Shown here: positions 1-64,000 of the stretch, in pieces
How the letters are laid out: every line of letters begins with the position of its first letter
Numbering within the stretch: position 1 is the first letter of the stretch
From: Bacilli bacterium
Lineage (GTDB): Bacteria > Bacillota_I > Bacilli_A > RFN20 > CAG-826
Reading direction: 5' to 3'
Length of the DNA stretch: 64,000 nucleotides
Assembly: GCA_017445245.1 (NCBI GenBank)
Contig: JAFSUM010000023.1
Span: 6,115-70,114, forward strand
The notes under the pieces: model-generated
Seen by the model: the letters and a program-made list of their open reading frames with translations, nothing else
Told to the model about the DNA's origin: nothing
The model's database searches: none
Made by a program: the position numbers and the translations under genes

Positions 1-8
1 CCATCGCC

Positions 9-194
9 ATGTTGGCCTTGACTGTCGGTGGATCGATTCTCGCTTTTGCCGGGCTATATTCAAAGATGCCTAGCCAAGCGGGAATTCTCTTGGTCGCCAT
101 TCCCTTAGGGGGCATCTCCATCTGCTCGTTATGCAATCGCCTTTTCCTTCGTTTATCCGCTAGACGCGGTCCTAAAAAGCCGCGATACGAATAG
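9..194 (+). CDS. C-terminal end of a membrane protein, probably 5'-truncated by the window edge
   Basis: The frame stays open back to base 3. Hydrophobic helices (LALTVGGSILAFAGL, ILLVAIPLGGISICSL) are followed by a basic tail and then hairpins with a T-run. Confidence 0.35.
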   Translation: MLALTVGGSILAFAGLYSKMPSQAGILLVAIPLGGISICSLCNRLFLRLSARRGPKKPRYE

Positions 195-233
195 GCAAAT
201 TGCCTATGGTTAATCGGGGGAATCCCCTTTTTT
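191..233 (+). terminator. Rho-independent terminator (two hairpins plus T-run)
   Basis: Palindrome ATAGGCA-AAT-TGCCTAT at 191-207, then GGGG-AAT-CCCC followed by TTTTTT at 217-233. Confidence 0.55.
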
Positions 234-256
234 CTTTTAATAAGAAAATTCCCGTC

Positions 257-285
257 TTGCGAAAGGCGGTTTCCCTCATTATAGT
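257..285 (+). promoter_or_regulatory. SigA-type promoter for mgtE
   Basis: TTGCGA at 257-262, a 17-nt spacer, then TATAGT at 280-285. The RBS AGGAGG lies at 295-300. Confidence 0.45.
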
Positions 286-307
286 TTGTCGCGAAAGGAG
301 GCCGATT

Positions 308-1768
308 ATGGACGAAGAAGAAAACACCCCGAAAGTAGCTTCGGTTACCTCAGAAAAGTTACTCGAATACATCAAGCGGAAAGACCGTAAAGCGATCCAG
401 ACCGTTTTCGATATCGTCCCGAACATCGATATCGCGGAAGCTAGCGATGACTTCGAACCGGCCGACCTCCTATTTATCTTCCGCTCGATCGACAGTGAAA
501 TCTCCGCCGACTTCTTCGACGAACTCTCCTCGGACACCAAGGAGAAACTGATTTCCGCCATGACCGACAAGCAGCTCGTCGAAATCATCAACGAGCAATA
601 TGCCGACGACGTCGCGGACACCATCAACGAATTGCCCGCCAATCTCGCTTCCCGCGTTTTACGCGCCGCGAGTAAGGACATGCGTAAGGACATCAACCAG
701 CTCCTCCAATACGAAGAAGGCACCGCCGGAGCCTTGATGACCACCGAGTACCTCGACTATATCGACACGGCCCTCGTAAAAGACGTCATCCAGGACATCC
801 GCAAAAAAGGTAAAGACGCCGAAACCGTCTATACCATCTTTGTCCGCAACAAGTATCGCCAGTTCGTCGGTACCGTCGGCCTCGACGATTTGATTTTCGC
901 CGAACCCGACCAAGCCCTAAGCGACATCATGGACCAAGACGTGGTCTCCTGCACCACTTCCACCGACCAAGAGGAAGTCGCCAATCTCTTCCGCCGTTAC
1001 GACCTTAACGCGATGGCCGTCCTCAACAAGGACTCCCGCCTCGTCGGTGTCATCACCGTCGACGACGCGGTCGACGTCATGGCCGAAGAAGCCAACGAAG
1101 ATATCGCCCACTTGACCAACATGTCCCGCGCGGACAAACCTTACCTCGAACTTTCCGCTTGGGAAAACGCACGTAACTGCTTCCCCTGGCTCATCGCCCT
1201 CCTAATCCTAGGAACCTTCACCACGATGGTTCTCGACCGCATCGAAAAGCAGCACGTCTTCACGATGTTACCGATGCTCATCGCCTTCGTCCCGACCCTT
1301 ATGGATACGGGCGGAAACGCGGGTGCCCAGACGACCGGTCTTATGATCCGCGGCCTCGCCGTCGATGCTTTCGGACCCAAAGACGTCTTGAAAGTCTTAT
1401 GGAAGGAAGTAAAGGCCGCCCTCATCATCGCGGGCATCGTCGCCGCCTTTGCCTTCCTTTGGGTTTTACTCGAACAATATATGGGTATCGTCTCCGTTTC
1501 CGGTTTCGAGAACATGAACATCTGGAACGGCCAGTGCTGGAGCCTCGATTTCTTTGGTCACACCCTTAAGAGCAGCGCCCTCATCGCCATCACGATGGGT
1601 ATCGCGATCCTCACCTCCAAGGCGATTGGCACCCTCCTTCCCTTGGGCGCGGCCGCGATCAAAAAAGACCCTGCCCTCCTATCTCAGCCGATGCTTACCA
1701 CCATCATGGACGTCACGGTACTTTGCATTTACCTCTTGATGGCCATGGCCTTCTTCCCCGGAATCTGA
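308..1768 (+). CDS. mgtE: Magnesium transporter MgtE
   Basis: ATG at 308 lies 7 nt after AGGAGG. MgtE N-domain, tandem CBS region (LVGVITVDDAVDVM) and the TM motif PMLIAFVPTLMDTGGNAGAQT are present. The track's 5' extension from 200 is probably not translated. Confidence 0.9.
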   Translation: MDEEENTPKVASVTSEKLLEYIKRKDRKAIQTVFDIVPNIDIAEASDDFEPADLLFIFRSIDSEISADFFDELSSDTKEKLISAMTDKQLVEIINEQYADDVADTINELPANLASRVLRAASKDMRKDINQLLQYEEGTAGALMTTEYLDYIDTALVKDVIQDIRKKGKDAETVYTIFVRNKYRQFVGTVGLDDLIFAEPDQALSDIMDQDVVSCTTSTDQEEVANLFRRYDLNAMAVLNKDSRLVGVITVDDAVDVMAEEANEDIAHLTNMSRADKPYLELSAWENARNCFPWLIALLILGTFTTMVLDRIEKQHVFTMLPMLIAFVPTLMDTGGNAGAQTTGLMIRGLAVDAFGPKDVLKVLWKEVKAALIIAGIVAAFAFLWVLLEQYMGIVSVSGFENMNIWNGQCWSLDFFGHTLKSSALIAITMGIAILTSKAIGTLLPLGAAAIKKDPALLSQPMLTTIMDVTVLCIYLLMAMAFFPGI

Positions 1769-1796
1769 TTTCAATTTAGTCATAAAGGAGAGACTT

Positions 1797-3923
1797 ATGA
1801 AAAAATCCGTCCTCGTCCTCGCCGCGGCAGCCCTCGCTTGTGCCGGCTGCGGTTTCACCGATGCCTCTAGCACCTGGGGGCAATCCTCCCAGTCCAGCAG
1901 GACCACTTCGCAATCCAACGGAACTTCCTCGCAGGGCGGAACCTCTTCCGCTTCTTCGCAAAAACCCACGGAATCCTCGCAAACGCCCGTTATTTCTTCG
2001 CAGCAAGATTCCGAGCAGGAATCGCAGGATCAATCCGCCGAGCCCGGGTCTGAACCCGCTTATGAATCCTCCGCGGAAGGCGAACCCTCCCAAGAATCCT
2101 CCGTGCCTTACGAAGAATCTTCGACCGCCCCTTCCGAACCCATCGTCTCAGACTGGACCGTCGAAGAGAAAGCAATCATCAAAGATATCCTTCGTGGCCT
2201 AGAATTGCCTTCCTTTGGCATCCATGACTACGAATTCGAGGCCGGAGAGGATTATTTCGAAGCCTATGGCATCGTTGACGAATATGATCTTGAAGGAATT
2301 GGTGCCACTCTCGAAGGCCTTGGCCTAGCGGTCGACCTCGATGAGGAATACGGCGAAATCGTCGCGACCGGTTTCTTTGAAGATTGGTCCTACGATTACA
2401 TCTATGTCGGTCTTGAAGAAGGCGAAGACGAAATCGTCATTGATATCTACGGCGCCTATTTCGAGTCCATGCCCGATTGGCCGTCCGAATACATCCTCGA
2501 AGACGCAGAATACACCGGTGTCACCGAAGAGATTCCCGCATTTGAAGGCGCGGAAGCCTATGTTTATTACCTCGGCAGCTACTATGGTCTCATCAACTAT
2601 TCTGCTATCGAATGCTATGGCGAAGGCATCAACGAACAAACTGCCCTCGATTATCTTGGAACCCTTGAAGGAGCCGGCTACACCTTCGACGAAGATTTCG
2701 GAGCTTACGTGAAGGGCGACACCTATGTCGGCATCGGTGTCACCGAGAATTGTCTTTCCATCATGGCCTTTGGCCTAAGCGGAGAGGAAGAATCCAGCGA
2801 AACTTCCAGCAGCGAGCATAACGTCGGCTGGAGCGAAGAGGAAGAAGCCTTCATCGCAAAGACCCTTCGTGGTATCGAACTCCCCTCTTTCGGCATCCAT
2901 GACTACGAATTCGAAGCGGGCGAAGATTACTTTGAGGCCATAGGTTACATCGATACCCTTGACGTCGAGGAGATGGCCGGCGCCCTCGAAGAACTCGGAT
3001 TCGCCGTAACAATCGACGAAACCTATGGAGACATCGAAGGCTATGCCTTTGGCGATGATTGGTCCTATGCCTATCTCTATATCAACTTCGAAGAAGCGGA
3101 CGAAGGATTCACCGTCGATATCTACGGCGCCTATTTCGAGTCCATGCCCGATTGGCCCTCCGCCAAGATCCTCGAAGATGCCGAATATACCGGCGTCAGC
3201 GAAGAAATCCCCGCCTACGAAGGCGCGGAAGCCTATGTTTATTACATCGGCAGCTACTTTGGTCTCATGTATTATTCCGCGGTCGAATGCTATGGCGATG
3301 ATATTACCGAGCAGACCGCCCTTGATTATGCTGGCATTCTCGAAGGGGCCGGTTTCATTTATGACGAAGAGTACTATTGCTACGTCAAAGGCACCACTTA
3401 CGTCGAAGTCTATGTCCAAGATAAATGCATGAGCGTCATGGCCTATGGCTATAGCGAAGAAGAGGAAGGCGAATGGGGCGACAAATGGGTCTTCCCCGAA
3501 GCAGGCGAAGGCATCTTCAGCTTCTTTGACGAATCTCTCCTCACCACCAAAGACGCCGCCGAATCCGTTTGGACTGCCGGAAACAGCACCTTTACCGTTT
3601 CCAAAGGCACTTCCACCGTTGATGTCGGTAACATCGGCTCGGGCAAGGAATTCTTCTCTAACCCCCTCCGTACCTACAAGAACCAAGTCATCACCATCCA
3701 AAGCGAGACCCCGATGTCTTATGTCGAGTTCTACGTGGTCGAGGACGAAAAATCGAGCGTCGAGAACTTGGGTTACACCGAGCCTAGCGTCGGCGAATGG
3801 TTTGTCGATGAGGAAGCCCAGACCGTCATCCTCACCTTCGAAGAACCGGTGACCGAAGTCTCCATCACCCTTACCGAAGGCCAGGTTCGCCTCTACTGCG
3901 CCGCCATCACCTTCGCGGAATAA
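1797..3923 (+). CDS. Highly acidic secreted lipoprotein with a Ser/Gln-rich linker and two tandem ~225-aa repeats
   Basis: Signal peptide MKKSVLVLAAAALACAGC with a lipobox-like Cys. A low-complexity S/Q/E linker is followed by a duplicated module and a C-terminal beta-rich domain. Confidence 0.75.
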   Translation: MKKSVLVLAAAALACAGCGFTDASSTWGQSSQSSRTTSQSNGTSSQGGTSSASSQKPTESSQTPVISSQQDSEQESQDQSAEPGSEPAYESSAEGEPSQESSVPYEESSTAPSEPIVSDWTVEEKAIIKDILRGLELPSFGIHDYEFEAGEDYFEAYGIVDEYDLEGIGATLEGLGLAVDLDEEYGEIVATGFFEDWSYDYIYVGLEEGEDEIVIDIYGAYFESMPDWPSEYILEDAEYTGVTEEIPAFEGAEAYVYYLGSYYGLINYSAIECYGEGINEQTALDYLGTLEGAGYTFDEDFGAYVKGDTYVGIGVTENCLSIMAFGLSGEEESSETSSSEHNVGWSEEEEAFIAKTLRGIELPSFGIHDYEFEAGEDYFEAIGYIDTLDVEEMAGALEELGFAVTIDETYGDIEGYAFGDDWSYAYLYINFEEADEGFTVDIYGAYFESMPDWPSAKILEDAEYTGVSEEIPAYEGAEAYVYYIGSYFGLMYYSAVECYGDDITEQTALDYAGILEGAGFIYDEEYYCYVKGTTYVEVYVQDKCMSVMAYGYSEEEEGEWGDKWVFPEAGEGIFSFFDESLLTTKDAAESVWTAGNSTFTVSKGTSTVDVGNIGSGKEFFSNPLRTYKNQVITIQSETPMSYVEFYVVEDEKSSVENLGYTEPSVGEWFVDEEAQTVILTFEEPVTEVSITLTEGQVRLYCAAITFAE
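2154..3503 (+). repeat. Intragenic tandem duplication, 2 x 675 bp
   Basis: The unit starting at the W codon 2154 recurs at 2829, exactly 225 codons later. It shares long near-identical stretches such as LPSFGIHDYEFEAGEDYFEA and DIYGAYFESMPDWPS. Confidence 0.85.
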
Positions 3924-3932
3924 TCCAAAACA

Positions 3933-3964
3933 AAGCCAAGTCTAAACCGCTTGGCTTCTTTTTA
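3933..3964 (+). terminator. Rho-independent terminator after the lipoprotein gene
   Basis: Stem AAGCCAAG (3933-3940) pairs with CTTGGCTT (3950-3957), followed by a T-rich run. Confidence 0.6.
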
Positions 3965-3993
3965 TTACACGCACGCGTTATTACACGCACGCG
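3962..3993. repeat. Perfect 16-bp tandem direct repeat x2 (TTATTACACGCACGCG)
   Basis: Read directly at 3962-3977 and 3978-3993, between the terminator and the tRNA promoter. Confidence 0.9.
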
Positions 3994-4010
3994 CGCATAT
4001 AAAAAAGTGG

Positions 4011-4039
4011 TTGCAAACTCTTTGGCACGTTCCTATAAT
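4011..4039 (+). promoter_or_regulatory. Near-consensus SigA promoter for tRNA-Leu
   Basis: TTGCAA at 4011-4016, a 17-nt spacer, then TATAAT at 4034-4039, about 10 nt before the tRNA 5' end. Confidence 0.65.
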
Positions 4040-4048
4040 CTTCTCGCT

Positions 4049-4133
<85 letters not shown>

Positions 4134-4144
4134 CTAGATGAATC

Positions 4145-4167
4145 GGAGTCCGAGAGGACTCCTTTTT
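4145..4167 (+). terminator. Rho-independent terminator after the tRNA
   Basis: GGAGTCC-GAGA-GGACTCC followed by TTTTT. Confidence 0.7.
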
Positions 4168-4232
4168 CGTTCTTTTTATGTCATTATATTCTCCTTCTAA
4201 TATAATTAGGCGATTCAGCAAAGGAGAACCCT

Positions 4233-6122
4233 ATGAGCAATATCCGAATCCAAGACGACCTCTACGAGTTCGTCAACCACGACTGGCTCGAACAAGCCGT
4301 CATTCCCGAAGACAAACCGACCGCCGGTGGGTTTGCCGATCTCGCCCTCGGCGTCGAAGAACTTCTTATCGGCGACCTCAACAAAATGTGCGAAGAAGGC
4401 AACTACCCCGATTCTTACCTCGAAAACGCCTGCAAGCTTTACAACGCTATCAAAGACGTCAAACGCCGCAAGAAGGATGGCATCCGTCCGGCCCTTAAGC
4501 GCCTCTCCAAAATCGAGAAGCTCAAGACCATTGCCGTCTTTAACCGCCGCCTTCCCGAACTTCTTCTCGAAGGCTATCCTCTTCCCTTCCGCCTCTCCGT
4601 CGAAACCGATATGAAGGATACCGACAAGCACTGCATCCTCATCACCGGCCCCTCCACCATCCTTCCCGATGTCACCTACTATAAAAACGAGCAGCAAAAA
4701 GCCGCGATGATCGGCCTTTGGTCCCAGATGGCCGCGGCGCTACTATCCAAAACCAAGCTCACCCCCGAACAGCAGGCCCTTTATCTAGCCGACTGCCTCA
4801 AGTTCGACGAACTCCTTGCGGGCCTTGTCAAATCGAGTCAGGAATGGTCCGAATACGCGAAGATGTACAACCCGATGAAGATCGGTCGTGTCAACGCTAT
4901 GGTCAAACCCGTCAAACTCAAGAAACTCTGCGAGACGTTACTAGGCGAAATCCCCGAGACCATCATCGTCGCCGAACCCCGTTACTTCAAAGGATTCAAA
5001 GACGTCTTCAACCTCGAGACCTTCGAACTCTATAAGCACTGGGCCTATGTCACCGAGCTCATCGATAATTCCCATTACCTTTCCGAAGAACTCCGCGAAC
5101 TCGGCGGCACCTATGGCCGCGCTTTGATGGGCATCGCCGCGATGGCTTCGCCCGAGAAGTTTGCCTATAACGCCGTGTCCGGTTTGTTCTCCGAGCCGAT
5201 CGGCCTCTATTATGGCCGTACGTATTTCGGCGAAGAGGCGAAGAAGGACATCACCTCCATGGCCAAAGATATCATCGGCCAATACAAAGTCCGCCTCCAA
5301 GGCAACGCCATCCTTTCCCCGGAGACCAAAGAAAAAGCCGTCATCAAGCTTTCCGCGATCCAAGTCAAGATGGGCTACCCCGACAAGGTCCAAGCCATCT
5401 ACGACAAGTTCATCGTCGACGATACCCTCCCCGTTCTCGACATCGTCTATGGGCTACGCAAAATCCGTACTCTCGATGCGATCGCCGAATACAAGGAACC
5501 CGTCGACCATAGCCGCTGGGCGATGCCGGGCCACATGGTAAACGCCTGCTATGACCCCTTCACCAACGACATCACCTTCCCGGCCGCGATCCTCCAGGCC
5601 CCCTTCTATTCGATCAAACAAAGCCGCAGTCAGAACCTCGGTGGCATCGGCGCCGTCATCGGCCACGAAATCAGCCACGCCTTTGACAATAACGGCGCTC
5701 TCTTTGACGAACACGGCAACCTCAAGGATTGGTGGACCAAGGAAGACTTCAAGCGCTTCAAGGCCTCGACGAAAGCCATGATCAAGGAATTCGAAGGTAT
5801 CGAACTCCCCTGGGGCAAAGTCAACAGCGAACTCATCGTCTCCGAGAACATCGCTGATAACGGCGGCATGGCCGTCACCATCGACCTCGTCGAAAAGGCC
5901 CATGGCAACTTCGAAGAGTACTTCATCAATTGGGCCAAGGTCTGGTGCCAGAAGGCCAAACCCGAATACCGTGCTCTTCTCCTTTCCGTCGACGTCCACG
6001 CCCCGACCGTGCTACGCGCGAACATGCAACCGCGTAACTTCCCGCAGTGGTACGAGACCTTCGGCGTCACCAAAAAAGATCAGATGTACCTCGCTCCCAA
6101 TAAGCGCGTCATCATCTGGTAA
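4233..6122 (+). CDS. pepO: M13 family zinc metallopeptidase (PepO / neprilysin-like endopeptidase)
   Basis: Carries HEISHAF (HExxH) and ENIADNGG (ExxxD) motifs. RBS AAGGAG lies upstream, and the ~630-aa length is typical. Confidence 0.9.
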   Translation: MSNIRIQDDLYEFVNHDWLEQAVIPEDKPTAGGFADLALGVEELLIGDLNKMCEEGNYPDSYLENACKLYNAIKDVKRRKKDGIRPALKRLSKIEKLKTIAVFNRRLPELLLEGYPLPFRLSVETDMKDTDKHCILITGPSTILPDVTYYKNEQQKAAMIGLWSQMAAALLSKTKLTPEQQALYLADCLKFDELLAGLVKSSQEWSEYAKMYNPMKIGRVNAMVKPVKLKKLCETLLGEIPETIIVAEPRYFKGFKDVFNLETFELYKHWAYVTELIDNSHYLSEELRELGGTYGRALMGIAAMASPEKFAYNAVSGLFSEPIGLYYGRTYFGEEAKKDITSMAKDIIGQYKVRLQGNAILSPETKEKAVIKLSAIQVKMGYPDKVQAIYDKFIVDDTLPVLDIVYGLRKIRTLDAIAEYKEPVDHSRWAMPGHMVNACYDPFTNDITFPAAILQAPFYSIKQSRSQNLGGIGAVIGHEISHAFDNNGALFDEHGNLKDWWTKEDFKRFKASTKAMIKEFEGIELPWGKVNSELIVSENIADNGGMAVTIDLVEKAHGNFEEYFINWAKVWCQKAKPEYRALLLSVDVHAPTVLRANMQPRNFPQWYETFGVTKKDQMYLAPNKRVIIW

Positions 6123-6132
6123 TTCGACACAA

Positions 6133-6175
6133 AAACGACTTGGAATCCTTGCAGAAACCAAGTCGTTTTCTTTTT
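6133..6175. terminator. Bidirectional hairpin terminator between convergent pepO and the sensor-kinase gene
   Basis: An 11-bp stem, AAACGACTTGG (6133-6143) pairing with CCAAGTCGTTT (6158-6168). It is flanked by an A-run on one side and a T-run on the other. Confidence 0.65.
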
Positions 6176-7433
6176 AACCTTCCGTGATTATCGGGGTTCT
6201 ATTGAAAGGATTCCCTTCGCTTCGTTCTGGTGCGAAACGAATCTCGATCATCGTTCCGCCTTCGTTGGAATCGATGCTCATATGCCCGTTTTCAAGAAGA
6301 GAAACGCGCTTCATGACGTTGCTTAAACCGATGCCACGGCTATTGGAAGGAAGAGGCTGTCCTTCACCGTTATCCGAGACTTGGATCAAAGCGATGCCAT
6401 ACTCCTCGCGTTCGCGGATGCGGATGGTTCCATCTTCCTGATGGACGATGCCAGAATGCTGCAACGAGTTCTCGACTAGGGGCTCTAGTAGCATCGGCGG
6501 AACGGGCAACGAGCCATCTTCCACGTCCAAGGAAAGTTTGATGTTATAGCCGCTGTCGACGTTATGAAGGGCGATTAAGGATTGGATGATTTGAATCTCT
6601 TCCGATAATGGAATAAACGGCGTATCGATGGTCTTGTAGATGCGTTTTTCTAGTTCGCGCAATTCGCCTAAAAGCTCCGTTCCTTTTTCGTTCGATTCGT
6701 GATAAGCCACGCGAACATTATTCAGCGCGTTCAAAAGGAAGTGTGGTTGAATCTCTTCCTTCAACGCTTTCTCTTCGATGCGGGAGAGCACCATTTCCTT
6801 CTGGGCCAATTCGACATTGGTCTTTTTGACCTCCCACAAGGAATGGATGAGGCTATAGCCTAAACCAACCAGCAAGGAAACAATCGAGTAGACGTTGGCA
6901 AACGAGATACCGCCTTTCCCAGGCAAGAAGCCACAGGCCGCGTTAAAGAAGGCTAATCCGATGGAAAGATAGATGGAGAAGGTCCTCGAATCTTTCGAGA
7001 TGAAAGCAAACACGAAACCTGTTAAAGCCAAAATGGCGTAGGCGACAAAGCGTACCGATGGAATAAAGGCCATGACGAAGGCAATCAAGAAGATGACCAA
7101 TGACGTGATGGTTTTGGGTTTATTGTCGCCATTAAATAAGGCCAAAGCACCCATCAAAATCCATAACGGACCGATGGCTTGTTCACTCCAAAGGGTGGGG
7201 TCAAAGAATAGAAACAAAGCCAAAATGATACCGATAACGCCATGATAAGCGTTCTTTAGAGGCGGAATACCAAAGGACAGGGCGCTAGAAAGAAGGCAGG
7301 TAAGGGCCCCAAGACCAATCAGGAAATAGAAGACGGTCGAAGCCCATAAGCGCGGAACGAAATAGAGTAAGAGGAAACATGCCGCGATGGAGATTAGAAG
7401 CGGAATAAGACGAGTAAGACGGCGCTTCATCAT
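6174..7433 (-). CDS. Membrane sensor histidine kinase, LytS/YesM type (PF06580-like His_kinase plus HATPase_c)
   Basis: About 6 N-terminal TM helices, H-box IQPHFLLNALNNV, N-box PMLLEPLVENSLQHSG and G-box SDNGEG/GIGLSNV. Its start ATG overlaps the upstream stop as ATGA. Confidence 0.85.
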   Translation of the reverse strand: MMKRRLTRLIPLLISIAACFLLLYFVPRLWASTVFYFLIGLGALTCLLSSALSFGIPPLKNAYHGVIGIILALFLFFDPTLWSEQAIGPLWILMGALALFNGDNKPKTITSLVIFLIAFVMAFIPSVRFVAYAILALTGFVFAFISKDSRTFSIYLSIGLAFFNAACGFLPGKGGISFANVYSIVSLLVGLGYSLIHSLWEVKKTNVELAQKEMVLSRIEEKALKEEIQPHFLLNALNNVRVAYHESNEKGTELLGELRELEKRIYKTIDTPFIPLSEEIQIIQSLIALHNVDSGYNIKLSLDVEDGSLPVPPMLLEPLVENSLQHSGIVHQEDGTIRIREREEYGIALIQVSDNGEGQPLPSNSRGIGLSNVMKRVSLLENGHMSIDSNEGGTMIEIRFAPERSEGNPFNRTPIITEG

Positions 7434-9232
7434 TGTCTTTCCCTCCTTCGAATCTCAATTCTGCCCGGCGTATGTTTCACATAAAGCGAGACCAACGAAA
7501 TACGTTCTTGCAAGGCCCGCATGACCTTTGGATTCACTTTCATTCGCTTAGGGAAGGAGAGAAGCACGCTATTGCGGGTCTCCCCGAGAATCAGAATCTC
7601 GCCTTCTCTTAATTGTTTCGAGAGGTCTTCAATAAGCGTTTCGAAAAGAAGAGGCGGGACCTTTTTCTCACTTTCTTCGACGTCGAGAACCAAGGCACCA
7701 TAGCCGCCTTGGACAGCTTGCCGCAAATCGAAGAGCTGGCCTTCGAGTTCGCATTCTTCTTCGAAACGGATCGCGTCTTCGCGTAAGGCTAAAAGGCGTC
7801 TTCTTGTAATGCGAGAATATGTCAATAGACGCTTATCGCCAATGCGAAGAGACTTGCCATATCCATCCTCGATATAGTCTAGCGTAGCGACTGCGTCCGA
7901 GGCATTAGATGCCCGGGATAAAGCGCGGCTAGAAACCTGATGGTAACGGCGGGTAAGAATGGCTTCGTCTTTTTGCCTTAAGGAATCAAAATAGATTTCG
8001 TGGAAGGCAGAGGCTAACGCGACAAGACAAGTGATAAGAGATAAGGCCGCAGGATAAGCAGAATAGGAAACGAAAGTATGGTTTGATAAGGCAAAACTTA
8101 GATTCATGGCGATGCTGCCTAAGCTCGCATATAAGACCGAAGGCTTAGCTCCACCGCTTCCCCTAGCGAAGTGAACCAAGTGACGGAACAATAGGTAGAT
8201 CGGCACCGACCCAAGCACCGTAAAGCAATAGACCGCGGCATCCGAACCTAACGTCGCGAAGCAAGCAATCGTGGAGATGGCCAAAAGGAATAACGTAATG
8301 ATACGTTCCGGGAAAAAGAGGACCTTTTTGCGAGTTAATCGCTCATAAAGCAATACAGACAGGATCATGATGACAAAGGACAATATCAGCAGCATCGTGA
8401 AGACTTTGCCACCGTAAAATAGCCCTGCCCCGACAAAGGGAGAGTCAATAGAGAATACGAGGAAGAGAAGACTTCCACCCGCAAGCATACCAAGCGCAAC
8501 CATGACGACTCTCTTTAAGGAGAGCCAGACACCCAAGACGGTAAAGATCAAAACACCAATAATCACGCCTAACGAAATCAGGGCGAATGGTAACGTTGAA
8601 ATACCGGTAATAAGTGACTCTTCAAAATAGATCGTGCCAATCTTCTTTGCACCCCCATCGCCCGTATTCCCGACTTCCATAACATACTCAACGATGCCAG
8701 AGGCAGGCACGACATAAGGGTTCGCAACTTCATGGGATAAATCGACGAACGTGGATTGGAATGCCTTGCTTGGATAACCGATTTCGGAACATAGAGTTCC
8801 ATTAAGATATACGCGGTTGGGAATCTCGATAACAGGATAGACATGGATGGTCTCTCCAGGTGTCAATCCATGAATGAGATAACGGTAGCTTGCATAGCCT
8901 GTAGAAGCATAGCCTTCGCCTTTTCCCGTCCAGTAGCCTGGGGTAGGCAAATAAACCGTTTCTTCCGGCACTTCTAGAGCAGGTTCAGAGTAAAGCCACT
9001 GATTGTAGTAAAACTCGACATCGCCATGGATATACTTGGCAACTTTCCCTAGATTATGTTTGTTGCTCGCGTCCACCGCCCCGTGGTCCACTTGGACGAC
9101 CTGGTCCTGCGAGACGAGGTTCTGGACGATGTAGACGGTAAAAGGAACGAGGAAAACAGCCAAGGCCAATATAATGCCGAAAACACGCCGGTTTCGGCGT
9201 GTTTGGGTCTTTTTCGGGGTTTCTAAGGCCAA
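7430..9232 (-). CDS. 7TMR-DISM-type membrane receptor with a degenerate LytS-like kinase domain (pseudo-kinase)
   Basis: TTG start at 9232 lies 8 nt after AGGAGG. Signal anchor, extracellular 7TMR-DISMED2-like domain (YWTGKGEGYASTGYASYRY, RVYLNGTL) and 7 TM helices. The C-terminal VPPLLFETLIEDLSKQL resembles an N-box but lacks the Asn. I could not find an H-box. Confidence 0.65.
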   Translation of the reverse strand: MALETPKKTQTRRNRRVFGIILALAVFLVPFTVYIVQNLVSQDQVVQVDHGAVDASNKHNLGKVAKYIHGDVEFYYNQWLYSEPALEVPEETVYLPTPGYWTGKGEGYASTGYASYRYLIHGLTPGETIHVYPVIEIPNRVYLNGTLCSEIGYPSKAFQSTFVDLSHEVANPYVVPASGIVEYVMEVGNTGDGGAKKIGTIYFEESLITGISTLPFALISLGVIIGVLIFTVLGVWLSLKRVVMVALGMLAGGSLLFLVFSIDSPFVGAGLFYGGKVFTMLLILSFVIMILSVLLYERLTRKKVLFFPERIITLFLLAISTIACFATLGSDAAVYCFTVLGSVPIYLLFRHLVHFARGSGGAKPSVLYASLGSIAMNLSFALSNHTFVSYSAYPAALSLITCLVALASAFHEIYFDSLRQKDEAILTRRYHQVSSRALSRASNASDAVATLDYIEDGYGKSLRIGDKRLLTYSRITRRRLLALREDAIRFEEECELEGQLFDLRQAVQGGYGALVLDVEESEKKVPPLLFETLIEDLSKQLREGEILILGETRNSVLLSFPKRMKVNPKVMRALQERISLVSLYVKHTPGRIEIRRRERQ

Positions 9233-9248
9233 GGCGAAAGCCTCCTAA

Positions 9249-12200
9249 TTAGGCCTTCTTCTTTTTGATGGAGAGCGATTTCATCGTATCGTCGATGAGA
9301 CGGAACGCCTGCTTATAGGATTTGTCGGAGATGACTTTGATATAAGCGGGAAGATCTTTGTATTTCTTCGAACCAGTGTCGTCGTTGACCATCATCTTCG
9401 TGCCAGCGTAGACCTTGGGGTCAATCGCGGTATTGAGACGGAGGTGGACGCCACCGATCGAGATGGCGGCAACGGTCTTCTTGCCAACGCGGTATGCATC
9501 ATAGCCGAAGGAGACGCGGTGCGCGCAGCCATAGGTATCGATGAGATATTTGGAGAGGCCGTCGTATTTTTCTTTGATATCCTTGCCGGAAGCTTCGACC
9601 TTTTCTTCGAAGGAAACGGTATGGATGGAATGGAGGGAGTCGTCGCTGGTGCCAGGACCGAAGGCAGCGAGTTCGCGGGTCGGATCAAGGCGTTCCGTGT
9701 TGCGCGGACGGGAGATGATCGGACGCTTTGGAGCAGGCGCGGGTTCTTCAACCTTCTTCGCCACGATTACTTCTTGCTTCGGCTCGGGTTTGGGTTCGGG
9801 CTTTGGTGCCGGTTTGGGAGCTGGCTTAGGCGCAGGTTTCGGGGCGACCTTCTTCACGGGTTTTGGCGCAGGCTGCGGAGCGGGTGCCTTACCCTCATAG
9901 AGGACGTGCTGCACGCCATCGATTTCCATGATGACGGTCTGGTCCTCGGTGATTTCAAGGTTAATCGGATCCGGTTTTGGCATATCTTCTTCCTCCTCTT
10001 CACAGGGTTCAGTAATGATTTCAGGCTCAGGGAGTCCTTTTTCAACGAGATGTTTGGCGGCAAGACGGGCAGAATCGACGCGGTTTTTGGCGTCTTGAAT
10101 CGCCGCTTCCTCTTCGAGGATTTTGCGCTTTTCCGCTTCGAGGCGTTCTTCCTCGGCTTTGCGAATAGCTTCTTGCTTGAGGCGTTCCTCATCGTGGAGG
10201 AGTTCCTGCTGATAGTCTTCTTCGGTAATGCCTTCGACGAGAACGTCATTATAGAGTTCGGGCACGCGGATAGGCGTAGGCGTATTCATGAAGCCGCCGC
10301 TGGAACCGAGCATCGTCGGGTTCGGGTTGAATTTGACGAAACGATGGAGTTCGCTGGCTTCGACGATGTCCTTGTCATAAGTGTCTTCGACCTTATCGAT
10401 AAAGGAGAAGCCCGCATTGTGAAGGACTTTGATCGCGGCGAGGTTAAAGTCGCCAGACTGGGCCCAGACGAGGTCGAGGTGGAGGGCGTTGAAGGCGTGA
10501 TCGACCATGCCGACCATCGCTTCGGTCGCATATCCCCTGCCCCAATAATCGGGTCCGATGAAGACTTCGATCTTGCGGTGGGAGAAACGGCGGTAGCCAT
10601 CTAGCATCTTTTCTTCTAGCCCAATGACACCGATAAGGGCGTTATCTTCCTGACGGATGATCGCGCGGTAATCGCGGTTCATGAAGCGGTCGAGAAGAAG
10701 CTGGCAGGCATCCAGATCAAGCGGATGGCGTTCGCCCATCATTTCAAGCGGGCCACTCTTCTTGGTGATTTCGAATAGAGCGTTCAAATCGTCGCCATCA
10801 AAGGTACGGAGCAACAGGCGTTCCGTCTCGACTTCTGCGGTCGTACGGAGGACGTTGAGGATGAGGGTTTCCTTTTTGGAGTCGGAACCCGTGGGCGAAT
10901 GTAGACGCTTCACCCAGATCATCTCGTTGCGGAACTCGTCGCTGCCAATTTCGACGAAAGCATAGACCGAGTCGCAGTTGGGGCAATAGAAGTTGCCGTC
11001 TTCGTTCTCGCCATCCATATACGCACCGCAAATGGGGCAGATACGGGAATACGTCCACGCGTCGCCACGCAGGAACGTAAGGCAAGAACGAACCATATTC
11101 TCGAGGTTTGCGTCGATTTTGGAGATATTCGGGTTCGCGATAACCGCGCCGCGTTCAGAAACGAGAGGTTCGGCGGTGAGGACGAACGCGTTTTCATAAT
11201 CCTGCTCGGGGGTCATGCGGTGGAAGACCAAATGATTGATTTCCGTGTCCAAATCATCGACCGTCGGAATCTGGTCGGTAAGGCCTGGCATGAAGTCGAG
11301 GCAAACGCGGCTACGGCGCTTTCTCGAACCGGTGGGCAGATGTACCAAACGAGTATCGGAAACGGTATAGATAATCGATACCTGGGTCGCCGAATCGCGT
11401 TTGAATTCAGCTTTAAGAGGTCCGCGCGTCGCCGTGATCGCATCGACGTTTATATAGCCGTTCGCGTTCAAAGGAATGAAATCGGAGCTAAGTTTGAATC
11501 CGAGTTTTTTATAGACCTCGAACAAACGCTCCAAAGCCCAGTTGCAATAGCCGGACTGGATGAGTTCGTCTTTCTTATGCTGCTCTGTCGAATAGTTAAG
11601 CAACTTCATGTAGAACTGGAAGCAAGCCGCATAGTTACGGTCGCCAATCAACATGTTGGTCGCGTGGATATCCGAATCGCTTAAGGCCTTCGCTTTCTTT
11701 ACTTCTTTATAGAAAGGAGTCGAAACCGAGTGGGAAAGGATACGCTGCGCATCGAGCAACTTACGGAGAGTTGCGATAATCGGGTCATCCTTGTCGGTCA
11801 ATAGTTCCGACGCGTTCATGATCGGATTGAGGGCATCGGGCGTTTCTTTCTGCAAGAAAGAGAGGTCGAGTGGGTCAATCTTAGCATCCGCGACGTAACG
11901 GGAAAGGAACTTCGGCTGGCTATAGAGTTCGGCAAGGCTATGCGAGATGAAGGAACGCATCTTGTCGATAAGCGCGACGACAAAGCGGTTCTCGTAAATG
12001 GCATAGTCCGTTTCCGAGGTATCGCTATAGATGTATTCGGGCAACATGCGGTTGTCCTTTTCTTTCCAGAATCTAGGAACCTTGAGGGTCATGATGACGT
12101 CATCGTTAGCGATACGGACCGCCTTTTCGGCCTGTTTGACTTCCTTATATACCTTAAGATGAGTACGGGGCTTCGAGACGATCGCCATGATGTTCTCGGT

Positions 12201-12389
12201 TACGGCGGTGAACTCGGGGATCCAAGGATAGGATTTGGATTCGTCGTAGGTCGAGGCCGTGGCAGCAGGCGCGGAGAAAGCACCGACGCGCTCGTCGATC
12301 GGCGTGTTCAAAGAGACAGTGCCTCTTTGCTCCAAGCCGCCTTGGTAGGCGTGGATGAACTCCGGTAATGTGATGGTATCTTTCGCCAT
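9249..12389 (-). CDS. Multidomain protein: McrC/DUF2357-like N-terminus, Zn-ribbon, GNAT (RimJ/RimL-like), coiled coil, PAPKP repeats and a conserved C-terminal domain
   Basis: DYAIYENRFVVALIDKM resembles the DUF2357/McrC N-region. Also present: CPICG..x..CPNCDS ribbon, GNAT core IEVFIGPDYWGRGYATEAMV, an EEERLEAEKRK coil and (PAPKP)n. It sits directly downstream of a McrB-like gene. Confidence 0.55.
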   Translation of the reverse strand: MAKDTITLPEFIHAYQGGLEQRGTVSLNTPIDERVGAFSAPAATASTYDESKSYPWIPEFTAVTENIMAIVSKPRTHLKVYKEVKQAEKAVRIANDDVIMTLKVPRFWKEKDNRMLPEYIYSDTSETDYAIYENRFVVALIDKMRSFISHSLAELYSQPKFLSRYVADAKIDPLDLSFLQKETPDALNPIMNASELLTDKDDPIIATLRKLLDAQRILSHSVSTPFYKEVKKAKALSDSDIHATNMLIGDRNYAACFQFYMKLLNYSTEQHKKDELIQSGYCNWALERLFEVYKKLGFKLSSDFIPLNANGYINVDAITATRGPLKAEFKRDSATQVSIIYTVSDTRLVHLPTGSRKRRSRVCLDFMPGLTDQIPTVDDLDTEINHLVFHRMTPEQDYENAFVLTAEPLVSERGAVIANPNISKIDANLENMVRSCLTFLRGDAWTYSRICPICGAYMDGENEDGNFYCPNCDSVYAFVEIGSDEFRNEMIWVKRLHSPTGSDSKKETLILNVLRTTAEVETERLLLRTFDGDDLNALFEITKKSGPLEMMGERHPLDLDACQLLLDRFMNRDYRAIIRQEDNALIGVIGLEEKMLDGYRRFSHRKIEVFIGPDYWGRGYATEAMVGMVDHAFNALHLDLVWAQSGDFNLAAIKVLHNAGFSFIDKVEDTYDKDIVEASELHRFVKFNPNPTMLGSSGGFMNTPTPIRVPELYNDVLVEGITEEDYQQELLHDEERLKQEAIRKAEEERLEAEKRKILEEEAAIQDAKNRVDSARLAAKHLVEKGLPEPEIITEPCEEEEEDMPKPDPINLEITEDQTVIMEIDGVQHVLYEGKAPAPQPAPKPVKKVAPKPAPKPAPKPAPKPEPKPEPKQEVIVAKKVEEPAPAPKRPIISRPRNTERLDPTRELAAFGPGTSDDSLHSIHTVSFEEKVEASGKDIKEKYDGLSKYLIDTYGCAHRVSFGYDAYRVGKKTVAAISIGGVHLRLNTAIDPKVYAGTKMMVNDDTGSKKYKDLPAYIKVISDKSYKQAFRLIDDTMKSLSIKKKKA

Positions 12390-12415
12390 GGCTACGATAA
12401 AGTTCCTTTACGAAA

Positions 12416-14812
12416 TTAGGAGAGTTTGCGGTTATATTTCTCGATGAGGGCCTCGGAGAGTTTGAGGGTGCCTTTGCCGTAATATTGCTGCAGATAACGG
12501 CTCAATTTGACGAGGCCGTTCTTGACGAAGGACTCAAAGTGGCCGTCTAACTTACGGAGAATCTTACGGGCGAGCATGAGGTCGAGAGCCGCCTCTTTGG
12601 TACCGCCCAAAGCGACGAAGACCGGCACGAAGCGATCGATCTGGTTCATGATACGGTTACCAAACGCGAGGTCGAAGGTCTCGCCGATGAACATGGTGAG
12701 TTTCATGAACTTGGTACGCTCGGCTTCGGTGAGTTGGTTTTCCTTGTGGGCCATGGCCTCGTTGATGCAGGTGGTGAGTTCCTCCATCGTCAAAGGATAG
12801 GGGCTGTAATCCCAGTCGGAAGTGAACGGAAGGTTCAAGTCGTTGAACTCGATGACGATCGCACGGTCATAAACCTTATCGGTAATGGTGAAGGTCGAGT
12901 CGTCAGTGTTCGCGGTACCGATGAACCAGGTGTTGGTCGGAATACGGACTTTGCCGTTTTCGATGAATCTCGGAACGGGGGTGCCGAGTTTGACCTGCAT
13001 CAAAGGAATGAGCCAGTCCTCGGGTGGATATTCGAAGATGGAGAGGAAGTCGGCGAAATAGTACTCGATACGGGAGATGTTCATTTCGTCGAGGACCATG
13101 ATGTTCATCTGATCGGGGAAGTAGGCCGCTTCATAGAGGTGCTTAAGGAGTTCGGTTTCCTTGAACTCGCCGGTGAAGTCGGAATAGTAACCGACGATAT
13201 CGGAACGGTCACGCCAAGTGGCTTGAACCGGGAAGAAGAAGGCTTTTCCGCCGATGTATTCGAGGAAGACACGCGGCAAGGTCGATTTACCGGTACCGGA
13301 AAGGCCTTGGAGGATGAGTAGACGCGAGGAGCTGAAACCAGCGATCCAAGCGCGGATGGTATCGATGGGGAAGTAATACTTCTGGTGGCAGAGATAGGAC
13401 TGGAAGCGATAGGCCAACGTCTTGAAGTCCTTGTAGGTCATGGTGACGTGGTTCTTCTTGGCTTCCTCGAAGCGCTTACGGTCTTCTTCACCCAAAGCGT
13501 TCTGAACGGCGGTGCCGATGACCGCGGTGTTCTTCTTGGGCTCTTCGGGATTCTCTTCGAGGTTGGCTTCTTCTTCAGCCTTACGGGCAGCTTCTTCTTC
13601 AGCGAGGCGCTTTTCTTCTTCAATGCGCGCCTCCTCGTCGAGAAGGATCTGAGGCTTTTCAGGCGTCGGGGCACCTTCACGAAGAGCTTTGCCACAGGCT
13701 TCTTCGTATTCAGCCTTGGCCTTAGCTAGTTCTTCTTCATGAGCCTTACGGTCGGCTTCTTCCTGTTTCTTACGCTCTTCTTCGGCGTAGATCTCGTCCC
13801 ATTTATGGTCGATGACGGTCAAAGCGGGGAAGAGATCGCCGGAACGATCTTCGTCTTTACGGCGCTGACCACCGACCAATTGATTCATGCCCTGAATCTT
13901 ATTGGGGTCGACGTTGACTTGGAGATTGGAGAAGTCAACGCGACTAAGGGCGTCTTGGCCAAGGAGAGCATAGTCACCAGGCAGGGAGAGACCTGCGTCG
14001 CGGCGACGTTCGGCCGCAGCGGCTTCAGCAGCGGCTTTGAAGTCCTGATAGTCGCCCGTGGTCATCATGGTCTTGGCAACGGACTGGGCAAAGCCAGCGA
14101 GCAAACGTACCAAGGCACGCAGGATGAGTATGATCAAGATGAGGGCGAGCAAGACGCCGACGAGCATCGCGAGAACGATGCCGGTGGCCATCAAGACGTT
14201 GAGGAAGACCGGACCTTGAGTCTTGGCGAGGTCTTCGCTGGTGAGCTGTTTGATTAAGTTGGTCCACGGGAAGAGAACCGCTGAGACGGTCATACCAATA
14301 AGGATGATGACAATCCAGGTGATCCACCACTTAACGTTGAAGCGAATCTTCCAGTCGGAATCGACGGGTTTGCCTTTCGCAAGGCGCTTATTGTAACGGC
14401 GGATATAAACCGGTTTGCGCGTCGAGATGGCAAATAACAAGGGGACGCCGATAAGGGTCGCGATGCCAAACAAGGCCCACGATGTCATGTAGACGTCGAA
14501 TTGCTTGATGCCGAAGAACTCGAAGAAGGAGCGAACGGCGGGCAAATCCAGCCACTGCGGACGGATCGAGTTACTGACGTCGATGAAAAGCATCGCCAGC
14601 AAGATGACGAGCCAAATAATGGTGATCGTAAGGCTAATGGTAAAAGGTGAATTGTACCAAGCCTTTTTCTTAACTTTGTTCTTGCGAGATTTTTGGGCTT
14701 CCTTATCCAGGTCGCCCTTTCCTTCAATGGTCTCGCTCTCAGCGGGTGCTTGTTCCTCTGCAGGTTGTTCCAAAGCCAGCGTCTCTTCGTTCGACGGGTT
14801 TTCACTAGCCAT
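12416..14812 (-). CDS. Membrane-anchored McrB-like AAA+ (AAA_5) NTPase with a long charged coiled-coil linker
   Basis: About 4 TM helices lie in the first 250 aa, followed by an E/K/A-rich linker. Walker A GLSGTGKS, VLDEMNISRIEYYFADFLS (compare McrB DEINRA) and FIGTANTDDST..DRAIVIEF (compare McrB MNTADRS) are present. Confidence 0.7.
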   Translation of the reverse strand: MASENPSNEETLALEQPAEEQAPAESETIEGKGDLDKEAQKSRKNKVKKKAWYNSPFTISLTITIIWLVILLAMLFIDVSNSIRPQWLDLPAVRSFFEFFGIKQFDVYMTSWALFGIATLIGVPLLFAISTRKPVYIRRYNKRLAKGKPVDSDWKIRFNVKWWITWIVIILIGMTVSAVLFPWTNLIKQLTSEDLAKTQGPVFLNVLMATGIVLAMLVGVLLALILIILILRALVRLLAGFAQSVAKTMMTTGDYQDFKAAAEAAAAERRRDAGLSLPGDYALLGQDALSRVDFSNLQVNVDPNKIQGMNQLVGGQRRKDEDRSGDLFPALTVIDHKWDEIYAEEERKKQEEADRKAHEEELAKAKAEYEEACGKALREGAPTPEKPQILLDEEARIEEEKRLAEEEAARKAEEEANLEENPEEPKKNTAVIGTAVQNALGEEDRKRFEEAKKNHVTMTYKDFKTLAYRFQSYLCHQKYYFPIDTIRAWIAGFSSSRLLILQGLSGTGKSTLPRVFLEYIGGKAFFFPVQATWRDRSDIVGYYSDFTGEFKETELLKHLYEAAYFPDQMNIMVLDEMNISRIEYYFADFLSIFEYPPEDWLIPLMQVKLGTPVPRFIENGKVRIPTNTWFIGTANTDDSTFTITDKVYDRAIVIEFNDLNLPFTSDWDYSPYPLTMEELTTCINEAMAHKENQLTEAERTKFMKLTMFIGETFDLAFGNRIMNQIDRFVPVFVALGGTKEAALDLMLARKILRKLDGHFESFVKNGLVKLSRYLQQYYGKGTLKLSEALIEKYNRKLS

Positions 14813-14860
14813 AACAACTCCTCCTCAAAAATAAAGGTATCCGTATAGGTGCTTTGTTAA

Positions 14861-14889
14861 ATTTTAGGTTTCATCGGCATTTTATGCAA
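14861..14889 (-). promoter_or_regulatory. SigA-type promoter of the four-gene operon
   Basis: On the minus strand: TTGCAT (14889-14884), a 17-nt spacer, then TAAAAT (14866-14861). RBS GAGGAGGAG precedes the ATG at 14812. Confidence 0.5.
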
Positions 14890-15032
14890 CTGCATAAATG
14901 CAACGCACGTATACGCGCGAGGACTTGGCCGACTCGAGAAAACCAAAAATAACCGAGATTTGCCGATAAAACTCTGCAGAAAAAACCATAAAACGAGTTT
15001 GATAAAACGTTCCGGTAAATAAGCCAGACATG

Positions 15033-15057
15033 AAAAAGCCTCGGGATTGCCGAGGCT
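15033..15057 (-). terminator. Rho-independent terminator of the surface-protein gene
   Basis: AGCCTCGG-GATTG-CCGAGGCT, with a T-run on the minus strand (A-run at 15033-15037). Confidence 0.7.
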
Positions 15058-15073
15058 TATGAAGGTTTATCGA

Positions 15074-16768
15074 TTAGGCCTTTTTGCGTTTCTTGGCAAG
15101 AAGGATCATGCCTCCCACGGAGACAAGGCCAACGGTCGCAAGGGCGGCTAGGAGGAAGACGTTGGAATCTTTGTTCGCACCGAAGTTCACGGCCATGGCT
15201 TTGTGGAAGCCAGAAGTGTTATCGAATTCCTGACCATTCGCAGTTGCATAGGCGACGCAACGAGCATAGGCATCAGCATAGTTCTCGGCAGTAAACTCAG
15301 ACTTGTCGGTAACGTTACCCCAAACTTTGGTCACCTCGCTATAGAAGTCTTTGCAATCATAGCTGGAGGAAGATTCGAAATCATTAAGGAACCCGGCAAA
15401 TGATGCAGCTGTTTCTTGTTCCCAAACAATCGAGATGCTTGTCAGGTACATGGCACCGCTATTCGAACAAAGGCCAAGGTAATGATAGTTGCCGGTAAGT
15501 GTCAGCGATGTTGACGTTCCGTTCACAATAGAACCTAATTTCGTTCCCTGTGTAGAAGAATCGTAAAGCCCGGTGGCGGCAGTATAAGGGGTGTTTTTAC
15601 CATAGATGTTCAAAGTCCTTCCCGCGGCGGTCGAAGAATTCCAAACAACGGAAACCGATTTGGCAACTTTTCCAGCCGAAGTGATGACAATACCAGAATT
15701 ACTGTTGCTGCTTCTCAATTGAATACTGGAATTACCGCCGGCGCATTGTCCGCCATACTTAGCCGTAGAGCCAGATTTTGTGAATTCCGTGATATCGGCA
15801 TATGAAGTTCCAGACACTCCAGTGTCACTCAATGTAATTACATCGGTAACAGTCGTAGGCTCAGTGAGACCGGTAACGGTGAAGGTATGAGATGCACTGA
15901 TGCTGTTATCTTCTTTAGAAGTGCAAGTGATCGTCACGCCTTCCGGAGCGTTATCAAGGAAACGGACGGTCGCGACTTTATTCGTGGTGTCAACGCTGTC
16001 AATGACGGCAACGCTTTCTTTACTGGAAGTAAACGTAACCGCCTGAGTGCCTTCAACATCTTCATATCCGACTTCATATACGATTTCGGTCGTAACGGAA
16101 CCTTTGACGCCGGAAGTGATCTCGTCATCTGCCGCTAAGGTAATCTCAGTAGGAACGGGTGTTGGTTCAGAGATCGCTGAAGAAGATTCAGATGAAACTA
16201 CTTCAGAGGAGGTCGGTGTAGATTGCTTTTTATAAAATTCGAATGACTGATCTTTTATATTGTTATTGATAGAAGTGTAACAACGCCAATCTTGCGAATT
16301 GTAAATGCCGATATAACGTCTAGTAGCGTTGTTATAGAGATAATTATTACTAATGGAGAAAACATTATTAGAATTGTCGCCGACTCTGACACCATTGTTG
16401 GCATTCGTGCAATAAAGGTAAGAGTCTCCTGTGCCAAATTGGTAATTGGAGCCATCGACGGTGACCGTCCAAAGCACGGTCTCCGCAGGATCGGTAATCT
16501 TATCTGCACTCACCGTCACAGAGATCGCGGACGGTGCGGTGGAAGTTCCGTTATTGTTAGCGAGAGCGTATGATCCACTGCTGTTGACACCAACGACAAC
16601 AACCTCGTCGCCAGTCGCCAAATCGGTAATGGCGACCTTCCCGTACGCATCTGCGGCTTTCGTTTCGACGGCATTATTCCCGAAAGCGCTGACTCCAACG
16701 GCAGTAGCCCCGCCAACCATGGCGAAGGCCGCTAAGGCAAGAATGGTGTTTTTGAGATTGATCTTCAT
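15074..16768 (-). CDS. Cell-surface protein with signal peptide, Ig-like (Big_2-type) domain and C-terminal TM anchor
   Basis: ATG at 16768 (MKINLKNTILALAAF) lies 7 nt after GGGAGG. A Ser-rich linker and a Big_2-like segment (AVTFTSSKESVAVIDS..ATVRF) follow. The C-terminus is hydrophobic plus KKRKKA, with no LPXTG motif. Confidence 0.7.
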   Translation of the reverse strand: MKINLKNTILALAAFAMVGGATAVGVSAFGNNAVETKAADAYGKVAITDLATGDEVVVVGVNSSGSYALANNNGTSTAPSAISVTVSADKITDPAETVLWTVTVDGSNYQFGTGDSYLYCTNANNGVRVGDNSNNVFSISNNYLYNNATRRYIGIYNSQDWRCYTSINNNIKDQSFEFYKKQSTPTSSEVVSSESSSAISEPTPVPTEITLAADDEITSGVKGSVTTEIVYEVGYEDVEGTQAVTFTSSKESVAVIDSVDTTNKVATVRFLDNAPEGVTITCTSKEDNSISASHTFTVTGLTEPTTVTDVITLSDTGVSGTSYADITEFTKSGSTAKYGGQCAGGNSSIQLRSSNSNSGIVITSAGKVAKSVSVVWNSSTAAGRTLNIYGKNTPYTAATGLYDSSTQGTKLGSIVNGTSTSLTLTGNYHYLGLCSNSGAMYLTSISIVWEQETAASFAGFLNDFESSSSYDCKDFYSEVTKVWGNVTDKSEFTAENYADAYARCVAYATANGQEFDNTSGFHKAMAVNFGANKDSNVFLLAALATVGLVSVGGMILLAKKRKKA

Positions 16769-17004
16769 ATTCAATCCTCCCATGAACGAAGCCATTCTCA
16801 TTAGGAGGCGCCTTCACTTACGGATAGGAGGCCTCACAACAAACAAAATAAGCGGCTTCGCTTTTGGCTATATTATACATATAAAACGCATGCACGCGGG
16901 TGTAAGCGCTTCCAAATAGGGGCCTAATCCGGATAATCTCGATGACATCGAAACTATATTTTGCCTACTTCTTCTAGAGCAACCCTCTATAGAGGGGTAT
17001 TATC

Positions 17005-17769
17005 ATGCTGAAGATGAACGCGAATCCCCTTATTTCCATTGTTACGCCCCTCTATAACGCCGAGGCTGTTTTTGAAGGCACATTTGGTTCCGTAATCGCC
17101 CAAACGTTCAAAGACTTCGAATGGGTCATCGTCGACGATTGTTCCACCGATGAATCTTTTGCTTTGGCAGCCAAACTCATTGAAGGACATCCAAACATTC
17201 GTCTATTCCAAATGCCCCATAACGGCGGTTCCGCCAAGGCCAGAAATAAAGGCCTAGATGAAGCCAAAGGCAAATATGTCACGTTCCTGGATGCCGATGA
17301 CGTGCTCGACCCCGATTATCTTGAGAAGCAACTCGCTTTCATCAAAGACCATGGCCCCATTATCTCCAGCGCCTACCGCCGGAAGACCGAGCAAACCTGC
17401 ACCACCTTCACGCCCCCTGCCGAGACGACATACAAATCCATCCTTAAAGGCAACCCCTTGTCCTGCCTTTCCACCATGTATAACCGCGAAGTCTTCCCTG
17501 AGGATCGCTTTCCCGAAGACCTAACCCGTCATGAAGATTTCGTCTTCTGGGCCCGCCTTTTGAAGAAGGGTTATAAAGCAATTAGTAACCCCGAAGTCTT
17601 GGCCACCTACCGCCTTCAATCCAACTCCAAAAACAGCGACAAAAAGAAGCTCATCAAACCCATGGTTCAGGCCTATCACAAAGGCTTAGGAATCAATATC
17701 ATTACAAGCTGGTTTTTCACCGCTAGATACGTGTTTTATAGCCTAAAGAAATATAAAGGTGTCCATTAA
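17005..17769 (+). CDS. Glycosyltransferase family 2
   Basis: ISIVTPLYNAE...VIVDDCSTDES...FLDADD motifs are present. Confidence 0.85.
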   Translation: MLKMNANPLISIVTPLYNAEAVFEGTFGSVIAQTFKDFEWVIVDDCSTDESFALAAKLIEGHPNIRLFQMPHNGGSAKARNKGLDEAKGKYVTFLDADDVLDPDYLEKQLAFIKDHGPIISSAYRRKTEQTCTTFTPPAETTYKSILKGNPLSCLSTMYNREVFPEDRFPEDLTRHEDFVFWARLLKKGYKAISNPEVLATYRLQSNSKNSDKKKLIKPMVQAYHKGLGINIITSWFFTARYVFYSLKKYKGVH

Positions 17770-17819
17770 AAAGACGTGGTTTTTGCATGAAAAACTCGCC
17801 ATTTCGGCGAGATTTTCAT

Positions 17820-18821
17820 TTATTCTTCCTTGAGTTCCCTGGTCATTAATTCCAAGACGGCTTCGGATGGTTTTTTGTTCTCGTACAGGACCTCGTAAAC
17901 CGCATCGGTAATCGGGGTTTCGATGCCTGCTTTCTTAGCTTCGAAATGGATGGTTTTCGCGGCTAGAACGCCTTCGACAGTTTTGGTGTTCCGAGCTAAG
18001 ACCGGGGCAGCTTCATCTTCCTTGCCGATATCAAGGCCCAGCGTGTAGTTACGGGAACGATGGCTAGAACAAGTAAGCGTAAGGTCCCCTACGCCGGTAA
18101 GCCCAAGGAAGGTCGGAGCCTTCGCGCCTTTGGCTAAGCCGAAACGGGTGATCTCTGCAAGGCCGCGGGTGATAAGAGCGCTTCTAGTGTTATCGTGATA
18201 ACCAAGGCCCTCCATGATGCCCGAAGCGATGGCGATGATATTTTTCATGCCCGCGCCGATTTCAGCACCGACGACATCGGTCTGAACATAAACGCGGAAC
18301 GAAGCGGAAGAGAAGAGCTTCTGAACGAACTTAGCAGCTTCCTTGTTTTCGGAGACGGCGCAGATGGCGGTAAGGTCATCGTGGATAACGTCATGGGCAA
18401 AGCTAGGGCCAACAAGAGATACAACTCCGCCATTCTTGTTCTTCTCGTTGAGACGTTTCTCGATGAGGAAGGCAATGCCTTCGCCCGTCACCGGGTCAAA
18501 GCCCTTGATAACGTTGATGATAAGCGGCGTGGTGTCGCAGTGCTCGACAATAAGATCGACAATGTTGTTAATTTGACTAGAAGGAACGGCGAGAAGGAGA
18601 ACGCTTGCGCCTTTAAGCGCTTCGGCAGCGTCAAGCGTTGCCGAGATAGATAATGGAAGCGTTACGTCGTCAAAGTAACGGCTATTTTGGTGATGCTCTA
18701 CGATGTCCGTCACTTCGACGGGATCTTTGCCATACATCAAAATGCGGTTATTCGGATCTTTGCTAAGGGCATAAGCAAGGGCGGTGCCCCATGCGCCCGT
18801 TCCTAAAACAGTGATATTCAT
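17820..18821 (-). CDS. gpsA: NAD(P)H-dependent glycerol-3-phosphate dehydrogenase
   Basis: MNITVLGTGAWGTALA Rossmann start at 18821. The family is conserved throughout. The track's 46-aa 5' extension is unlikely to be real. Confidence 0.9.
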   Translation of the reverse strand: MNITVLGTGAWGTALAYALSKDPNNRILMYGKDPVEVTDIVEHHQNSRYFDDVTLPLSISATLDAAEALKGASVLLLAVPSSQINNIVDLIVEHCDTTPLIINVIKGFDPVTGEGIAFLIEKRLNEKNKNGGVVSLVGPSFAHDVIHDDLTAICAVSENKEAAKFVQKLFSSASFRVYVQTDVVGAEIGAGMKNIIAIASGIMEGLGYHDNTRSALITRGLAEITRFGLAKGAKAPTFLGLTGVGDLTLTCSSHRSRNYTLGLDIGKEDEAAPVLARNTKTVEGVLAAKTIHFEAKKAGIETPITDAVYEVLYENKKPSEAVLELMTRELKEE

Positions 18822-18983
18822 GTCAAATATTATCTTTTCGTACTCCTTCTTTGTAAAGAAAGGGCCGCAGCAATCACTTTCCACGAGAATGGCCGGGGGA
18901 TTCTTTCTTATTTTCCAGGAAGGGTTCATGATAACCTTTGACTGCATTAATGCTATCATAATAGACGCGGCAAGGAGACTGCT

Positions 18984-19259
18984 ATGAGAACCTGGGAAGA
19001 TTTCAAGAACAAAGCCAAGAACGGCAGCGAACTCGTTAAAGCCGATATCGAAGAAGCAGAAACGCTCACAAAACTAATCGGGGCGATTATTCAACGCCGA
19101 AACGAACTCGGCATTTCACAACGAGAGTTGGCCGCATTATGCGGATTGCCCCAATCTTCCGTTGCCCGAATCGAGGCGTGCTGCGTCAAACCCAACGTTG
19201 GAACCATGTTACGAATCATGAAACCGTTGGGCTTAACCCTATCGGTAGTTCCGGCCTAA
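18984..19259 (+). CDS. XRE-family HTH protein (antitoxin-like size)
   Basis: HTH_3 core LGISQRELAALCGLPQSSVARIE. RBS AAGGAG lies 7 nt upstream. Confidence 0.8.
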   Translation: MRTWEDFKNKAKNGSELVKADIEEAETLTKLIGAIIQRRNELGISQRELAALCGLPQSSVARIEACCVKPNVGTMLRIMKPLGLTLSVVPA

Positions 19260-19264
19260 AGGAA

Positions 19265-19297
19265 AGGCGCGTGTTCGTCACACGTGCCTCTTTATTT
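19265..19297. terminator. Hairpin between the convergent HTH gene and glf
   Basis: AGGCGCGTG (19265-19273) pairs with CACGTGCCT (19281-19289) with one mismatch, followed by a T-rich tail. Confidence 0.45.
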
Positions 19298-19300
19298 CGG

Positions 19301-20404
19301 TTACAGGGTTTCCGCTAAATCAAGGGCCGCGAGAATCGCATCGTCCATATCGAGGTAACGATATGTTGCTAGACGACCTGCTAAGATCAGGCGCGGTTCC
19401 TTTTTGGCTAGTTCGGCATATGCTTCGGCCAATTTGGAGTTTTTCTCGTCGTTAATCGTGTAATAGGGAATCTTGCCCTCTTCAAACGAATCGGGATATT
19501 CATACGTGATAATGGTCGATTCGTGGTTTTTGCAGTGGCAATCAAACATCTTATGTTCTGCGATACGGGTGTATGCGGGTTCCCTATCGGTATAGTTGAC
19601 GACTGCGACGGGCTGGAAGGAATCCATTTCGAGTTTTTTGGTCTCGAAGCGAAGCGACCGCCACTCAAGATGACCTAAGCAGAAGCCAAAGTATTCATCA
19701 AGACGACCCGTATAGATGGTCTTCTCCGCCATGGCATCCCATTTCTTTTTATCCTGAAGGTAATCCACGTTCAAACGAACTTCGATACCCTCAAGGAGGT
19801 TTTCAATCCACTGGGAATAACCGCCTTTGGGTTGTCCTTGGTAAGTATCGTTAAAATAATTGTTGTTGTATTCGAAACGGAGCGGCAAGCGCTTGATAAT
19901 GGAGGAAGGAAGTTCGGTCGCCTTCCTACCCCACTGTTTTTCGGTGTAACCCCGGATCAAGGTTTCGTAGATGGTGCGGCCAACTAGAGACAAGGCCTGC
20001 TCTTCAAGGTTCTTGGGTTCTTTGATGCCTTCTTTGGCAACTTCCTCCCCGATAACCTTCTTTGCTTCTTCGGCCGTATTGACGCCGAAGAGCTGATGAA
20101 AGGTATTCATGTTGAAGGGCATGTTGTAATAGTTGCCCTTGTAATAAGCCATCGGGGTATTGATATACGGATCAACCTCGGTATGGGCAGTTAAGAAATC
20201 CCAGGCCCGTTTATCCGAGCAATGGAAGATATGGGGGCCATAGAGATGAACGTGGATACCGTCAATCTCCTTCGTGGCCACGTTGCCACCGACTTGTTCC
20301 CTTTTTTCAAGAACGAGAACTTTCTTCCCTTTCTGTTTTAGACAATAGGCAAGCGTCGCCCCGGTGACGCCGCTGCCGACAATCAGATAATCGTATTCCA
20401 TCAT
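19301..20404 (-). CDS. glf: UDP-galactopyranose mutase
   Basis: FAD motif YDYLIVGSGVTGA. Glf-typical blocks appear throughout (HIFH, YTEKQWG, NYTD) and the length is 367 aa. Confidence 0.92.
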   Translation of the reverse strand: MMEYDYLIVGSGVTGATLAYCLKQKGKKVLVLEKREQVGGNVATKEIDGIHVHLYGPHIFHCSDKRAWDFLTAHTEVDPYINTPMAYYKGNYYNMPFNMNTFHQLFGVNTAEEAKKVIGEEVAKEGIKEPKNLEEQALSLVGRTIYETLIRGYTEKQWGRKATELPSSIIKRLPLRFEYNNNYFNDTYQGQPKGGYSQWIENLLEGIEVRLNVDYLQDKKKWDAMAEKTIYTGRLDEYFGFCLGHLEWRSLRFETKKLEMDSFQPVAVVNYTDREPAYTRIAEHKMFDCHCKNHESTIITYEYPDSFEEGKIPYYTINDEKNSKLAEAYAELAKKEPRLILAGRLATYRYLDMDDAILAALDLAETL

Positions 20405-20424
20405 GATTCCTCCTATTGGATATA

Positions 20425-21288
20425 TTACGAAATTCGAGTTCGGTTACGAAGCCGCTGCTCCAAAAAGCGCGGTAATAAGGTAAGCCAAAGCGGCTTGGTC
20501 TTAAATAGGAACCCGTGTTCGGGATGTTCCTTAAAATTCTTTTTGGTTTCCCTAAAAGCCTCTTTAAGGCTACGTGAACGAATAAATAGAAGCGGGCACA
20601 AGAGCATGTGCTCGCGCTTGTCTAATAAATAACGGATAAAGATGCCCGTAAGGCGTTCAGAGACGAACAGGCGATCATTTTTATATGTCCGCTTTTCATA
20701 AAACTCTTTTAAGACGGGGAAGACGAAATCACCATAGGCAATGAAATCCTCACGCTTGAAGATGAACATGTTGTAGAGATATTCCTCATCCCCTTCTAGG
20801 TAAGTTTTCGCCGCATCGGCATATTCGGGGAAGCGTTCCTCGATGATGCCTAATAGCAAGGGCAAGTCGTCTTTGTTATGCGCCTTCTCGTAATGATGAG
20901 AGACGCTTTTGACGTAATTCGGATATGGGATGCCCCCATCGAATTCTTTCCAGTATCCATCGAGATTTTTCTGCGTTATCCCCGTCCATTCGGGCTTATT
21001 CTTTTTTCGAATAAATAGCGGTTTTGCAAAGTTTTGGAAGCAAAAAAGCCTGCGATAATGGCAAAAACCAATATGGTCTAAGTCCGGGAATTCATCGATA
21101 TGTTTATAGACCCAATAAAGGGCCGTCATCTCGTTATAGACGGGGTTCAGGGCCGAGATGTTCTCGCCTACATCATCGCGAAGGAAACCTTCTCCAAGAT
21201 CTGCCCCACCTACCGCGATCGGCGCGAAAACCTCGCCCTGAGGCACGTCAATGCTTTCATGGGTTATGACAAAGATCTTAGAGGCCAT
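20425..21288 (-). CDS. DUF4422-family putative glycosyltransferase
   Basis: The N-terminal IFVITHESIDVPQGEVFAPIAVG pattern is typical of DUF4422. The gene sits directly downstream of glf. Confidence 0.65.
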   Translation of the reverse strand: MASKIFVITHESIDVPQGEVFAPIAVGGADLGEGFLRDDVGENISALNPVYNEMTALYWVYKHIDEFPDLDHIGFCHYRRLFCFQNFAKPLFIRKKNKPEWTGITQKNLDGYWKEFDGGIPYPNYVKSVSHHYEKAHNKDDLPLLLGIIEERFPEYADAAKTYLEGDEEYLYNMFIFKREDFIAYGDFVFPVLKEFYEKRTYKNDRLFVSERLTGIFIRYLLDKREHMLLCPLLFIRSRSLKEAFRETKKNFKEHPEHGFLFKTKPLWLTLLPRFLEQRLRNRTRIS

Positions 21289-21299
21289 AACAAAGGTCC

Positions 21300-22082
21300 T
21301 TATTTCTTTTTCTTGCCCGCGATGGATTCGCAGTATTCGAGGTATTGGTTACAGACGGTCTCGGTGTCGCCATACGCCATGACCTTGGAGTTTTCGATCC
21401 AGATGGTGTTCTTGCAGAAAGAACGGACCTGAGGAATCGAATGGGATACAAATAGGAGGGACGTGCCTTCATCTTGCATCTGGCGGATGCGTTCCAGACA
21501 CTTCTTTTGGAAGTTCGCATCACCGACGGAAAGGACCTCGTCCACAAGCAATACATCGGGATGGATATCCATCGCGATGGCAAAGCCAAGGCGCGAAATC
21601 ATACCCGAGGAATAATTCTTTAACGGCAGCTTTAAGAAGTCTTCGATCTCCGCGAATTCGACAATCGAGTCAAAGCGCTTCTTCATCTGGGCACGGGAGA
21701 AGCCAAGGATGGCGCCATTCAAATAAATGTTTTCCACCGCGTCCGCTTCCATATCGAAGCCGGCACCGAGGTTAAGCAAAACAACCTTGCCCCTGGTTTT
21801 GACGGTGCCCGCCTTGGGAGCATAGATGCCAGAAACGATTTTAAGTAACGTCGATTTACCCGCGCCGTTATGACCGATGACACCGAGAGACTCGCCACGG
21901 TTAATCTGGAAGCTGACGTCTTCGAGGACTTGGATGCGTCTAGTGCGGTTCCGTTTTCCCTTGAGGAAATTGACCACGCGTTCCTTCAACGTGTCATAAC
22001 GATACTGAGGAACGTCAAAATACATGGACACATGAGAGACATCCACAACGATCGGATTTACTTTCTTCGCGTTCTCGTCCAT
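21300..22082 (-). CDS. Polysaccharide/teichoic-acid export ABC transporter, ATP-binding subunit (TagH-like)
   Basis: Walker A GHNGAGKST, signature YSSGMISRLGF and Walker B LLVDEVLSVGD are present. Confidence 0.85.
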   Translation of the reverse strand: MDENAKKVNPIVVDVSHVSMYFDVPQYRYDTLKERVVNFLKGKRNRTRRIQVLEDVSFQINRGESLGVIGHNGAGKSTLLKIVSGIYAPKAGTVKTRGKVVLLNLGAGFDMEADAVENIYLNGAILGFSRAQMKKRFDSIVEFAEIEDFLKLPLKNYSSGMISRLGFAIAMDIHPDVLLVDEVLSVGDANFQKKCLERIRQMQDEGTSLLFVSHSIPQVRSFCKNTIWIENSKVMAYGDTETVCNQYLEYCESIAGKKKK

Positions 22083-22083
22083 A

Positions 22084-22932
22084 TCAAATCCTAATGATGA
22101 TCTTCCTCTTTAATGCCATGAAGAAGGCGATACCAAGAATAAGTCCGCCGACGCCACAGAGATAGCAGATACCAAGCGTCGTCCAAGAAGGCAACGTCGG
22201 AGCCAGAAGACCTTCTGCATTTTTGGCAGTCGCTCCCATATAAACGCATTCGCGGAAATAAGTTACGAAATGGTACATGGGATTGCAGTTAATGACGGTG
22301 CGCCCAAAGTCATCGAGGTTGAGGTTTTCGACCTTGTAGAAAATCGGGGTGAGGTACATCCATAGAGTAAGAATGACCGCGTAAATATGCCGTAAATCGC
22401 GGAAGAAAACATAGAGGGCCGAAAGGAATAATCCCATGCCCAGTTCAAATAGCCAAAAGGCCGGTAAAACCAGCAAAACGAACGCCAATTGGTAAGAGAA
22501 GAGGTTCACGCCCTGAGTCACCGAGAGGTAAATCATGAAGGGCAACAAGGCCAAAAGGGAGTAGGCAAAATTAATCATGCCCGTGACCGTTTTGGCCGCA
22601 GGAAAGATATAGGGAGAGATCTTGGTGCGAAGCAACAAACCGCGGTTACCGACGATGGAACGAAGCGATTGATCCGTCGAGGCGCGGAAGGCTGCGAAAA
22701 GGATATTGCCGCAGAGAAGATAGAGCACATAGTAGGGATCCGATTTGCCAAACAAATTACGGAAAATGATCCATAGCACCAGCATGTTTAAAAGCGGGTG
22801 CAGAATCGTCCATAAAAACCCGAGAACGGAACCCCGGTACTGGGTTTTCACGTCCTTGCGAGCGATCTCGTAAATGGCGTTTCTATCGCGGTAAACTGCT
22901 GAAATGACGGGGATGCGTTTCATGAAGCGCAC
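22084..22932 (-). CDS. ABC-2 type polysaccharide/teichoic-acid export permease (TagG-like)
   Basis: Six TM helices and the KDVKTQYRGSVLGFLWTILHPLL motif. It abuts the ATPase gene with a 1-nt gap. Confidence 0.85.
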   Translation of the reverse strand: MRFMKRIPVISAVYRDRNAIYEIARKDVKTQYRGSVLGFLWTILHPLLNMLVLWIIFRNLFGKSDPYYVLYLLCGNILFAAFRASTDQSLRSIVGNRGLLLRTKISPYIFPAAKTVTGMINFAYSLLALLPFMIYLSVTQGVNLFSYQLAFVLLVLPAFWLFELGMGLFLSALYVFFRDLRHIYAVILTLWMYLTPIFYKVENLNLDDFGRTVINCNPMYHFVTYFRECVYMGATAKNAEGLLAPTLPSWTTLGICYLCGVGGLILGIAFFMALKRKIIIRI

Positions 22933-23075
22933 CCATTATAGACGTAACGGGGAGGAATGTAAAAACTCCCACGCACGACATGAGCCTACGCGCCTAACCA
23001 TAATGCGCACTTTGCGCGACCCGTGTCATGACGCTATAATCAACATACTCTCCACGTTGAGGAGGGAGGTGTTTT

Positions 23076-26000
23076 ATGCGCTTACAAACCATCTTGTTCC
23101 CCAAAGAAGGGATCTGCTCCAAAAAAGAACTCTACTTCCGTTGCAACGGCAAGACCGCGTTCTTCGATCCCAAAAAGAGAAGAATCCTCTTCAAACAGTC
23201 GGGCGAATGCCGCTTCGACACCTATTACGGAATGATTTCCGCGAACAAGTGGGAAAATTATTGCTTCATCTCCAATTTGACCCTCAATCTCACCCTCGAA
23301 GGTGATTTCGCGTTGACCGTCTACCGCAAGATCTTTACCGGCAAATCGAAGAAAGACAAAAACCTCGATAAGCTCATCGTGACCCAGAAGGTCTCTTACC
23401 ACCTCATCCAAAACCCGACCCGTAAGACGGTTAAGATCCCCCTGCCCGCCAAATGCAAGGGTTCCTATTGGTTCAAACTCGAATGCTTCTCCGCAGAAGG
23501 CGTCATGTATGGTGGTTTCTATTCCTGCGATAAGCCAAAAGAGATCAACGACGTCCAGATGGCTGGCGTGGTTTGCACGTTCCGCCGCGAGGAATACGTG
23601 GCCCGTAACATGAAGATGCTCCGCAAGGACATCCTCGAGAACAAAAAATCACAAGCCTATGGCCATATCAAGGTCTTCATCTCGGATAACTCGGTCTCTT
23701 TGCCCGAGGAAGTCGCAGGGCCCGATATCTTCGTCTATCCAAACCTCAACGCCGGCGGAGCGGGCGGCTTTACCCGCGGCCTCATCGAGGTCATGAACTA
23801 TAAGAAAGAGCATTACGTCAGCCACATCGTCATGATGGACGACGACATCCTCTTCGATACCGAAATCTTCGAACGCGTCTATGCGATGCTCGCTTTGCTA
23901 AGACCCGCCCACAAAAACGCCTTCATTTCCGGCGCCATGTTCCGCATGGACAACATGCACATCCAGCAGGAAATGGCCGACCGCTGGGAATGGAAGGCTG
24001 GCAAGAACACGCCCATCATGTTCCGCAAAGACATGACGGTCGCGAACAACTTGATCATCAACGACCTCCCCGACCCCATCAACTATTCCTCGTGGTGGTT
24101 CTGTGTCATGCCAGGCGATATCCCAACCGAATATAACTTGCCGTTGCCCATCTTCATCAAGCGTGATGACATCGAATATGGTCTCCGTAACGGGCACGAA
24201 TTCATCACCCTAAACGGCATCAACGTCTGGCACGAACCCTTCGAGCAGAAGCGCCCCGCATATCTAGAGTATTACTACATCCGTAACCAGCTGATCATGG
24301 AGGCCATGTATCAGAACTATTCCGCCAAACGCCTTAAAGACAAGCTGAAAGCGGCCCTCTATAAAGACATCTTCACCTTCCGTTACATCGAAGCTAATCT
24401 GCGCGCGAAAGGTGTTGAAGATTACCTTAAGGGCATCGATTGGCTAAAGGAACAAAACCCGGTCGAGATCAACGATATGGCCCGTGCGATGGACCGCAAG
24501 AGCGCGCCTCTTGTGGACCTCAAATACAAATTCAACGCGAAGAAGTACGCCGCCGCGGCCGCTTACAAAGAGCCGAAGCAGATGTCCTTCAAGCGCAAGA
24601 TCACCTTCAATGGCTGGCTACTACGCCCCAATAAGCACTGTGGCGTCTCTACCGCGGCTTTCCCCAAGCCTGGCAACTTCTACCGCCGCCGCGTCATGAT
24701 CAACATCGAACCCGTCTCGCAGACCGGCTTCTATACCTTCCGTACCTGGCGCAAAGCCCTGAAGCTCATCTGGCGTTATCATAAGCTTAACAAAGAAATT
24801 GACCGCACGTTTGCGGCCGTAAACAAGGAATACAAGAATCGTTACCACGAGCTAATCCGCCTCGATTATTGGAAGGATTACCTAAATCTCGACTCTAACG
24901 GCGTCTTCCATCCTGAGAACGAATACGTACCCGCGAAGAGCTTCCCAAACGAAGCCCCCGCCTCCTCGACGAGCCTATTCAAGAAGGCCAAACTTCAGCT
25001 TAACGTCGATTACTATTACGACGCCCGCTTAAAGGAACCAATCGACGAAAAAGCCGTCTATATCGAATCGCGTAAATGCACCGATTTGGCCTCCAACATG
25101 CTTCACATCCTCATCGAGATGCGTAAGCCCGAATACGCAGACTTCAAGGTCTATGTTGGCTACGAACCTTCCGCCAAGGCCGCAATCGTCTCGAAGATCG
25201 AGCAATATAACATCAAAAACACCATCCTCGTCCTTAAGGATAGCCATGACTACTATAAGGCCCTCGCCACTGCGAAGTATTTCTATACCGACTTCCATTT
25301 GTCCCACCGCTTCGCCAAGCGCGAAGGCCAAATCGTCGTTTCGACATGGCATGGCACCCCGTTAAAGACTCTTGGCAAAGACTGCAAGACCGAGACCCAA
25401 GCCTCCGTCCAACGCATTTGCCTCCTTTCCGACTATCAGGTGTATCCTGGCGAATTCATGCTAGAGAAGATGGTCGATGTCTATTGGCAACGGAACATCT
25501 CCAAGGGCAAGATGCTTTGCACCGGTTACCCGCGTAACGAGGCCTTCTTCGATGACGTCCGCCGTAACGAAATCCGCAAGGAACTCGGCATCGAGAATAA
25601 GCAGGTCATCATGTATATGCCCACGTTCCGCGGCATCGCCGGCGATAACCATAACGCCTCGCAAAACGAAGACCTCCTCTCCTATTTCCGTATCATCGAC
25701 AAGGAACTCCGCGACGACCAGCTCTTCTATTTGAAGTTACATAACTACAACTCCGCAGCCATCGATTGTTCCGAATTCAAACACATCCAGAAAGCCCCCG
25801 TGCAATATGACGTCTACGAGCTCATGAACGCCTGCGACATGCTCATCACGGACTATTCGAGCTGCTTCTTTGACTATGCATGCTGCCGCAGGAAGATCAT
25901 CCTCTTCCAATACGATTACGAAGAGTATCTACGCGAACGCGGCGTCTGCATCGATAACGACGCCCTTCCCTTCCCGAAAATTTTCAAAGCCGAAGACCTC

Positions 26001-26768
26001 GTCGCCGAAATCAACCGTCCGAAGGATTATGACGATACCGCCTTCCTCGCCAAATACGCGACGTACGACAATGGCCGTGCAAGCGAGCTATTGCTTCGTT
26101 ATGTCATGCTAGGTGACAAGGACTGCGTCGATCCTAGCCTCATCAAGGACATCCCCGATAACGGCAAGCCCAACATCCTCATCTATAACGGCCCCCTCAA
26201 TACCCCGCATCACGATTCCCTCTTCTGGCACCGCATGCAACGCCTCGATTACGAGAAAGCCAACTACTTCCTCGTCTATTACGAGCCCATCATGTGGAAA
26301 CACGCCGACCGCCTCTATGAGGCCCCCGATGCCCTTAATATGCTTGGCATCTGGTCCTACACGGCCTATACGACCAAGGAAATGCGGGCTAGGGACAAAT
26401 TCTTCGGCAAGGAACATGACCGCAGCGAAGAGACCATCTCGATCCTAAAGAACCTCTATCAGAGAGAATTGCTTAAGCTCTTTGGCAATAACATTCGCAT
26501 TGACGGTGTCGTCTTGGCGTGGCCCCACGAAGACCGCGTGGACGCGATGTTTGCCTGCGCCCCTGGCAAGAAGATCATCCTCTTCCCCGGTGGCAAACCC
26601 GGCAATAACCCCAACATCAATTACATGATCAAACAGGGCGATTTCAAAGTCGTCACGGAAGGTGCGATGGTCGGTTATCTCAATAATGCCGACTGGGGTA
26701 CCGCACCTAAAGTTGAAGAATCTACCGAAGAAACCATTCGAGAATCCACCGAAGAACAAGGAGAATAA
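23076..26768 (+). CDS. Bifunctional wall-polymer synthase: GlfT2-like galactofuranosyltransferase fused to a TagF-like CDP-glycerol glycerophosphotransferase
   Basis: The N-half carries IVMMDDDILF and LPIFIKRDDIEYGLRN (GlfT2-like). The C-half carries CTGYPRNEAFF, MYMPTFRG and MLITDYSSCFFDY (Glyphos_transf). Confidence 0.8.
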   Translation: MRLQTILFPKEGICSKKELYFRCNGKTAFFDPKKRRILFKQSGECRFDTYYGMISANKWENYCFISNLTLNLTLEGDFALTVYRKIFTGKSKKDKNLDKLIVTQKVSYHLIQNPTRKTVKIPLPAKCKGSYWFKLECFSAEGVMYGGFYSCDKPKEINDVQMAGVVCTFRREEYVARNMKMLRKDILENKKSQAYGHIKVFISDNSVSLPEEVAGPDIFVYPNLNAGGAGGFTRGLIEVMNYKKEHYVSHIVMMDDDILFDTEIFERVYAMLALLRPAHKNAFISGAMFRMDNMHIQQEMADRWEWKAGKNTPIMFRKDMTVANNLIINDLPDPINYSSWWFCVMPGDIPTEYNLPLPIFIKRDDIEYGLRNGHEFITLNGINVWHEPFEQKRPAYLEYYYIRNQLIMEAMYQNYSAKRLKDKLKAALYKDIFTFRYIEANLRAKGVEDYLKGIDWLKEQNPVEINDMARAMDRKSAPLVDLKYKFNAKKYAAAAAYKEPKQMSFKRKITFNGWLLRPNKHCGVSTAAFPKPGNFYRRRVMINIEPVSQTGFYTFRTWRKALKLIWRYHKLNKEIDRTFAAVNKEYKNRYHELIRLDYWKDYLNLDSNGVFHPENEYVPAKSFPNEAPASSTSLFKKAKLQLNVDYYYDARLKEPIDEKAVYIESRKCTDLASNMLHILIEMRKPEYADFKVYVGYEPSAKAAIVSKIEQYNIKNTILVLKDSHDYYKALATAKYFYTDFHLSHRFAKREGQIVVSTWHGTPLKTLGKDCKTETQASVQRICLLSDYQVYPGEFMLEKMVDVYWQRNISKGKMLCTGYPRNEAFFDDVRRNEIRKELGIENKQVIMYMPTFRGIAGDNHNASQNEDLLSYFRIIDKELRDDQLFYLKLHNYNSAAIDCSEFKHIQKAPVQYDVYELMNACDMLITDYSSCFFDYACCRRKIILFQYDYEEYLRERGVCIDNDALPFPKIFKAEDLVAEINRPKDYDDTAFLAKYATYDNGRASELLLRYVMLGDKDCVDPSLIKDIPDNGKPNILIYNGPLNTPHHDSLFWHRMQRLDYEKANYFLVYYEPIMWKHADRLYEAPDALNMLGIWSYTAYTTKEMRARDKFFGKEHDRSEETISILKNLYQRELLKLFGNNIRIDGVVLAWPHEDRVDAMFACAPGKKIILFPGGKPGNNPNINYMIKQGDFKVVTEGAMVGYLNNADWGTAPKVEESTEETIRESTEEQGE

Positions 26769-26772
26769 ACCC

Positions 26773-27177
26773 ATGAAAAAAGTCATCACCTACGGCACCT
26801 TCGATTTGCTCCATTACGGGCACATCAACTTGCTCCAACGCGCGAAAGCCCAAGGCGACTATCTCGTCGTCGCCCTTTCCACCGACGAATTCAATTCGCT
26901 TAAGGGCAAGAAATGCTACTTCACCTTCGAGCAGCGTAAAAAGATGCTCGAAGCCTTACGCGCCGTCGACCTCGTCATCCCCGAAACCTGTTGGGAACAA
27001 AAAGTCGCCGACGTAAAAGAATTCCACATCGACACCTTCGTCATGGGCGACGACTGGAAGGGCAAGTTCGACTTCCTTAAGGACTATTGCGAAGTCGTCT
27101 ATCTCCCCCGCACCCCCGAGATTTCCACCACCCAAATCAAGGAAGAACTCAAGAAGAATGGCGCTGCCTCCCATTAA
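26773..27177 (+). CDS. tagD: Glycerol-3-phosphate cytidylyltransferase
   Basis: MKKVITYGTFDLLHYGHINLL (HxGH) and the RTPEISTT motif. ATG at 26773 lies just after the upstream stop. Confidence 0.92.
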   Translation: MKKVITYGTFDLLHYGHINLLQRAKAQGDYLVVALSTDEFNSLKGKKCYFTFEQRKKMLEALRAVDLVIPETCWEQKVADVKEFHIDTFVMGDDWKGKFDFLKDYCEVVYLPRTPEISTTQIKEELKKNGAASH

Positions 27178-27976
27178 GCAGATCCAAGAAAAAGAACTCG
27201 ACATCCTTAAGGACGTCACAGCCTACCTCGATGGGCACGGCTACCATTACGTCATCATGGGCGGAACGCTTTTAGGCGCGGTTCGTCACCAGGGTTTTAT
27301 CCCTTGGGATGACGATATCGATATCGCGCTTCCCCGAAGCGAATACGACCGTTTCTGCCGCGAAGCCAAAGACGTCTATAACGAGGGCCACCTTCGCTTT
27401 TGCCATCATTCGATTGACCCAAATTACCTTTATTATTTCGCCAGGGTTATCGATACGCGTTACACCTTCAAAAACACCTCCGCTACCCTCGAAGCCGAGG
27501 CGCATCCGTGGATCGATATCTTCCCTTTAGACGGCATTCCCGGAGGCCGTAAAGGCAAACGCCACCTCCGCCGTATCCTAAAAAGACGGCTCTTCTTCCA
27601 ATACGCGAGAATGAAGGAACTCGTAAACGTCCACACCAAAGGAAGGCCATGGTACGAGAAGATCGCGATTGCTTTGGGAAAGTTACCTTTTTTGCGCGCT
27701 CTTTTCAAAAAAGAGAGGACTTATGCGAGATTAGACGAGCTTTTGCATCGTTATGATTATGAGTCTTGCCCCCTTGCTATCAACGCGATGGGTGCGGGCA
27801 AACTAAAGGAATGCCAGCCAACGAGTCTCTATTCAAAACGCGCCTTATACCGCTTCGAAGACATCGAAGTCTATGGCGTGGAGGACGCGGATGCCTGGCT
27901 TAGTAAAATGTACGGGGACTATAAAACCCTTCCACCTCTAGACGAAAGGAACAAACACTGCAGTGAGCTCGAATAA
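27158..27976 (+). CDS. licD: LicD-family phosphotransferase
   Basis: LGAVRHQGFIPWDDDIDIALPR (DxD) motif. Confidence 0.85.
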   Translation: MALPPIKQIQEKELDILKDVTAYLDGHGYHYVIMGGTLLGAVRHQGFIPWDDDIDIALPRSEYDRFCREAKDVYNEGHLRFCHHSIDPNYLYYFARVIDTRYTFKNTSATLEAEAHPWIDIFPLDGIPGGRKGKRHLRRILKRRLFFQYARMKELVNVHTKGRPWYEKIAIALGKLPFLRALFKKERTYARLDELLHRYDYESCPLAINAMGAGKLKECQPTSLYSKRALYRFEDIEVYGVEDADAWLSKMYGDYKTLPPLDERNKHCSELE

Positions 27977-28871
27977 GATCCTCGCGATCGTCGTAACCTA
28001 TGACCGCCTCGCTTTGCTCAAGCAGTGTCTTGAAGCACTTTTTGCTATCGAAGAACCGCCCTTTGATATCCTCGTCGTCGATAACGCTTCTAGCGATGGA
28101 ACGAAGGAATACCTTTCTTCGCTACCCAACATCCAAACCCTAACCCTAGAAACGAACCTTGGCGGCGCGGGCGGCTTCCATATGGGTTTCAAATACGCCT
28201 ATGAGCATGGCTATGACTACCTATGGGCCATGGATGATGACACCTTACCCAATAGCGATTCCCTACGAGAACTTTGTAGGGCAGCCCTAGAAGATAACGA
28301 AGAGCATTCCTTTTATGCCTCGCTCGTCTATGCCCCAGATGGCAAGCTCGCCCAGATGAACAATTGTCTCCTCGTAGAAGGCGGCATTTCGACCCAAAAG
28401 AAAGATATCGAATCCAAGGATTCTTATCCCATCCTAACCGCGACCTTCGTTTCTTTCTTTATGAAAGTGTCCTACCTAAAGGAATATGGCCTTCCCATCA
28501 AGGAGATGTTCCTTTGGTCCGACGATACCGAATTCACCTCACGTATGTGCAAGCGCGCGCCTGGGCTATTAATAACTAAGAGTAAGGCCCTTCATCAGGT
28601 GAAAGAAAACGTAGGTACCGATCTACGTTTCATCCCCTTAGAACGGTTGGACCGCATGCGGATGAATATCCGAAACCGTTATTACATCGCTCGTCGCGAC
28701 GGCTTCAAAAAGAAATGCCGCTTCTACGCCCGTCACTTCGTCTTGTTCTGGAAGGTTTTATTCCAAACGAAAGACCACCGCTTCAAGCGGGTTGGAATCA
28801 TCTTTAAAGGAATTAAAGACGGCTATCGGTTTAAGCCGGTAATCGAATATCCAAACGAGGCAATCCGCTAG
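27963..28871 (+). CDS. Glycosyltransferase family 2 (GlfT1/rhamnosyltransferase-like)
   Basis: AIVVTYDR...VVDNASSDGT...WAMDDD motifs. Confidence 0.8.
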   Translation: MSSNKILAIVVTYDRLALLKQCLEALFAIEEPPFDILVVDNASSDGTKEYLSSLPNIQTLTLETNLGGAGGFHMGFKYAYEHGYDYLWAMDDDTLPNSDSLRELCRAALEDNEEHSFYASLVYAPDGKLAQMNNCLLVEGGISTQKKDIESKDSYPILTATFVSFFMKVSYLKEYGLPIKEMFLWSDDTEFTSRMCKRAPGLLITKSKALHQVKENVGTDLRFIPLERLDRMRMNIRNRYYIARRDGFKKKCRFYARHFVLFWKVLFQTKDHRFKRVGIIFKGIKDGYRFKPVIEYPNEAIR

Positions 28872-29926
28872 AAATCAAAGGAGGCGAAAGCCTTTTTTCT
28901 TTGGACGAATTGGAATAGACGGGGCAAGGCGAAAGAAAGGTAACCATAGGAATCCGAGGTCACGATACCAAGTTTTAGGAGGCGATCGCGATACGTGGAG
29001 TAAGAATTCTTCGAGATCGTCGAACGCTCGATGATGTCTTTGGCCTTGTTTTCTTTGGAGGAGGCGAAACCGAAGAGGAACTCTTTCTCCTTTTTCGTTA
29101 AATCGTCCCAAAGTTTGCCGTAATTGATTTCTTCGAGAATCTTATCGAATTCGAAAAGAACGTCATCGTCGATATCTTTCTTCCCCATACGGAAAAGAAT
29201 CGAGCCGAGGATTTGATACGCGCTGGCATACCCTTCCGTTAAAGCCGCGCATTTGTTAGCAACTTCTTCCGATAGTCCTAGCGTTTCTTTATAAGAACGC
29301 GCGATCGCATAAAGATTTAAAGAGCCTACATCGATTTTCGGAGCGCGATAGATAAAGGTCAGGGTCTGGTTGTTCTCTAGGTTGCTCACGTTCTCGTTTA
29401 TGCCCGTCGCTAGAAGATAAATCGGATGGCCATCGCCAACCATGTTCTTAAAGGTATGGGCAAAGATCTTCATGTTTTGCCCATTCGCGATTTCATCGAT
29501 GGTCACGAGAACTCTTTTCCCGTGTTTTTCCAAGATGGTCATCATCTTTTCAAGCAGCGTTTCGATGTTCTTTACGGGATTCTCGCCTTCAATCGAGAAA
29601 CCGAAACCATGGAAAGAGAAATCGAAAGCCGGCTTCAGGAAGTATTTCTTTAACGAACCTTTCTCATAAAGCTTCGACGCGATACCTTCCAGTATATCCA
29701 TTTCAGGATTGACGTTGACGGTAATCCATTCCTCCAACTGCTCAAATTGCTTCCGCAGATAATTGAGCATAACGGTTTTCCCAGAACCTCTAACGCCCTT
29801 CAAAATAAAGACATTAGAACCATTTTTCGCGCGGAAAAACTCGGAAAATACCTGATTTACGATATCGTCTCGAGCGATGAATTGTTCGGGAACGACACCA
29901 AACGTTAAAGTGAATGGATTATCCAT
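28868..29926 (-). CDS. P-loop ATPase of the archaeal-ATPase/ORC-like type with a C-terminal wHTH
   Basis: FIARDD..ILKGVRGSGKTVMLNYL Walker A, VLVTIDEI Walker B and a C-terminal LTKKEKEFL..wHTH. The second ATG (29926) is 7 nt from GGAGG. Confidence 0.65.
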   Translation of the reverse strand: MDNPFTLTFGVVPEQFIARDDIVNQVFSEFFRAKNGSNVFILKGVRGSGKTVMLNYLRKQFEQLEEWITVNVNPEMDILEGIASKLYEKGSLKKYFLKPAFDFSFHGFGFSIEGENPVKNIETLLEKMMTILEKHGKRVLVTIDEIANGQNMKIFAHTFKNMVGDGHPIYLLATGINENVSNLENNQTLTFIYRAPKIDVGSLNLYAIARSYKETLGLSEEVANKCAALTEGYASAYQILGSILFRMGKKDIDDDVLFEFDKILEEINYGKLWDDLTKKEKEFLFGFASSKENKAKDIIERSTISKNSYSTYRDRLLKLGIVTSDSYGYLSFALPRLFQFVQRKKAFASFDF

Positions 29927-29949
29927 AAGCATACCTCCGAGTGTATTTT

Positions 29950-30016
29950 TTCATAACTCTTCATAACTTTCAATTTCTTTCATAACTTCGAAAATCTTTC
30001 ATAACTCTTCATAACT
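29950..30016. repeat. Five copies of the 9-mer TTCATAACT in the leader/promoter of the ATPase gene
   Basis: Copies start at 29950, 29960, 29979, 29998 and 30008, giving symmetric spacings of 10, 19, 19 and 10. A 20-bp block, TTCATAACTCTTCATAACTT, occurs twice. Confidence 0.85.
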
Positions 30017-30019
30017 TTT

Positions 30020-30056
30020 TTAGTGAACTAAAGTTCAGTGAAGATAGGTTCACTAA
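30020..30056. promoter_or_regulatory. Operator-like inverted repeat TTAGTGAAC-N19-GTTCACTAA
   Basis: The 9-bp arms at 30020-30028 and 30048-30056 are perfectly complementary. An inner imperfect copy, GTTCAGT, lies at 30033-30039. Confidence 0.5.
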
Positions 30057-30077
30057 ATATTCCTGCCGCTAGAACGC

Positions 30078-30106
30078 AAAAGAAAGGCCCGCGGTTTTCG
30101 CGGGCC
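30078..30106 (-). terminator. Rho-independent terminator of the sugar-transferase gene
   Basis: GGCCCGCG-GTTTT-CGCGGGCC, followed on the minus strand by TTTCTTTT. Confidence 0.7.
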
Positions 30107-30117
30107 CATCGTATTGC

Positions 30118-30855
30118 TTAGGAGTTCTTGGAGGCCTGGTTGACGGCTTTCGAATAGCCAACGCAGGAAGGAATCGTCATCATGAGCAACTTGGCGTCAT
30201 ACCAGAGGGAACGACGGGAGAAGTAATCCATGACGAGCCTCTTGCGGGAACCAGAGCTCCAAGTGTCGTCATTACGGCCGTACACCTGCCAGGAACCAGT
30301 GATACCCGGACGGACAGAGAGTACGAGCGACCTCTCGTCCACCGAGAAGTTGGAGTAGACCTCCTTCTTGGTGACGGGGCGAGGCCCGACGAGAGACATA
30401 TCGCCAAGGAGGACGTTGAGGAACTGCGGGATCTCATCGATGGAGGTCTTGCGCAGTAACGAGCCGAAGCGCGTAACGCGCGGGTCGTTAGTCACTTTCC
30501 TCTCGTGACGGTACTGACGCATCTGGGAACGGTTCAGGTACTTGCCAGGGTTGCTTTCGGCGTCCTTGACCATCGTGCGGAACTTGAAGACCCAGATGGA
30601 TTTGCCGTCCTTGCCAAGACGTTCGTCGCGGTAGATCGGCATAGCTTTGCTCGAGATGGCCGCCCCGATGGCTACAAAGATGCCGATGGGTAGGAACAAC
30701 GCGAGCACGAGCAAGGAGAAAAGGATGTCCGCCGCCCGCTTGAAGAAACGATAGCCAAAACGGCCTTCGCCCTCCTTCTTCGCGGAAGGAGCTACGAAGC
30801 TATGGTTCAGCGCATAACCGCCGACGTAACCGAGTTCCTTTTCCATGGGTGTCAT
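30118..30855 (-). CDS. Undecaprenyl-phosphate sugar phosphotransferase (bacterial sugar transferase, WbaP/EpsL-like)
   Basis: [15 protein letters not shown] helix, FKFRTM, and [24 protein letters not shown] at 30855 is preferred over the long track extension. Confidence 0.85.
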
Positions 30856-31185
30856 TTTCTTGCTCTTTTCCAGCCCACCCTTCGGTGGACTTCGCAAAAC
30901 TATAGGCTTCCCTATATGCGCGAGCAAGGAAATGGCGGTATGTCGGCATTTGGCGGAATCGTAGTTCGGCCAAAACACCGTCATTTAATATGGTTAAGTT
31001 TGTCAATTTAATGGCTTGAAAGTAACAAATGTAAAGGCTTACATTTTGTTTTTTCTAACATTTTCTTTCGATAGTATCTAACTTTTTACGAAAACAGGAC
31101 TTTGAGCGTCGATTATTTGTCAGTCGCGTTTCTTTAGCGGTTTTCCAGCGTCAGCCGCAGTTTTTTGGCGTTCTACCCAAATCGC

Positions 31186-33015
31186 CTACTTTTCGTCGGA
31201 TTCGGGAAGATGGCTTCGCGCATCCACGTTCGCGAGCGTGCACGCGTAGAAATATTCGACTGCCCCACCGGTTAAGATGTTAGGTTCCCGCAAATCCAAA
31301 AGAAGCAAGCGAAGGATTAACGAGAGCAAGAAGGGCAGGAAGATAACCGCAAGGACCGAAAGAGCGTCCAAAGGCAAAGCGACGATAGCAATGCAGGCAA
31401 TAAGGCCTAGATACAAGCAGCAAGTATCTTCGAGAAGCTCATAGAACTTTTCTTTCTTTGCAAAGAAGATGATCAGTAGCGTAGTCAAACCGACGATCGC
31501 AATGCTCGAAGCGACGATCCACGCGTAGGGGCGCGGGATGAAGCCAACGCATAAGGCAAGCACCCCAACCAAAATGGGCGCCCAATAACGTTTTAGAACC
31601 TCTAAAAGATACGCACTTCCAAACGTCTTCTCAGGAGGTTCAGAAACACTGACGAGGTTATTCTCCGAAAGAACCGGCATGAGGATGAGATACAAGTAGG
31701 CCAATACGGGGAAGGTGATATCGAAGATAAAGGCACTTTCGACGATGCCACGCCCTAACATCATGATGGCAAATAGTAACGGCACGAAATAGTCGCGGAA
31801 GGATTTCTTCGCGCGTAATACATAGATGCGAGCAACGTAGACAAATAGGGCGATAAAGCAGCCTAGGCGTAAAACGCCGCCCCTGCCTAGCATTTCTAAT
31901 ACAAAGTTATGCGCGCTTCCAATACGCGGAATATCCATGGCAGCGGAAAGAAGATATGGAAAGAAGAGATCCCCTTGTCCGAAAACCCAATAGATAGGCG
32001 ATTGGTTGGTTAAGGAAACCGCGCTACTCCAGATTGCCTCGCGGCTAAAAACATTCGAACCACCTTCGTCTTTAAAGAAGGAAACAAAGGCATTCCATAA
32101 CGAAGGGAAGAAGTTCGGTTTTATGATGCCAATAACGACAAAACCCACGATAAATACGAGAATTGTCCCTAGGGGTATTACGGCGTTTTTCCATGCAAAA
32201 CGCTTTTCTTTTGTTAAACGTATCGCCCGATAAACCAAGTAAGTGATATAGGTGACAACCGTCATTAGGATCGCGGCTTTTGAACCCGTAAATAGAATCG
32301 CGACCATGAATAAGGCAATAAGCAGGTAACGCCACCTTCGTTCCGTAAGTTCTAATAAGAAGATCTCGCCAAACATACCGATAAGAAGGTAATAGGCATA
32401 GACGTTCTTTTGTCCTAGATAAGAAACAATGGAGGCAAAGAAGAGACCTTTGTTTAATGCCTTGCCATATTCAGCCCATTCAAAGATAAGACTATAGATT
32501 AAGGTAGATAAGGCGATGAGGACGAAGACACGGACAATAAGGTGACCCGATGCCCTGCATTTACGGGAAGAGGGGAAGAAATTGAAGAAGATAAATAACG
32601 TTAAGGCCGTTAGTAACGCGAAACAAATCGACTCAGCCCGGATAAGAAAGGAAGAATCATCGACGATTACAACACCTTGTCTACCCGCATGAGAAGATAA
32701 CGCCCCATGGCATAACGTGCCGATAATCGCGCCTATGGCATAAATACTAAAAAGGATAAGGTAGAACTTATTGATCTTGACCTTAAATACCCCTATTCCA
32801 AATAGCATTGAAATAACCCCTAAGCAGAAGGAAAGGGCCGCCAGGGTAAAGAATAAGGTTGGCTGGTTTCTTGCCGCATTCGTGCCAAATGCGAAAAGAG
32901 GAATCTGCAACGCGCAGACAGATGAAGCAAAGAAGCAAAACAAAATGAACCCAAAGGCAAAATAAGGTAAGCCAAAGCCCTTATTCTCTTTGCTTTCCAT
33001 TTTTTCTTCCCTCAT
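31186..33015 (-). CDS. O-antigen ligase/polymerase-like (Wzy_C) polytopic membrane protein
   Basis: At least 12 TM helices, with a Wzy_C-like segment FTGSKAAILMTVV. The glycopolymer context supports the call. Confidence 0.65.
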   Translation of the reverse strand: MREEKMESKENKGFGLPYFAFGFILFCFFASSVCALQIPLFAFGTNAARNQPTLFFTLAALSFCLGVISMLFGIGVFKVKINKFYLILFSIYAIGAIIGTLCHGALSSHAGRQGVVIVDDSSFLIRAESICFALLTALTLFIFFNFFPSSRKCRASGHLIVRVFVLIALSTLIYSLIFEWAEYGKALNKGLFFASIVSYLGQKNVYAYYLLIGMFGEIFLLELTERRWRYLLIALFMVAILFTGSKAAILMTVVTYITYLVYRAIRLTKEKRFAWKNAVIPLGTILVFIVGFVVIGIIKPNFFPSLWNAFVSFFKDEGGSNVFSREAIWSSAVSLTNQSPIYWVFGQGDLFFPYLLSAAMDIPRIGSAHNFVLEMLGRGGVLRLGCFIALFVYVARIYVLRAKKSFRDYFVPLLFAIMMLGRGIVESAFIFDITFPVLAYLYLILMPVLSENNLVSVSEPPEKTFGSAYLLEVLKRYWAPILVGVLALCVGFIPRPYAWIVASSIAIVGLTTLLIIFFAKKEKFYELLEDTCCLYLGLIACIAIVALPLDALSVLAVIFLPFLLSLILRLLLLDLREPNILTGGAVEYFYACTLANVDARSHLPESDEK

Positions 33016-33074
33016 GGTGTTAAGTATAGTCGATTATCGTTCTTGTGCGTTTTGGATAATCGCGAATGGGGCGT

Positions 33075-33461
33075 CTATTGAATTAGAGCTTTTAGAACCG
33101 TTCCAAGCGGAATCGCATATGTTCTCTTTTCAGAATCTATTTCGACGAAGCCAAAACGTTCATAAAAGCCTCTGGCCGAATCCTTCACGTCGACAAGGAT
33201 AAAAGCGGTTCCAGCATGGGGGGAGATGGAAAGAATGCGGCGAAAAGCATATTTAAGAGCAAGGGCTCCATAGCCTTTTCGTTGCCACTTTTTCGAGACG
33301 GCCAAACGAGCGATTCGAATGGCCGAAATCTGATATCGTGGCAAGCCTTTCGCGATGGAGGTGGGTAGCTCCTCAAATCCAATTTGTGCGGAGGAAAGAG
33401 TATAAAAGGCAACAATGTGTCCTTCTTCTAAAAGGACGAAAGTCTTCCCGACACCTTTTTG
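33075..33461 (-). pseudogene. GNAT acetyltransferase remnant (toxin-like small GNAT), N-terminally disrupted
   Basis: The GNAT core IARLAVSKKWQRKGYGALAL is intact. The frame is open only from 33461, with a stop at 33462-33464 and no ATG before 33344. Upstream sequence continues in another frame (..LAGQMTK) across an A-run. Confidence 0.45.
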
Positions 33462-33563
33462 TCATCTGGCCCGCAAGAGGAGGAGAAAAGGCTTTCCTTG
33501 ATCTCAAATCGTTTGATTGCTTTGCAATAACATGAATTATCCAATCAGAATTTTGCTTTTTTT

Positions 33564-33627
33564 GAAATCGTTTTGTGTTGTTTTTTACATTTTGCGAAAT
33601 CGTTTTGTGTTGTTTTTTACATTTTGC
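33564..33627. repeat. Perfect 32-bp tandem duplication (GAAATCGTTTTGTGTTGTTTTTTACATTTTGC x2)
   Basis: Read directly at 33564-33595 and 33596-33627, immediately upstream of the next ATPase gene. Confidence 0.95.
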
Positions 33628-33661
33628 GAAGATGTGGTATGATTGGTTTGAGGCACGGAAC

Positions 33662-35089
33662 ATGGAGCAAACAATCGATTTAAAACGCAAGGCTTACAAG
33701 ATGCTCGAACATTGGAACGCCAATCCCGATAAAGTTCCTTTGATCGTGGATGGTCTTCGCCAAGTTGGAAAGAGTTATATCGTTGATAAGTTCGCCCGTG
33801 AGCATTATGAGAATGTCATCACTTATGACTTCCGCCACAACAAGGTATTGCGAAAGATCTTCGACGGTAACTTGGATGTTAACTCAATCATCATTAATTC
33901 CGCCCCCTACTTTCCCGACAAAGAGTTCGTACCGTTTAAGACGGTGCTGATCTTTGAAGAGATCGGCGACTGTCCGCTAGCAAGAACTTCTTTTAAAAGC
34001 TTTGCGTTAGACAAAAGGTTTTCTATCATCGCCACGGGCAGTTTGCTTGGTACCTTGAATTATCGTCGGAAGCAAAAAGCCGACATTCCCACCGGCTTCG
34101 AAGATACGCTAGAAATGTCCTCCCTCGACTTTGAAGAATTCCTTTGGGCAAATGGCGTCGAAGAGAAAAACATCGACGTTTTAAAGGGTTATACGGCACG
34201 AAAAGAAGAATTGCCACCCGCGCTTGCAGAATTTTATAAGGAAATGTTAAAGCGCTACGTCGTCGTCGGTGGAATGCCCGACGCCGTTAAGGATTTCCTA
34301 AAGACAAACAATTACGTGAAATCACGGCAAACACTGGAAGGCCTCATTCGGGACTACCGCGGTGATTTCGCCCGCTTTATTAACGACAAAGGCGAAGAGG
34401 AAATCGACTATCGTCTCCAAGCTCAACTAAACCAGATTCTAGACTCGATCCCCTCCCAGTTAGCCAGAGAAAGCGATACCCATAAATTCAAGTATTCAGA
34501 AGTCAAAAAGGGTGGAAGGTCTTCCGAGTTCCAAGAACCCTTCGATTGGTTGGAAAAAGCTGGTTTGGTTTTAAAATGTTCCAACCTGACCGCTATCGAA
34601 AAACCATTAGAAGCCAACGCGGATAAAACATCGTTCAAGGCTTTTATTTCCGATATCGGTTTATTGATGGCGATGTATCCTCTTTCAACATCGCAAGATT
34701 TTTTAAGAGACGAGCTCGATAGCCGAAAAGGGGCCATCTTTGAAAACCTCGCCGCGACGATGCTACATAAAGCCGGTTTCCCGCTTTACTATTTCTCAAA
34801 CGGAAACCAGCATTTGGAAATCGATTTTGTTTTTGAAGGCGATAAGGGCATCGTTTTATTAGAGGAGAAATCCGTAAACGGAAAGATGGCGGCCTCAAGA
34901 GCCGTCATGCAGGGCAAAACCCCTTATAAGGCAGAAGTATGCTACAAAGTCATCCGCAACAACTTCGGTCAAGGCGACTTCTATACCAGCGTCCCTCACT
35001 ATGCGGTGCCTTTCCTTTTGGAAGGCGTCGTCAAAGAACTCCAAAAAGGCATCGAACTAAAGCCCTTAGAATATCCAGGCGTGAATTAA
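33662..35089 (+). CDS. AAA_14 / DUF4143-type ATP-binding protein
   Basis: LIVDGLRQVGKSYIV Walker A, VLIFEEI Walker B and a C-terminal DUF4143-like HLEIDFVFE..LLEEKS block. ATG at 33662 (MEQTIDL) is preferred. Confidence 0.8.
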   Translation: MEQTIDLKRKAYKMLEHWNANPDKVPLIVDGLRQVGKSYIVDKFAREHYENVITYDFRHNKVLRKIFDGNLDVNSIIINSAPYFPDKEFVPFKTVLIFEEIGDCPLARTSFKSFALDKRFSIIATGSLLGTLNYRRKQKADIPTGFEDTLEMSSLDFEEFLWANGVEEKNIDVLKGYTARKEELPPALAEFYKEMLKRYVVVGGMPDAVKDFLKTNNYVKSRQTLEGLIRDYRGDFARFINDKGEEEIDYRLQAQLNQILDSIPSQLARESDTHKFKYSEVKKGGRSSEFQEPFDWLEKAGLVLKCSNLTAIEKPLEANADKTSFKAFISDIGLLMAMYPLSTSQDFLRDELDSRKGAIFENLAATMLHKAGFPLYYFSNGNQHLEIDFVFEGDKGIVLLEEKSVNGKMAASRAVMQGKTPYKAEVCYKVIRNNFGQGDFYTSVPHYAVPFLLEGVVKELQKGIELKPLEYPGVN

Positions 35090-35283
35090 TATTGGCACCC
35101 GTTTTCCGTCCAAATGCCATCGTTACAAAACACCGGCATATGGCGGTCGCTGATAGGAATCGCCGATGCGCGCGAAACGAGTTCGATAACGTACCCCTGA
35201 AGATGTATTTGTTTGCGGTGGGCAGGCTATATACGTCTTTAAGGTTTTTCCAAAAACGATAGTGAGCCCGAGAGAAAGAACGC

Positions 35284-37977
35284 TCATTCAGCGACTATTT
35301 TGGCCAAGACGGAAACCAAATCGGAAGCAATGGCCGGATCCTCTACGCGCAAAATCGTTTCCTCCTTCTGCCCGTACATAAAAGGATTCACGCCTCCGTA
35401 GTAGACGATTCGTTTATCGATTATCACCATGTTTGGAAGCTCGACAGAAACCCGTTTCGCCTCTAACGAATCAAGCGCAGGCGATTTCGCGCCGACATAA
35501 CAGGAATATGGACAGGCAAGTTTGTTCATCATAGAACGCAAGCGTGCCTCATGAAAATAGGAACAAGTGAGGAGGACGCTTTCTTTCGCGCCTTCCAAAT
35601 CGGAAAACAGGCGATCGCCGTAATCCTTTCCGGAAAGGATTTCGCTTCGATATTTCGCATCGGGGGCAACGACTTGGTACCCGAGTTGGAAATAGCCTTT
35701 CTCGCGTTCGCGGTACATCCTGGAGAACGCCGGCACCAAAGAGTCGACGTAATCGTAGACATCTACGTGCTTAATCGCGCCTTTCTTGCGTTGCAGACGC
35801 CCGCAATACTGGGCGAGTATTCCTTTCCAGCGGAACGGATAGGTAACGAAAAGGGCATTGAAGCGATGGTCATCGAAACCTTCGCCAATGTACTTACCGA
35901 TGGAAACGACAACGAAAGGATGCTCCCCGAACGCGGCGATTCTGTCTTCGTTCTCCTTTCGTTCCGCCTTCTCCTGTGCGCCATAAACAAGGGCGATTGA
36001 GGAAATTGACGGAGAAAGCAAATCATAGAGGATCCTGGCGTGCTTTATCTGTTCGGTTAGCAAAAGAACCGTCGAGCCCGCCTCAAAGGCTTCTTTGACA
36101 TCCGCGACGATGAGGCGATTCCTTTCTTTGTCGAGGATGGCTTCTTGGAAGAGGCCGGAAATATCCGTGCTACCCCGCGGGGAGGAGAATTTTGTAAAAC
36201 GCGGATGATAACGTTTGATGAAATCGCCCGTTTCTTTATCGACGTTGGCCTCGATGAGAGGTCCCACGGCATGAAAGACAAAGTCTTCGCGCTCGTCCGA
36301 TCTCTCCGGCGTAGCCGTTAGGCCATATAGGTATTTCGGCGCGATACTCCGCAACGCTTCTTCGAATTTAACCGCCCCCAGATGATGGACTTCGTCGACG
36401 ATGACCATGCCGTATTTCCGCGCGTTTTGACGGAAATCCTCGTTTCGGACCAGCGATTGGATAGTCGCGATATCTACGATACCCGTTCGTTTGTCGCCTT
36501 TTCCGGAAAGATAACCGATGCATTTTGTCGCATCCCCATCCTCGTATCGAAGATGTTCTATCAATTTGCTCTTCCATTGTTCCAACAACGTTATCGAAGG
36601 AACGAGAATCAGCGTATTGACTCTCTTTTTGGCCATCAAGGCGATCCCAAGGACGGTTTTGCCAAACCCAGTCGGGGCGGAAATGACGGCCGAATCGTGC
36701 TCTAACGCACGTTCGAGCAAGGTGGCCTGGTCTTCCCGTAACGAAGCGCCCAAAGAGAAATCGGCATATTCCCCACGGGTGAGAGAAGTGTTCACCACAT
36801 ATTGGATCCCCTTGGCTTTGAATAGCGTAAGCAAGGGTTCCTTATAGCCACGGGGCAAACGGAAGAAACGTTCGTCTTTCTTATAGCTGCATAGGAACCT
36901 TGGCACGTTGTGGAGGTTTCCCCGAATGGCCGATATCTTGTAATACTCCTTGTTCGGCATGCTCGTCAGTCGAATAAGAAACCGTTCGGAACGCGATGTC
37001 AGTTCGAGGTTCGGTATGAAGATATCGCCTGCGATATCAACGTGCACGACGGGGGCGAAATCATCTTTCGATAGAGGCATTTGCAACGCCTTCATCCCCA
37101 ATAGTCCGTGTTCCTCCATCCGAGCGGCAAAGCCGAGCAGTTCTTCGACTTTGCCTTTGGACACTTTCCGTATGGTGGAAAGGTACTTAATTTGTTCTTT
37201 GGCCACCGAGAAATCAGGCTTTAGGAAAACGGTGTTCCCCTCTTTGGCGAAATCGACGTTCAATGGAAGGGCGACGCAATTGCCAAAGCCGCCTTTTTCC
37301 ACTTTGTCTTGGTTTGGGAAGACGCGGTCGTAGGAATCGAGCCCAACTCCGCCAAACGTATCCATGGTCTTTGTCAAAACGTAATTGGCGATCTTCCACA
37401 CATCCGCGGCTTTGATTTTTTCTTCGAAGAAAACCCATACATGTATGCCATGCCCCGATTGCGAGCGTTCCATCAAGGGCATAATCGACAAGGAGCGCAA
37501 GGTCGCGCACAACTTCTTCGTATCCTCGAGATAAGAAGATTTATCCATATCGAAGACGAGCAACTTCACGTAATTGCCTTCCATGATGGGGTATAGACCC
37601 TTCATCTTGCGCTTGTCGAACATGTGCTCCAGGATGGCTTCGGCATCGAGGGTCTTGGGCGCGTAAGCCAGGCAATGCTTGCAATGGCTATTGCGGATGT
37701 CGCAGCCTCTTTCCTGCTTCCATTTGTTCTTGCAGGCGAGCGAATAGCCTTTCTTTCCGTTTGCGTTTTCGTAACGCTCGGCATAGGCATCTTCGCGGCC
37801 GACGAAATAATCCATGTAGATGGCGGTTTTGTCTTTCGCGCTATATTCGATATCCAGAAGCGGCAAGGTGTCCGTTTCTTCCATCGCTCCGTATTTCTCT
37901 TCGTATTTGGTTAATTGTTCGCGCAGACGATAAAGCTCCATGAGGAGTTCTTCTTTCGTCATCGCTTCATAAACCAT
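35284..37977 (-). CDS. Archaeo-eukaryotic primase (AEP)-like domain fused to an SF2 DEAD/DEAH helicase and a degenerate PLD-like C-terminus (TOTE-conflict-system-like)
   Basis: AEP motifs LLVFDMDK, SQSGHGIHVWVFF and GNCVALPL. Helicase motifs APTGFGKT, VIVDEVHHL, GLTATPER and QYCGRLQR. The C-terminus NMVIIDKRIVYYGGVNPF is PLD-like without HxK. Confidence 0.75.
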   Translation of the reverse strand: MVYEAMTKEELLMELYRLREQLTKYEEKYGAMEETDTLPLLDIEYSAKDKTAIYMDYFVGREDAYAERYENANGKKGYSLACKNKWKQERGCDIRNSHCKHCLAYAPKTLDAEAILEHMFDKRKMKGLYPIMEGNYVKLLVFDMDKSSYLEDTKKLCATLRSLSIMPLMERSQSGHGIHVWVFFEEKIKAADVWKIANYVLTKTMDTFGGVGLDSYDRVFPNQDKVEKGGFGNCVALPLNVDFAKEGNTVFLKPDFSVAKEQIKYLSTIRKVSKGKVEELLGFAARMEEHGLLGMKALQMPLSKDDFAPVVHVDIAGDIFIPNLELTSRSERFLIRLTSMPNKEYYKISAIRGNLHNVPRFLCSYKKDERFFRLPRGYKEPLLTLFKAKGIQYVVNTSLTRGEYADFSLGASLREDQATLLERALEHDSAVISAPTGFGKTVLGIALMAKKRVNTLILVPSITLLEQWKSKLIEHLRYEDGDATKCIGYLSGKGDKRTGIVDIATIQSLVRNEDFRQNARKYGMVIVDEVHHLGAVKFEEALRSIAPKYLYGLTATPERSDEREDFVFHAVGPLIEANVDKETGDFIKRYHPRFTKFSSPRGSTDISGLFQEAILDKERNRLIVADVKEAFEAGSTVLLLTEQIKHARILYDLLSPSISSIALVYGAQEKAERKENEDRIAAFGEHPFVVVSIGKYIGEGFDDHRFNALFVTYPFRWKGILAQYCGRLQRKKGAIKHVDVYDYVDSLVPAFSRMYREREKGYFQLGYQVVAPDAKYRSEILSGKDYGDRLFSDLEGAKESVLLTCSYFHEARLRSMMNKLACPYSCYVGAKSPALDSLEAKRVSVELPNMVIIDKRIVYYGGVNPFMYGQKEETILRVEDPAIASDLVSVLAKIVAE

Positions 37978-38268
37978 GGAGTGATTTAATCTTTATGTTC
38001 ATCATGATAAAACGATGGATGGTTGTCGAGAAGAACATATAGAGGAAACAGACTGCTGAGTCATACCCTGGTCTTTACAATGCCCATGAATGAGGCCCCC
38101 TTTGCAGGGTTGCGGTTTGTCAGCACAATGCAGGCGCAATGGAAACGAGGTCACTTCAGCAATAGCTTAGGCAACTTCAACAAAACCGAAATGTCCGCGT
38201 CTTCAATTCCGACAACGCAGGAAAAGAGCCGGCAGATCTACCGCGACCGAGTCAACAAAATCGCTTGT

Positions 38269-39423
38269 TCAATACAAATGCAGGAATTCTTCCGCGATAT
38301 GGGCTGTAGAGAACTTGTCCATGGCCTTATTCGCGATACTTGAACGGTCAACGTCCATAGACCGCTTTATTTCGAGAATCAGTTGATCGATATCCCCGTT
38401 ATCTACCGCCCCATAATCTTCGGGCGCGATAGATTCCGGCCCCCCTGCCTTGAATCCGCATACTGGGGTGCCGCAGCACAAGGATTCGGCGGTTGGCATC
38501 GAAAAGGATTCGAACTTGCTTAAGACGATCGTGACCTTCGCCTGTCGATAATACGAGGCGAGAAGCTTTTGGTCTGAGATATGGCCGACATCAATAATAC
38601 TGGAAGAGTCGAATCGTTCGTTACCAGAACCAGTCACCAGAAGGTCTAGACCCAATTCCTTTAGCCTTGCCCCTACCGCTTCGATCCATTGCCAGCCTTT
38701 GACTTCATTATGAACGGAGGTCGGAAAGAAAACATAAGGCCTATCGCGTAACGGTTTATCTAGACGACCGTCGGGATTGAATATCGCGATATCGACGGGA
38801 TTACAAACCGCATGGTTGTCCGCGTTTTCTAGTATCGAGGAACGCTCCGCCAAAAAAAGCAGCCAAGGGGAAACATACGAATGGCGAATCCAAGTTTTAT
38901 CTAGCCCTAACGAAGCAAGCTTTCTGTTCGTATGTCTAGAACAGTCCGGAGCAAACCCGAAGACTTCTTTCTTAAGAGGGCAGTCCCCGCATCCGCTTTG
39001 ATATTTATCGCAGAGGTTGATTCCGCATCCACCCGTAAACATAAGTTTCGCATGGTGCGTCAAAACAACCTTATACCCCTGCTTCCTTAACCATTTCATC
39101 AGCGAGAATACGTTGCACATGTTGCCATTAATCAAATGGACATGAACGACATCGGGGTTCAGTTTCTTTATATGCCTTTTTAGGTTCCACGTGCTTAAAG
39201 GCGAGCCACCCAAGTGGTTGCCGGTAAATAACTGGATGAACCTCCATAACTTGGCCTCCCATAGGAAACCGATACGCACGATACGCTTATCATCGCCTTT
39301 AGGCCCGCGCCCAAAGAAGACATGGCTATCATGCCCTTGGCGCATATATTCCTCGTGCAAGGCCTGGACGATCTTGCCGGTAGAACCGTGGCCGTAGATG
39401 ACGTTGATCTGAAGGATCTTCAT
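38269..39423 (-). CDS. Glycosyltransferase family 4 (GT-B)
   Basis: MKILQINVIYGHGSTGKIV start at 39423 and a C-terminal ESFSMPTAESLCCGTPV (EX7E-like) motif. Confidence 0.8.
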   Translation of the reverse strand: MKILQINVIYGHGSTGKIVQALHEEYMRQGHDSHVFFGRGPKGDDKRIVRIGFLWEAKLWRFIQLFTGNHLGGSPLSTWNLKRHIKKLNPDVVHVHLINGNMCNVFSLMKWLRKQGYKVVLTHHAKLMFTGGCGINLCDKYQSGCGDCPLKKEVFGFAPDCSRHTNRKLASLGLDKTWIRHSYVSPWLLFLAERSSILENADNHAVCNPVDIAIFNPDGRLDKPLRDRPYVFFPTSVHNEVKGWQWIEAVGARLKELGLDLLVTGSGNERFDSSSIIDVGHISDQKLLASYYRQAKVTIVLSKFESFSMPTAESLCCGTPVCGFKAGGPESIAPEDYGAVDNGDIDQLILEIKRSMDVDRSSIANKAMDKFSTAHIAEEFLHLY

Positions 39424-39679
39424 GATAGGGTCTATTGTACGGGTTTGGAGAAAAGGAAAGAAGACGCGAGAAAAAAGTCCAACGAAAAGCCACCGAAGTG
39501 GCGTTTTGCCAACTAGGAGAGCTGCCCTAGATCGCTTGACTCCGTCATGGACGAATCCATGGTGCCGTGGTCGAACGCTCATTTTCCTCCTTTGGCAATT
39601 AATTTCTAACGCAAACTGATCTACCAGTAAAGACCGTTAATAAATAGGCTCAGAAACCAACTATGTGTCAGATAAATCA

Positions 39680-40777
39680 CTAAACTAACACGGTATCGTC
39701 AATCCAAATGCTAAGATCGGAATCAATACTCGTTAGTCTCTTGGCGCATACCCCGCCCAATACTATCCCCACCGATGTAAGTTCGAAACTAGAAAAACCG
39801 TTTTTGTCGTAGAAATCCTCAAATTCTTTCCAGAAAGGGAAAACTTTGCACAAATCTGCACGCAGCGCGTCCACACTCATGACCTCTCGGTCATACTCTG
39901 CCAACAGGGCGGTAATCGTCTCGGCGCTGGCCTTTACTCTCTCAGCTTCCGCTTTAACCACTTCCTTTGTACACGGGACAATTCCTATTTGATCCCCATA
40001 TCGGCGAAAGCATCCCGGAACCTTTTCATATGTTGTGAGTCCCGATGCGTCCTTAGAAAATGAGTCAATCTTTTGAGGAACTAGGAGCGCCTCCGGATAA
40101 TCGGCCCTAACCCTATCGCAAATACCCCCGCCGCTGAATGCCGACCTGATGCCACATCCGGCATAAATTAGATGTTCAATATCTCCTCTGGACAACGTCT
40201 TGCAGGCTTCGTAGAGTGAACCCAATATTGAACCAAAAACAGCATATAATACCGTCTTATTTGGAATGTTCAAAAGCTTTGCCTTTGTGGTAATGAAAAC
40301 GAGGGCAAGAAAAGCAAAATGTTTTTTCCCGAGCAAGGGGCAAACCCTAATTGCTTCGCTGAGGGTAATTTGGAGGAGCGACCGACTTGGTTGGTTCATC
40401 CTTTTATCAAGCAAATCAGCTAGATTGTTTAGCAAATCATCACCGCCATATTTGATATAGCCCTCGTATGCCGTGTTAAAATCCGCCTGCATCGACGGGT
40501 CAGAAAGAACACGTCTAAACTCATCTCGCTCCCACTTTGCGGGATCACGCAATAAAAGGCCAACCAAACGTGAAGTAAGACTTTCTTCCCTTAGCTTGGC
40601 GACCTCTAGGGCTTCAAGCCTGTATTTGGAGATCTTTTCTTCCAATACGGTTTCAATAAGATTGCGAACTTGCTCTTCGGTTAATCCCTGGTGAATGTTG
40701 AGTGTCACGGGACCGTTAATGGTGCCTGCCTGCATTCCGGCGTTTTGCTCTGCTTCGTTTATGCTTTTATTTTTCAT
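39680..40777 (-). CDS. Uncharacterised protein, resembling from memory the family NCBI labels LPO_1073/Vpar_1526
   Basis: The N-terminus EQNAGMQAGTINGPVTLNIHQGLTEEQVRNLIETVL pattern matches my recollection of that family. ATG at 40777 is about 6 nt from AAGGTG and overlaps the end of the upstream small ORF. Confidence 0.45.
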   Translation of the reverse strand: MKNKSINEAEQNAGMQAGTINGPVTLNIHQGLTEEQVRNLIETVLEEKISKYRLEALEVAKLREESLTSRLVGLLLRDPAKWERDEFRRVLSDPSMQADFNTAYEGYIKYGGDDLLNNLADLLDKRMNQPSRSLLQITLSEAIRVCPLLGKKHFAFLALVFITTKAKLLNIPNKTVLYAVFGSILGSLYEACKTLSRGDIEHLIYAGCGIRSAFSGGGICDRVRADYPEALLVPQKIDSFSKDASGLTTYEKVPGCFRRYGDQIGIVPCTKEVVKAEAERVKASAETITALLAEYDREVMSVDALRADLCKVFPFWKEFEDFYDKNGFSSFELTSVGIVLGGVCAKRLTSIDSDLSIWIDDTVLV

Positions 40778-40964
40778 AGACATCACCTTGAACGAGACCC
40801 GCCATAAAGCCTGAGTTTGTTTTGGCGCGTAGATTAACATCTCTGAGCTCAGTTTTCAGTTTTTTAACTTCTGCTTTCGCTAAAAAAGCACCGATAGCAG
40901 ACACACATGCGGCTATCGCGCTAATGCCCGCAATAACTAAGGAGATGATTTCATAAAACGTCAT
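40767..40964 (-). CDS. Small single-pass membrane protein (65 aa)
   Basis: N-terminal TM helix IISLVIAGISAIAACVSAIGAFL followed by a charged helix. It starts 29 nt after the protease gene and overlaps the next gene. Confidence 0.5.
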   Translation of the reverse strand: MTFYEIISLVIAGISAIAACVSAIGAFLAKAEVKKLKTELRDVNLRAKTNSGFMAGLVQGDVYEK

Positions 40965-40993
40965 AGTTGCTCCTCCTAATCGAATCGGCCATC

Positions 40994-43261
40994 CTAGTCA
41001 TCGATACTTACATCGCCCTGCATTTGCAGATAGGTCCTGATCCTCGCATCGATATCGATGGTTGTAACCACCCAATTGTTCATGATGCATTCGTCGATGA
41101 AGCTTTGCAACCTATCCTTCCCTTTCAACTCACGCAACGTAATAACAATCCCGAAGGCCAGATCGTCAGACTCGGCATCGTCGACGAGTTGGCGTTCGTT
41201 GTGTTGCACCTCGATCCCCCATTTCTTCCCTTCGTAGCTCTTAAGTTCTTCCTTGTTCGAAGAGAACAGCAACTTTACCGTATCCCATTTACGGAAAAAC
41301 TTGCGCAGTTCACGCTCTCTTTTGCCGGATCCATCCGTCTCCTGAGAAAGTTTTCCGCTCTTAAGAGCGTCGATTTTCTCTTTGTCGGTAATACGGCCAA
41401 ATCGTAGGGCGAGCTCCGTGTCGGTATAGTCGATACCAGCGTTCCTATTTCCGCAAGAAAAGTAACACATCGTCGCCCGAGCGACGTATGGATATTTGGA
41501 AGACGAATCCTTTGGGACGGGAAGGCTATAGTTATACGTCTTGTACTCCTTTATCTTTCCATACACATAAAAACGGATTTCGTGGTTCTGGCACTGCAAG
41601 ATTTCCTCGATCGTCTTCGGAACGACCCCATAACCTAAATATGGATCTGGGGAGGCGGCGATTTCGCTATTCCAACCCGCCGCAGAGTCAATGATGAGCG
41701 CTTTGGCTATCTCCCTTGGAAACTTAAGGACGTCGATAAGATAACATGCCTTCCGGGCGATCCAAGGGGCAGCGGCGGATGTCCCGACAAAGAAATCTTC
41801 CTGATTGTTCCATCCGCAGGCAGTGCAAGATTCCACGCCATCCTCGCCGCCATAATAGCAAACGTCAGGCTTGGTGAAATTCGAAAGAACCGGACCATGC
41901 CTAGAATAAGATGTGCGCTGCTTTTTCCCATTCACCGAGCCCACAACTAGAGAGTTCAGAGAATCCGCAGGAGGCGCGATTGCTTGCGTTGATGGGCCAT
42001 GTTTGGTATCGCCATTGGTGCCAGCAACTATAAATAGACAGCTATTTTCCCTTTGAATTGCGTCCAGCGCAGCACCTTCATAGGAAATGAAACTTCGATT
42101 GATCTCCATGATGCCGCCTAACGATAGATTCCATACGTGAATGTCCTTGTTTTGCCTAACGATGGTTCTAATACGGTCGACTATTTTCGCAGAGTATGTT
42201 TTGCCCGAGGGCATGACGCCGAAATGCCGTACCCGAAATCTACCGCAGTGATCGTCAATTCCTGGGTTCAGGTTAGGCCCATCGACTATGATGGAGTCAA
42301 CCATAGTTCCATGATCGAAATCCTCGTCCTTAATAATATGTCCAACTGGATATTCATTGGTTGCCTCGACCCAACTAGCGAAATATGCTTTCTCGTCAAA
42401 AAATGTATCGATGACACCGATGGTTGGTTCGTCTCGAGGGCCGGGAATGGTACGCAAGGTTTTTGCGGGTTTGTCCATGCGGTCTAGCTTGCTTTCAAAA
42501 GAACCGGCAATTGACATTGCCACCAAATACGGGGCCAGCTCGACTAAGCGCTCATACTCCGCCGTCGGAAGGACGCAGCTCAATCCGCTGTCGTCCTCCA
42601 ACATGCTGCGGTCAAACCGAATGCGGAGGTAATCGAAAATGTCATCAAGAGTACGCTCGGTCTTATACATCGTCACCAAGCGATAAGGGTCATCGCAGAC
42701 TACGGGATGCGCTTGGGGCAGATCAAAGTGTCCTACATAATGTGCGTCTACGATTAATGCGCGAATATTCGTGCGAGCGAGGCCATATTTGGTTAGTACG
42801 TTCCCCTCGGCTGTCCCGTTGTTTGTATTGAAAACGTTCCTTGAGATAGAACCCTCGTGCTCCTGGTCTAAATAGTCCGCGCAAATGCGCAATTCCATGG
42901 CGGAATTCCGAATAACATCCATCGGGACGTAATAGGTAATAATGTGGCAGTCGTCCTCGGAAAAACGAGCGCCAACAATCAGACTGCTCGGCTTAATTTT
43001 GGATTGCCAAAACACGCGGCCGACCCTGTTACTTTTCGCTACCAAAGTCGTGTAATGGACGTCGATGAGTACATTCGCCAATAGAGGTGATCCTTTCCAG
43101 GAAACGCAAATCCGATCCAATTCATCCGCAAGGCGACGCACTTTATCTGACGTAACAAGCGCGCCAACCGGTAGAGTAAGTCCGCCGCCCTTTTGCTCGT
43201 TCGACTTGGGGTAGAACTCTCCTTTCAACTCGAGGAGGTTATGCATCTTTGTTGCCTCCAT
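40994..43261 (-). CDS. S8 (subtilisin-like) serine peptidase, IetS-like
   Basis: Catalytic triad blocks GVIDTFFD (Asp), DHGTMVDS (His) and GTSAAAPWIA (Ser). It overlaps the upstream AAA ATPase gene. Confidence 0.8.
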   Translation of the reverse strand: MEATKMHNLLELKGEFYPKSNEQKGGGLTLPVGALVTSDKVRRLADELDRICVSWKGSPLLANVLIDVHYTTLVAKSNRVGRVFWQSKIKPSSLIVGARFSEDDCHIITYYVPMDVIRNSAMELRICADYLDQEHEGSISRNVFNTNNGTAEGNVLTKYGLARTNIRALIVDAHYVGHFDLPQAHPVVCDDPYRLVTMYKTERTLDDIFDYLRIRFDRSMLEDDSGLSCVLPTAEYERLVELAPYLVAMSIAGSFESKLDRMDKPAKTLRTIPGPRDEPTIGVIDTFFDEKAYFASWVEATNEYPVGHIIKDEDFDHGTMVDSIIVDGPNLNPGIDDHCGRFRVRHFGVMPSGKTYSAKIVDRIRTIVRQNKDIHVWNLSLGGIMEINRSFISYEGAALDAIQRENSCLFIVAGTNGDTKHGPSTQAIAPPADSLNSLVVGSVNGKKQRTSYSRHGPVLSNFTKPDVCYYGGEDGVESCTACGWNNQEDFFVGTSAAAPWIARKACYLIDVLKFPREIAKALIIDSAAGWNSEIAASPDPYLGYGVVPKTIEEILQCQNHEIRFYVYGKIKEYKTYNYSLPVPKDSSSKYPYVARATMCYFSCGNRNAGIDYTDTELALRFGRITDKEKIDALKSGKLSQETDGSGKRERELRKFFRKWDTVKLLFSSNKEELKSYEGKKWGIEVQHNERQLVDDAESDDLAFGIVITLRELKGKDRLQSFIDECIMNNWVVTTIDIDARIRTYLQMQGDVSIDD

Positions 43262-44288
43262 TTAGCAATCTAGAAGCGCTGCTTTTAGAGATGCCGGTCA
43301 GCACTGTGACCTCGCGATTGGTAAAACCCATTCGAGCTAGCTTTGCAACATCGGATAAGGCCTCTTTGCCTAGCAATGCAACGAAAAGACGGCGAAGATG
43401 CTCGCTCCCGTTGCTTTCAGCGGAAAAAGCGATGGATCTTCGAATGATCTGCTTGATTTCGCCCGGATAGGGCAAAGAGGGCGCCGAGTCGAAGATTTTT
43501 GAGAGTATCTTGAGGTCGGATTTTGTATATGGGTAATCCTTAAGGACATCCTTATAGACTTCCTTAGCAATAGTGATCAAATCTTCACGCGAGTAACAGT
43601 CAAAATCCACCACCGCATCAAATCGGCGAAGGAGAGCTCTGTCAAAGGCAGTTTTCAAATTGCTAGTAGCGAAGAGCAAGATACCCGTACCTAATGAATC
43701 TAGTTCTTTTAAGAACGCAGTCGTCACACGCCCCATCTCGCGGAGATCATTGCTGTTAATCCTGTCTAAAACAATGGCGTCTATCTCGTCAAAAAGAACG
43801 ACGTATCTCGAAGCGGGAACCATCTTTATCTCGCGGAATAAGAGTTCGATGTTTTTCGCGGATTCGCCCAACTTGGAATCGATCAGCATAGAAAGATTAA
43901 CGGAGAGCACTTTCCTATCTAAAAACCTAGCGATTTGGATAATCGACTCTGTCTTCCCACTTCCAGGAGCACCAAGGAAAAGAAACTTATTTAAGTTCCT
44001 ATCCTTGCTGGCCGCATTAACTACGCCGGCGATTTCATCTTCTAACGCACTCGGAAAATATAGGGGTGACGTCGCCTGAGATAACTGAGTTAGATAATGT
44101 AGTTTCAACTCGGCCTCTTGCGGAACGAAAACACCACCTTCGGCAATAAGACTTGCGACGTAGACAGCAAGGTCCCTAAAACCTTCGCGATCGAATTCGG
44201 AGGCGATTTCATTTGCGGTTCTCTTAAAAGAGCGCTCGTCTTTTTCCGAGTGGTATTTAATTAAATCGACGATGAGCTGTTTCTTCAT
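43239..44288 (-). CDS. AAA+ ATPase, IetA-like
   Basis: Walker A GAPGSGKT, Walker B VVLFDEIDA and the arginine-finger region LLRRFD. A C-terminal HTH-like tail is present. Confidence 0.8.
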   Translation of the reverse strand: MKKQLIVDLIKYHSEKDERSFKRTANEIASEFDREGFRDLAVYVASLIAEGGVFVPQEAELKLHYLTQLSQATSPLYFPSALEDEIAGVVNAASKDRNLNKFLFLGAPGSGKTESIIQIARFLDRKVLSVNLSMLIDSKLGESAKNIELLFREIKMVPASRYVVLFDEIDAIVLDRINSNDLREMGRVTTAFLKELDSLGTGILLFATSNLKTAFDRALLRRFDAVVDFDCYSREDLITIAKEVYKDVLKDYPYTKSDLKILSKIFDSAPSLPYPGEIKQIIRRSIAFSAESNGSEHLRRLFVALLGKEALSDVAKLARMGFTNREVTVLTGISKSSASRLLNGGNKDA

Positions 44289-44383
44289 AACGCTTCCTCG
44301 TCATTATTATCAATCTTTTGGGACGCTTTTGTAAATAATGAAACACAATTAAAAATGATTCGTTGCATCCATTTCCAACGATT

Positions 44384-44680
44384 CTAATCGTTAAGTTCCA
44401 TGGTTTTTGAGCCTCCACCGGACGGACAGCGCTCCAGATTTGGAAAATTCCGATGGAATCTGAACGCCCCTTCATGGAAAACGTCGCCCGGTACGATTTC
44501 CGAAAAAGGAGTCGTCAAACCAGAATGTCGCATGAAACCAACGTGCTCCAGCACCACATAAGATTCGTCAGGGACGGATCCTCTAACAGGAAGGACGACC
44601 TCGGAAACGACTATATTGCCGCCTCGATCGTAGGCCCAACGGCAAAGGACTTGTTTACCATTTCTATGCCAGGGCAGCAT
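44384..44680 (-). CDS. Hypothetical 98-aa ORF in the AbiH-IetA spacer
   Basis: It is the only sizeable same-strand ORF in a 437-bp gap. I recognise no motif and it may be non-coding. Confidence 0.2.
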   Translation of the reverse strand: MLPWHRNGKQVLCRWAYDRGGNIVVSEVVLPVRGSVPDESYVVLEHVGFMRHSGLTTPFSEIVPGDVFHEGAFRFHRNFPNLERCPSGGGSKTMELND

Positions 44681-44725
44681 AGGGCTAAGCTATCTTATGA
44701 TAGTTACAGGCTAGTTTCAGGAGCG

Positions 44726-45670
44726 TTAGCGTGGCAACTCAGGCAAACAACGGGATATGGCGCCTTTAAAGCCAACCGCCCTCAAACGAGCAATTTTCTT
44801 CACACACTCGCCGCGCTTCTCTTCGAATTCGGAAAAATGAATCCGGACCATCTTCGTATTAATAGCGCTAAACAAGAATTGAAAATAAGGGAGGTCGGCA
44901 GAACCGATACCGCAGCCCAAACAATATATATCCGTAATTTTCCGGCTAAAAAGATCGCCGAAGAAAGCACCATGCCGCTCGATGGCTTTCTTTGTGTTTT
45001 TTCTTAAGGAGTCGTGGATGGCTTGCGCAGAATCACCATATATAAAATTGTGACATATTTCTTGTCCATAAGGACAGCCGTGCCCTATAATCAAATCTCC
45101 TTCCTCAATAGACCCGTGAATATGACAAACTCTGTTGGAACTGATGCCATAAATTTTCTCAAGTAGCATCGTGTAGTTGAATGTTAAGTAAAAACCAAAG
45201 GGGTCAAGCTGGTACTTCTTTTTGACATTTTGCGTATCAACGCTCTGAATCCACTCCAATAGCCGATCGGTAATAACCCAAGAGACACTCGTTCTGATGG
45301 AATCAGCCAAATCTTCAGCATCATAAATCCCATTAAAAGGGTGATCATCATCGAGTTCTTGAGAAATGTCGGAAAAAACACTGTCATAATCCAGTTCGCC
45401 TAATGCATCTTCTAGATCTGACCAAGTCTCACCCGAGTTCCAATCGAGCCACTCGATGAACAAACAAGCAGAACCCATTTCATCCACGATCACATCGCCA
45501 TGATGTCCGATAGCAACGTCCGGCACAGATAAATAGCCTCTAGGAAAATAATGGGTCGTTTTAACTAGATACTCTCTAAAATCAGAATATTTGGTGGGTA
45601 GGTTATGGCTTAGATCGAAGCCATTGCCGATGATATACAGATTGACTTGGTTATTTGATTGCTTTTTCAT
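44726..45670 (-). CDS. abiH: AbiH-family abortive-infection protein
   Basis: The N-terminal LYIIGNGFDLSHNLPTKYSDFREYL signature is typical of Pfam AbiH. ATG at 45670. Confidence 0.78.
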   Translation of the reverse strand: MKKQSNNQVNLYIIGNGFDLSHNLPTKYSDFREYLVKTTHYFPRGYLSVPDVAIGHHGDVIVDEMGSACLFIEWLDWNSGETWSDLEDALGELDYDSVFSDISQELDDDHPFNGIYDAEDLADSIRTSVSWVITDRLLEWIQSVDTQNVKKKYQLDPFGFYLTFNYTMLLEKIYGISSNRVCHIHGSIEEGDLIIGHGCPYGQEICHNFIYGDSAQAIHDSLRKNTKKAIERHGAFFGDLFSRKITDIYCLGCGIGSADLPYFQFLFSAINTKMVRIHFSEFEEKRGECVKKIARLRAVGFKGAISRCLPELPR

Positions 45671-45946
45671 GCAAATAATTATCAAGCGGTTTCCCAAAAA
45701 AGACGATGAGCAGGTGATACTTCCTTAAGAAAACTTGATGGACCGTGAACCGACAAACTAGAAGCATCGTGGCGTTGGCAATTCAGCCGGCATTAGTGAT
45801 CTAGGGGGAATGGGCCACCACCATTCCGTGTCATGAAAGCCTGAAACTAAGACAATAGGCATCACAAGTAATCGCCTAGGCAGGACAGTTGCGGCGAAAC
45901 TCCAGGATTGCGGGGTGCCAGCCCGTGCGAAAAGCACGGATTTCCA

Positions 45947-47242
45947 TTAAGCATTTTGGACGGTTTCCAGGAATAGTTGTCTGAAGAAATCCAGCTTGCT
46001 TTCTTGCCCAAAGTTTTTGAATGCGCCAATGACATCATCCACGTATGACTCAAATTGAAAGCCACTAAAATATTTCTCTTTGTTAAGTGATTTGATAAAT
46101 GACGCAATATTCTTGTACGTTACAAACTGGTATATACCCTTCATTTCCGTTTCTATCTCGGCCTCTATTTCTTCTTTTCGGAAATCAGGGCAGACGATGA
46201 TGCACAAGCATCTTGATGCGCCTCCTTGGGAGGCCCAACCATAATAAACGGATAGCTGCGTTGACTTTTTTGTGCCATCCCCTCCATGCAAGCCACTCCA
46301 AATCTTGTTTTCAATTACGACCCTAAGATCCTCGTTATAGGCGCAGAGATCCGTCCGACCGCCCTTGTTGTTGTCACGCCCTGCAATAGGCAATTCTCTG
46401 CGAACCGCGAATTCAGTTTCGGTAGCCTGCCCTTGTCCGCCGAACTTTTCGACAAAGCGATTCATCGTCTTTTTCCATTCCAAAATTTTGTAGAGCATGT
46501 TCGTATAGCAGGTTTCACTATCTCTCTTCAAAATCAAGTCTAAAAAAGTTCTCTTAAGTGGGGGTGACGCGTATTTTTTGTTCTCCACTCGCTTAATTTT
46601 GGTCGTGATATCGGTCCAATAAATTAAACTGGTATATTTTCCCAATTCAGTAAAAGCTTCGTGATTAGCGTCAGAAAACACATATCCCTTGTTTCTTTGG
46701 TATCGGTATCCCGGTGTGGAAACAATAATTTTCTTCTTCGCTTTATATATTTCGCTGGCCTCGAACGTCACATATAGCGATCTGTCATTGTTCCCGTAGA
46801 TTCGATAAAGACGTTTGCCGGCATAATCGATTTCCTCGTTATCTATTATTTGTTTAATCTTGTCTTGCGATGCCTTTAATTTGTCATCCTCCCGATGCGC
46901 GGATTCGTGGTGAAGGCATCTGCAAATCTTGATTAGGTGGGTAAGTTCAAAAGATGATACTGTCTCCCCGTTCCTTTTCCGGATAGTCGCCTTTTTGGTC
47001 AAGAACATATACTCCAAATTGTATTTGTTGTTCCCATCCGTTCCGATGTTAGTAGGACAATGACCAAATGAGTTGTTGTAAACATAGATTTTGTCATTAT
47101 CTGCTCGAAAAAAATCGATGATTTCATGAGCGATACGATCGCCTTTATCCGCGTAGCCTCCTTCAAAGGGCTTATTCAAAATAAAAACTTTCTCGTTTTT
47201 TCCCATAGCTTTACTCGCAAAGAAGTATATCATTCGCGCCAA
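45947..47242 (-). CDS. Protein with a C-terminal PD-(D/E)xK nuclease domain (PDDEXK_4-like) and an unrecognised ~280-aa N-terminal region
   Basis: GGRTDLCAYNEDLRVVIENKIWSG (D...ExK) followed by TQLSVYYGW. The start is uncertain: TTG at 47242, or ATG at 47233 or 47206. Confidence 0.55.
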   Translation of the reverse strand: MARMIYFFASKAMGKNEKVFILNKPFEGGYADKGDRIAHEIIDFFRADNDKIYVYNNSFGHCPTNIGTDGNNKYNLEYMFLTKKATIRKRNGETVSSFELTHLIKICRCLHHESAHREDDKLKASQDKIKQIIDNEEIDYAGKRLYRIYGNNDRSLYVTFEASEIYKAKKKIIVSTPGYRYQRNKGYVFSDANHEAFTELGKYTSLIYWTDITTKIKRVENKKYASPPLKRTFLDLILKRDSETCYTNMLYKILEWKKTMNRFVEKFGGQGQATETEFAVRRELPIAGRDNNKGGRTDLCAYNEDLRVVIENKIWSGLHGGDGTKKSTQLSVYYGWASQGGASRCLCIIVCPDFRKEEIEAEIETEMKGIYQFVTYKNIASFIKSLNKEKYFSGFQFESYVDDVIGAFKNFGQESKLDFFRQLFLETVQNA

Positions 47243-47392
47243 TGCGTGTTCCCCAAATATTTGGTTTTTGGTTATGGAATGTTCCCTTCGCCAAAAACGC
47301 TCAAAGTCACTGGTCGTGTGGTTCTTTATCCAACACCTATTTTTCAGGGTCTGCTAATAGAACCATAGGAGTATTTACAAAACGGATGATGA

Positions 47393-47842
47393 TTAGCCCA
47401 CGCGGTATCGGTCCTTTACCTTGAAACTGGCCTTCGTCTGGAAGCAATACGATTCCAGAAGGTCGATCCTTTCCTCGATTCCGTCATCCCTCGCGGAGGA
47501 TTTGAAAGCTATCCACGCCGCGTAGATCCCGAGATATTCGGTCCTGACGCCGACGTGGCACCTGAGGAAGCGCTTCAGCTCGGAGATGAAGGAATTGACG
47601 GGCCGGAGGCTCGCCATCTTCCTGAACCGTTCCCGGTCCGGCTTCATCGACGACATCGCCGTCGACATGGACGCCCCGAACGAACGGCGCGGGAGTTGCG
47701 CAGGCGCCTGCCCTCGACCCCCTTGACGGTTTCGCCCGATCCGCAGAATGGGCATTCGCTTCCGCGCATAAAGAAAACCTCTCGGGCAAGAGGATCCGGG
47801 CGGCATGGCCCAAGAGGTCATCGCCAAACGATCCCCACCCAT
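47393..47842 (-). pseudogene. Degraded IS1595-family-like transposase remnant
   Basis: The C-terminal block VNSFISELKRFLRCHVGVRTEYLGIYAAWIAF and the GGRGQA segment resemble IS1595 transposases. The catalytic core is missing and the reading frames are broken. The segment is visibly more GC-rich than its flanks. Confidence 0.4.
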
Positions 47843-47951
47843 GCCACGCAGATCCCGGATTGCTTGGCTCGGTTATTCCAGCACACGGGCGAAAAGGGCT
47901 TAATTTCTATCACCCTTTTGTAAGTACTCCTATTAGGCTTTGTTAATTACT

Positions 47952-47979
47952 TTGCAACCCACGTTTCCTTGATTAGAAT
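47952..47979 (+). promoter_or_regulatory. SigA-type promoter upstream of the retron module
   Basis: TTGCAA at 47952-47957, a 16-nt spacer, then TAGAAT at 47974-47979. Confidence 0.5.
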
Positions 47980-47985
47980 AGAAAT

Positions 47986-48147
47986 GCCCTATTTTTTGGT
48001 GAAAACCACCAAGGTTTGTGCAAGCAAACCTCGAAACCCATCTTGGGTATTGTGGCGACCGAACTCGTCCTTTCACGCTCGGGCGACCAGGAGAGCCTCC
48101 TGCCCGTCCGAGCGCTCACGCCGACTTCAGTCGCCATCTCGTAGGGC
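47986..48147 (+). ncRNA. Candidate retron msr-msd non-coding RNA
   Basis: Three short hairpins at 47996-48012, 48013-48030 and 48036-48048. An 84-nt GC-rich imperfect hairpin at 48053-48136 has outer stem TGGCGAC/GTCGCCA and tip AGGAG-AGC-CTCCT. It is bracketed by the complementary hexamers GCCCTA (47986-91) and TAGGGC (48142-47). Confidence 0.45.
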
Positions 48148-48152
48148 TTCAA

Positions 48153-49163
48153 ATGAAATACGCTAGCGAGTTTTTGACAAGAGGTCTCCTTCTTGAGACG
48201 AAATACCGCAAAAAAGATTTTTCTTATGGAAAAGGAAAATATTTGGAATTCGTCTTTTTGTGTGGAAAAGCGAGTCAACCGAATGACAACCGCGATCAAC
48301 TAACAAGAAAAATCATTGAGAAACAAACCTTCCGTTATTCCCTTTATTCTGAAAAAACGTTCCACGCTTTTACTTCTTCTGGTTTGGACTTGCTAACAGT
48401 TGAAGAGGTGCTCGCCGACATCAGTTCTAAGATTGTAATAATCGTTGAGAGTTATGGATCAGCGTGTGAATTGGGGGCGTTCTCCCTGCTGGATGACGGC
48501 CTATCAAAGTTGCTGGTCATTAACGATATTAAGCACAAAGGTGAAAATTCATTTATTGAACTGGGGCCGTTAACGAAAATACGGAGGAAGACCTTGGACA
48601 AAGGGGTGCTGTATGAGTCTTTTACAGGGGAGGATATTTGTTTTTCGCCTGGATTGGTTAATTCCATAGATGAGATTCGAAGGAGTGGATTCAAAAGGAA
48701 AATTTTCACTGAGGAACCAGAGGTCGAGCCAAGACAAATGGCAATAAATGATTTAGCTTGTCTAACTTGTCTTGTTTTTGAGTATGTGGTTCGGTTTGGT
48801 TATTTGCGAAAGAGCAATGTTCTAAATGCGGTAAACTGGCTGGCCCAAAACGTAAATGAGCTCCCTCTTGTTGCGCGCCTCTCCTCGAATAATATGCTAG
48901 ACGAATCCGAAACGCGGGAAGCAGTTTACGCAATACCTGTGATCTTGACTGAATTAGGCCTTTTTGCTACGGCTGATCATCGGGGAGAATCTTATTACCG
49001 CTTGGGCACGAGAATAAGCAATGATCATCCCGTTGATCTAAACAGGCTATCCGGTCTAATTTTTCATGGGATCTTTTCTCGTTCTACAGAGATTCGCAAA
49101 CTGACGAGCAAAATCCGAAATTGCGCTTGCAAAGAAGGTTTCCAGTTATGGGAAGAAGCTTGA
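48153..49163 (+). CDS. Retron effector, nucleoside 2-deoxyribosyltransferase-like (Ec73 / St85-RcaT-type)
   Basis: FVFLCGKA and IIVESYGSACELGAFS resemble the NDT-like Rossmann core. It lies between the ncRNA candidate and the RT and overlaps the RT start. The track's extension from 48018 runs through the structured RNA region. Confidence 0.55.
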   Translation: MKYASEFLTRGLLLETKYRKKDFSYGKGKYLEFVFLCGKASQPNDNRDQLTRKIIEKQTFRYSLYSEKTFHAFTSSGLDLLTVEEVLADISSKIVIIVESYGSACELGAFSLLDDGLSKLLVINDIKHKGENSFIELGPLTKIRRKTLDKGVLYESFTGEDICFSPGLVNSIDEIRRSGFKRKIFTEEPEVEPRQMAINDLACLTCLVFEYVVRFGYLRKSNVLNAVNWLAQNVNELPLVARLSSNNMLDESETREAVYAIPVILTELGLFATADHRGESYYRLGTRISNDHPVDLNRLSGLIFHGIFSRSTEIRKLTSKIRNCACKEGFQLWEEA

Positions 49164-50158
49164 TTGAAGTCGTCGCCTATTCGCTGTCTTTTTCGCCTCA
49201 ATTTGTGGCGGAATGTGCAGGCAGCTCCCCTTGGTCCCGCAGTTTTTATCGGCGCGTCTCGATCCCGAAAAAGAACAAACCAAATGAGAGACGAATCATC
49301 TATTTGCCATCGCCGGAAATTAAACTCATGCAGCATTTTCTCGTTGAAAGGTATATTTCTAAGTTGCCCGTCCACGGTTCCGCGACCGCTTATCGACGCG
49401 GGAGCAGTGTAGTGAAAAATGCTAAAGCGCATACTGGAAATAGTCATTTTCTCTTAATGGATATTGAGTCCTTTTTCGATTCAATTCAGCGGGGCAGGGT
49501 TAAACGCATGTTGTTGAACAATGGGGTTTTCGTTAATCCGGCGGATGCGGAAATGTTGATTTCGCTTTGCACATATGATGGCCATTTTGTCCAAGGCTGT
49601 GTTTCTTCACCCTCTGTTGCGAACGCTTATCTTTATGAATTCGACAATAAAATGGATATGCTAGCCCGCGGGCTTCCCAATGGGGTTTATACAAGATATT
49701 CAGACGATATTGTGCTTTCTTCGTCTGAACGAATCCCCGGGCAAATAGCCGCGGAAGTCGCGGCGGCCTTAGCAGAATTTGGGTTGCGAATAAATCACAA
49801 GAAAACGCATTTTATTAGCAACAGACAAAGAATTCATATTACCGGTATTCGACTCAAAGATAACAAAAAGCTTGGTCTCAACACTTTGTTTAAAAAAGAA
49901 CTAAAGAACGATGTTTATCAATTTTGGAAAAAGTGTTCTTTGAGCGGGGCCGACCTTAAAGATAAAAACCGTCTCTACGGCAAACTGGCTTACCTTAAAA
50001 TGGCGGATCCCTCCTACTATAACACCATAATAACAAAATACCGATTTGGATGTCGGACGCTGTTGGATTTCCTACATTGCTTGGTTTTAGAAAACGATCA
50101 CTTGATGCTTCCTCCAGACAAAAGGTTTACCGACTGTTCTTCAAACCGAATTGAATGA
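49148..50158 (+). CDS. Retron-type reverse transcriptase
   Basis: YRRVSIPKKNKPNERRIIYLPSPEIKLMQ, NAKAH (NAxxH), LLMDIESFFDSI, RYSDDIVLSS (YxDD) and RQRIHITGIRL (VTG-like) motifs. About 336 aa with no extra domain. Confidence 0.85.
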   Translation: MGRSLIEVVAYSLSFSPQFVAECAGSSPWSRSFYRRVSIPKKNKPNERRIIYLPSPEIKLMQHFLVERYISKLPVHGSATAYRRGSSVVKNAKAHTGNSHFLLMDIESFFDSIQRGRVKRMLLNNGVFVNPADAEMLISLCTYDGHFVQGCVSSPSVANAYLYEFDNKMDMLARGLPNGVYTRYSDDIVLSSSERIPGQIAAEVAAALAEFGLRINHKKTHFISNRQRIHITGIRLKDNKKLGLNTLFKKELKNDVYQFWKKCSLSGADLKDKNRLYGKLAYLKMADPSYYNTIITKYRFGCRTLLDFLHCLVLENDHLMLPPDKRFTDCSSNRIE

Positions 50159-50369
50159 GATACGCTCGATACACCATAGTCACCTATTGGCAGTGACAAA
50201 TGCTTGAAGGCCGTTTTTGATGCTCATTCCGTCGAAGAAAAGTGAGCATATGTTTTGTTTGGGAGGATTTTACAGTTCTATTTACGTTTCCATGCGTTAT
50301 TGCGCCCCATTTTCTAGCGGGTTTTCGAGTTCAAAAAGCGAAGATGGATTATAATGTTTATGGAAAAGT

Positions 50370-51212
50370 ATGTGGAAAAAGAAAAACGCCATCAAGGCAT
50401 TGAATTGGGCACTCGCAATCTCTTCGTTTGTTGGGGCGCTTTTGTCTTTTATCTTGCTCCCGCACGATTATTGGTGGGTTGGGTTAATAGTTTTTATCAC
50501 CGCCTTTATTGCCGCGTTTTTGTTGATTTACTTAGTACTGAGGTTTAAGAAGCGCCATAGGATTTCTGGTAGGGGATCGCTTCTTATCGAGTCCAGATAC
50601 GGTAACATTCTGAACATAAAAAGAGAAAGACGAAAAAAGTCGAAGCCGGTGATCGTGATCCCCGTTAACTCCTCTTTTGATACTATCGTCGAAGACAGTC
50701 CAAGTGTTGTGGATAGGATTGTTGAAGGGACATCAATTCATGGACAATGGCTCAAAAAATACGCATCGACACCTGAATTGCTAAAAAGAGTTGATTGCGA
50801 AATCAATCAGTTCCTGGTTGACAAGCACTGTTCTCCGATAAGCGTTTTAACGCATAAGAGGGGGAAACAAAACGTATATCCACTGGGGAGCCACGTCTTT
50901 ATCGAGAGGGATGATTATACGTTTTTACTATTCGCGTTAACCGAGTTCGATGAACACAACAAAGTAATCAAAAAGGACGCGGAAGAATTCACGCTTTTAA
51001 TGAAGAAGCTTATGGACATTACCGATGAATGTGCCGGTAAACACGTCTATATCCCTGTTATGGGTACAAAGATAGCCCTCTTCGGAATCGATGAGCTCTC
51101 ATCTTTCGAATATATCAAGAATGCCGCCTTGAATAAGAAATGCACTTTGAGAGCGTCCCTATCCATCGTTATTTACGAAGACTCAAGGGACAAAGTTTCA
51201 ATCTATGATTAG
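50370..51212 (+). CDS. thsA: Thoeris type II ThsA-like effector: two TM helices plus a Macro (ThsA_Macro) domain
   Basis: Two N-terminal TM helices, then VIVIPVNSSFDT..SIHGQW..YIPVMGTKIALFG, which matches the ThsA Macro pattern. Confidence 0.68.
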   Translation: MWKKKNAIKALNWALAISSFVGALLSFILLPHDYWWVGLIVFITAFIAAFLLIYLVLRFKKRHRISGRGSLLIESRYGNILNIKRERRKKSKPVIVIPVNSSFDTIVEDSPSVVDRIVEGTSIHGQWLKKYASTPELLKRVDCEINQFLVDKHCSPISVLTHKRGKQNVYPLGSHVFIERDDYTFLLFALTEFDEHNKVIKKDAEEFTLLMKKLMDITDECAGKHVYIPVMGTKIALFGIDELSSFEYIKNAALNKKCTLRASLSIVIYEDSRDKVSIYD

Positions 51213-51223
51213 AGGGTGCAACA

Positions 51224-51850
51224 ATGAGCCATAGAGTATTCATTAGTTTCAAAAAGGAAGACCTTTCTTACAAGAATAAGATAGTTGCGAAGTTAGAAGA
51301 AAAAGGCATACAAGTTAACCATCTCGACGAAGAAATTCGTTCGGAGGATATTGATTACGTGATGCAGCAAATCCGTGATAAATGGCAAGGGTCAACGACA
51401 GTCACCATATTTTTGATTGGCACGCATTCATCGGAAAACGAGGGCCTCGATTATTATGGCAGGAATCATCAGAGCTTTATCATACGTGAACTCAGGTCTG
51501 CTCTTTCTGATAGAGAGGGGAATCCTCGCGATGGAATTCTTGGAGTTATCTTACCGGAAATGGAACAGAAAGTTTTTGGTGGTTCGTATATATGTAAGCA
51601 CTGCCAACAAACTATCAGCATCGTCAGGATAGATGATTCAACAGTAATCCGAGAATTCTCCAAAAATTACTATCTAAGATCAGACGACTGCGGGCACTTT
51701 GAGGAGGATGGACGGTTTTGTGTCTTGTGCAGATATAATGAATTCATGCAAGATCCTGAAAAGTTTATCAACCAAGCATACGAAAAGCTTGGTAAACCAA
51801 TTGCTAAATACGTGACTTATAAGGGAATCAAGCACGAAGGCGATTATTGA
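51224..51850 (+). CDS. thsB: TIR-like (DUF1863/ThsB-type) protein
   Basis: HRVFISFKKEDLSYKNKIV start and a conserved Glu region FIIRELRSAL. It lies 11 nt downstream of the ThsA-like gene. Confidence 0.72.
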   Translation: MSHRVFISFKKEDLSYKNKIVAKLEEKGIQVNHLDEEIRSEDIDYVMQQIRDKWQGSTTVTIFLIGTHSSENEGLDYYGRNHQSFIIRELRSALSDREGNPRDGILGVILPEMEQKVFGGSYICKHCQQTISIVRIDDSTVIREFSKNYYLRSDDCGHFEEDGRFCVLCRYNEFMQDPEKFINQAYEKLGKPIAKYVTYKGIKHEGDY

Positions 51851-52183
51851 TTTGCAGTTGATTCGGGTTCAAAACAAAGACCAAGCCGTTTAGTGGCTAA
51901 TCGGTCTTCTTCAATTGTCTGGCGCGTATTTGGCGCCCTCTTAAACGAACTGATTGATTAAGTTTTGTAAGTCCTAGAGAGTATTCAACAGAAAACCCTT
52001 AGGATGGCGTTTGTGCGTCGGCGGGAGGTGGTGGTTATGATGTGGGCTTGGTGCTCTGGTAGCCTAATTGCGCTCTTCGCTCAGAAACAATGAAGAAATC
52101 CATCAGGGATGCCTTAGTTAAATTCCAACTCCAATTCGCACGGGACTGTCCAAAAGATTGTGTAAACCCTCAGTTGTTAGGGA

Positions 52184-52813
52184 TTAGAAAAACCTTTTGG
52201 CGAAAACTATCTTGCACTTAGCAACCCCCATACGCACGCCAACGAATACGAAATGGTATACAAGCGCCACAGGGATGCACATCGCCAGCGCAAGCAACAC
52301 GATAACCACCCCTACCCTTGCGCTTGAGGCAATGTCGAACAAGGGGACTATCGCATTCACGTATCCCGCAAAGAACGCATAATGGATAAACCATAGGGGC
52401 ATGGAAAGCCTGCCAAGCCAGATCAAAACGAAATCCAGCCAACGCGGCATGGCGCGTTCGTCGAACAAAGAAACGGTCAGGAATAGTAACGGCAGCAACG
52501 CAAACGGGCAAACAAGGCCTTTCCTAACGATCCCTAGCACCGCCAAACCGACGATGGAAAGAACGAGATAGAACCACCACTTGTCCAATTTCGCCTTGCT
52601 TAGCAGGGAACGCGCCTTCTCGAAGATGCCATATCTATAGAAAGCGACGCCACCCAATACGGAAATGAAATGGATGAGGAGCCCCCGTAACGAATCGTAT
52701 GCATCGTTTTTGTCTAGAACAGTCCAGACGACAACCGCAATCGTCAACGGCACGTACGCGATGAGCAGGCCGACGGACCAATGCGCCTTCCGCGAGAGTC
52801 TTTTGGGCGCCTC
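52184..52813 (-). pseudogene. N-terminally truncated acyltransferase_3-family (O-acyltransferase) membrane protein
   Basis: Only the C-terminal ~200 aa (5-6 TM helices, LGRLSMPLWFIHY) are in frame. An in-frame TAG lies at 52814-52816 and there is no ATG. The track's start at 52753 is GTG. Confidence 0.55.
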
Positions 52814-52940
52814 CTACGGGAAAAAGGCCGGATCTCGCCGGGAATCCGCCCGGTTCGATTCGGCTCATGCGGGTTTTCGTGATAATGACCTACACGTCAA
52901 TTCCTTTACATGACAATCGGGCAACTCGATAATTATCGAG

Positions 52941-54701
52941 ATGAAACTCGTAGAATTTTCCATTACAAACTATCGATCCATCTCGGGCAAGGTCACGTTA
53001 AAACTCAGCGACTATACAGTTTTAATTGGAAAGAACAATCAAGGGAAAACTAACATTCTCAAGGCCATACATCTGTACTTTTCCCTGTTGAGGAGCAGAA
53101 CATATCTAATCCCCTTTGGCCATCTTGCGGAATCCATGTTTTCCTGCGGTTTTTCTTTTGAACGTGATTACCCTAGAGCTGCAACACACAAGGATAAACA
53201 GGTCACACTATGCGCTTCCTTTTCGTTCAACGAAGATGACATCCGGGCGATTAAAACTAAAACAGGCATCAAAAGTGATGGCCGCCTCGTCCTAAAAGTA
53301 GACTTGCGCGAGGCCGATGGCAAAAAATCTGAGTTTGTTTGGGCCATTCTGCATCGGCGGCAAAAAAGCGCAGAAAGATACAGGAATAATATCATTCAAA
53401 TTTGCGATTACATTAATAGCGCTTTTTCCTTTGCATATGTCCCTGCTGTTAGAACGGAAAAAGACGTCGAAAACACCGTTCATAGTCTTATTTACGGCAA
53501 CATAAAAGAGAAGACAAACTCTGACGAGTACCTTTCTCTGCGTGATAAATTGCATCAATTGGAAGAAACGGCAGCAAATGAATATAACAAAGAATTGCTC
53601 GAAACCATGTGCGCTTATGCGCCTTCGTTGAAAGGCGTGCATATTAATATCAGCAGCCAAGAACTTCAATCCAACTTCGACCCTATTGTGACCATAGATG
53701 ACGGCGTCAATACAGAGCTTAGCCATAAAGGCAGCGGCCTTTCTTCGCTTTTGGTTATGGCGCTAACTAATTTCGGAAGAAGGAGCAGTTCACTAACAAT
53801 ATTCGAAGAACCCGAGTGTCATTTACACGCAGATGCCATTCATAAACTCAACATGAACCTGCGCGAGGCAAGCCGTTTTTCTCCTCTCATCATCTCCACT
53901 CATAATCCTAGTTTCGTTTGCTCAACGAATTTGGATGCCACTTACATCGTTAATAAGGGGATTCCAAGAACTCCCAAAAGCATAGATGAAGTTAGAAGGG
54001 AGCTTGGCTTAATCGGGGCTGATTCATTATTCTTCTGCGAGCAGGTTTTATTGGTTGAAGGTCCTACCGATGTGCGAATTCTTACGAAGGCGTTCTCTTT
54101 GTTCGCGCCAGCAATACATCAAAAACTATTAGAACGAAGTCTAGAGATTTTCGCATCCCACGGATCATCAAAGATCCCTTTTTATGCACAAGTATGCAAT
54201 CAATGGATTCGCGATTGCTATGTTTTGCTGGATCATGACGAGGCTGGGGTGGACGCTTACGAAGAGATCAAGAGAACTTTTGGCCCGAAGAAAGTAATGA
54301 TGCTGCCCGAGATACGGGCAGTCAAGGGGCCTGAAATTGAAAACTGTATTCCGCCTCGGATCGTCGTAAAGGTCCTCCAAGATTATGGATTGCCTGTTGG
54401 TGTCTCTGACGTTCTTTCCTCCAAATTGCGTTTTGCTCTTTTCCTGAAAGACCGGGCAAACAGGGCCGGCAAACCACTAAACGATGAAGACATTGACAAC
54501 ATCAAAGCGGCCATCGCTAAGGAATTTGAGGGCTGCACCATGGCCGATCTCGACCAAAACATACAGAAATACTGGCAAAACGTAATTGAAACAATCTCAT
54601 TAGGGTTTGGTTTGAGCAACCGTGACGAAAGCGATGATGACGACAGCTCTCCCAATGACTTGTTTGAACAAATTGCCATTTTTGATTTGGACGATTTTTA
54701 A
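52941..54701 (+). CDS. OLD-family ATP-dependent nuclease (ABC-type ATPase plus TOPRIM), solitary
   Basis: KLVEFSITNYRSI..IGKNNQGKTN Walker A, LTIFEEPECHLH Walker B, and TOPRIM motifs VLLVEGPTDVRIL and LLDHDEAG. Confidence 0.8.
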   Translation: MKLVEFSITNYRSISGKVTLKLSDYTVLIGKNNQGKTNILKAIHLYFSLLRSRTYLIPFGHLAESMFSCGFSFERDYPRAATHKDKQVTLCASFSFNEDDIRAIKTKTGIKSDGRLVLKVDLREADGKKSEFVWAILHRRQKSAERYRNNIIQICDYINSAFSFAYVPAVRTEKDVENTVHSLIYGNIKEKTNSDEYLSLRDKLHQLEETAANEYNKELLETMCAYAPSLKGVHINISSQELQSNFDPIVTIDDGVNTELSHKGSGLSSLLVMALTNFGRRSSSLTIFEEPECHLHADAIHKLNMNLREASRFSPLIISTHNPSFVCSTNLDATYIVNKGIPRTPKSIDEVRRELGLIGADSLFFCEQVLLVEGPTDVRILTKAFSLFAPAIHQKLLERSLEIFASHGSSKIPFYAQVCNQWIRDCYVLLDHDEAGVDAYEEIKRTFGPKKVMMLPEIRAVKGPEIENCIPPRIVVKVLQDYGLPVGVSDVLSSKLRFALFLKDRANRAGKPLNDEDIDNIKAAIAKEFEGCTMADLDQNIQKYWQNVIETISLGFGLSNRDESDDDDSSPNDLFEQIAIFDLDDF

Positions 54702-55064
54702 TTGCCGATCAAAGAGTGAAGAATCACCCAAACTTAATCCTGCCTAGAGCAGCTCTACAGGAAGCATCAAATATGTGCTTCAAAGCAAAAAGAGATAGCC
54801 CCAGTGAATATGACACGGCAGAAGAAATATAGATACCCGTTCACGAAGCTACGTCAGCGGATCTAGAGAAAAGACCTGATATTAAAGCACCTGGCAAGGA
54901 ACATATAGCAAAAAGGCAACGGTAGCCCCCTGCCCGTGAGAGGATATAGTCTAGTCGCTTAAGGACGTATACCCCGGTGTCGCATTCTGATGAAATCTTG
55001 TTCAAAACAAGAGCACTAAGCCCCTCGCGCCCAAATGTATGCGTGTGCTAATATCTTGAATAAT

Positions 55065-55970
55065 ATGAAAGGCATAATCCTCGCAGGCGGCTCAGGTTCC
55101 CGCCTCTATCCGATAACCTACGTAACCAGCAAACAGCTTTTGCCTATATACGACAAGCCGATGATCTACTATCCCCTCAGCACCCTGATGCTCGCGGGGA
55201 TTCGTGACATCCTGATCATCTCCACCCCGGAGGATACTCCGCGGTTCAAACAGTTATTAGGCGATGGTAGCGCGTTCGGCATCCATCTTTCCTACGCGGT
55301 CCAGCAGGTTCCCAACGGTTTGGCCCAGGCTTTCGTCGTCGGGGCCGAGTTCGCGAAGGGTGAGCCCTGTGCGTTGATACTAGGCGACAACATCTTCCAC
55401 GGCGCGGGTCTCACCGAACATCTGAAGCAGGCGGTACGCCGCGCGGAGAAAGAAGATACTGCCTCTATCTTTGGCTACTACGTTAAGGATCCCGAGCGCT
55501 TCGGCGTGGTCGAGCTGGACGAAAACGGCAAACCCGTCTCCATCGTCGAGAAATCGCCCTCCCCGAAATCGAATTATGCTGTTACGGGTCTTTACTTCTA
55601 TCCCAAGGACGTCATCGGGAAGGCGAAGGAAATAAGGCCCAGCGCCAGGGGGGAATACGAGATCACCGACCTCAACTGCGTGTACTTAAAGGAAGGCAGG
55701 CTAAACGTTACCACCCTTGGTCGCGGTTACTCCTGGCTCGATACCGGTACCCAGGAATCCCTCATCGACGCCTCAATGTACATCCGCATGCTGGAAGAGC
55801 ACCAGGGCATCAAAGTGTGCTGCCCCGAGGAAATCGCCTTCCTCAACGGCTGGATAAGTAAGGAGCGGCTGATCGAAGCCGGGCAGTCCATGGCCAAGAA
55901 CGAATACGGCCAGCACCTGCTTAACGTCGCAAGGGGCAAGATCCTCTATTCGAAGGAAGAGGGGGAATAG
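55065..55970 (+). CDS. rmlA: Glucose-1-phosphate thymidylyltransferase
   Basis: [18 protein letters not shown] start. The RmlA family is conserved throughout. Confidence 0.93.
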
Positions 55971-55974
55971 AAAG

Positions 55975-56520
55975 ATGCTTACCATGACCAAGACCGAAAT
56001 AGACGGCCTCGTCATCCTCGAACCCAAGGTATTCGGGGACGACCGTGGCTATTTCATGGAAACGTACAACAAGGGCGACTTCGAGAAGCTCGGCCTCCAT
56101 TATGATTTCGTCCAGGACAACCAGTCCAAATCAAGGAAAGGCGTCCTCAGGGGATTGCACTTCCAGGTCAATTATGCCCAGGCCAAGCTCGTCCGCGTAT
56201 TAGGGGGCGAGGTATATGACGTCGCCGTAGACCTCCGAAAAGGAAGCCCCACCCATGGCAAATGGGTTGGCGTCCGCCTTTCTGGCGAGAACAAGAAGAT
56301 GTTCATGATTCCGCGCGGCTTCGCACACGGTTTCCTCGTGCTAAGCGAAACCGCCGTGTTCGCCTATAAATGCGACAACCTATACCACCCCGAGGACGAA
56401 GGGGGCATCCGTTACGACGACCCCTCCATCGGCGTGCGATGGCCGGACGTAGGAGAAGTCCTTTTGTCCGACAAGGACAAGAACCGCCCGTTATTGGGGA
56501 ATGCGAGGATCGAACTCTGA
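55975..56520 (+). CDS. rmlC: dTDP-4-dehydrorhamnose 3,5-epimerase
   Basis: FGDDRGYFMETY, VLRGLHFQ and RGFAHGF motifs. Confidence 0.93.
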   Translation: MLTMTKTEIDGLVILEPKVFGDDRGYFMETYNKGDFEKLGLHYDFVQDNQSKSRKGVLRGLHFQVNYAQAKLVRVLGGEVYDVAVDLRKGSPTHGKWVGVRLSGENKKMFMIPRGFAHGFLVLSETAVFAYKCDNLYHPEDEGGIRYDDPSIGVRWPDVGEVLLSDKDKNRPLLGNARIEL

Positions 56521-56521
56521 T

Positions 56522-57397
56522 ATGCGCTTCCTCGTCACCGGCGTAAAAGGGCAATTAGGCTACGACGTGGTACGCGAACTGCGTAGCCGCGGCTTTAACG
56601 ACGTCATCGGCATCGACATCGAGGAACTCGACATCACCGACGAAAAGGCGGTGCATGCCTACGTTAATTCTTCTAAACCCGACGTCATCTTCCATAATGC
56701 CGCCTGGACGGCGGTCGACAAGGCCGAGGATAACAAGGAACTTGTCTATAAGGTAAACGCCTTGGGACCTAAATGCCTTTCCGAGGCCGCGAAGGAAGTC
56801 GGGGCGAAGATCGTCTACATCTCCACCGACTACGTCTTCCCCGGGGACGGGGAGAGGTTTTATGAACCAAACGACCCCGTAGGCCCCAAATCCACCTATG
56901 GCCTTACTAAATGGCAGGGAGAGGAATTCGTACGTGCCTATGAGAGGCACTTCATCGTACGCATCAGCTGGGTGTTCGGCATCAACGGGAACAACTTCGT
57001 GAAGACGATGCTCCGCCTTTCAAAAACCCATAAGGAACTAAACGTGGTTGACGACCAGATCGGTTCGCCTACCTATACCTTCGATTTGGCTAGGCTACTG
57101 GTCGACATGGCCCTTACCGACGAATTCGGCACCTACCACGCGACCAACGAGGGGATCTGCTCCTGGGCCGAATTCGCGAAGGAGATCTTCGCCATGTCGA
57201 AGAAGGACGTCATCGTCCATCCCGTAACCACCGAGGAATACAGGAAACTGAACCCCAACCAGACGGAGCGTCCCCTGAATTCGCGGATGAGCAAGGCCAA
57301 GTTGGACCAGCATGGTTTCAAGCGCCTCCCCGATTGGAAGGACGCACTTCGACGTTACCTAAGGGAACTGGAAGCAAAAGAGGAGGAACGTGCATGA
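56522..57397 (+). CDS. rmlD: dTDP-4-dehydrorhamnose reductase
   Basis: MRFLVTGVKGQLG start, STDYVF and the YGLTKWQGE (YxxxK) motif. Confidence 0.9.
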   Translation: MRFLVTGVKGQLGYDVVRELRSRGFNDVIGIDIEELDITDEKAVHAYVNSSKPDVIFHNAAWTAVDKAEDNKELVYKVNALGPKCLSEAAKEVGAKIVYISTDYVFPGDGERFYEPNDPVGPKSTYGLTKWQGEEFVRAYERHFIVRISWVFGINGNNFVKTMLRLSKTHKELNVVDDQIGSPTYTFDLARLLVDMALTDEFGTYHATNEGICSWAEFAKEIFAMSKKDVIVHPVTTEEYRKLNPNQTERPLNSRMSKAKLDQHGFKRLPDWKDALRRYLRELEAKEEERA

Positions 57398-58419
57398 ACT
57401 TTCTAATCACCGGCGGCGCCGGCTTCATCGGCGGGAACTTCCTCCACATCATGACCAGGAAGCATCCGGAGGACCGTTACGTCTGCTTGGACGCTTTGAC
57501 CTATGCGGGTAACCTCGAAACCCTTCAGCCCATCATGGACCTGCCGAACTTCCGCTTCATCAAAGGCGACATCCGTGACCGCGAACTCGTCGAAAGGCTA
57601 TTCGAAGAAGAACGTTTTGATATCGTCATCAACTTCGCGGCCGAATCCCACGTGGACCGTTCCATCGAGAACCCGCAGGTGTTCTTGGAGACCAACATCG
57701 TCGGCACCTCGGTATTGATGGACGCCTGCCGTAAATACGGGATCAAACGCTTCCACCAGGTATCCACGGACGAAGTATACGGGGATTTGCCTTTGGACCG
57801 CCCGGATCTTTTATTCCGTGAGGATACCCCCTTGCATACCTCCAGCCCCTATTCCTCCTCCAAGGCCGCGGCAGACCTACTCGTGTTGGCATACCACAGG
57901 ACATACGGCCTTCCCTGCACGATTTCCCGTTGTTCGAACAACTACGGGCCGTACCAGTTCCCGGAGAAACTTATCCCGTTGATGATCCAGAAGGCCACCC
58001 GCGACGAGAAACTGCCCGTATATGGGGACGGCAAAAACGTAAGGGATTGGCTGCACGTGGCGGACCACTGCGAGGCGATAGACCTGATCGTCCGCAAAGG
58101 ACGTGACGGCGAAATCTATAACGTCGGTGGCCATAACGAGCGCAGCAACCTGGAAGTTGTTAAAACTATCCTCAAGGCCCTGAGCAAGGATGAAAGCCTC
58201 ATCGGCTACGTGAAGGACCGCCTGGGCCACGACCGCAGGTACGCGATTGACCCGCACAAGTTAGAAACCGAGCTAGGATGGAAGCCCCAGTACAACTTCG
58301 ATACGGGCATCGCCCAAACCATCCGTTGGAATCAAGAGAACCAAAGCTGGCTTCGTAACGTCGAATCCGGTGAATACCTTAGATGGATGAGGCGATATAA
58401 TTATTTACATGGGAAATAA
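57394..58419 (+). CDS. rmlB: dTDP-glucose 4,6-dehydratase
   Basis: MNFLITGGAGFIGGNF start, STDEVYG and YSSSKAAAD motifs. The start overlaps the rmlD stop as ATGA. Confidence 0.93.
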   Translation: MNFLITGGAGFIGGNFLHIMTRKHPEDRYVCLDALTYAGNLETLQPIMDLPNFRFIKGDIRDRELVERLFEEERFDIVINFAAESHVDRSIENPQVFLETNIVGTSVLMDACRKYGIKRFHQVSTDEVYGDLPLDRPDLLFREDTPLHTSSPYSSSKAAADLLVLAYHRTYGLPCTISRCSNNYGPYQFPEKLIPLMIQKATRDEKLPVYGDGKNVRDWLHVADHCEAIDLIVRKGRDGEIYNVGGHNERSNLEVVKTILKALSKDESLIGYVKDRLGHDRRYAIDPHKLETELGWKPQYNFDTGIAQTIRWNQENQSWLRNVESGEYLRWMRRYNYLHGK

Positions 58420-58819
58420 CAAAAACACTTATTTACTCCTTCTATCCCAACGCCAAAATCGGGACGCCTATGCTTCAATCGTGTGTTTACTCAGCTGCAC
58501 ATTAGTTTGTTCGGCGCTAATCATCGCGTATGGCCTCACTGGAAACGCATGGTTTTTCATTGGGTCTTCTGCTCCGATTACTGTGTTTTGGTTATTAGGC
58601 GCCGCTTTTGACGCTGAAGTCATCGCATTCGAACGTTTATCATTAGAAAAATCAAAAGTCCCGGAAGAGGATGCCACGTTCTCGGATTTGAGAATTCTCC
58701 CGCGGAATCGCAAACAGGATTATCCCGTAGCCTTGGTGAGCAACCTCAAAACGGTGTTCTATTCCCTATCGCTTATCAGCCTAATGTCGGCGGGCATCGC
58801 TTTATTAGTTAGCCAATGA
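58409..58819 (+). CDS. Small polytopic membrane protein (3 TM helices), overlapping both neighbours
   Basis: Three hydrophobic helices. The ATG overlaps the rmlB 3' end by 11 nt, and the stop overlaps the next start as ATGA. Confidence 0.5.
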   Translation: MGNNKNTYLLLLSQRQNRDAYASIVCLLSCTLVCSALIIAYGLTGNAWFFIGSSAPITVFWLLGAAFDAEVIAFERLSLEKSKVPEEDATFSDLRILPRNRKQDYPVALVSNLKTVFYSLSLISLMSAGIALLVSQ

Positions 58820-60501
58820 GCACGCCTTCTATTTTTTCGCGCCTAAACGCGTTCCTAGCATCTGACCACCATTGCCTTCTTCTCAGCGGACCATGGGGCT
58901 GCGGCAAAACCTATCTCATCGACCATTGGGTGGAACAAAGACAAAAGGATCAATTGGCAGAGAATCTTTTGCGCCCAGATAAATACATCCGCATAAGTTT
59001 ATTTGGCAAACCGGACATTAATTCTATCTATTGTGATGCCCTCTCACAGATTTTCACCTCCAGAAAACTGTTCAAGAGAATGCACAACTTTGGCGAGTCG
59101 TCGTTTGGAATTGGACTCGGGCCAGTTTCGTTAAATGCGCCCTTGTCATTAATCGCCGCGGGCATGGAAAACGATTTTCCGCCCATCCTGAAACATCATC
59201 GGAGCATCATCATAATAATTGACGACATAGAACGCGCCTCGCCAAATGTTTCTTTTGAAGATTTTTTAGGTTTTGTCGAAGTCCTACCGAGTTACATAAA
59301 AGTCATTTTGATTGCGAATAAAGAGGAACTAGGAGAAAGGGGAACTGTTTTCTCACGATATTCTGAACGCGTCATTGATGAAGTTATTGCGATTTCTGAA
59401 CCAACAAAAGAGGTGCTTTCTTTGTTGCTAGGGGATCGTCTTTACCAAATAGCGAAAAACCATTCGAGAGTATTACGAAACCTGAGAACGGTAGTGCACT
59501 TTAAAGCTTTTGCGGCGTTTTTAAAACCTTCACTTCCTGACGAAGCGTTCCTCTACGCTTTTTACGTAATAACGCTTTATTACGAAGGCGAGCTTGGCAA
59601 TGACCATTATTTGAATTTCCTTCAGAATGAATTATCGAGACCAGCCAATAAATATGCCGAAGAATCCCTAAAGAAACTAATTGATGAGGCCCGAAAAACC
59701 CAATTCGATAACTATTCAATAGCGAATAAAATCATCCTCCGGTTACATTCTTTTCACGAAATCGAAGAATGGACTCTTGAATTCGCCAAGCAAATCATTC
59801 ATGCACTAGACACGGAAGACTACACCCGCATAAAAGAATTTAACATACCCGCAAGAAACATGGGCAAAGCGTTTGATTACGATTTTGTCGAAGTTGTGTT
59901 GTCGGCGCCAAATCTTCTGGTGGGATATCTGGATGCCTTTCAGCAGTTTTCCGAAGCGTTATCCAGTGCTTCTTTCAATATCTTTTCGATATGCAAATCG
60001 TATTCCTTGTTTAGGACATACTTCTTTAAAATGCTTCCTGTCAAGAAGCAGGCGGAAGTTCAAAATTTGACAGAGTCATTTGAAACCGCGCTCGTTACTA
60101 AGGCTGCGGAAACGGTGTTGGTTTTCAATTACCTTCCCATGTTCCTGCAGTTCGGACAAGACTCTTTGACCCAAAACATTTTTCGGAAAATAGATTGCTT
60201 AGGAAAGGAAAAAATCAAAGAGAGTTTGGCGAAAACTGAAATGGATATCGCCAGTATCCTCAATGTCGTTAAATTAATCAAACAATGCCCCGGTAAACCG
60301 GGCGATGATATCGACGAACTCTATTTATTGATTGGTCAAGAATTAGTAAAACGGTACTCATCTGATCCCAGGAAATACTTGGATTCCGTTAGATTATTAG
60401 CAAATAACATGGACGGTGACTCTCGATACCAAAAAAGCTATAAATTCATAAACAATCTGGAGGATAAGAGAATTGCTTTCATTTTCGATTTAACGCCCTG
60501 A
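58816..60501 (+). CDS. KAP-family P-loop NTPase (soluble, no TM insert)
   Basis: LLLSGPWGCGKTYLIDHW Walker A, IIIIIDDIERAS Walker B (KAP DDLDR-like), then VILIANKEEL. Confidence 0.68.
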   Translation: MSTPSIFSRLNAFLASDHHCLLLSGPWGCGKTYLIDHWVEQRQKDQLAENLLRPDKYIRISLFGKPDINSIYCDALSQIFTSRKLFKRMHNFGESSFGIGLGPVSLNAPLSLIAAGMENDFPPILKHHRSIIIIIDDIERASPNVSFEDFLGFVEVLPSYIKVILIANKEELGERGTVFSRYSERVIDEVIAISEPTKEVLSLLLGDRLYQIAKNHSRVLRNLRTVVHFKAFAAFLKPSLPDEAFLYAFYVITLYYEGELGNDHYLNFLQNELSRPANKYAEESLKKLIDEARKTQFDNYSIANKIILRLHSFHEIEEWTLEFAKQIIHALDTEDYTRIKEFNIPARNMGKAFDYDFVEVVLSAPNLLVGYLDAFQQFSEALSSASFNIFSICKSYSLFRTYFFKMLPVKKQAEVQNLTESFETALVTKAAETVLVFNYLPMFLQFGQDSLTQNIFRKIDCLGKEKIKESLAKTEMDIASILNVVKLIKQCPGKPGDDIDELYLLIGQELVKRYSSDPRKYLDSVRLLANNMDGDSRYQKSYKFINNLEDKRIAFIFDLTP

Positions 60502-60697
60502 AGGAATTAACGGCTACTATACTAAAGTTCATCTTGAACAGGGCCTCGATCAATAACGGATAGTCAGCGTGATTTGTGGCCCAAATGGGGATGACCCCGA
60601 TTCTAAAACACGAATTGCATCCATTCCCATGTAGATGCTCTCTCGAACGGATGTTCCAGATATTTCTTCACCTTGCAAATGTGCTTGAAGGCCTCCA

Positions 60698-61030
60698 TCA
60701 ACCAGCATCAGAAGGGAAACCACAGGGGGAGAGTTCGCCACCGATTGCAATCTTGTCTTTCCCATGAAGAACATTCATAACGCCGTATTCTTTTGACAAC
60801 AGCATCGTTTGAAGGCACCGCCTCAGAATTTTGTCATTCGAGACGTCGTTCTTTTTGGCCACCAGTCGAATTTCAAAAAGGATGGCGCGATCATCTTGCG
60901 CAAGGATGGCAAATAGCAGCGCGAACAAGGCACAAGTGATGTTAATAACCCAAGTCAAGATAACGTCTTTGCCGAAATACGCAAAATCAAAAGCCAAGAT
61001 GATTAGAATTGTGAAGGCCAGCATTGACAT
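60698..61030 (-). CDS. Small membrane protein (2 TM helices), possibly frameshifted with ORF 60550-60774
   Basis: Two N-terminal TM helices. Its 3' end overlaps a same-strand ORF in another frame by 77 nt. Confidence 0.35.
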   Translation of the reverse strand: MSMLAFTILIILAFDFAYFGKDVILTWVINITCALFALLFAILAQDDRAILFEIRLVAKKNDVSNDKILRRCLQTMLLSKEYGVMNVLHGKDKIAIGGELSPCGFPSDAG

Positions 61031-61047
61031 AAACGGGAAAAGACGTA

Positions 61048-61269
61048 CTACCGATTATTCATGAGCACTTTCTTAGGAATATCGAACATGCAGCGATGGT
61101 CTATTTGCAAACCAATGGCAATCGTGGTTAACACCAATCCTAAAATGGTGGAAACGGCGACAAAGGTTGCGAGAGCAGGCTCCGCCGAAGAGGGTCGCGC
61201 ACAATCAAAACAAGAAGGCGCGTTTCGAATGGTGGTAGCAACTAAAAGAGCGCCAGAAACGGCCATCAA
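61048..61269 (-). CDS. Small membrane protein, start uncertain
   Basis: Two hydrophobic segments. The frame stays open upstream of the track's TTG start (..LFANHRALGWLIL), so the protein may be longer. Confidence 0.3.
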   Translation of the reverse strand: MMAVSGALLVATTIRNAPSCFDCARPSSAEPALATFVAVSTILGLVLTTIAIGLQIDHRCMFDIPKKVLMNNR

Positions 61270-61327
61270 AATAAGCCATCCAAGTGCTCTGTGATTTGCG
61301 AAAAGTCGCTTTAGCAGGTTAAAGAAA

Positions 61328-61963
61328 CTACTTCCAGGGCCAGGGTATTTTGACCAAGAACCAAAAAGGGCAAACAGATTGGATTAAGCAAAACACGGCG
61401 CCTTTAGTCACTCGATATTTGTTGAGGATGATGCTGGATACGGCGATGTTCTGCCCCGCCATATCCTCTATGGATCCACGGTAACCGCGCTGCTGGACTT
61501 CGTTTATGTATTTTCCCCGTTTTGAAGCGACAGTCTCATTTGCGTCGTTTCCTTCGGCTTCGATATTGTATTTTGCTATATCGCCGTAAAAGTACTGGTT
61601 GCGAGAAACTTTGCCTTCTTTCACATCTACTTTACGTTTGGTTCCGTGAGTTCTTGTGTTCGGATTAAGCGCAAGCCCGACACAAAAAACGGAAATCATA
61701 TTGAGGAGGGCCACATAGGCAAGCACGCCAACGAAGATAAACCATGCCCAATCAGGCAAACGCGACTTCGATTCAGAGTAAACCTGCACCAAGCACCCAA
61801 CGATTCCGGATGTGGCACCCGCAATAAGAGCGGTGCTGGCCGCCAAAACAAACGATAGTTTAACGTCGGCATAACCTAGTTGACCGTAGATGATGTCATT
61901 CGCCTTTTGCAGGTTATTGTGCAAATCATTGTCGTCCAACTTCTTGTCGTCCAGATCGTCCAT
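61328..61963 (-). CDS. Pycsar-type transmembrane effector-like protein (PycTM / DUF5706-like)
   Basis: YADVKLSFVLAAS (aDxK) precedes TM1. TM2, a loop with YFYGDIAKY, and a terminal segment IAVSSIILNKYRVTKGAVFCL follow. This layout matches my recollection of Pfam PycTM. Confidence 0.5.
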   Translation of the reverse strand: MDDLDDKKLDDNDLHNNLQKANDIIYGQLGYADVKLSFVLAASTALIAGATSGIVGCLVQVYSESKSRLPDWAWFIFVGVLAYVALLNMISVFCVGLALNPNTRTHGTKRKVDVKEGKVSRNQYFYGDIAKYNIEAEGNDANETVASKRGKYINEVQQRGYRGSIEDMAGQNIAVSSIILNKYRVTKGAVFCLIQSVCPFWFLVKIPWPWK

Positions 61964-62056
61964 GCTATCTGCCTCCCCTTGCGTTTGAGCGCGCCTCTAT
62001 TGCCCAATATTATATATCCCAAATCTTTATGCAAAACACTTTGCCAAAGAGCGGTG

Positions 62057-62638
62057 TCAACCGTTTGTTTTTCCTCGGATAGAAGCGGGTGGCTGAAGGG
62101 GGTCGCTAGACTCCCTAGCTTTCTCGGCCTGATACTCCATTCTGCCTTTGTCACCATGCGAATACTCTCGAAGCACGACGGAATTATTCACCCCTTCAAG
62201 ATACAGTTGATAGGCTCGAATGATTGCTTGCGTGGTTCTCGCATTGAACAATAGCACGTTCGGCATATGCTCAACTTCCTCTTCCATATAAGCACAAACC
62301 AAATGGCCTTCATCTGGTTTTTGAGTGTCGTAGAAGTGGCGATTCTCTTTAGGTATTTGCCTTAGATCGCCCTCACTCCACTTTGAAAAAGCGTAGATTT
62401 TAGTTCCTTCCTTTTGATAATTGGGGCCCACGTGCATATACGCCAGTTTTGAAAACCGCTCTTCTTTCAATTGACTTTTGTCCAACCCCAAAGCAACCAC
62501 AGTTTCGGCATCCACTGCATAAAATCGAATAATAGCATCCTCACTCAAGACGCTGCTTGGGTAATAAATAACTTCGCTAAGCGGGAACTCTTCGTGAAAT
62601 TCATCATAGTCCGTCTGAAACGAACGATCTGTAGGCAC
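62057..62638 (-). CDS. Hypothetical soluble protein (193 aa) between the cyclase and the TM effector
   Basis: GTG start at 62638 lies 7 nt after GAAGGAG and overlaps the cyclase 3' end by 35 nt. No motif was recognised. Confidence 0.5.
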   Translation of the reverse strand: MPTDRSFQTDYDEFHEEFPLSEVIYYPSSVLSEDAIIRFYAVDAETVVALGLDKSQLKEERFSKLAYMHVGPNYQKEGTKIYAFSKWSEGDLRQIPKENRHFYDTQKPDEGHLVCAYMEEEVEHMPNVLLFNARTTQAIIRAYQLYLEGVNNSVVLREYSHGDKGRMEYQAEKARESSDPLQPPASIRGKTNG

Positions 62639-63878
62639 CTGGATACTCCTTCTTCGCTATGGCCTCGTTATTCTTGTTGTTCTGGAACCGCTGCGTATAT
62701 TCAGTGAGACCGACATCCGTTTTCCAATACAGGCCATAATCGATAGGTTTGAATTGGTTGGCTAGAAATTTTAAGTAAGGCTCTTTCAGCAATTCATTAT
62801 GCATTTGGTCGGTAATGACCAGGTCTCCTTCCTCGGCTCTTGTTTCTTGGAGCCAATCGCCCAAGGAAACGGTTCTGCCAAAAATAACAACATCGGTATT
62901 GTTTCTTATTCCAACCTTCGCCACGTAAATCGGCCCTGAAGCCATTCCAATCCCTACGCTGAACTTTTCCCCCGCGAAGAAATCCAATATGTTCATTCCA
63001 GAACGAACGGCTTCTCCGACGGAGACAACTTTCCCGGCATAAGCCCCGGCAAAAACCCCCACCTCCTTATCGCCTTGGATTTGAATGTGCTTGCCTGATT
63101 TGTCCACAATGGCACGCATTTTCTGCAAGGTGTGGGCTATTTGTCCAACCAATACGTTTAAATTCGAATCGTCAGGCTCAAAAAGAAGGGTAAACCCGCG
63201 AATATCCGCGAAGATGGCAGATCCGGAGATTTTCACCGGGCGATTCTCGGATAGCCGGTCTAAATCGGACAAGGAATTAGCCGATTCCATTAGAATTTGC
63301 CTAGAAGAATGGCGCGAGAAGGACTCCAGCACCTGTCTTCTGCTGTCATCGTCAAACGCGGCGTTTAAGGCATCCATGTTTGCAAACAAAAGATGAAGAC
63401 CTGCAGCGTAGTAAACGCCGCTTCCATCATCGGTATATTTCTTAATTCTTGGGCTAACCGTCATAGCGAATAATCTTCGCGCGCCAACGTTCAATGCCTG
63501 ATAATCGTCTTTGGCGATGGCAATCGTAGAGACTTGAGTTACGGACAAGAGTTTGCAAGCGAAATTCGCGGCATACCCGATAGACGTTTCTTCTTCTTCG
63601 AGAGAAAACACACGGAACTCCCCGTAATTAGCACCGATTCGGATATTCATAGGTTGGGACAAAGCTATTGCCGAATTCTCATTCGCAGTTTTCAAAGCTC
63701 CGTATGCATAAACGGCAATGTTGAGCATGACCAAGATGCAATGACCAACGCCTTGGTTTCTTTTGTCTTCTATATACAAATGAAGCCGGCTGCCAGTTAC
63801 TTTCTCAATCACCGCATCGGGATAACGTCCAACGGCGAAACGTTGGATGCTGGAGAATAGACCATTCAAGAAAGCCAA
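62604..63878 (-). CDS. Class III nucleotidyl cyclase with tandem cyclase-homology domains (N-terminal degenerate, C-terminal apparently active), PycC-like
   Basis: The C-domain carries AIFADIRGFTLLF (metal Asp), IQGDKEVGVF, GIGMASGPIYVAKVG and FGRTVSLG. The N-domain repeats the fold (CILVMLNIAVYAYG, IRIGANYGEF, GYAANFACKL) without the Asp residues. The start at 63878 is TTG, and the frame stays open to base 64000, so the gene may be 5'-partial. Confidence 0.65.
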   Translation of the reverse strand: MAFLNGLFSSIQRFAVGRYPDAVIEKVTGSRLHLYIEDKRNQGVGHCILVMLNIAVYAYGALKTANENSAIALSQPMNIRIGANYGEFRVFSLEEEETSIGYAANFACKLLSVTQVSTIAIAKDDYQALNVGARRLFAMTVSPRIKKYTDDGSGVYYAAGLHLLFANMDALNAAFDDDSRRQVLESFSRHSSRQILMESANSLSDLDRLSENRPVKISGSAIFADIRGFTLLFEPDDSNLNVLVGQIAHTLQKMRAIVDKSGKHIQIQGDKEVGVFAGAYAGKVVSVGEAVRSGMNILDFFAGEKFSVGIGMASGPIYVAKVGIRNNTDVVIFGRTVSLGDWLQETRAEEGDLVITDQMHNELLKEPYLKFLANQFKPIDYGLYWKTDVGLTEYTQRFQNNKNNEAIAKKEYPGAYRSFVSDGL

Positions 63879-64000
63879 GGATTTCCTTATATTATGAGTC
63901 CGTTTTTCTTCTTGTTCGAGTTCGTCGTCGAAATTAAGGATCTCGACATAGATGTGAAGCCCCTTCTTCCTTGAGGAAATGCTGGGTTGATGCTGCGATT

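Follow-up and report, generated by a model that had tools for sequence, protein, structure and literature searches.

The operon and its membrane effector

The stretch of DNA analyzed here (the window; 64,000 nucleotides from a Bacilli bacterium) ends in a group of minus-strand genes that, in their own reading order, comprise a PycC cyclase, a gene for a 193-aa protein, a PycTM-like effector and two small ORFs (Table 1). A preliminary description made from the sequence alone had named these ORFs, and all of them were confirmed on this strand. PADLOC and further searches of the window revealed a dense defence island, and the genes that neighbour the 193-aa gene are PycTM, small ORFs and a KAP NTPase. 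Searches of the operon with Pfam and PADLOC returned no match for an E1 adenylation domain or a JAB peptidase gene. A scan for promoters and terminators gave counts at background, with no signal that separates the small ORFs from the operon or links them to it.

Cyclase and middle gene are closely interlocked. The 193-aa ORF begins at a GTG codon (62638–62636) that follows the Shine-Dalgarno sequence GAAGGAG after a 7-nt spacer, and it overlaps the 3′ end of the cyclase by 35 nt; both observations were part of the preliminary description and agree with the sequence and the coordinates. The Shine-Dalgarno sequence itself sits within the cyclase coding sequence, and the middle gene is, as far as this arrangement can be read from the DNA, translationally coupled to the cyclase.

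Table 1 Features of the operon in window coordinates, with the basis for each assignment.
Feature	Position	Strand	Basis
PycC cyclase, clade A (tandem) type, 468 aa	62604..64000, MNSQ codons past window edge	(-)	PADLOC, Pfam, AF2, Foldseek
N-terminal degenerate cyclase-homology domain, ~residues 15-210	63381..63968	(-)	Orthologue alignment, hhalign, AF2
C-terminal catalytic cyclase domain, ~residues 259-431	62718..63236	(-)	Pfam, invariant columns, PDB matches
Shine-Dalgarno GAAGGAG of E2-like gene	62646..62652	(-)	Read in sequence
Conserved tail motif, YPGAY in window cyclase	62631..62645	(-)	Motif alignment, codon variation, AF2
E2-like (predicted UBC-fold) Cys/His protein, 193 aa, middle gene	62057..62638	(-)	Homologues, AF2, Foldseek, PADLOC relatives, synteny
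PycTM-like membrane effector, 211 aa, three hydrophobic segments	61328..61963	(-)	PADLOC, Pfam, hydropathy
72/73-aa ORF, one hydrophobic segment	61048..61269 (72-aa form 61048..61266)	(-)	Hydropathy; possibly not a gene
110-aa ORF, two N-terminal hydrophobic segments	60698..61030	(-)	Hydropathy; lineage-specific

The effector was recognized as PycTM-like by PADLOC (PycTM model, 3.3e-20), in keeping with the earlier reading of its layout; its score against the Pfam PycTM family (PF18967), 25.1 bits, falls slightly under the cut-off of 27.2, and orthologous effectors carry precomputed PF18967 matches. For the two ORFs that trail it, no homologue was found among 27 related loci (L007–L033). The shorter of them is absent from the NCBI annotation of the MAG, and the cluster to which the 110-aa ORF belongs (NCBI IJS37_03840, 99 aa) has three members from one lineage. 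The earlier suggestion that these small membrane ORFs are added effectors or immunity factors therefore had to be abandoned, as they have no counterpart in these 27 loci, and on sequence comparison both lie outside the Pycsar system.

The tandem cyclase and its C-terminal tail

The cyclase frame is free of stop codons from position 63998 down to its stop at 62604, and is therefore open at the window edge, as had been noticed before; the source contig (ENA ERZ27256819 k141_1660996, our locus L001), from which the full-length protein was read, extends it to 468 aa, with four codons (MNSQ) outside the window. The protein matched the PADLOC PycC model PDLC00765 at 1.8e-24 (residues 13–406) and another PycC model at 1.2e-23, the long PADLOC PycC models spanning both halves of the cyclase. 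Its Pfam Guanylate_cyc score of 31.9 bits lies above the cut-off (21.9), the best stretch being residues 261–404, and PDB sequence matches to CyaB (3r5g) and BcPycC (7r65) cover the C-terminal half only. The N-terminal and C-terminal halves align with each other in hhalign (E 5.6e-5), and an AF2 model built on a 6-sequence alignment (pLDDT 86, pTM 0.84) has a duplicated fold with repeated secondary structure. The best Foldseek matches of this model are tandem cyclases: Pseudomonas aeruginosa PaPycC (6YII) ranks first (E 3.8e-21, TM 0.68 over 476 columns, with 17% sequence identity in the structural alignment), and human soluble adenylyl cyclase comes next.

An alignment of 19–20 orthologues revealed that the catalytic residues are divided between the two domains. 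The C-domain has the invariant metal-binding residues D269 (FADIRGFT) and D314 (QGDKE) and is without the Asn/Arg pair, whereas the N-domain has lost the first metal Asp, having E23 in HIYVEILNF, and keeps the invariant Asn149 and Lys153 (IGYAANFACKLL). The preliminary description had placed FADIRGFT and IQGDKE in the C-terminal half and had suggested that the protein is a pseudo-heterodimer within one chain, its C-domain active and its N-domain degenerate; the two motifs are present as described, and the complementary residues of the halves support this view. It had, however, misassigned the degenerate metal site to CILVMLNI, which sits in the N-domain helix 84–107 of the model; by hhalign and AF2 the true counterpart of FADIRGFT is HIYVEILNF (residues 19–27), with E23 aligned to D269. 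Nor is the tandem cyclase a departure from the usual Pycsar arrangement, as had been proposed, since two cyclase domains in succession are the defining trait of clade A PycC (PMC11224242) and 6YII is the best structural match. Domain architecture and the match of the predicted structure assign the window cyclase to this known clade A PycC type. In two related loci (L003 and L030), the cyclases are frameshifted.

Past its last helix the cyclase carries a conserved tail motif in a region that is predicted to be disordered (pLDDT below 50 at residues 454–464 of the AF2 model). The motif reads YNGAW in most relatives and YPGAY in the window cyclase, and 1–14 variable residues come after it; the pattern Y-[NT]-[GKPA]-A-[WY] was recovered in 77 of 77 complete cyclase C-termini, which represent 49 distinct tails. 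The Gly is found in about 85% of tails and is otherwise Lys, Pro or Ala, with Ser in one genome locus; because it is replaceable, a mechanism based on a ubiquitin-like C-terminal Gly cannot be assumed. In the window, the GTG start of the middle gene overlaps the Gly and Ala codons of the motif. Conservation merely through overlap with the Shine-Dalgarno sequence and start of that gene was considered as an explanation of the motif and rejected, given that the motif codons vary synonymously and that the start of the middle gene shifts relative to the motif among loci.

A conserved middle gene with likeness to E2 enzymes

The middle gene occupies the same place in nearly all related loci. A genome search with the E2-like protein led to 16 loci, of which the 14 with sufficient flanks all have cyclase, E2-like gene and PycTM in this order on one strand, and the other two run into a contig end or degraded downstream sequence; the four cyclase homologues that were looked up (P0003, P0004, P0005 and P0007) all have the E2-like gene as well. 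Metagenome loci found through the cyclase gave a similar picture: 68 of 80 contain the three genes, with PycTM downstream of the E2-like gene, six have cyclase and E2-like gene before the contig ends, and four stop right after the cyclase. Where there was room for it, the E2-like gene follows the cyclase in 75 of 76 of these loci, including one (L044) in which the two are fused in frame into a protein of 622 aa; at another locus (L073), an IS66-like element lies directly 3′ of the cyclase. Plasmid, phage and IMG/VR collections yielded no relatives. A two-gene core of cyclase and effector thus does not describe these loci, as a third gene lies between the two in 68 of the 80. The 193-aa gene had previously been called inserted, which does not hold for a gene of an E2-like family that is strictly conserved in the operon; that it is a real extra component, by contrast, is borne out by its conservation across homologous loci, and the suggestion that it might be a regulator appears to have been right, in that it is a likely one.

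Sequence searches alone place this protein poorly. A word-indexed homology search with it retrieved only the protein itself and a profile version added little, while an exhaustive search of representatives yielded a family of about 49 clusters or representative homologues. Nothing was matched by this family in Pfam, NCBIfam or PDB sequence searches, and the window protein itself has no E2 HMM match in Pfam or PADLOC; divergent relatives alone have such matches, in PADLOC. Six of the nine members of one such subgroup (A6) match CBASS E2 or E1-E2 models in PADLOC and no other family, the best at E 3.7e-5, collinearly and near full length, and these members share the same Pycsar context. The AF2 model of the window protein (pLDDT 91.7, pTM 0.86) has a predicted topology of helix 1, four strands, a Cys loop and a long helix 2. 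Its top 50 Foldseek matches in the PDB are all E2 enzymes, at weak scores (E at least 0.46, TM 0.31–0.45), and the top six in the viral library are likewise E2 and weak (E at least 0.14, TM at most 0.45). A comparison by hhalign with six eukaryotic E2s was not significant, though its register is E2-like. The earlier verdict of no recognisable family consequently stands for Pfam, NCBIfam and PDB sequences, but not for structure and the PADLOC E2 models.

Across 35 divergent family sequences, H101, C115, N127, H161 and G165 are invariant. In pattern and spacing alone, the 14-residue distance between H101 and C115 (His-x13-Cys) and the distal H161 resemble the CBASS E2 of Serratia marcescens, in which H87, C101 and H152 show the same 14-residue His-to-Cys spacing and whose two His are reported to occur specifically in E2-only CBASS (10.1101/2022.05.25.493364). 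Invariance of the Cys and the two His in such divergent members argues for catalysis over scaffolding. From the AF2 and Foldseek results, the HMM matches of relatives and the invariant His and Cys residues, we conclude that the middle gene probably encodes a CBASS-type single-E2 enzyme; by analogy, the YNGAW-like motif of the cyclase is likely the site at which this enzyme docks or which it processes.

Proposed mechanism and relation to known systems

The locus resembles Pycsar systems with a clade A PycC, such as that of P. aeruginosa PaPycC, in its two-domain class III cyclase, its adjacent PycTM-family effector and its defence-island setting; it differs from canonical Pycsar, which consists of cyclase and effector, in the strictly conserved third gene between them and in the YNGAW-like tail of the cyclase. 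With E2-only (“short”) type II CBASS, as represented by S. marcescens cGAS-E2 (10.1101/2022.05.25.493364), it shares a stand-alone E2-like protein right after the synthase, a likeness of pattern in the catalytic Cys, the His 14 residues upstream and the second His nearer the C-terminus, and a flexible synthase tail with a conserved small-residue motif, and E1 and JAB are present in neither. However, the signal synthase is a class III cyclase here and a CD-NTase in the S. marcescens system, the effector is PycTM rather than SAVED-2TM, and the tail has YNGAW followed by 1–14 residues in place of a penultimate Gly; sequence likeness to CBASS E2s is limited to the PADLOC E2 HMMs and to part of the family.

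E2-linked Pycsar has been reported previously. As outlined by Ye et al. 2024 (10.1101/2024.11.21.623953, citing van den Berg et al. 2024), Type II Pycsar has a fused E2-E1 Cap2-like protein and JAB, and it likewise ties a Pycsar-type cyclase to ubiquitin-like conjugation machinery; the window operon differs in having no E1 domain, the protein being only 193 aa long, and no JAB gene. The “Pycsar-like-4” subclade (10.64898/2026.08.12.744502) groups cNMP cyclases related to those of Pycsar and is defined by an E2 ubiquitin-ligase-like gene in their genomic context; an E2-like neighbour is common to both, and here it is a single domain beside PycTM. The real finding at this locus is the 193-aa E2-like gene, the tandem cyclase being already known.

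The reading that we favour, and regard as fairly probable, is that of a three-gene Pycsar-type abortive-infection operon in which the E2-like enzyme acts on the cyclase tail and PycTM serves as the effector. The C-domain of PycC would provide two metal-binding Asp and the N-domain an Asn and a Lys to form one composite active site, which would make, we infer, a 3′,5′-cyclic mononucleotide; ATP preference is predicted for E2-associated relatives in the Pucsar preprint, so that a pyrimidine product (cCMP/cUMP) is not assured. The E2-like Cys/His protein, a putative homologue of the single E2 of E2-only type II CBASS, would engage the disordered tail and, by analogy, may process it and/or capture it covalently at the YNGAW-like motif through a thioester or isopeptide. 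In the direction of regulation proposed here, this action on the tail would hold the cyclase ready as long as the cell is uninfected, and infection by phage, the presumed trigger, would license or boost signalling; the cyclic nucleotide would then switch on the three-TM PycTM, leading to membrane damage and an aborted infection. A more specific form of this mechanism, which we advance tentatively and consider somewhat short of probable, is a minimal “E2-only Pycsar” in which the stand-alone E2-like enzyme, without E1 or JAB, cleaves the cyclase and covalently captures or polymerises it via the YNGAW tail, unlike the C-terminal Gly of CD-NTases.

One may postulate alternatively that the E2-like fold acts non-covalently or on some other target, as a phage-sensing adaptor bound to the cyclase or as a Cys protease or ligase directed at a phage or host protein. 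Such a role would be compatible with a tail Gly that can be swapped for Lys, Pro, Ala or Ser, with the weak similarity to E2 and with an operon that has no E1 or JAB partner; moreover, strict synteny implies a functional link and says nothing on chemistry. We nevertheless consider this scenario unlikely, though deserving of attention: the Cys and both His are invariant in the 35 divergent members, a His-14-Cys arrangement with a distal His typifies the self-sufficient CBASS E2, which works without E1 or JAB, and the natural cyclase-E2 fusion sets the tail beside the E2 domain.

Much less credible is a middle protein that protects against self-killing, by serving for immunity or as an antitoxin, whether through neutralising PycTM or through breaking down the cyclic nucleotide. 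Membrane effectors are toxic, and the E2-like gene lies directly 5′ of PycTM and frequently overlaps it; however, its coupling, and in one case its fusion, is with the cyclase and not with PycTM, the protein has no likeness to known phosphodiesterases or antitoxins, and, going by published work on two-gene systems, canonical Pycsar with the same PycTM family works without such a factor. We give almost no credence to a view of the 193-aa gene as an inserted passenger and of the trailing small TM ORFs as extra effector or immunity parts of an expanded Pycsar. The small ORFs are indeed present, hydrophobic segments included, and some gene finders predict them, but they are without homologues in the 27 related loci, the 72-aa ORF is left unannotated by NCBI, and no promoter or terminator signal above background isolates or joins them; the 193-aa gene, on the other hand, is kept in essentially all related loci.

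Pfam, NCBIfam and NCBI PGAP leave the middle gene “hypothetical”, and in the window PADLOC matches the cyclase and the effector alone; what is likely a conserved regulator of a widespread Pycsar lineage of gut and rumen Firmicutes is thus missed by all four. The tandem cyclase, contrary to the preliminary description, is not the odd feature of the locus. With an E2-like enzyme acting on the cyclase tail, as we favour, this compact three-gene system offers testable handles in C115, H101, H161, the YNGAW tail and the natural fusion, and these bear on how phage infection couples to signal synthesis, the main open question for Pycsar. If the E2-like protein acts like the CBASS single E2, E1-independent ubiquitin-like control would reach class III cyclases beyond the CD-NTases; and if “E2-only Pycsar” is true, self-sufficient control by ubiquitin-like auto-conjugation would have been taken up independently, in gut Firmicutes, by another class of immune signal synthase that is unrelated to the first.

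The gene between cyclase and effector

The strongest result for the 193-aa gene is its synteny. Contigs of four cyclase homologues were inspected, and in each this middle gene lies between the cyclase and PycTM. At 16/16 GTDB genome loci retrieved by the middle gene itself, either a cyclase or the contig end is found immediately upstream, with PycTM downstream wherever sequence exists; these genomes are rumen and gut MAGs of Clostridiales, Lachnospiraceae, Oscillospiraceae and Mollicutes. We also counted gene content at 80 metagenome loci that the cyclase had retrieved, a sampling without bias as to the middle gene: all three genes are there in 68, the cyclase and middle gene are followed by the contig end in six, and the contig ends directly after the cyclase in four, while one locus (L044) has an in-frame cyclase-E2 fusion and one (L073) an IS66-like element directly after the cyclase. 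Given the synteny and the 80-locus census, the refuting observation named in the preliminary description, absence of the 193-aa ORF from all homologous loci, can clearly be set aside.

In the 622-aa ORF of L044, a tandem cyclase with a YNKAWG tail is joined in frame to the E2-like domain, which begins directly after the tail motif; the join may be a natural Rosetta-stone fusion or an artefact of a stop codon lost by sequencing error. L026 has a similar run-on ORF, with matches to the end of the cyclase, to the E2-like protein and to the beginning of PycTM. In L073, a 637-aa transposase and small accessory ORFs make up the element, which is inserted immediately behind the cyclase stop codon in place of the E2 and PycTM genes.

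The middle gene was confirmed to start at a GTG (62638), 7 nt after a GAAGGAG, and it overlaps the cyclase by 35 nt. A word-indexed homology search with the protein returned only itself; when 1.84 billion representatives were scanned exhaustively with HMMER, 49 related clusters emerged, 15 of them with E <= 1e-10. Family members are mostly 170-200 aa long, and H101, C115, N127, H161 and G165 (protein numbering) are invariant in their alignment. Two longer proteins, P0034 (1690 aa) and P0037 (836 aa), contain 8-9 repeated stretches matching residues ~74-115 of the E2-like protein, and may be repeat proteins with a common short motif or a compositional artefact.

The 211-aa membrane protein, which has three hydrophobic segments, is PycTM-like as proposed (PADLOC PycTM 3.3e-20; Pfam PycTM score just below threshold). 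The two small ORFs trailing it, of 72 aa (one hydrophobic segment) and 110 aa (two), had been put forward as possible further components of the system, but neither has a homologue in 27 related loci (L007-L033). The former is without NCBI annotation and the latter is confined to this lineage; we treat both as lying outside the Pycsar system.

Evidence for a probable E2-like enzyme

The AF2 model of the 193-aa protein is confident (pLDDT 91.7, pTM 0.86) and consists of an N-terminal helix, a four-stranded sheet with inserts and a hairpin ending at C115, followed by a short helix, a long helix from N127 and a C-terminal helix from H161. Foldseek placed E2 ubiquitin/SUMO-conjugating enzymes in all of the top 50 positions against the PDB and giant-virus E2s in the top six against viral models, with weak scores in both (E >= 0.14, TM <= 0.45). 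Independently of Foldseek, parts of the family match the PADLOC CBASS 'E2' and 'E1-E2' profiles. A divergent 'LCTH' subgroup, members of which sit in the same cyclase-E2-PycTM operon, has six of nine members matching these profiles and no other family (best E-value 3.7e-5). The matches are collinear; in one, residues 4-159 run along positions 3-142 of a 216-position profile. The window's protein itself matches no E2 profile, and a profile-profile comparison of the family with six eukaryotic E2s was not significant. The earlier statement that the ORF belongs to no recognisable family holds for Pfam, NCBIfam and PDB sequence searches, in which the family has no match, but not for structure comparison or, across the family, for the PADLOC E2 profiles.

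For the E2-only CBASS of S. marcescens, a preprint reports that C101 is catalytic, that H87, 14 residues upstream, is essential for the covalent cGAS link, and that H152 is a second functional His, the His pair being conserved only in E2-only CBASS; this E2 is reported to cut behind a conserved Gly in the tail of cGAS and to make both thioester and isopeptide bonds (10.1101/2022.05.25.493364). The invariant H101-x13-C115 and H161 of the 193-aa family fit this pattern. We infer from the pattern, not from an alignment, that these residues may be equivalent to those of the S. marcescens enzyme.

The tandem cyclase and its conserved tail

All ORFs described earlier for 60550-64000 are present on the minus strand. 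The cyclase frame is stop-free from 63998 to a stop codon at 62604 and is thus open at the window edge; its true start, sought beyond 64000, is an ATG 12 nt past that edge. Exact-sequence look-up identified the source contig (ENA ERZ27256819 k141_1660996, 113.4 kb; NCBI proteins IJS37_03830-03855, 'Bacilli bacterium' MAG), on which the complete cyclase reads 468 aa, so that only MNSQ lies outside the window; this start agrees with orthologue N-termini. The NCBI protein IJS37_03855 is called from an internal TTG (window 63878), giving a 424-aa product in which the N-terminal domain is missing its first strand. Upstream of the cyclase, outside the window, a 71-aa hydrophobic ORF is called in three contigs of the same lineage. 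A frameshift splits the cyclase of L003, a near-identical strain, and that of the distant relative L030 at profile position ~355-359; pseudogenisation, assembly error or a slippery site common to both could be the cause.

PADLOC long PycC profiles (477-486 positions) cover both cyclase halves (E 1.8e-24), and the Pfam Guanylate_cyc match falls mostly on the C-terminal half. Comparison of the halves by hhalign (E 5.6e-5) places HIYVEILNF opposite IFADIRGFT, and hence CILVMLNI, a helical stretch in the model, was mistakenly read as the degenerate copy of the metal site. Among 19-20 aligned orthologues, D269 (FADxRGFT) and D314 (QFQGDRE) are invariant in the C-domain, from which the Asn/Arg pair of the 'GxxVNxAxR' element has been lost. 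In the N-domain the first metal Asp is replaced (E23 in the window; N, S, C, T or I in other orthologues), and Asn149 and Lys153 (IGxAANxAAKLQ) are invariant. In the AF2 model of the cyclase (pLDDT 86, pTM 0.84) the fold is duplicated and the C-terminal tail is disordered. The model's best PDB match is P. aeruginosa 6YII (E 3.8e-21, TM 0.68 over 476 columns), with human soluble adenylyl cyclase and AC9 next; each of these is a tandem pseudo-heterodimer. The tandem architecture is real, as had been noted, but it is not unusual for Pycsar, in which the tandem type was already known. Clades A-D of Pycsar cyclases are reported as cUMP producers (PMC11224242), and ATP preference has been predicted for E2-associated Pycsar relatives (2026 preprint, 10.64898/2026.08.12.744502).

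The cyclase tail carries the motif Y-[NT]-[GKPA]-A-[WY] in 19/19 orthologues first examined and in 77/77 complete C-termini of the metagenome set (YNGAW 62, YNKAW 8, others 7), the window's version being YPGAY. A variable polar linker precedes the motif and 1-14 variable residues follow it (49 distinct tails); the tail is of low confidence in the AF2 model. Such conservation might arise as a by-product of an overlapping ribosome-binding site, but codons within the motif vary synonymously and the start of the E2 gene shifts relative to it among loci, which rules this out and places the conservation at the protein level. As the Gly is not invariant, we do not claim a ubiquitin-like Gly in this tail.

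Genomic setting, proposed scheme and earlier reports

The window is a defence island, with a dense stretch from AbiH to the OLD/AriA-like gene (44726-54701). Directly after rmlB, and convergent to the Pycsar operon, lies a TM-KAP NTPase pair; the NTPase matches the PADLOC candidate system PDC-S49 (2.6e-21) and its TM partner is weakly like PDC-M50A (E 0.006). The Pycsar operon is ~2 kb from rmlB here, and in L030 the cyclase-E2-PycTM operon lies between rmlD and rmlB, within an rml cluster. This operon may recurrently neighbour the dTDP-rhamnose cluster or integrate there.

Positions of features in the window and in related loci
Feature	Sequence	Position	Strand
AbiH	window	44726-45697	minus
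Retron-like (type II-A) NDT_II-A	window	48018-49163	
Retron-like (type II-A) RT_II-A, paired with NDT	window	49121-50158	
Thoeris ThsA-Macro	window	50370-51212	
Thoeris ThsB-TIR	window	51224-51850	
189-aa ORF, unknown	window	52184-52753	minus
OLD/AriA-like ATPase-TOPRIM	window	52941-54701	
rmlACDB genes	window	55035-58419	
136-aa multi-TM protein and 561-aa KAP-family P-loop NTPase, 4-nt overlap	window	58409-60501	
110-aa ORF	window	60698-61030	minus
72-aa ORF	window	61048-61266	minus
193-aa E2-like gene	window	62057-62638	minus
71-aa hydrophobic ORF	L001 (source contig)	282-497	
Split cyclase	L003	554-1956	
Run-on ORF	L026	107-1198	
Operon within rml cluster	L030	178-6846	
Split cyclase	L030	3486-4800	
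Cyclase-E2 fusion	L044	3995-5863	
IS66-like element	L073	1490-5290	

The scheme suggested by these observations is that PycC, through one composite active site, would make a cyclic mononucleotide to which PycTM would respond by killing the cell. The E2-like Cys/His enzyme would engage the conserved cyclase tail such that the cyclase is held, processed or conjugated, and its action on the tail would gate signalling.

Links between Pycsar-type cyclases and ubiquitin-like machinery are already reported: a 'Type II Pycsar' with a fused E2-E1 protein and a JAB peptidase is mentioned by Ye et al. (2024, 10.1101/2024.11.21.623953), who cite van den Berg et al. (2024), and a 'Pycsar-like-4' subclade has E2-like genes in context (2026 preprint, 10.64898/2026.08.12.744502). 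We found no description in the accessible literature of a system combining a stand-alone ~190-aa E2-like protein, a tandem cyclase of clade A type, PycTM and a YNGAW tail. The E2-containing three-gene Pycsar is of interest mainly as a compact, strictly conserved and directly testable system.
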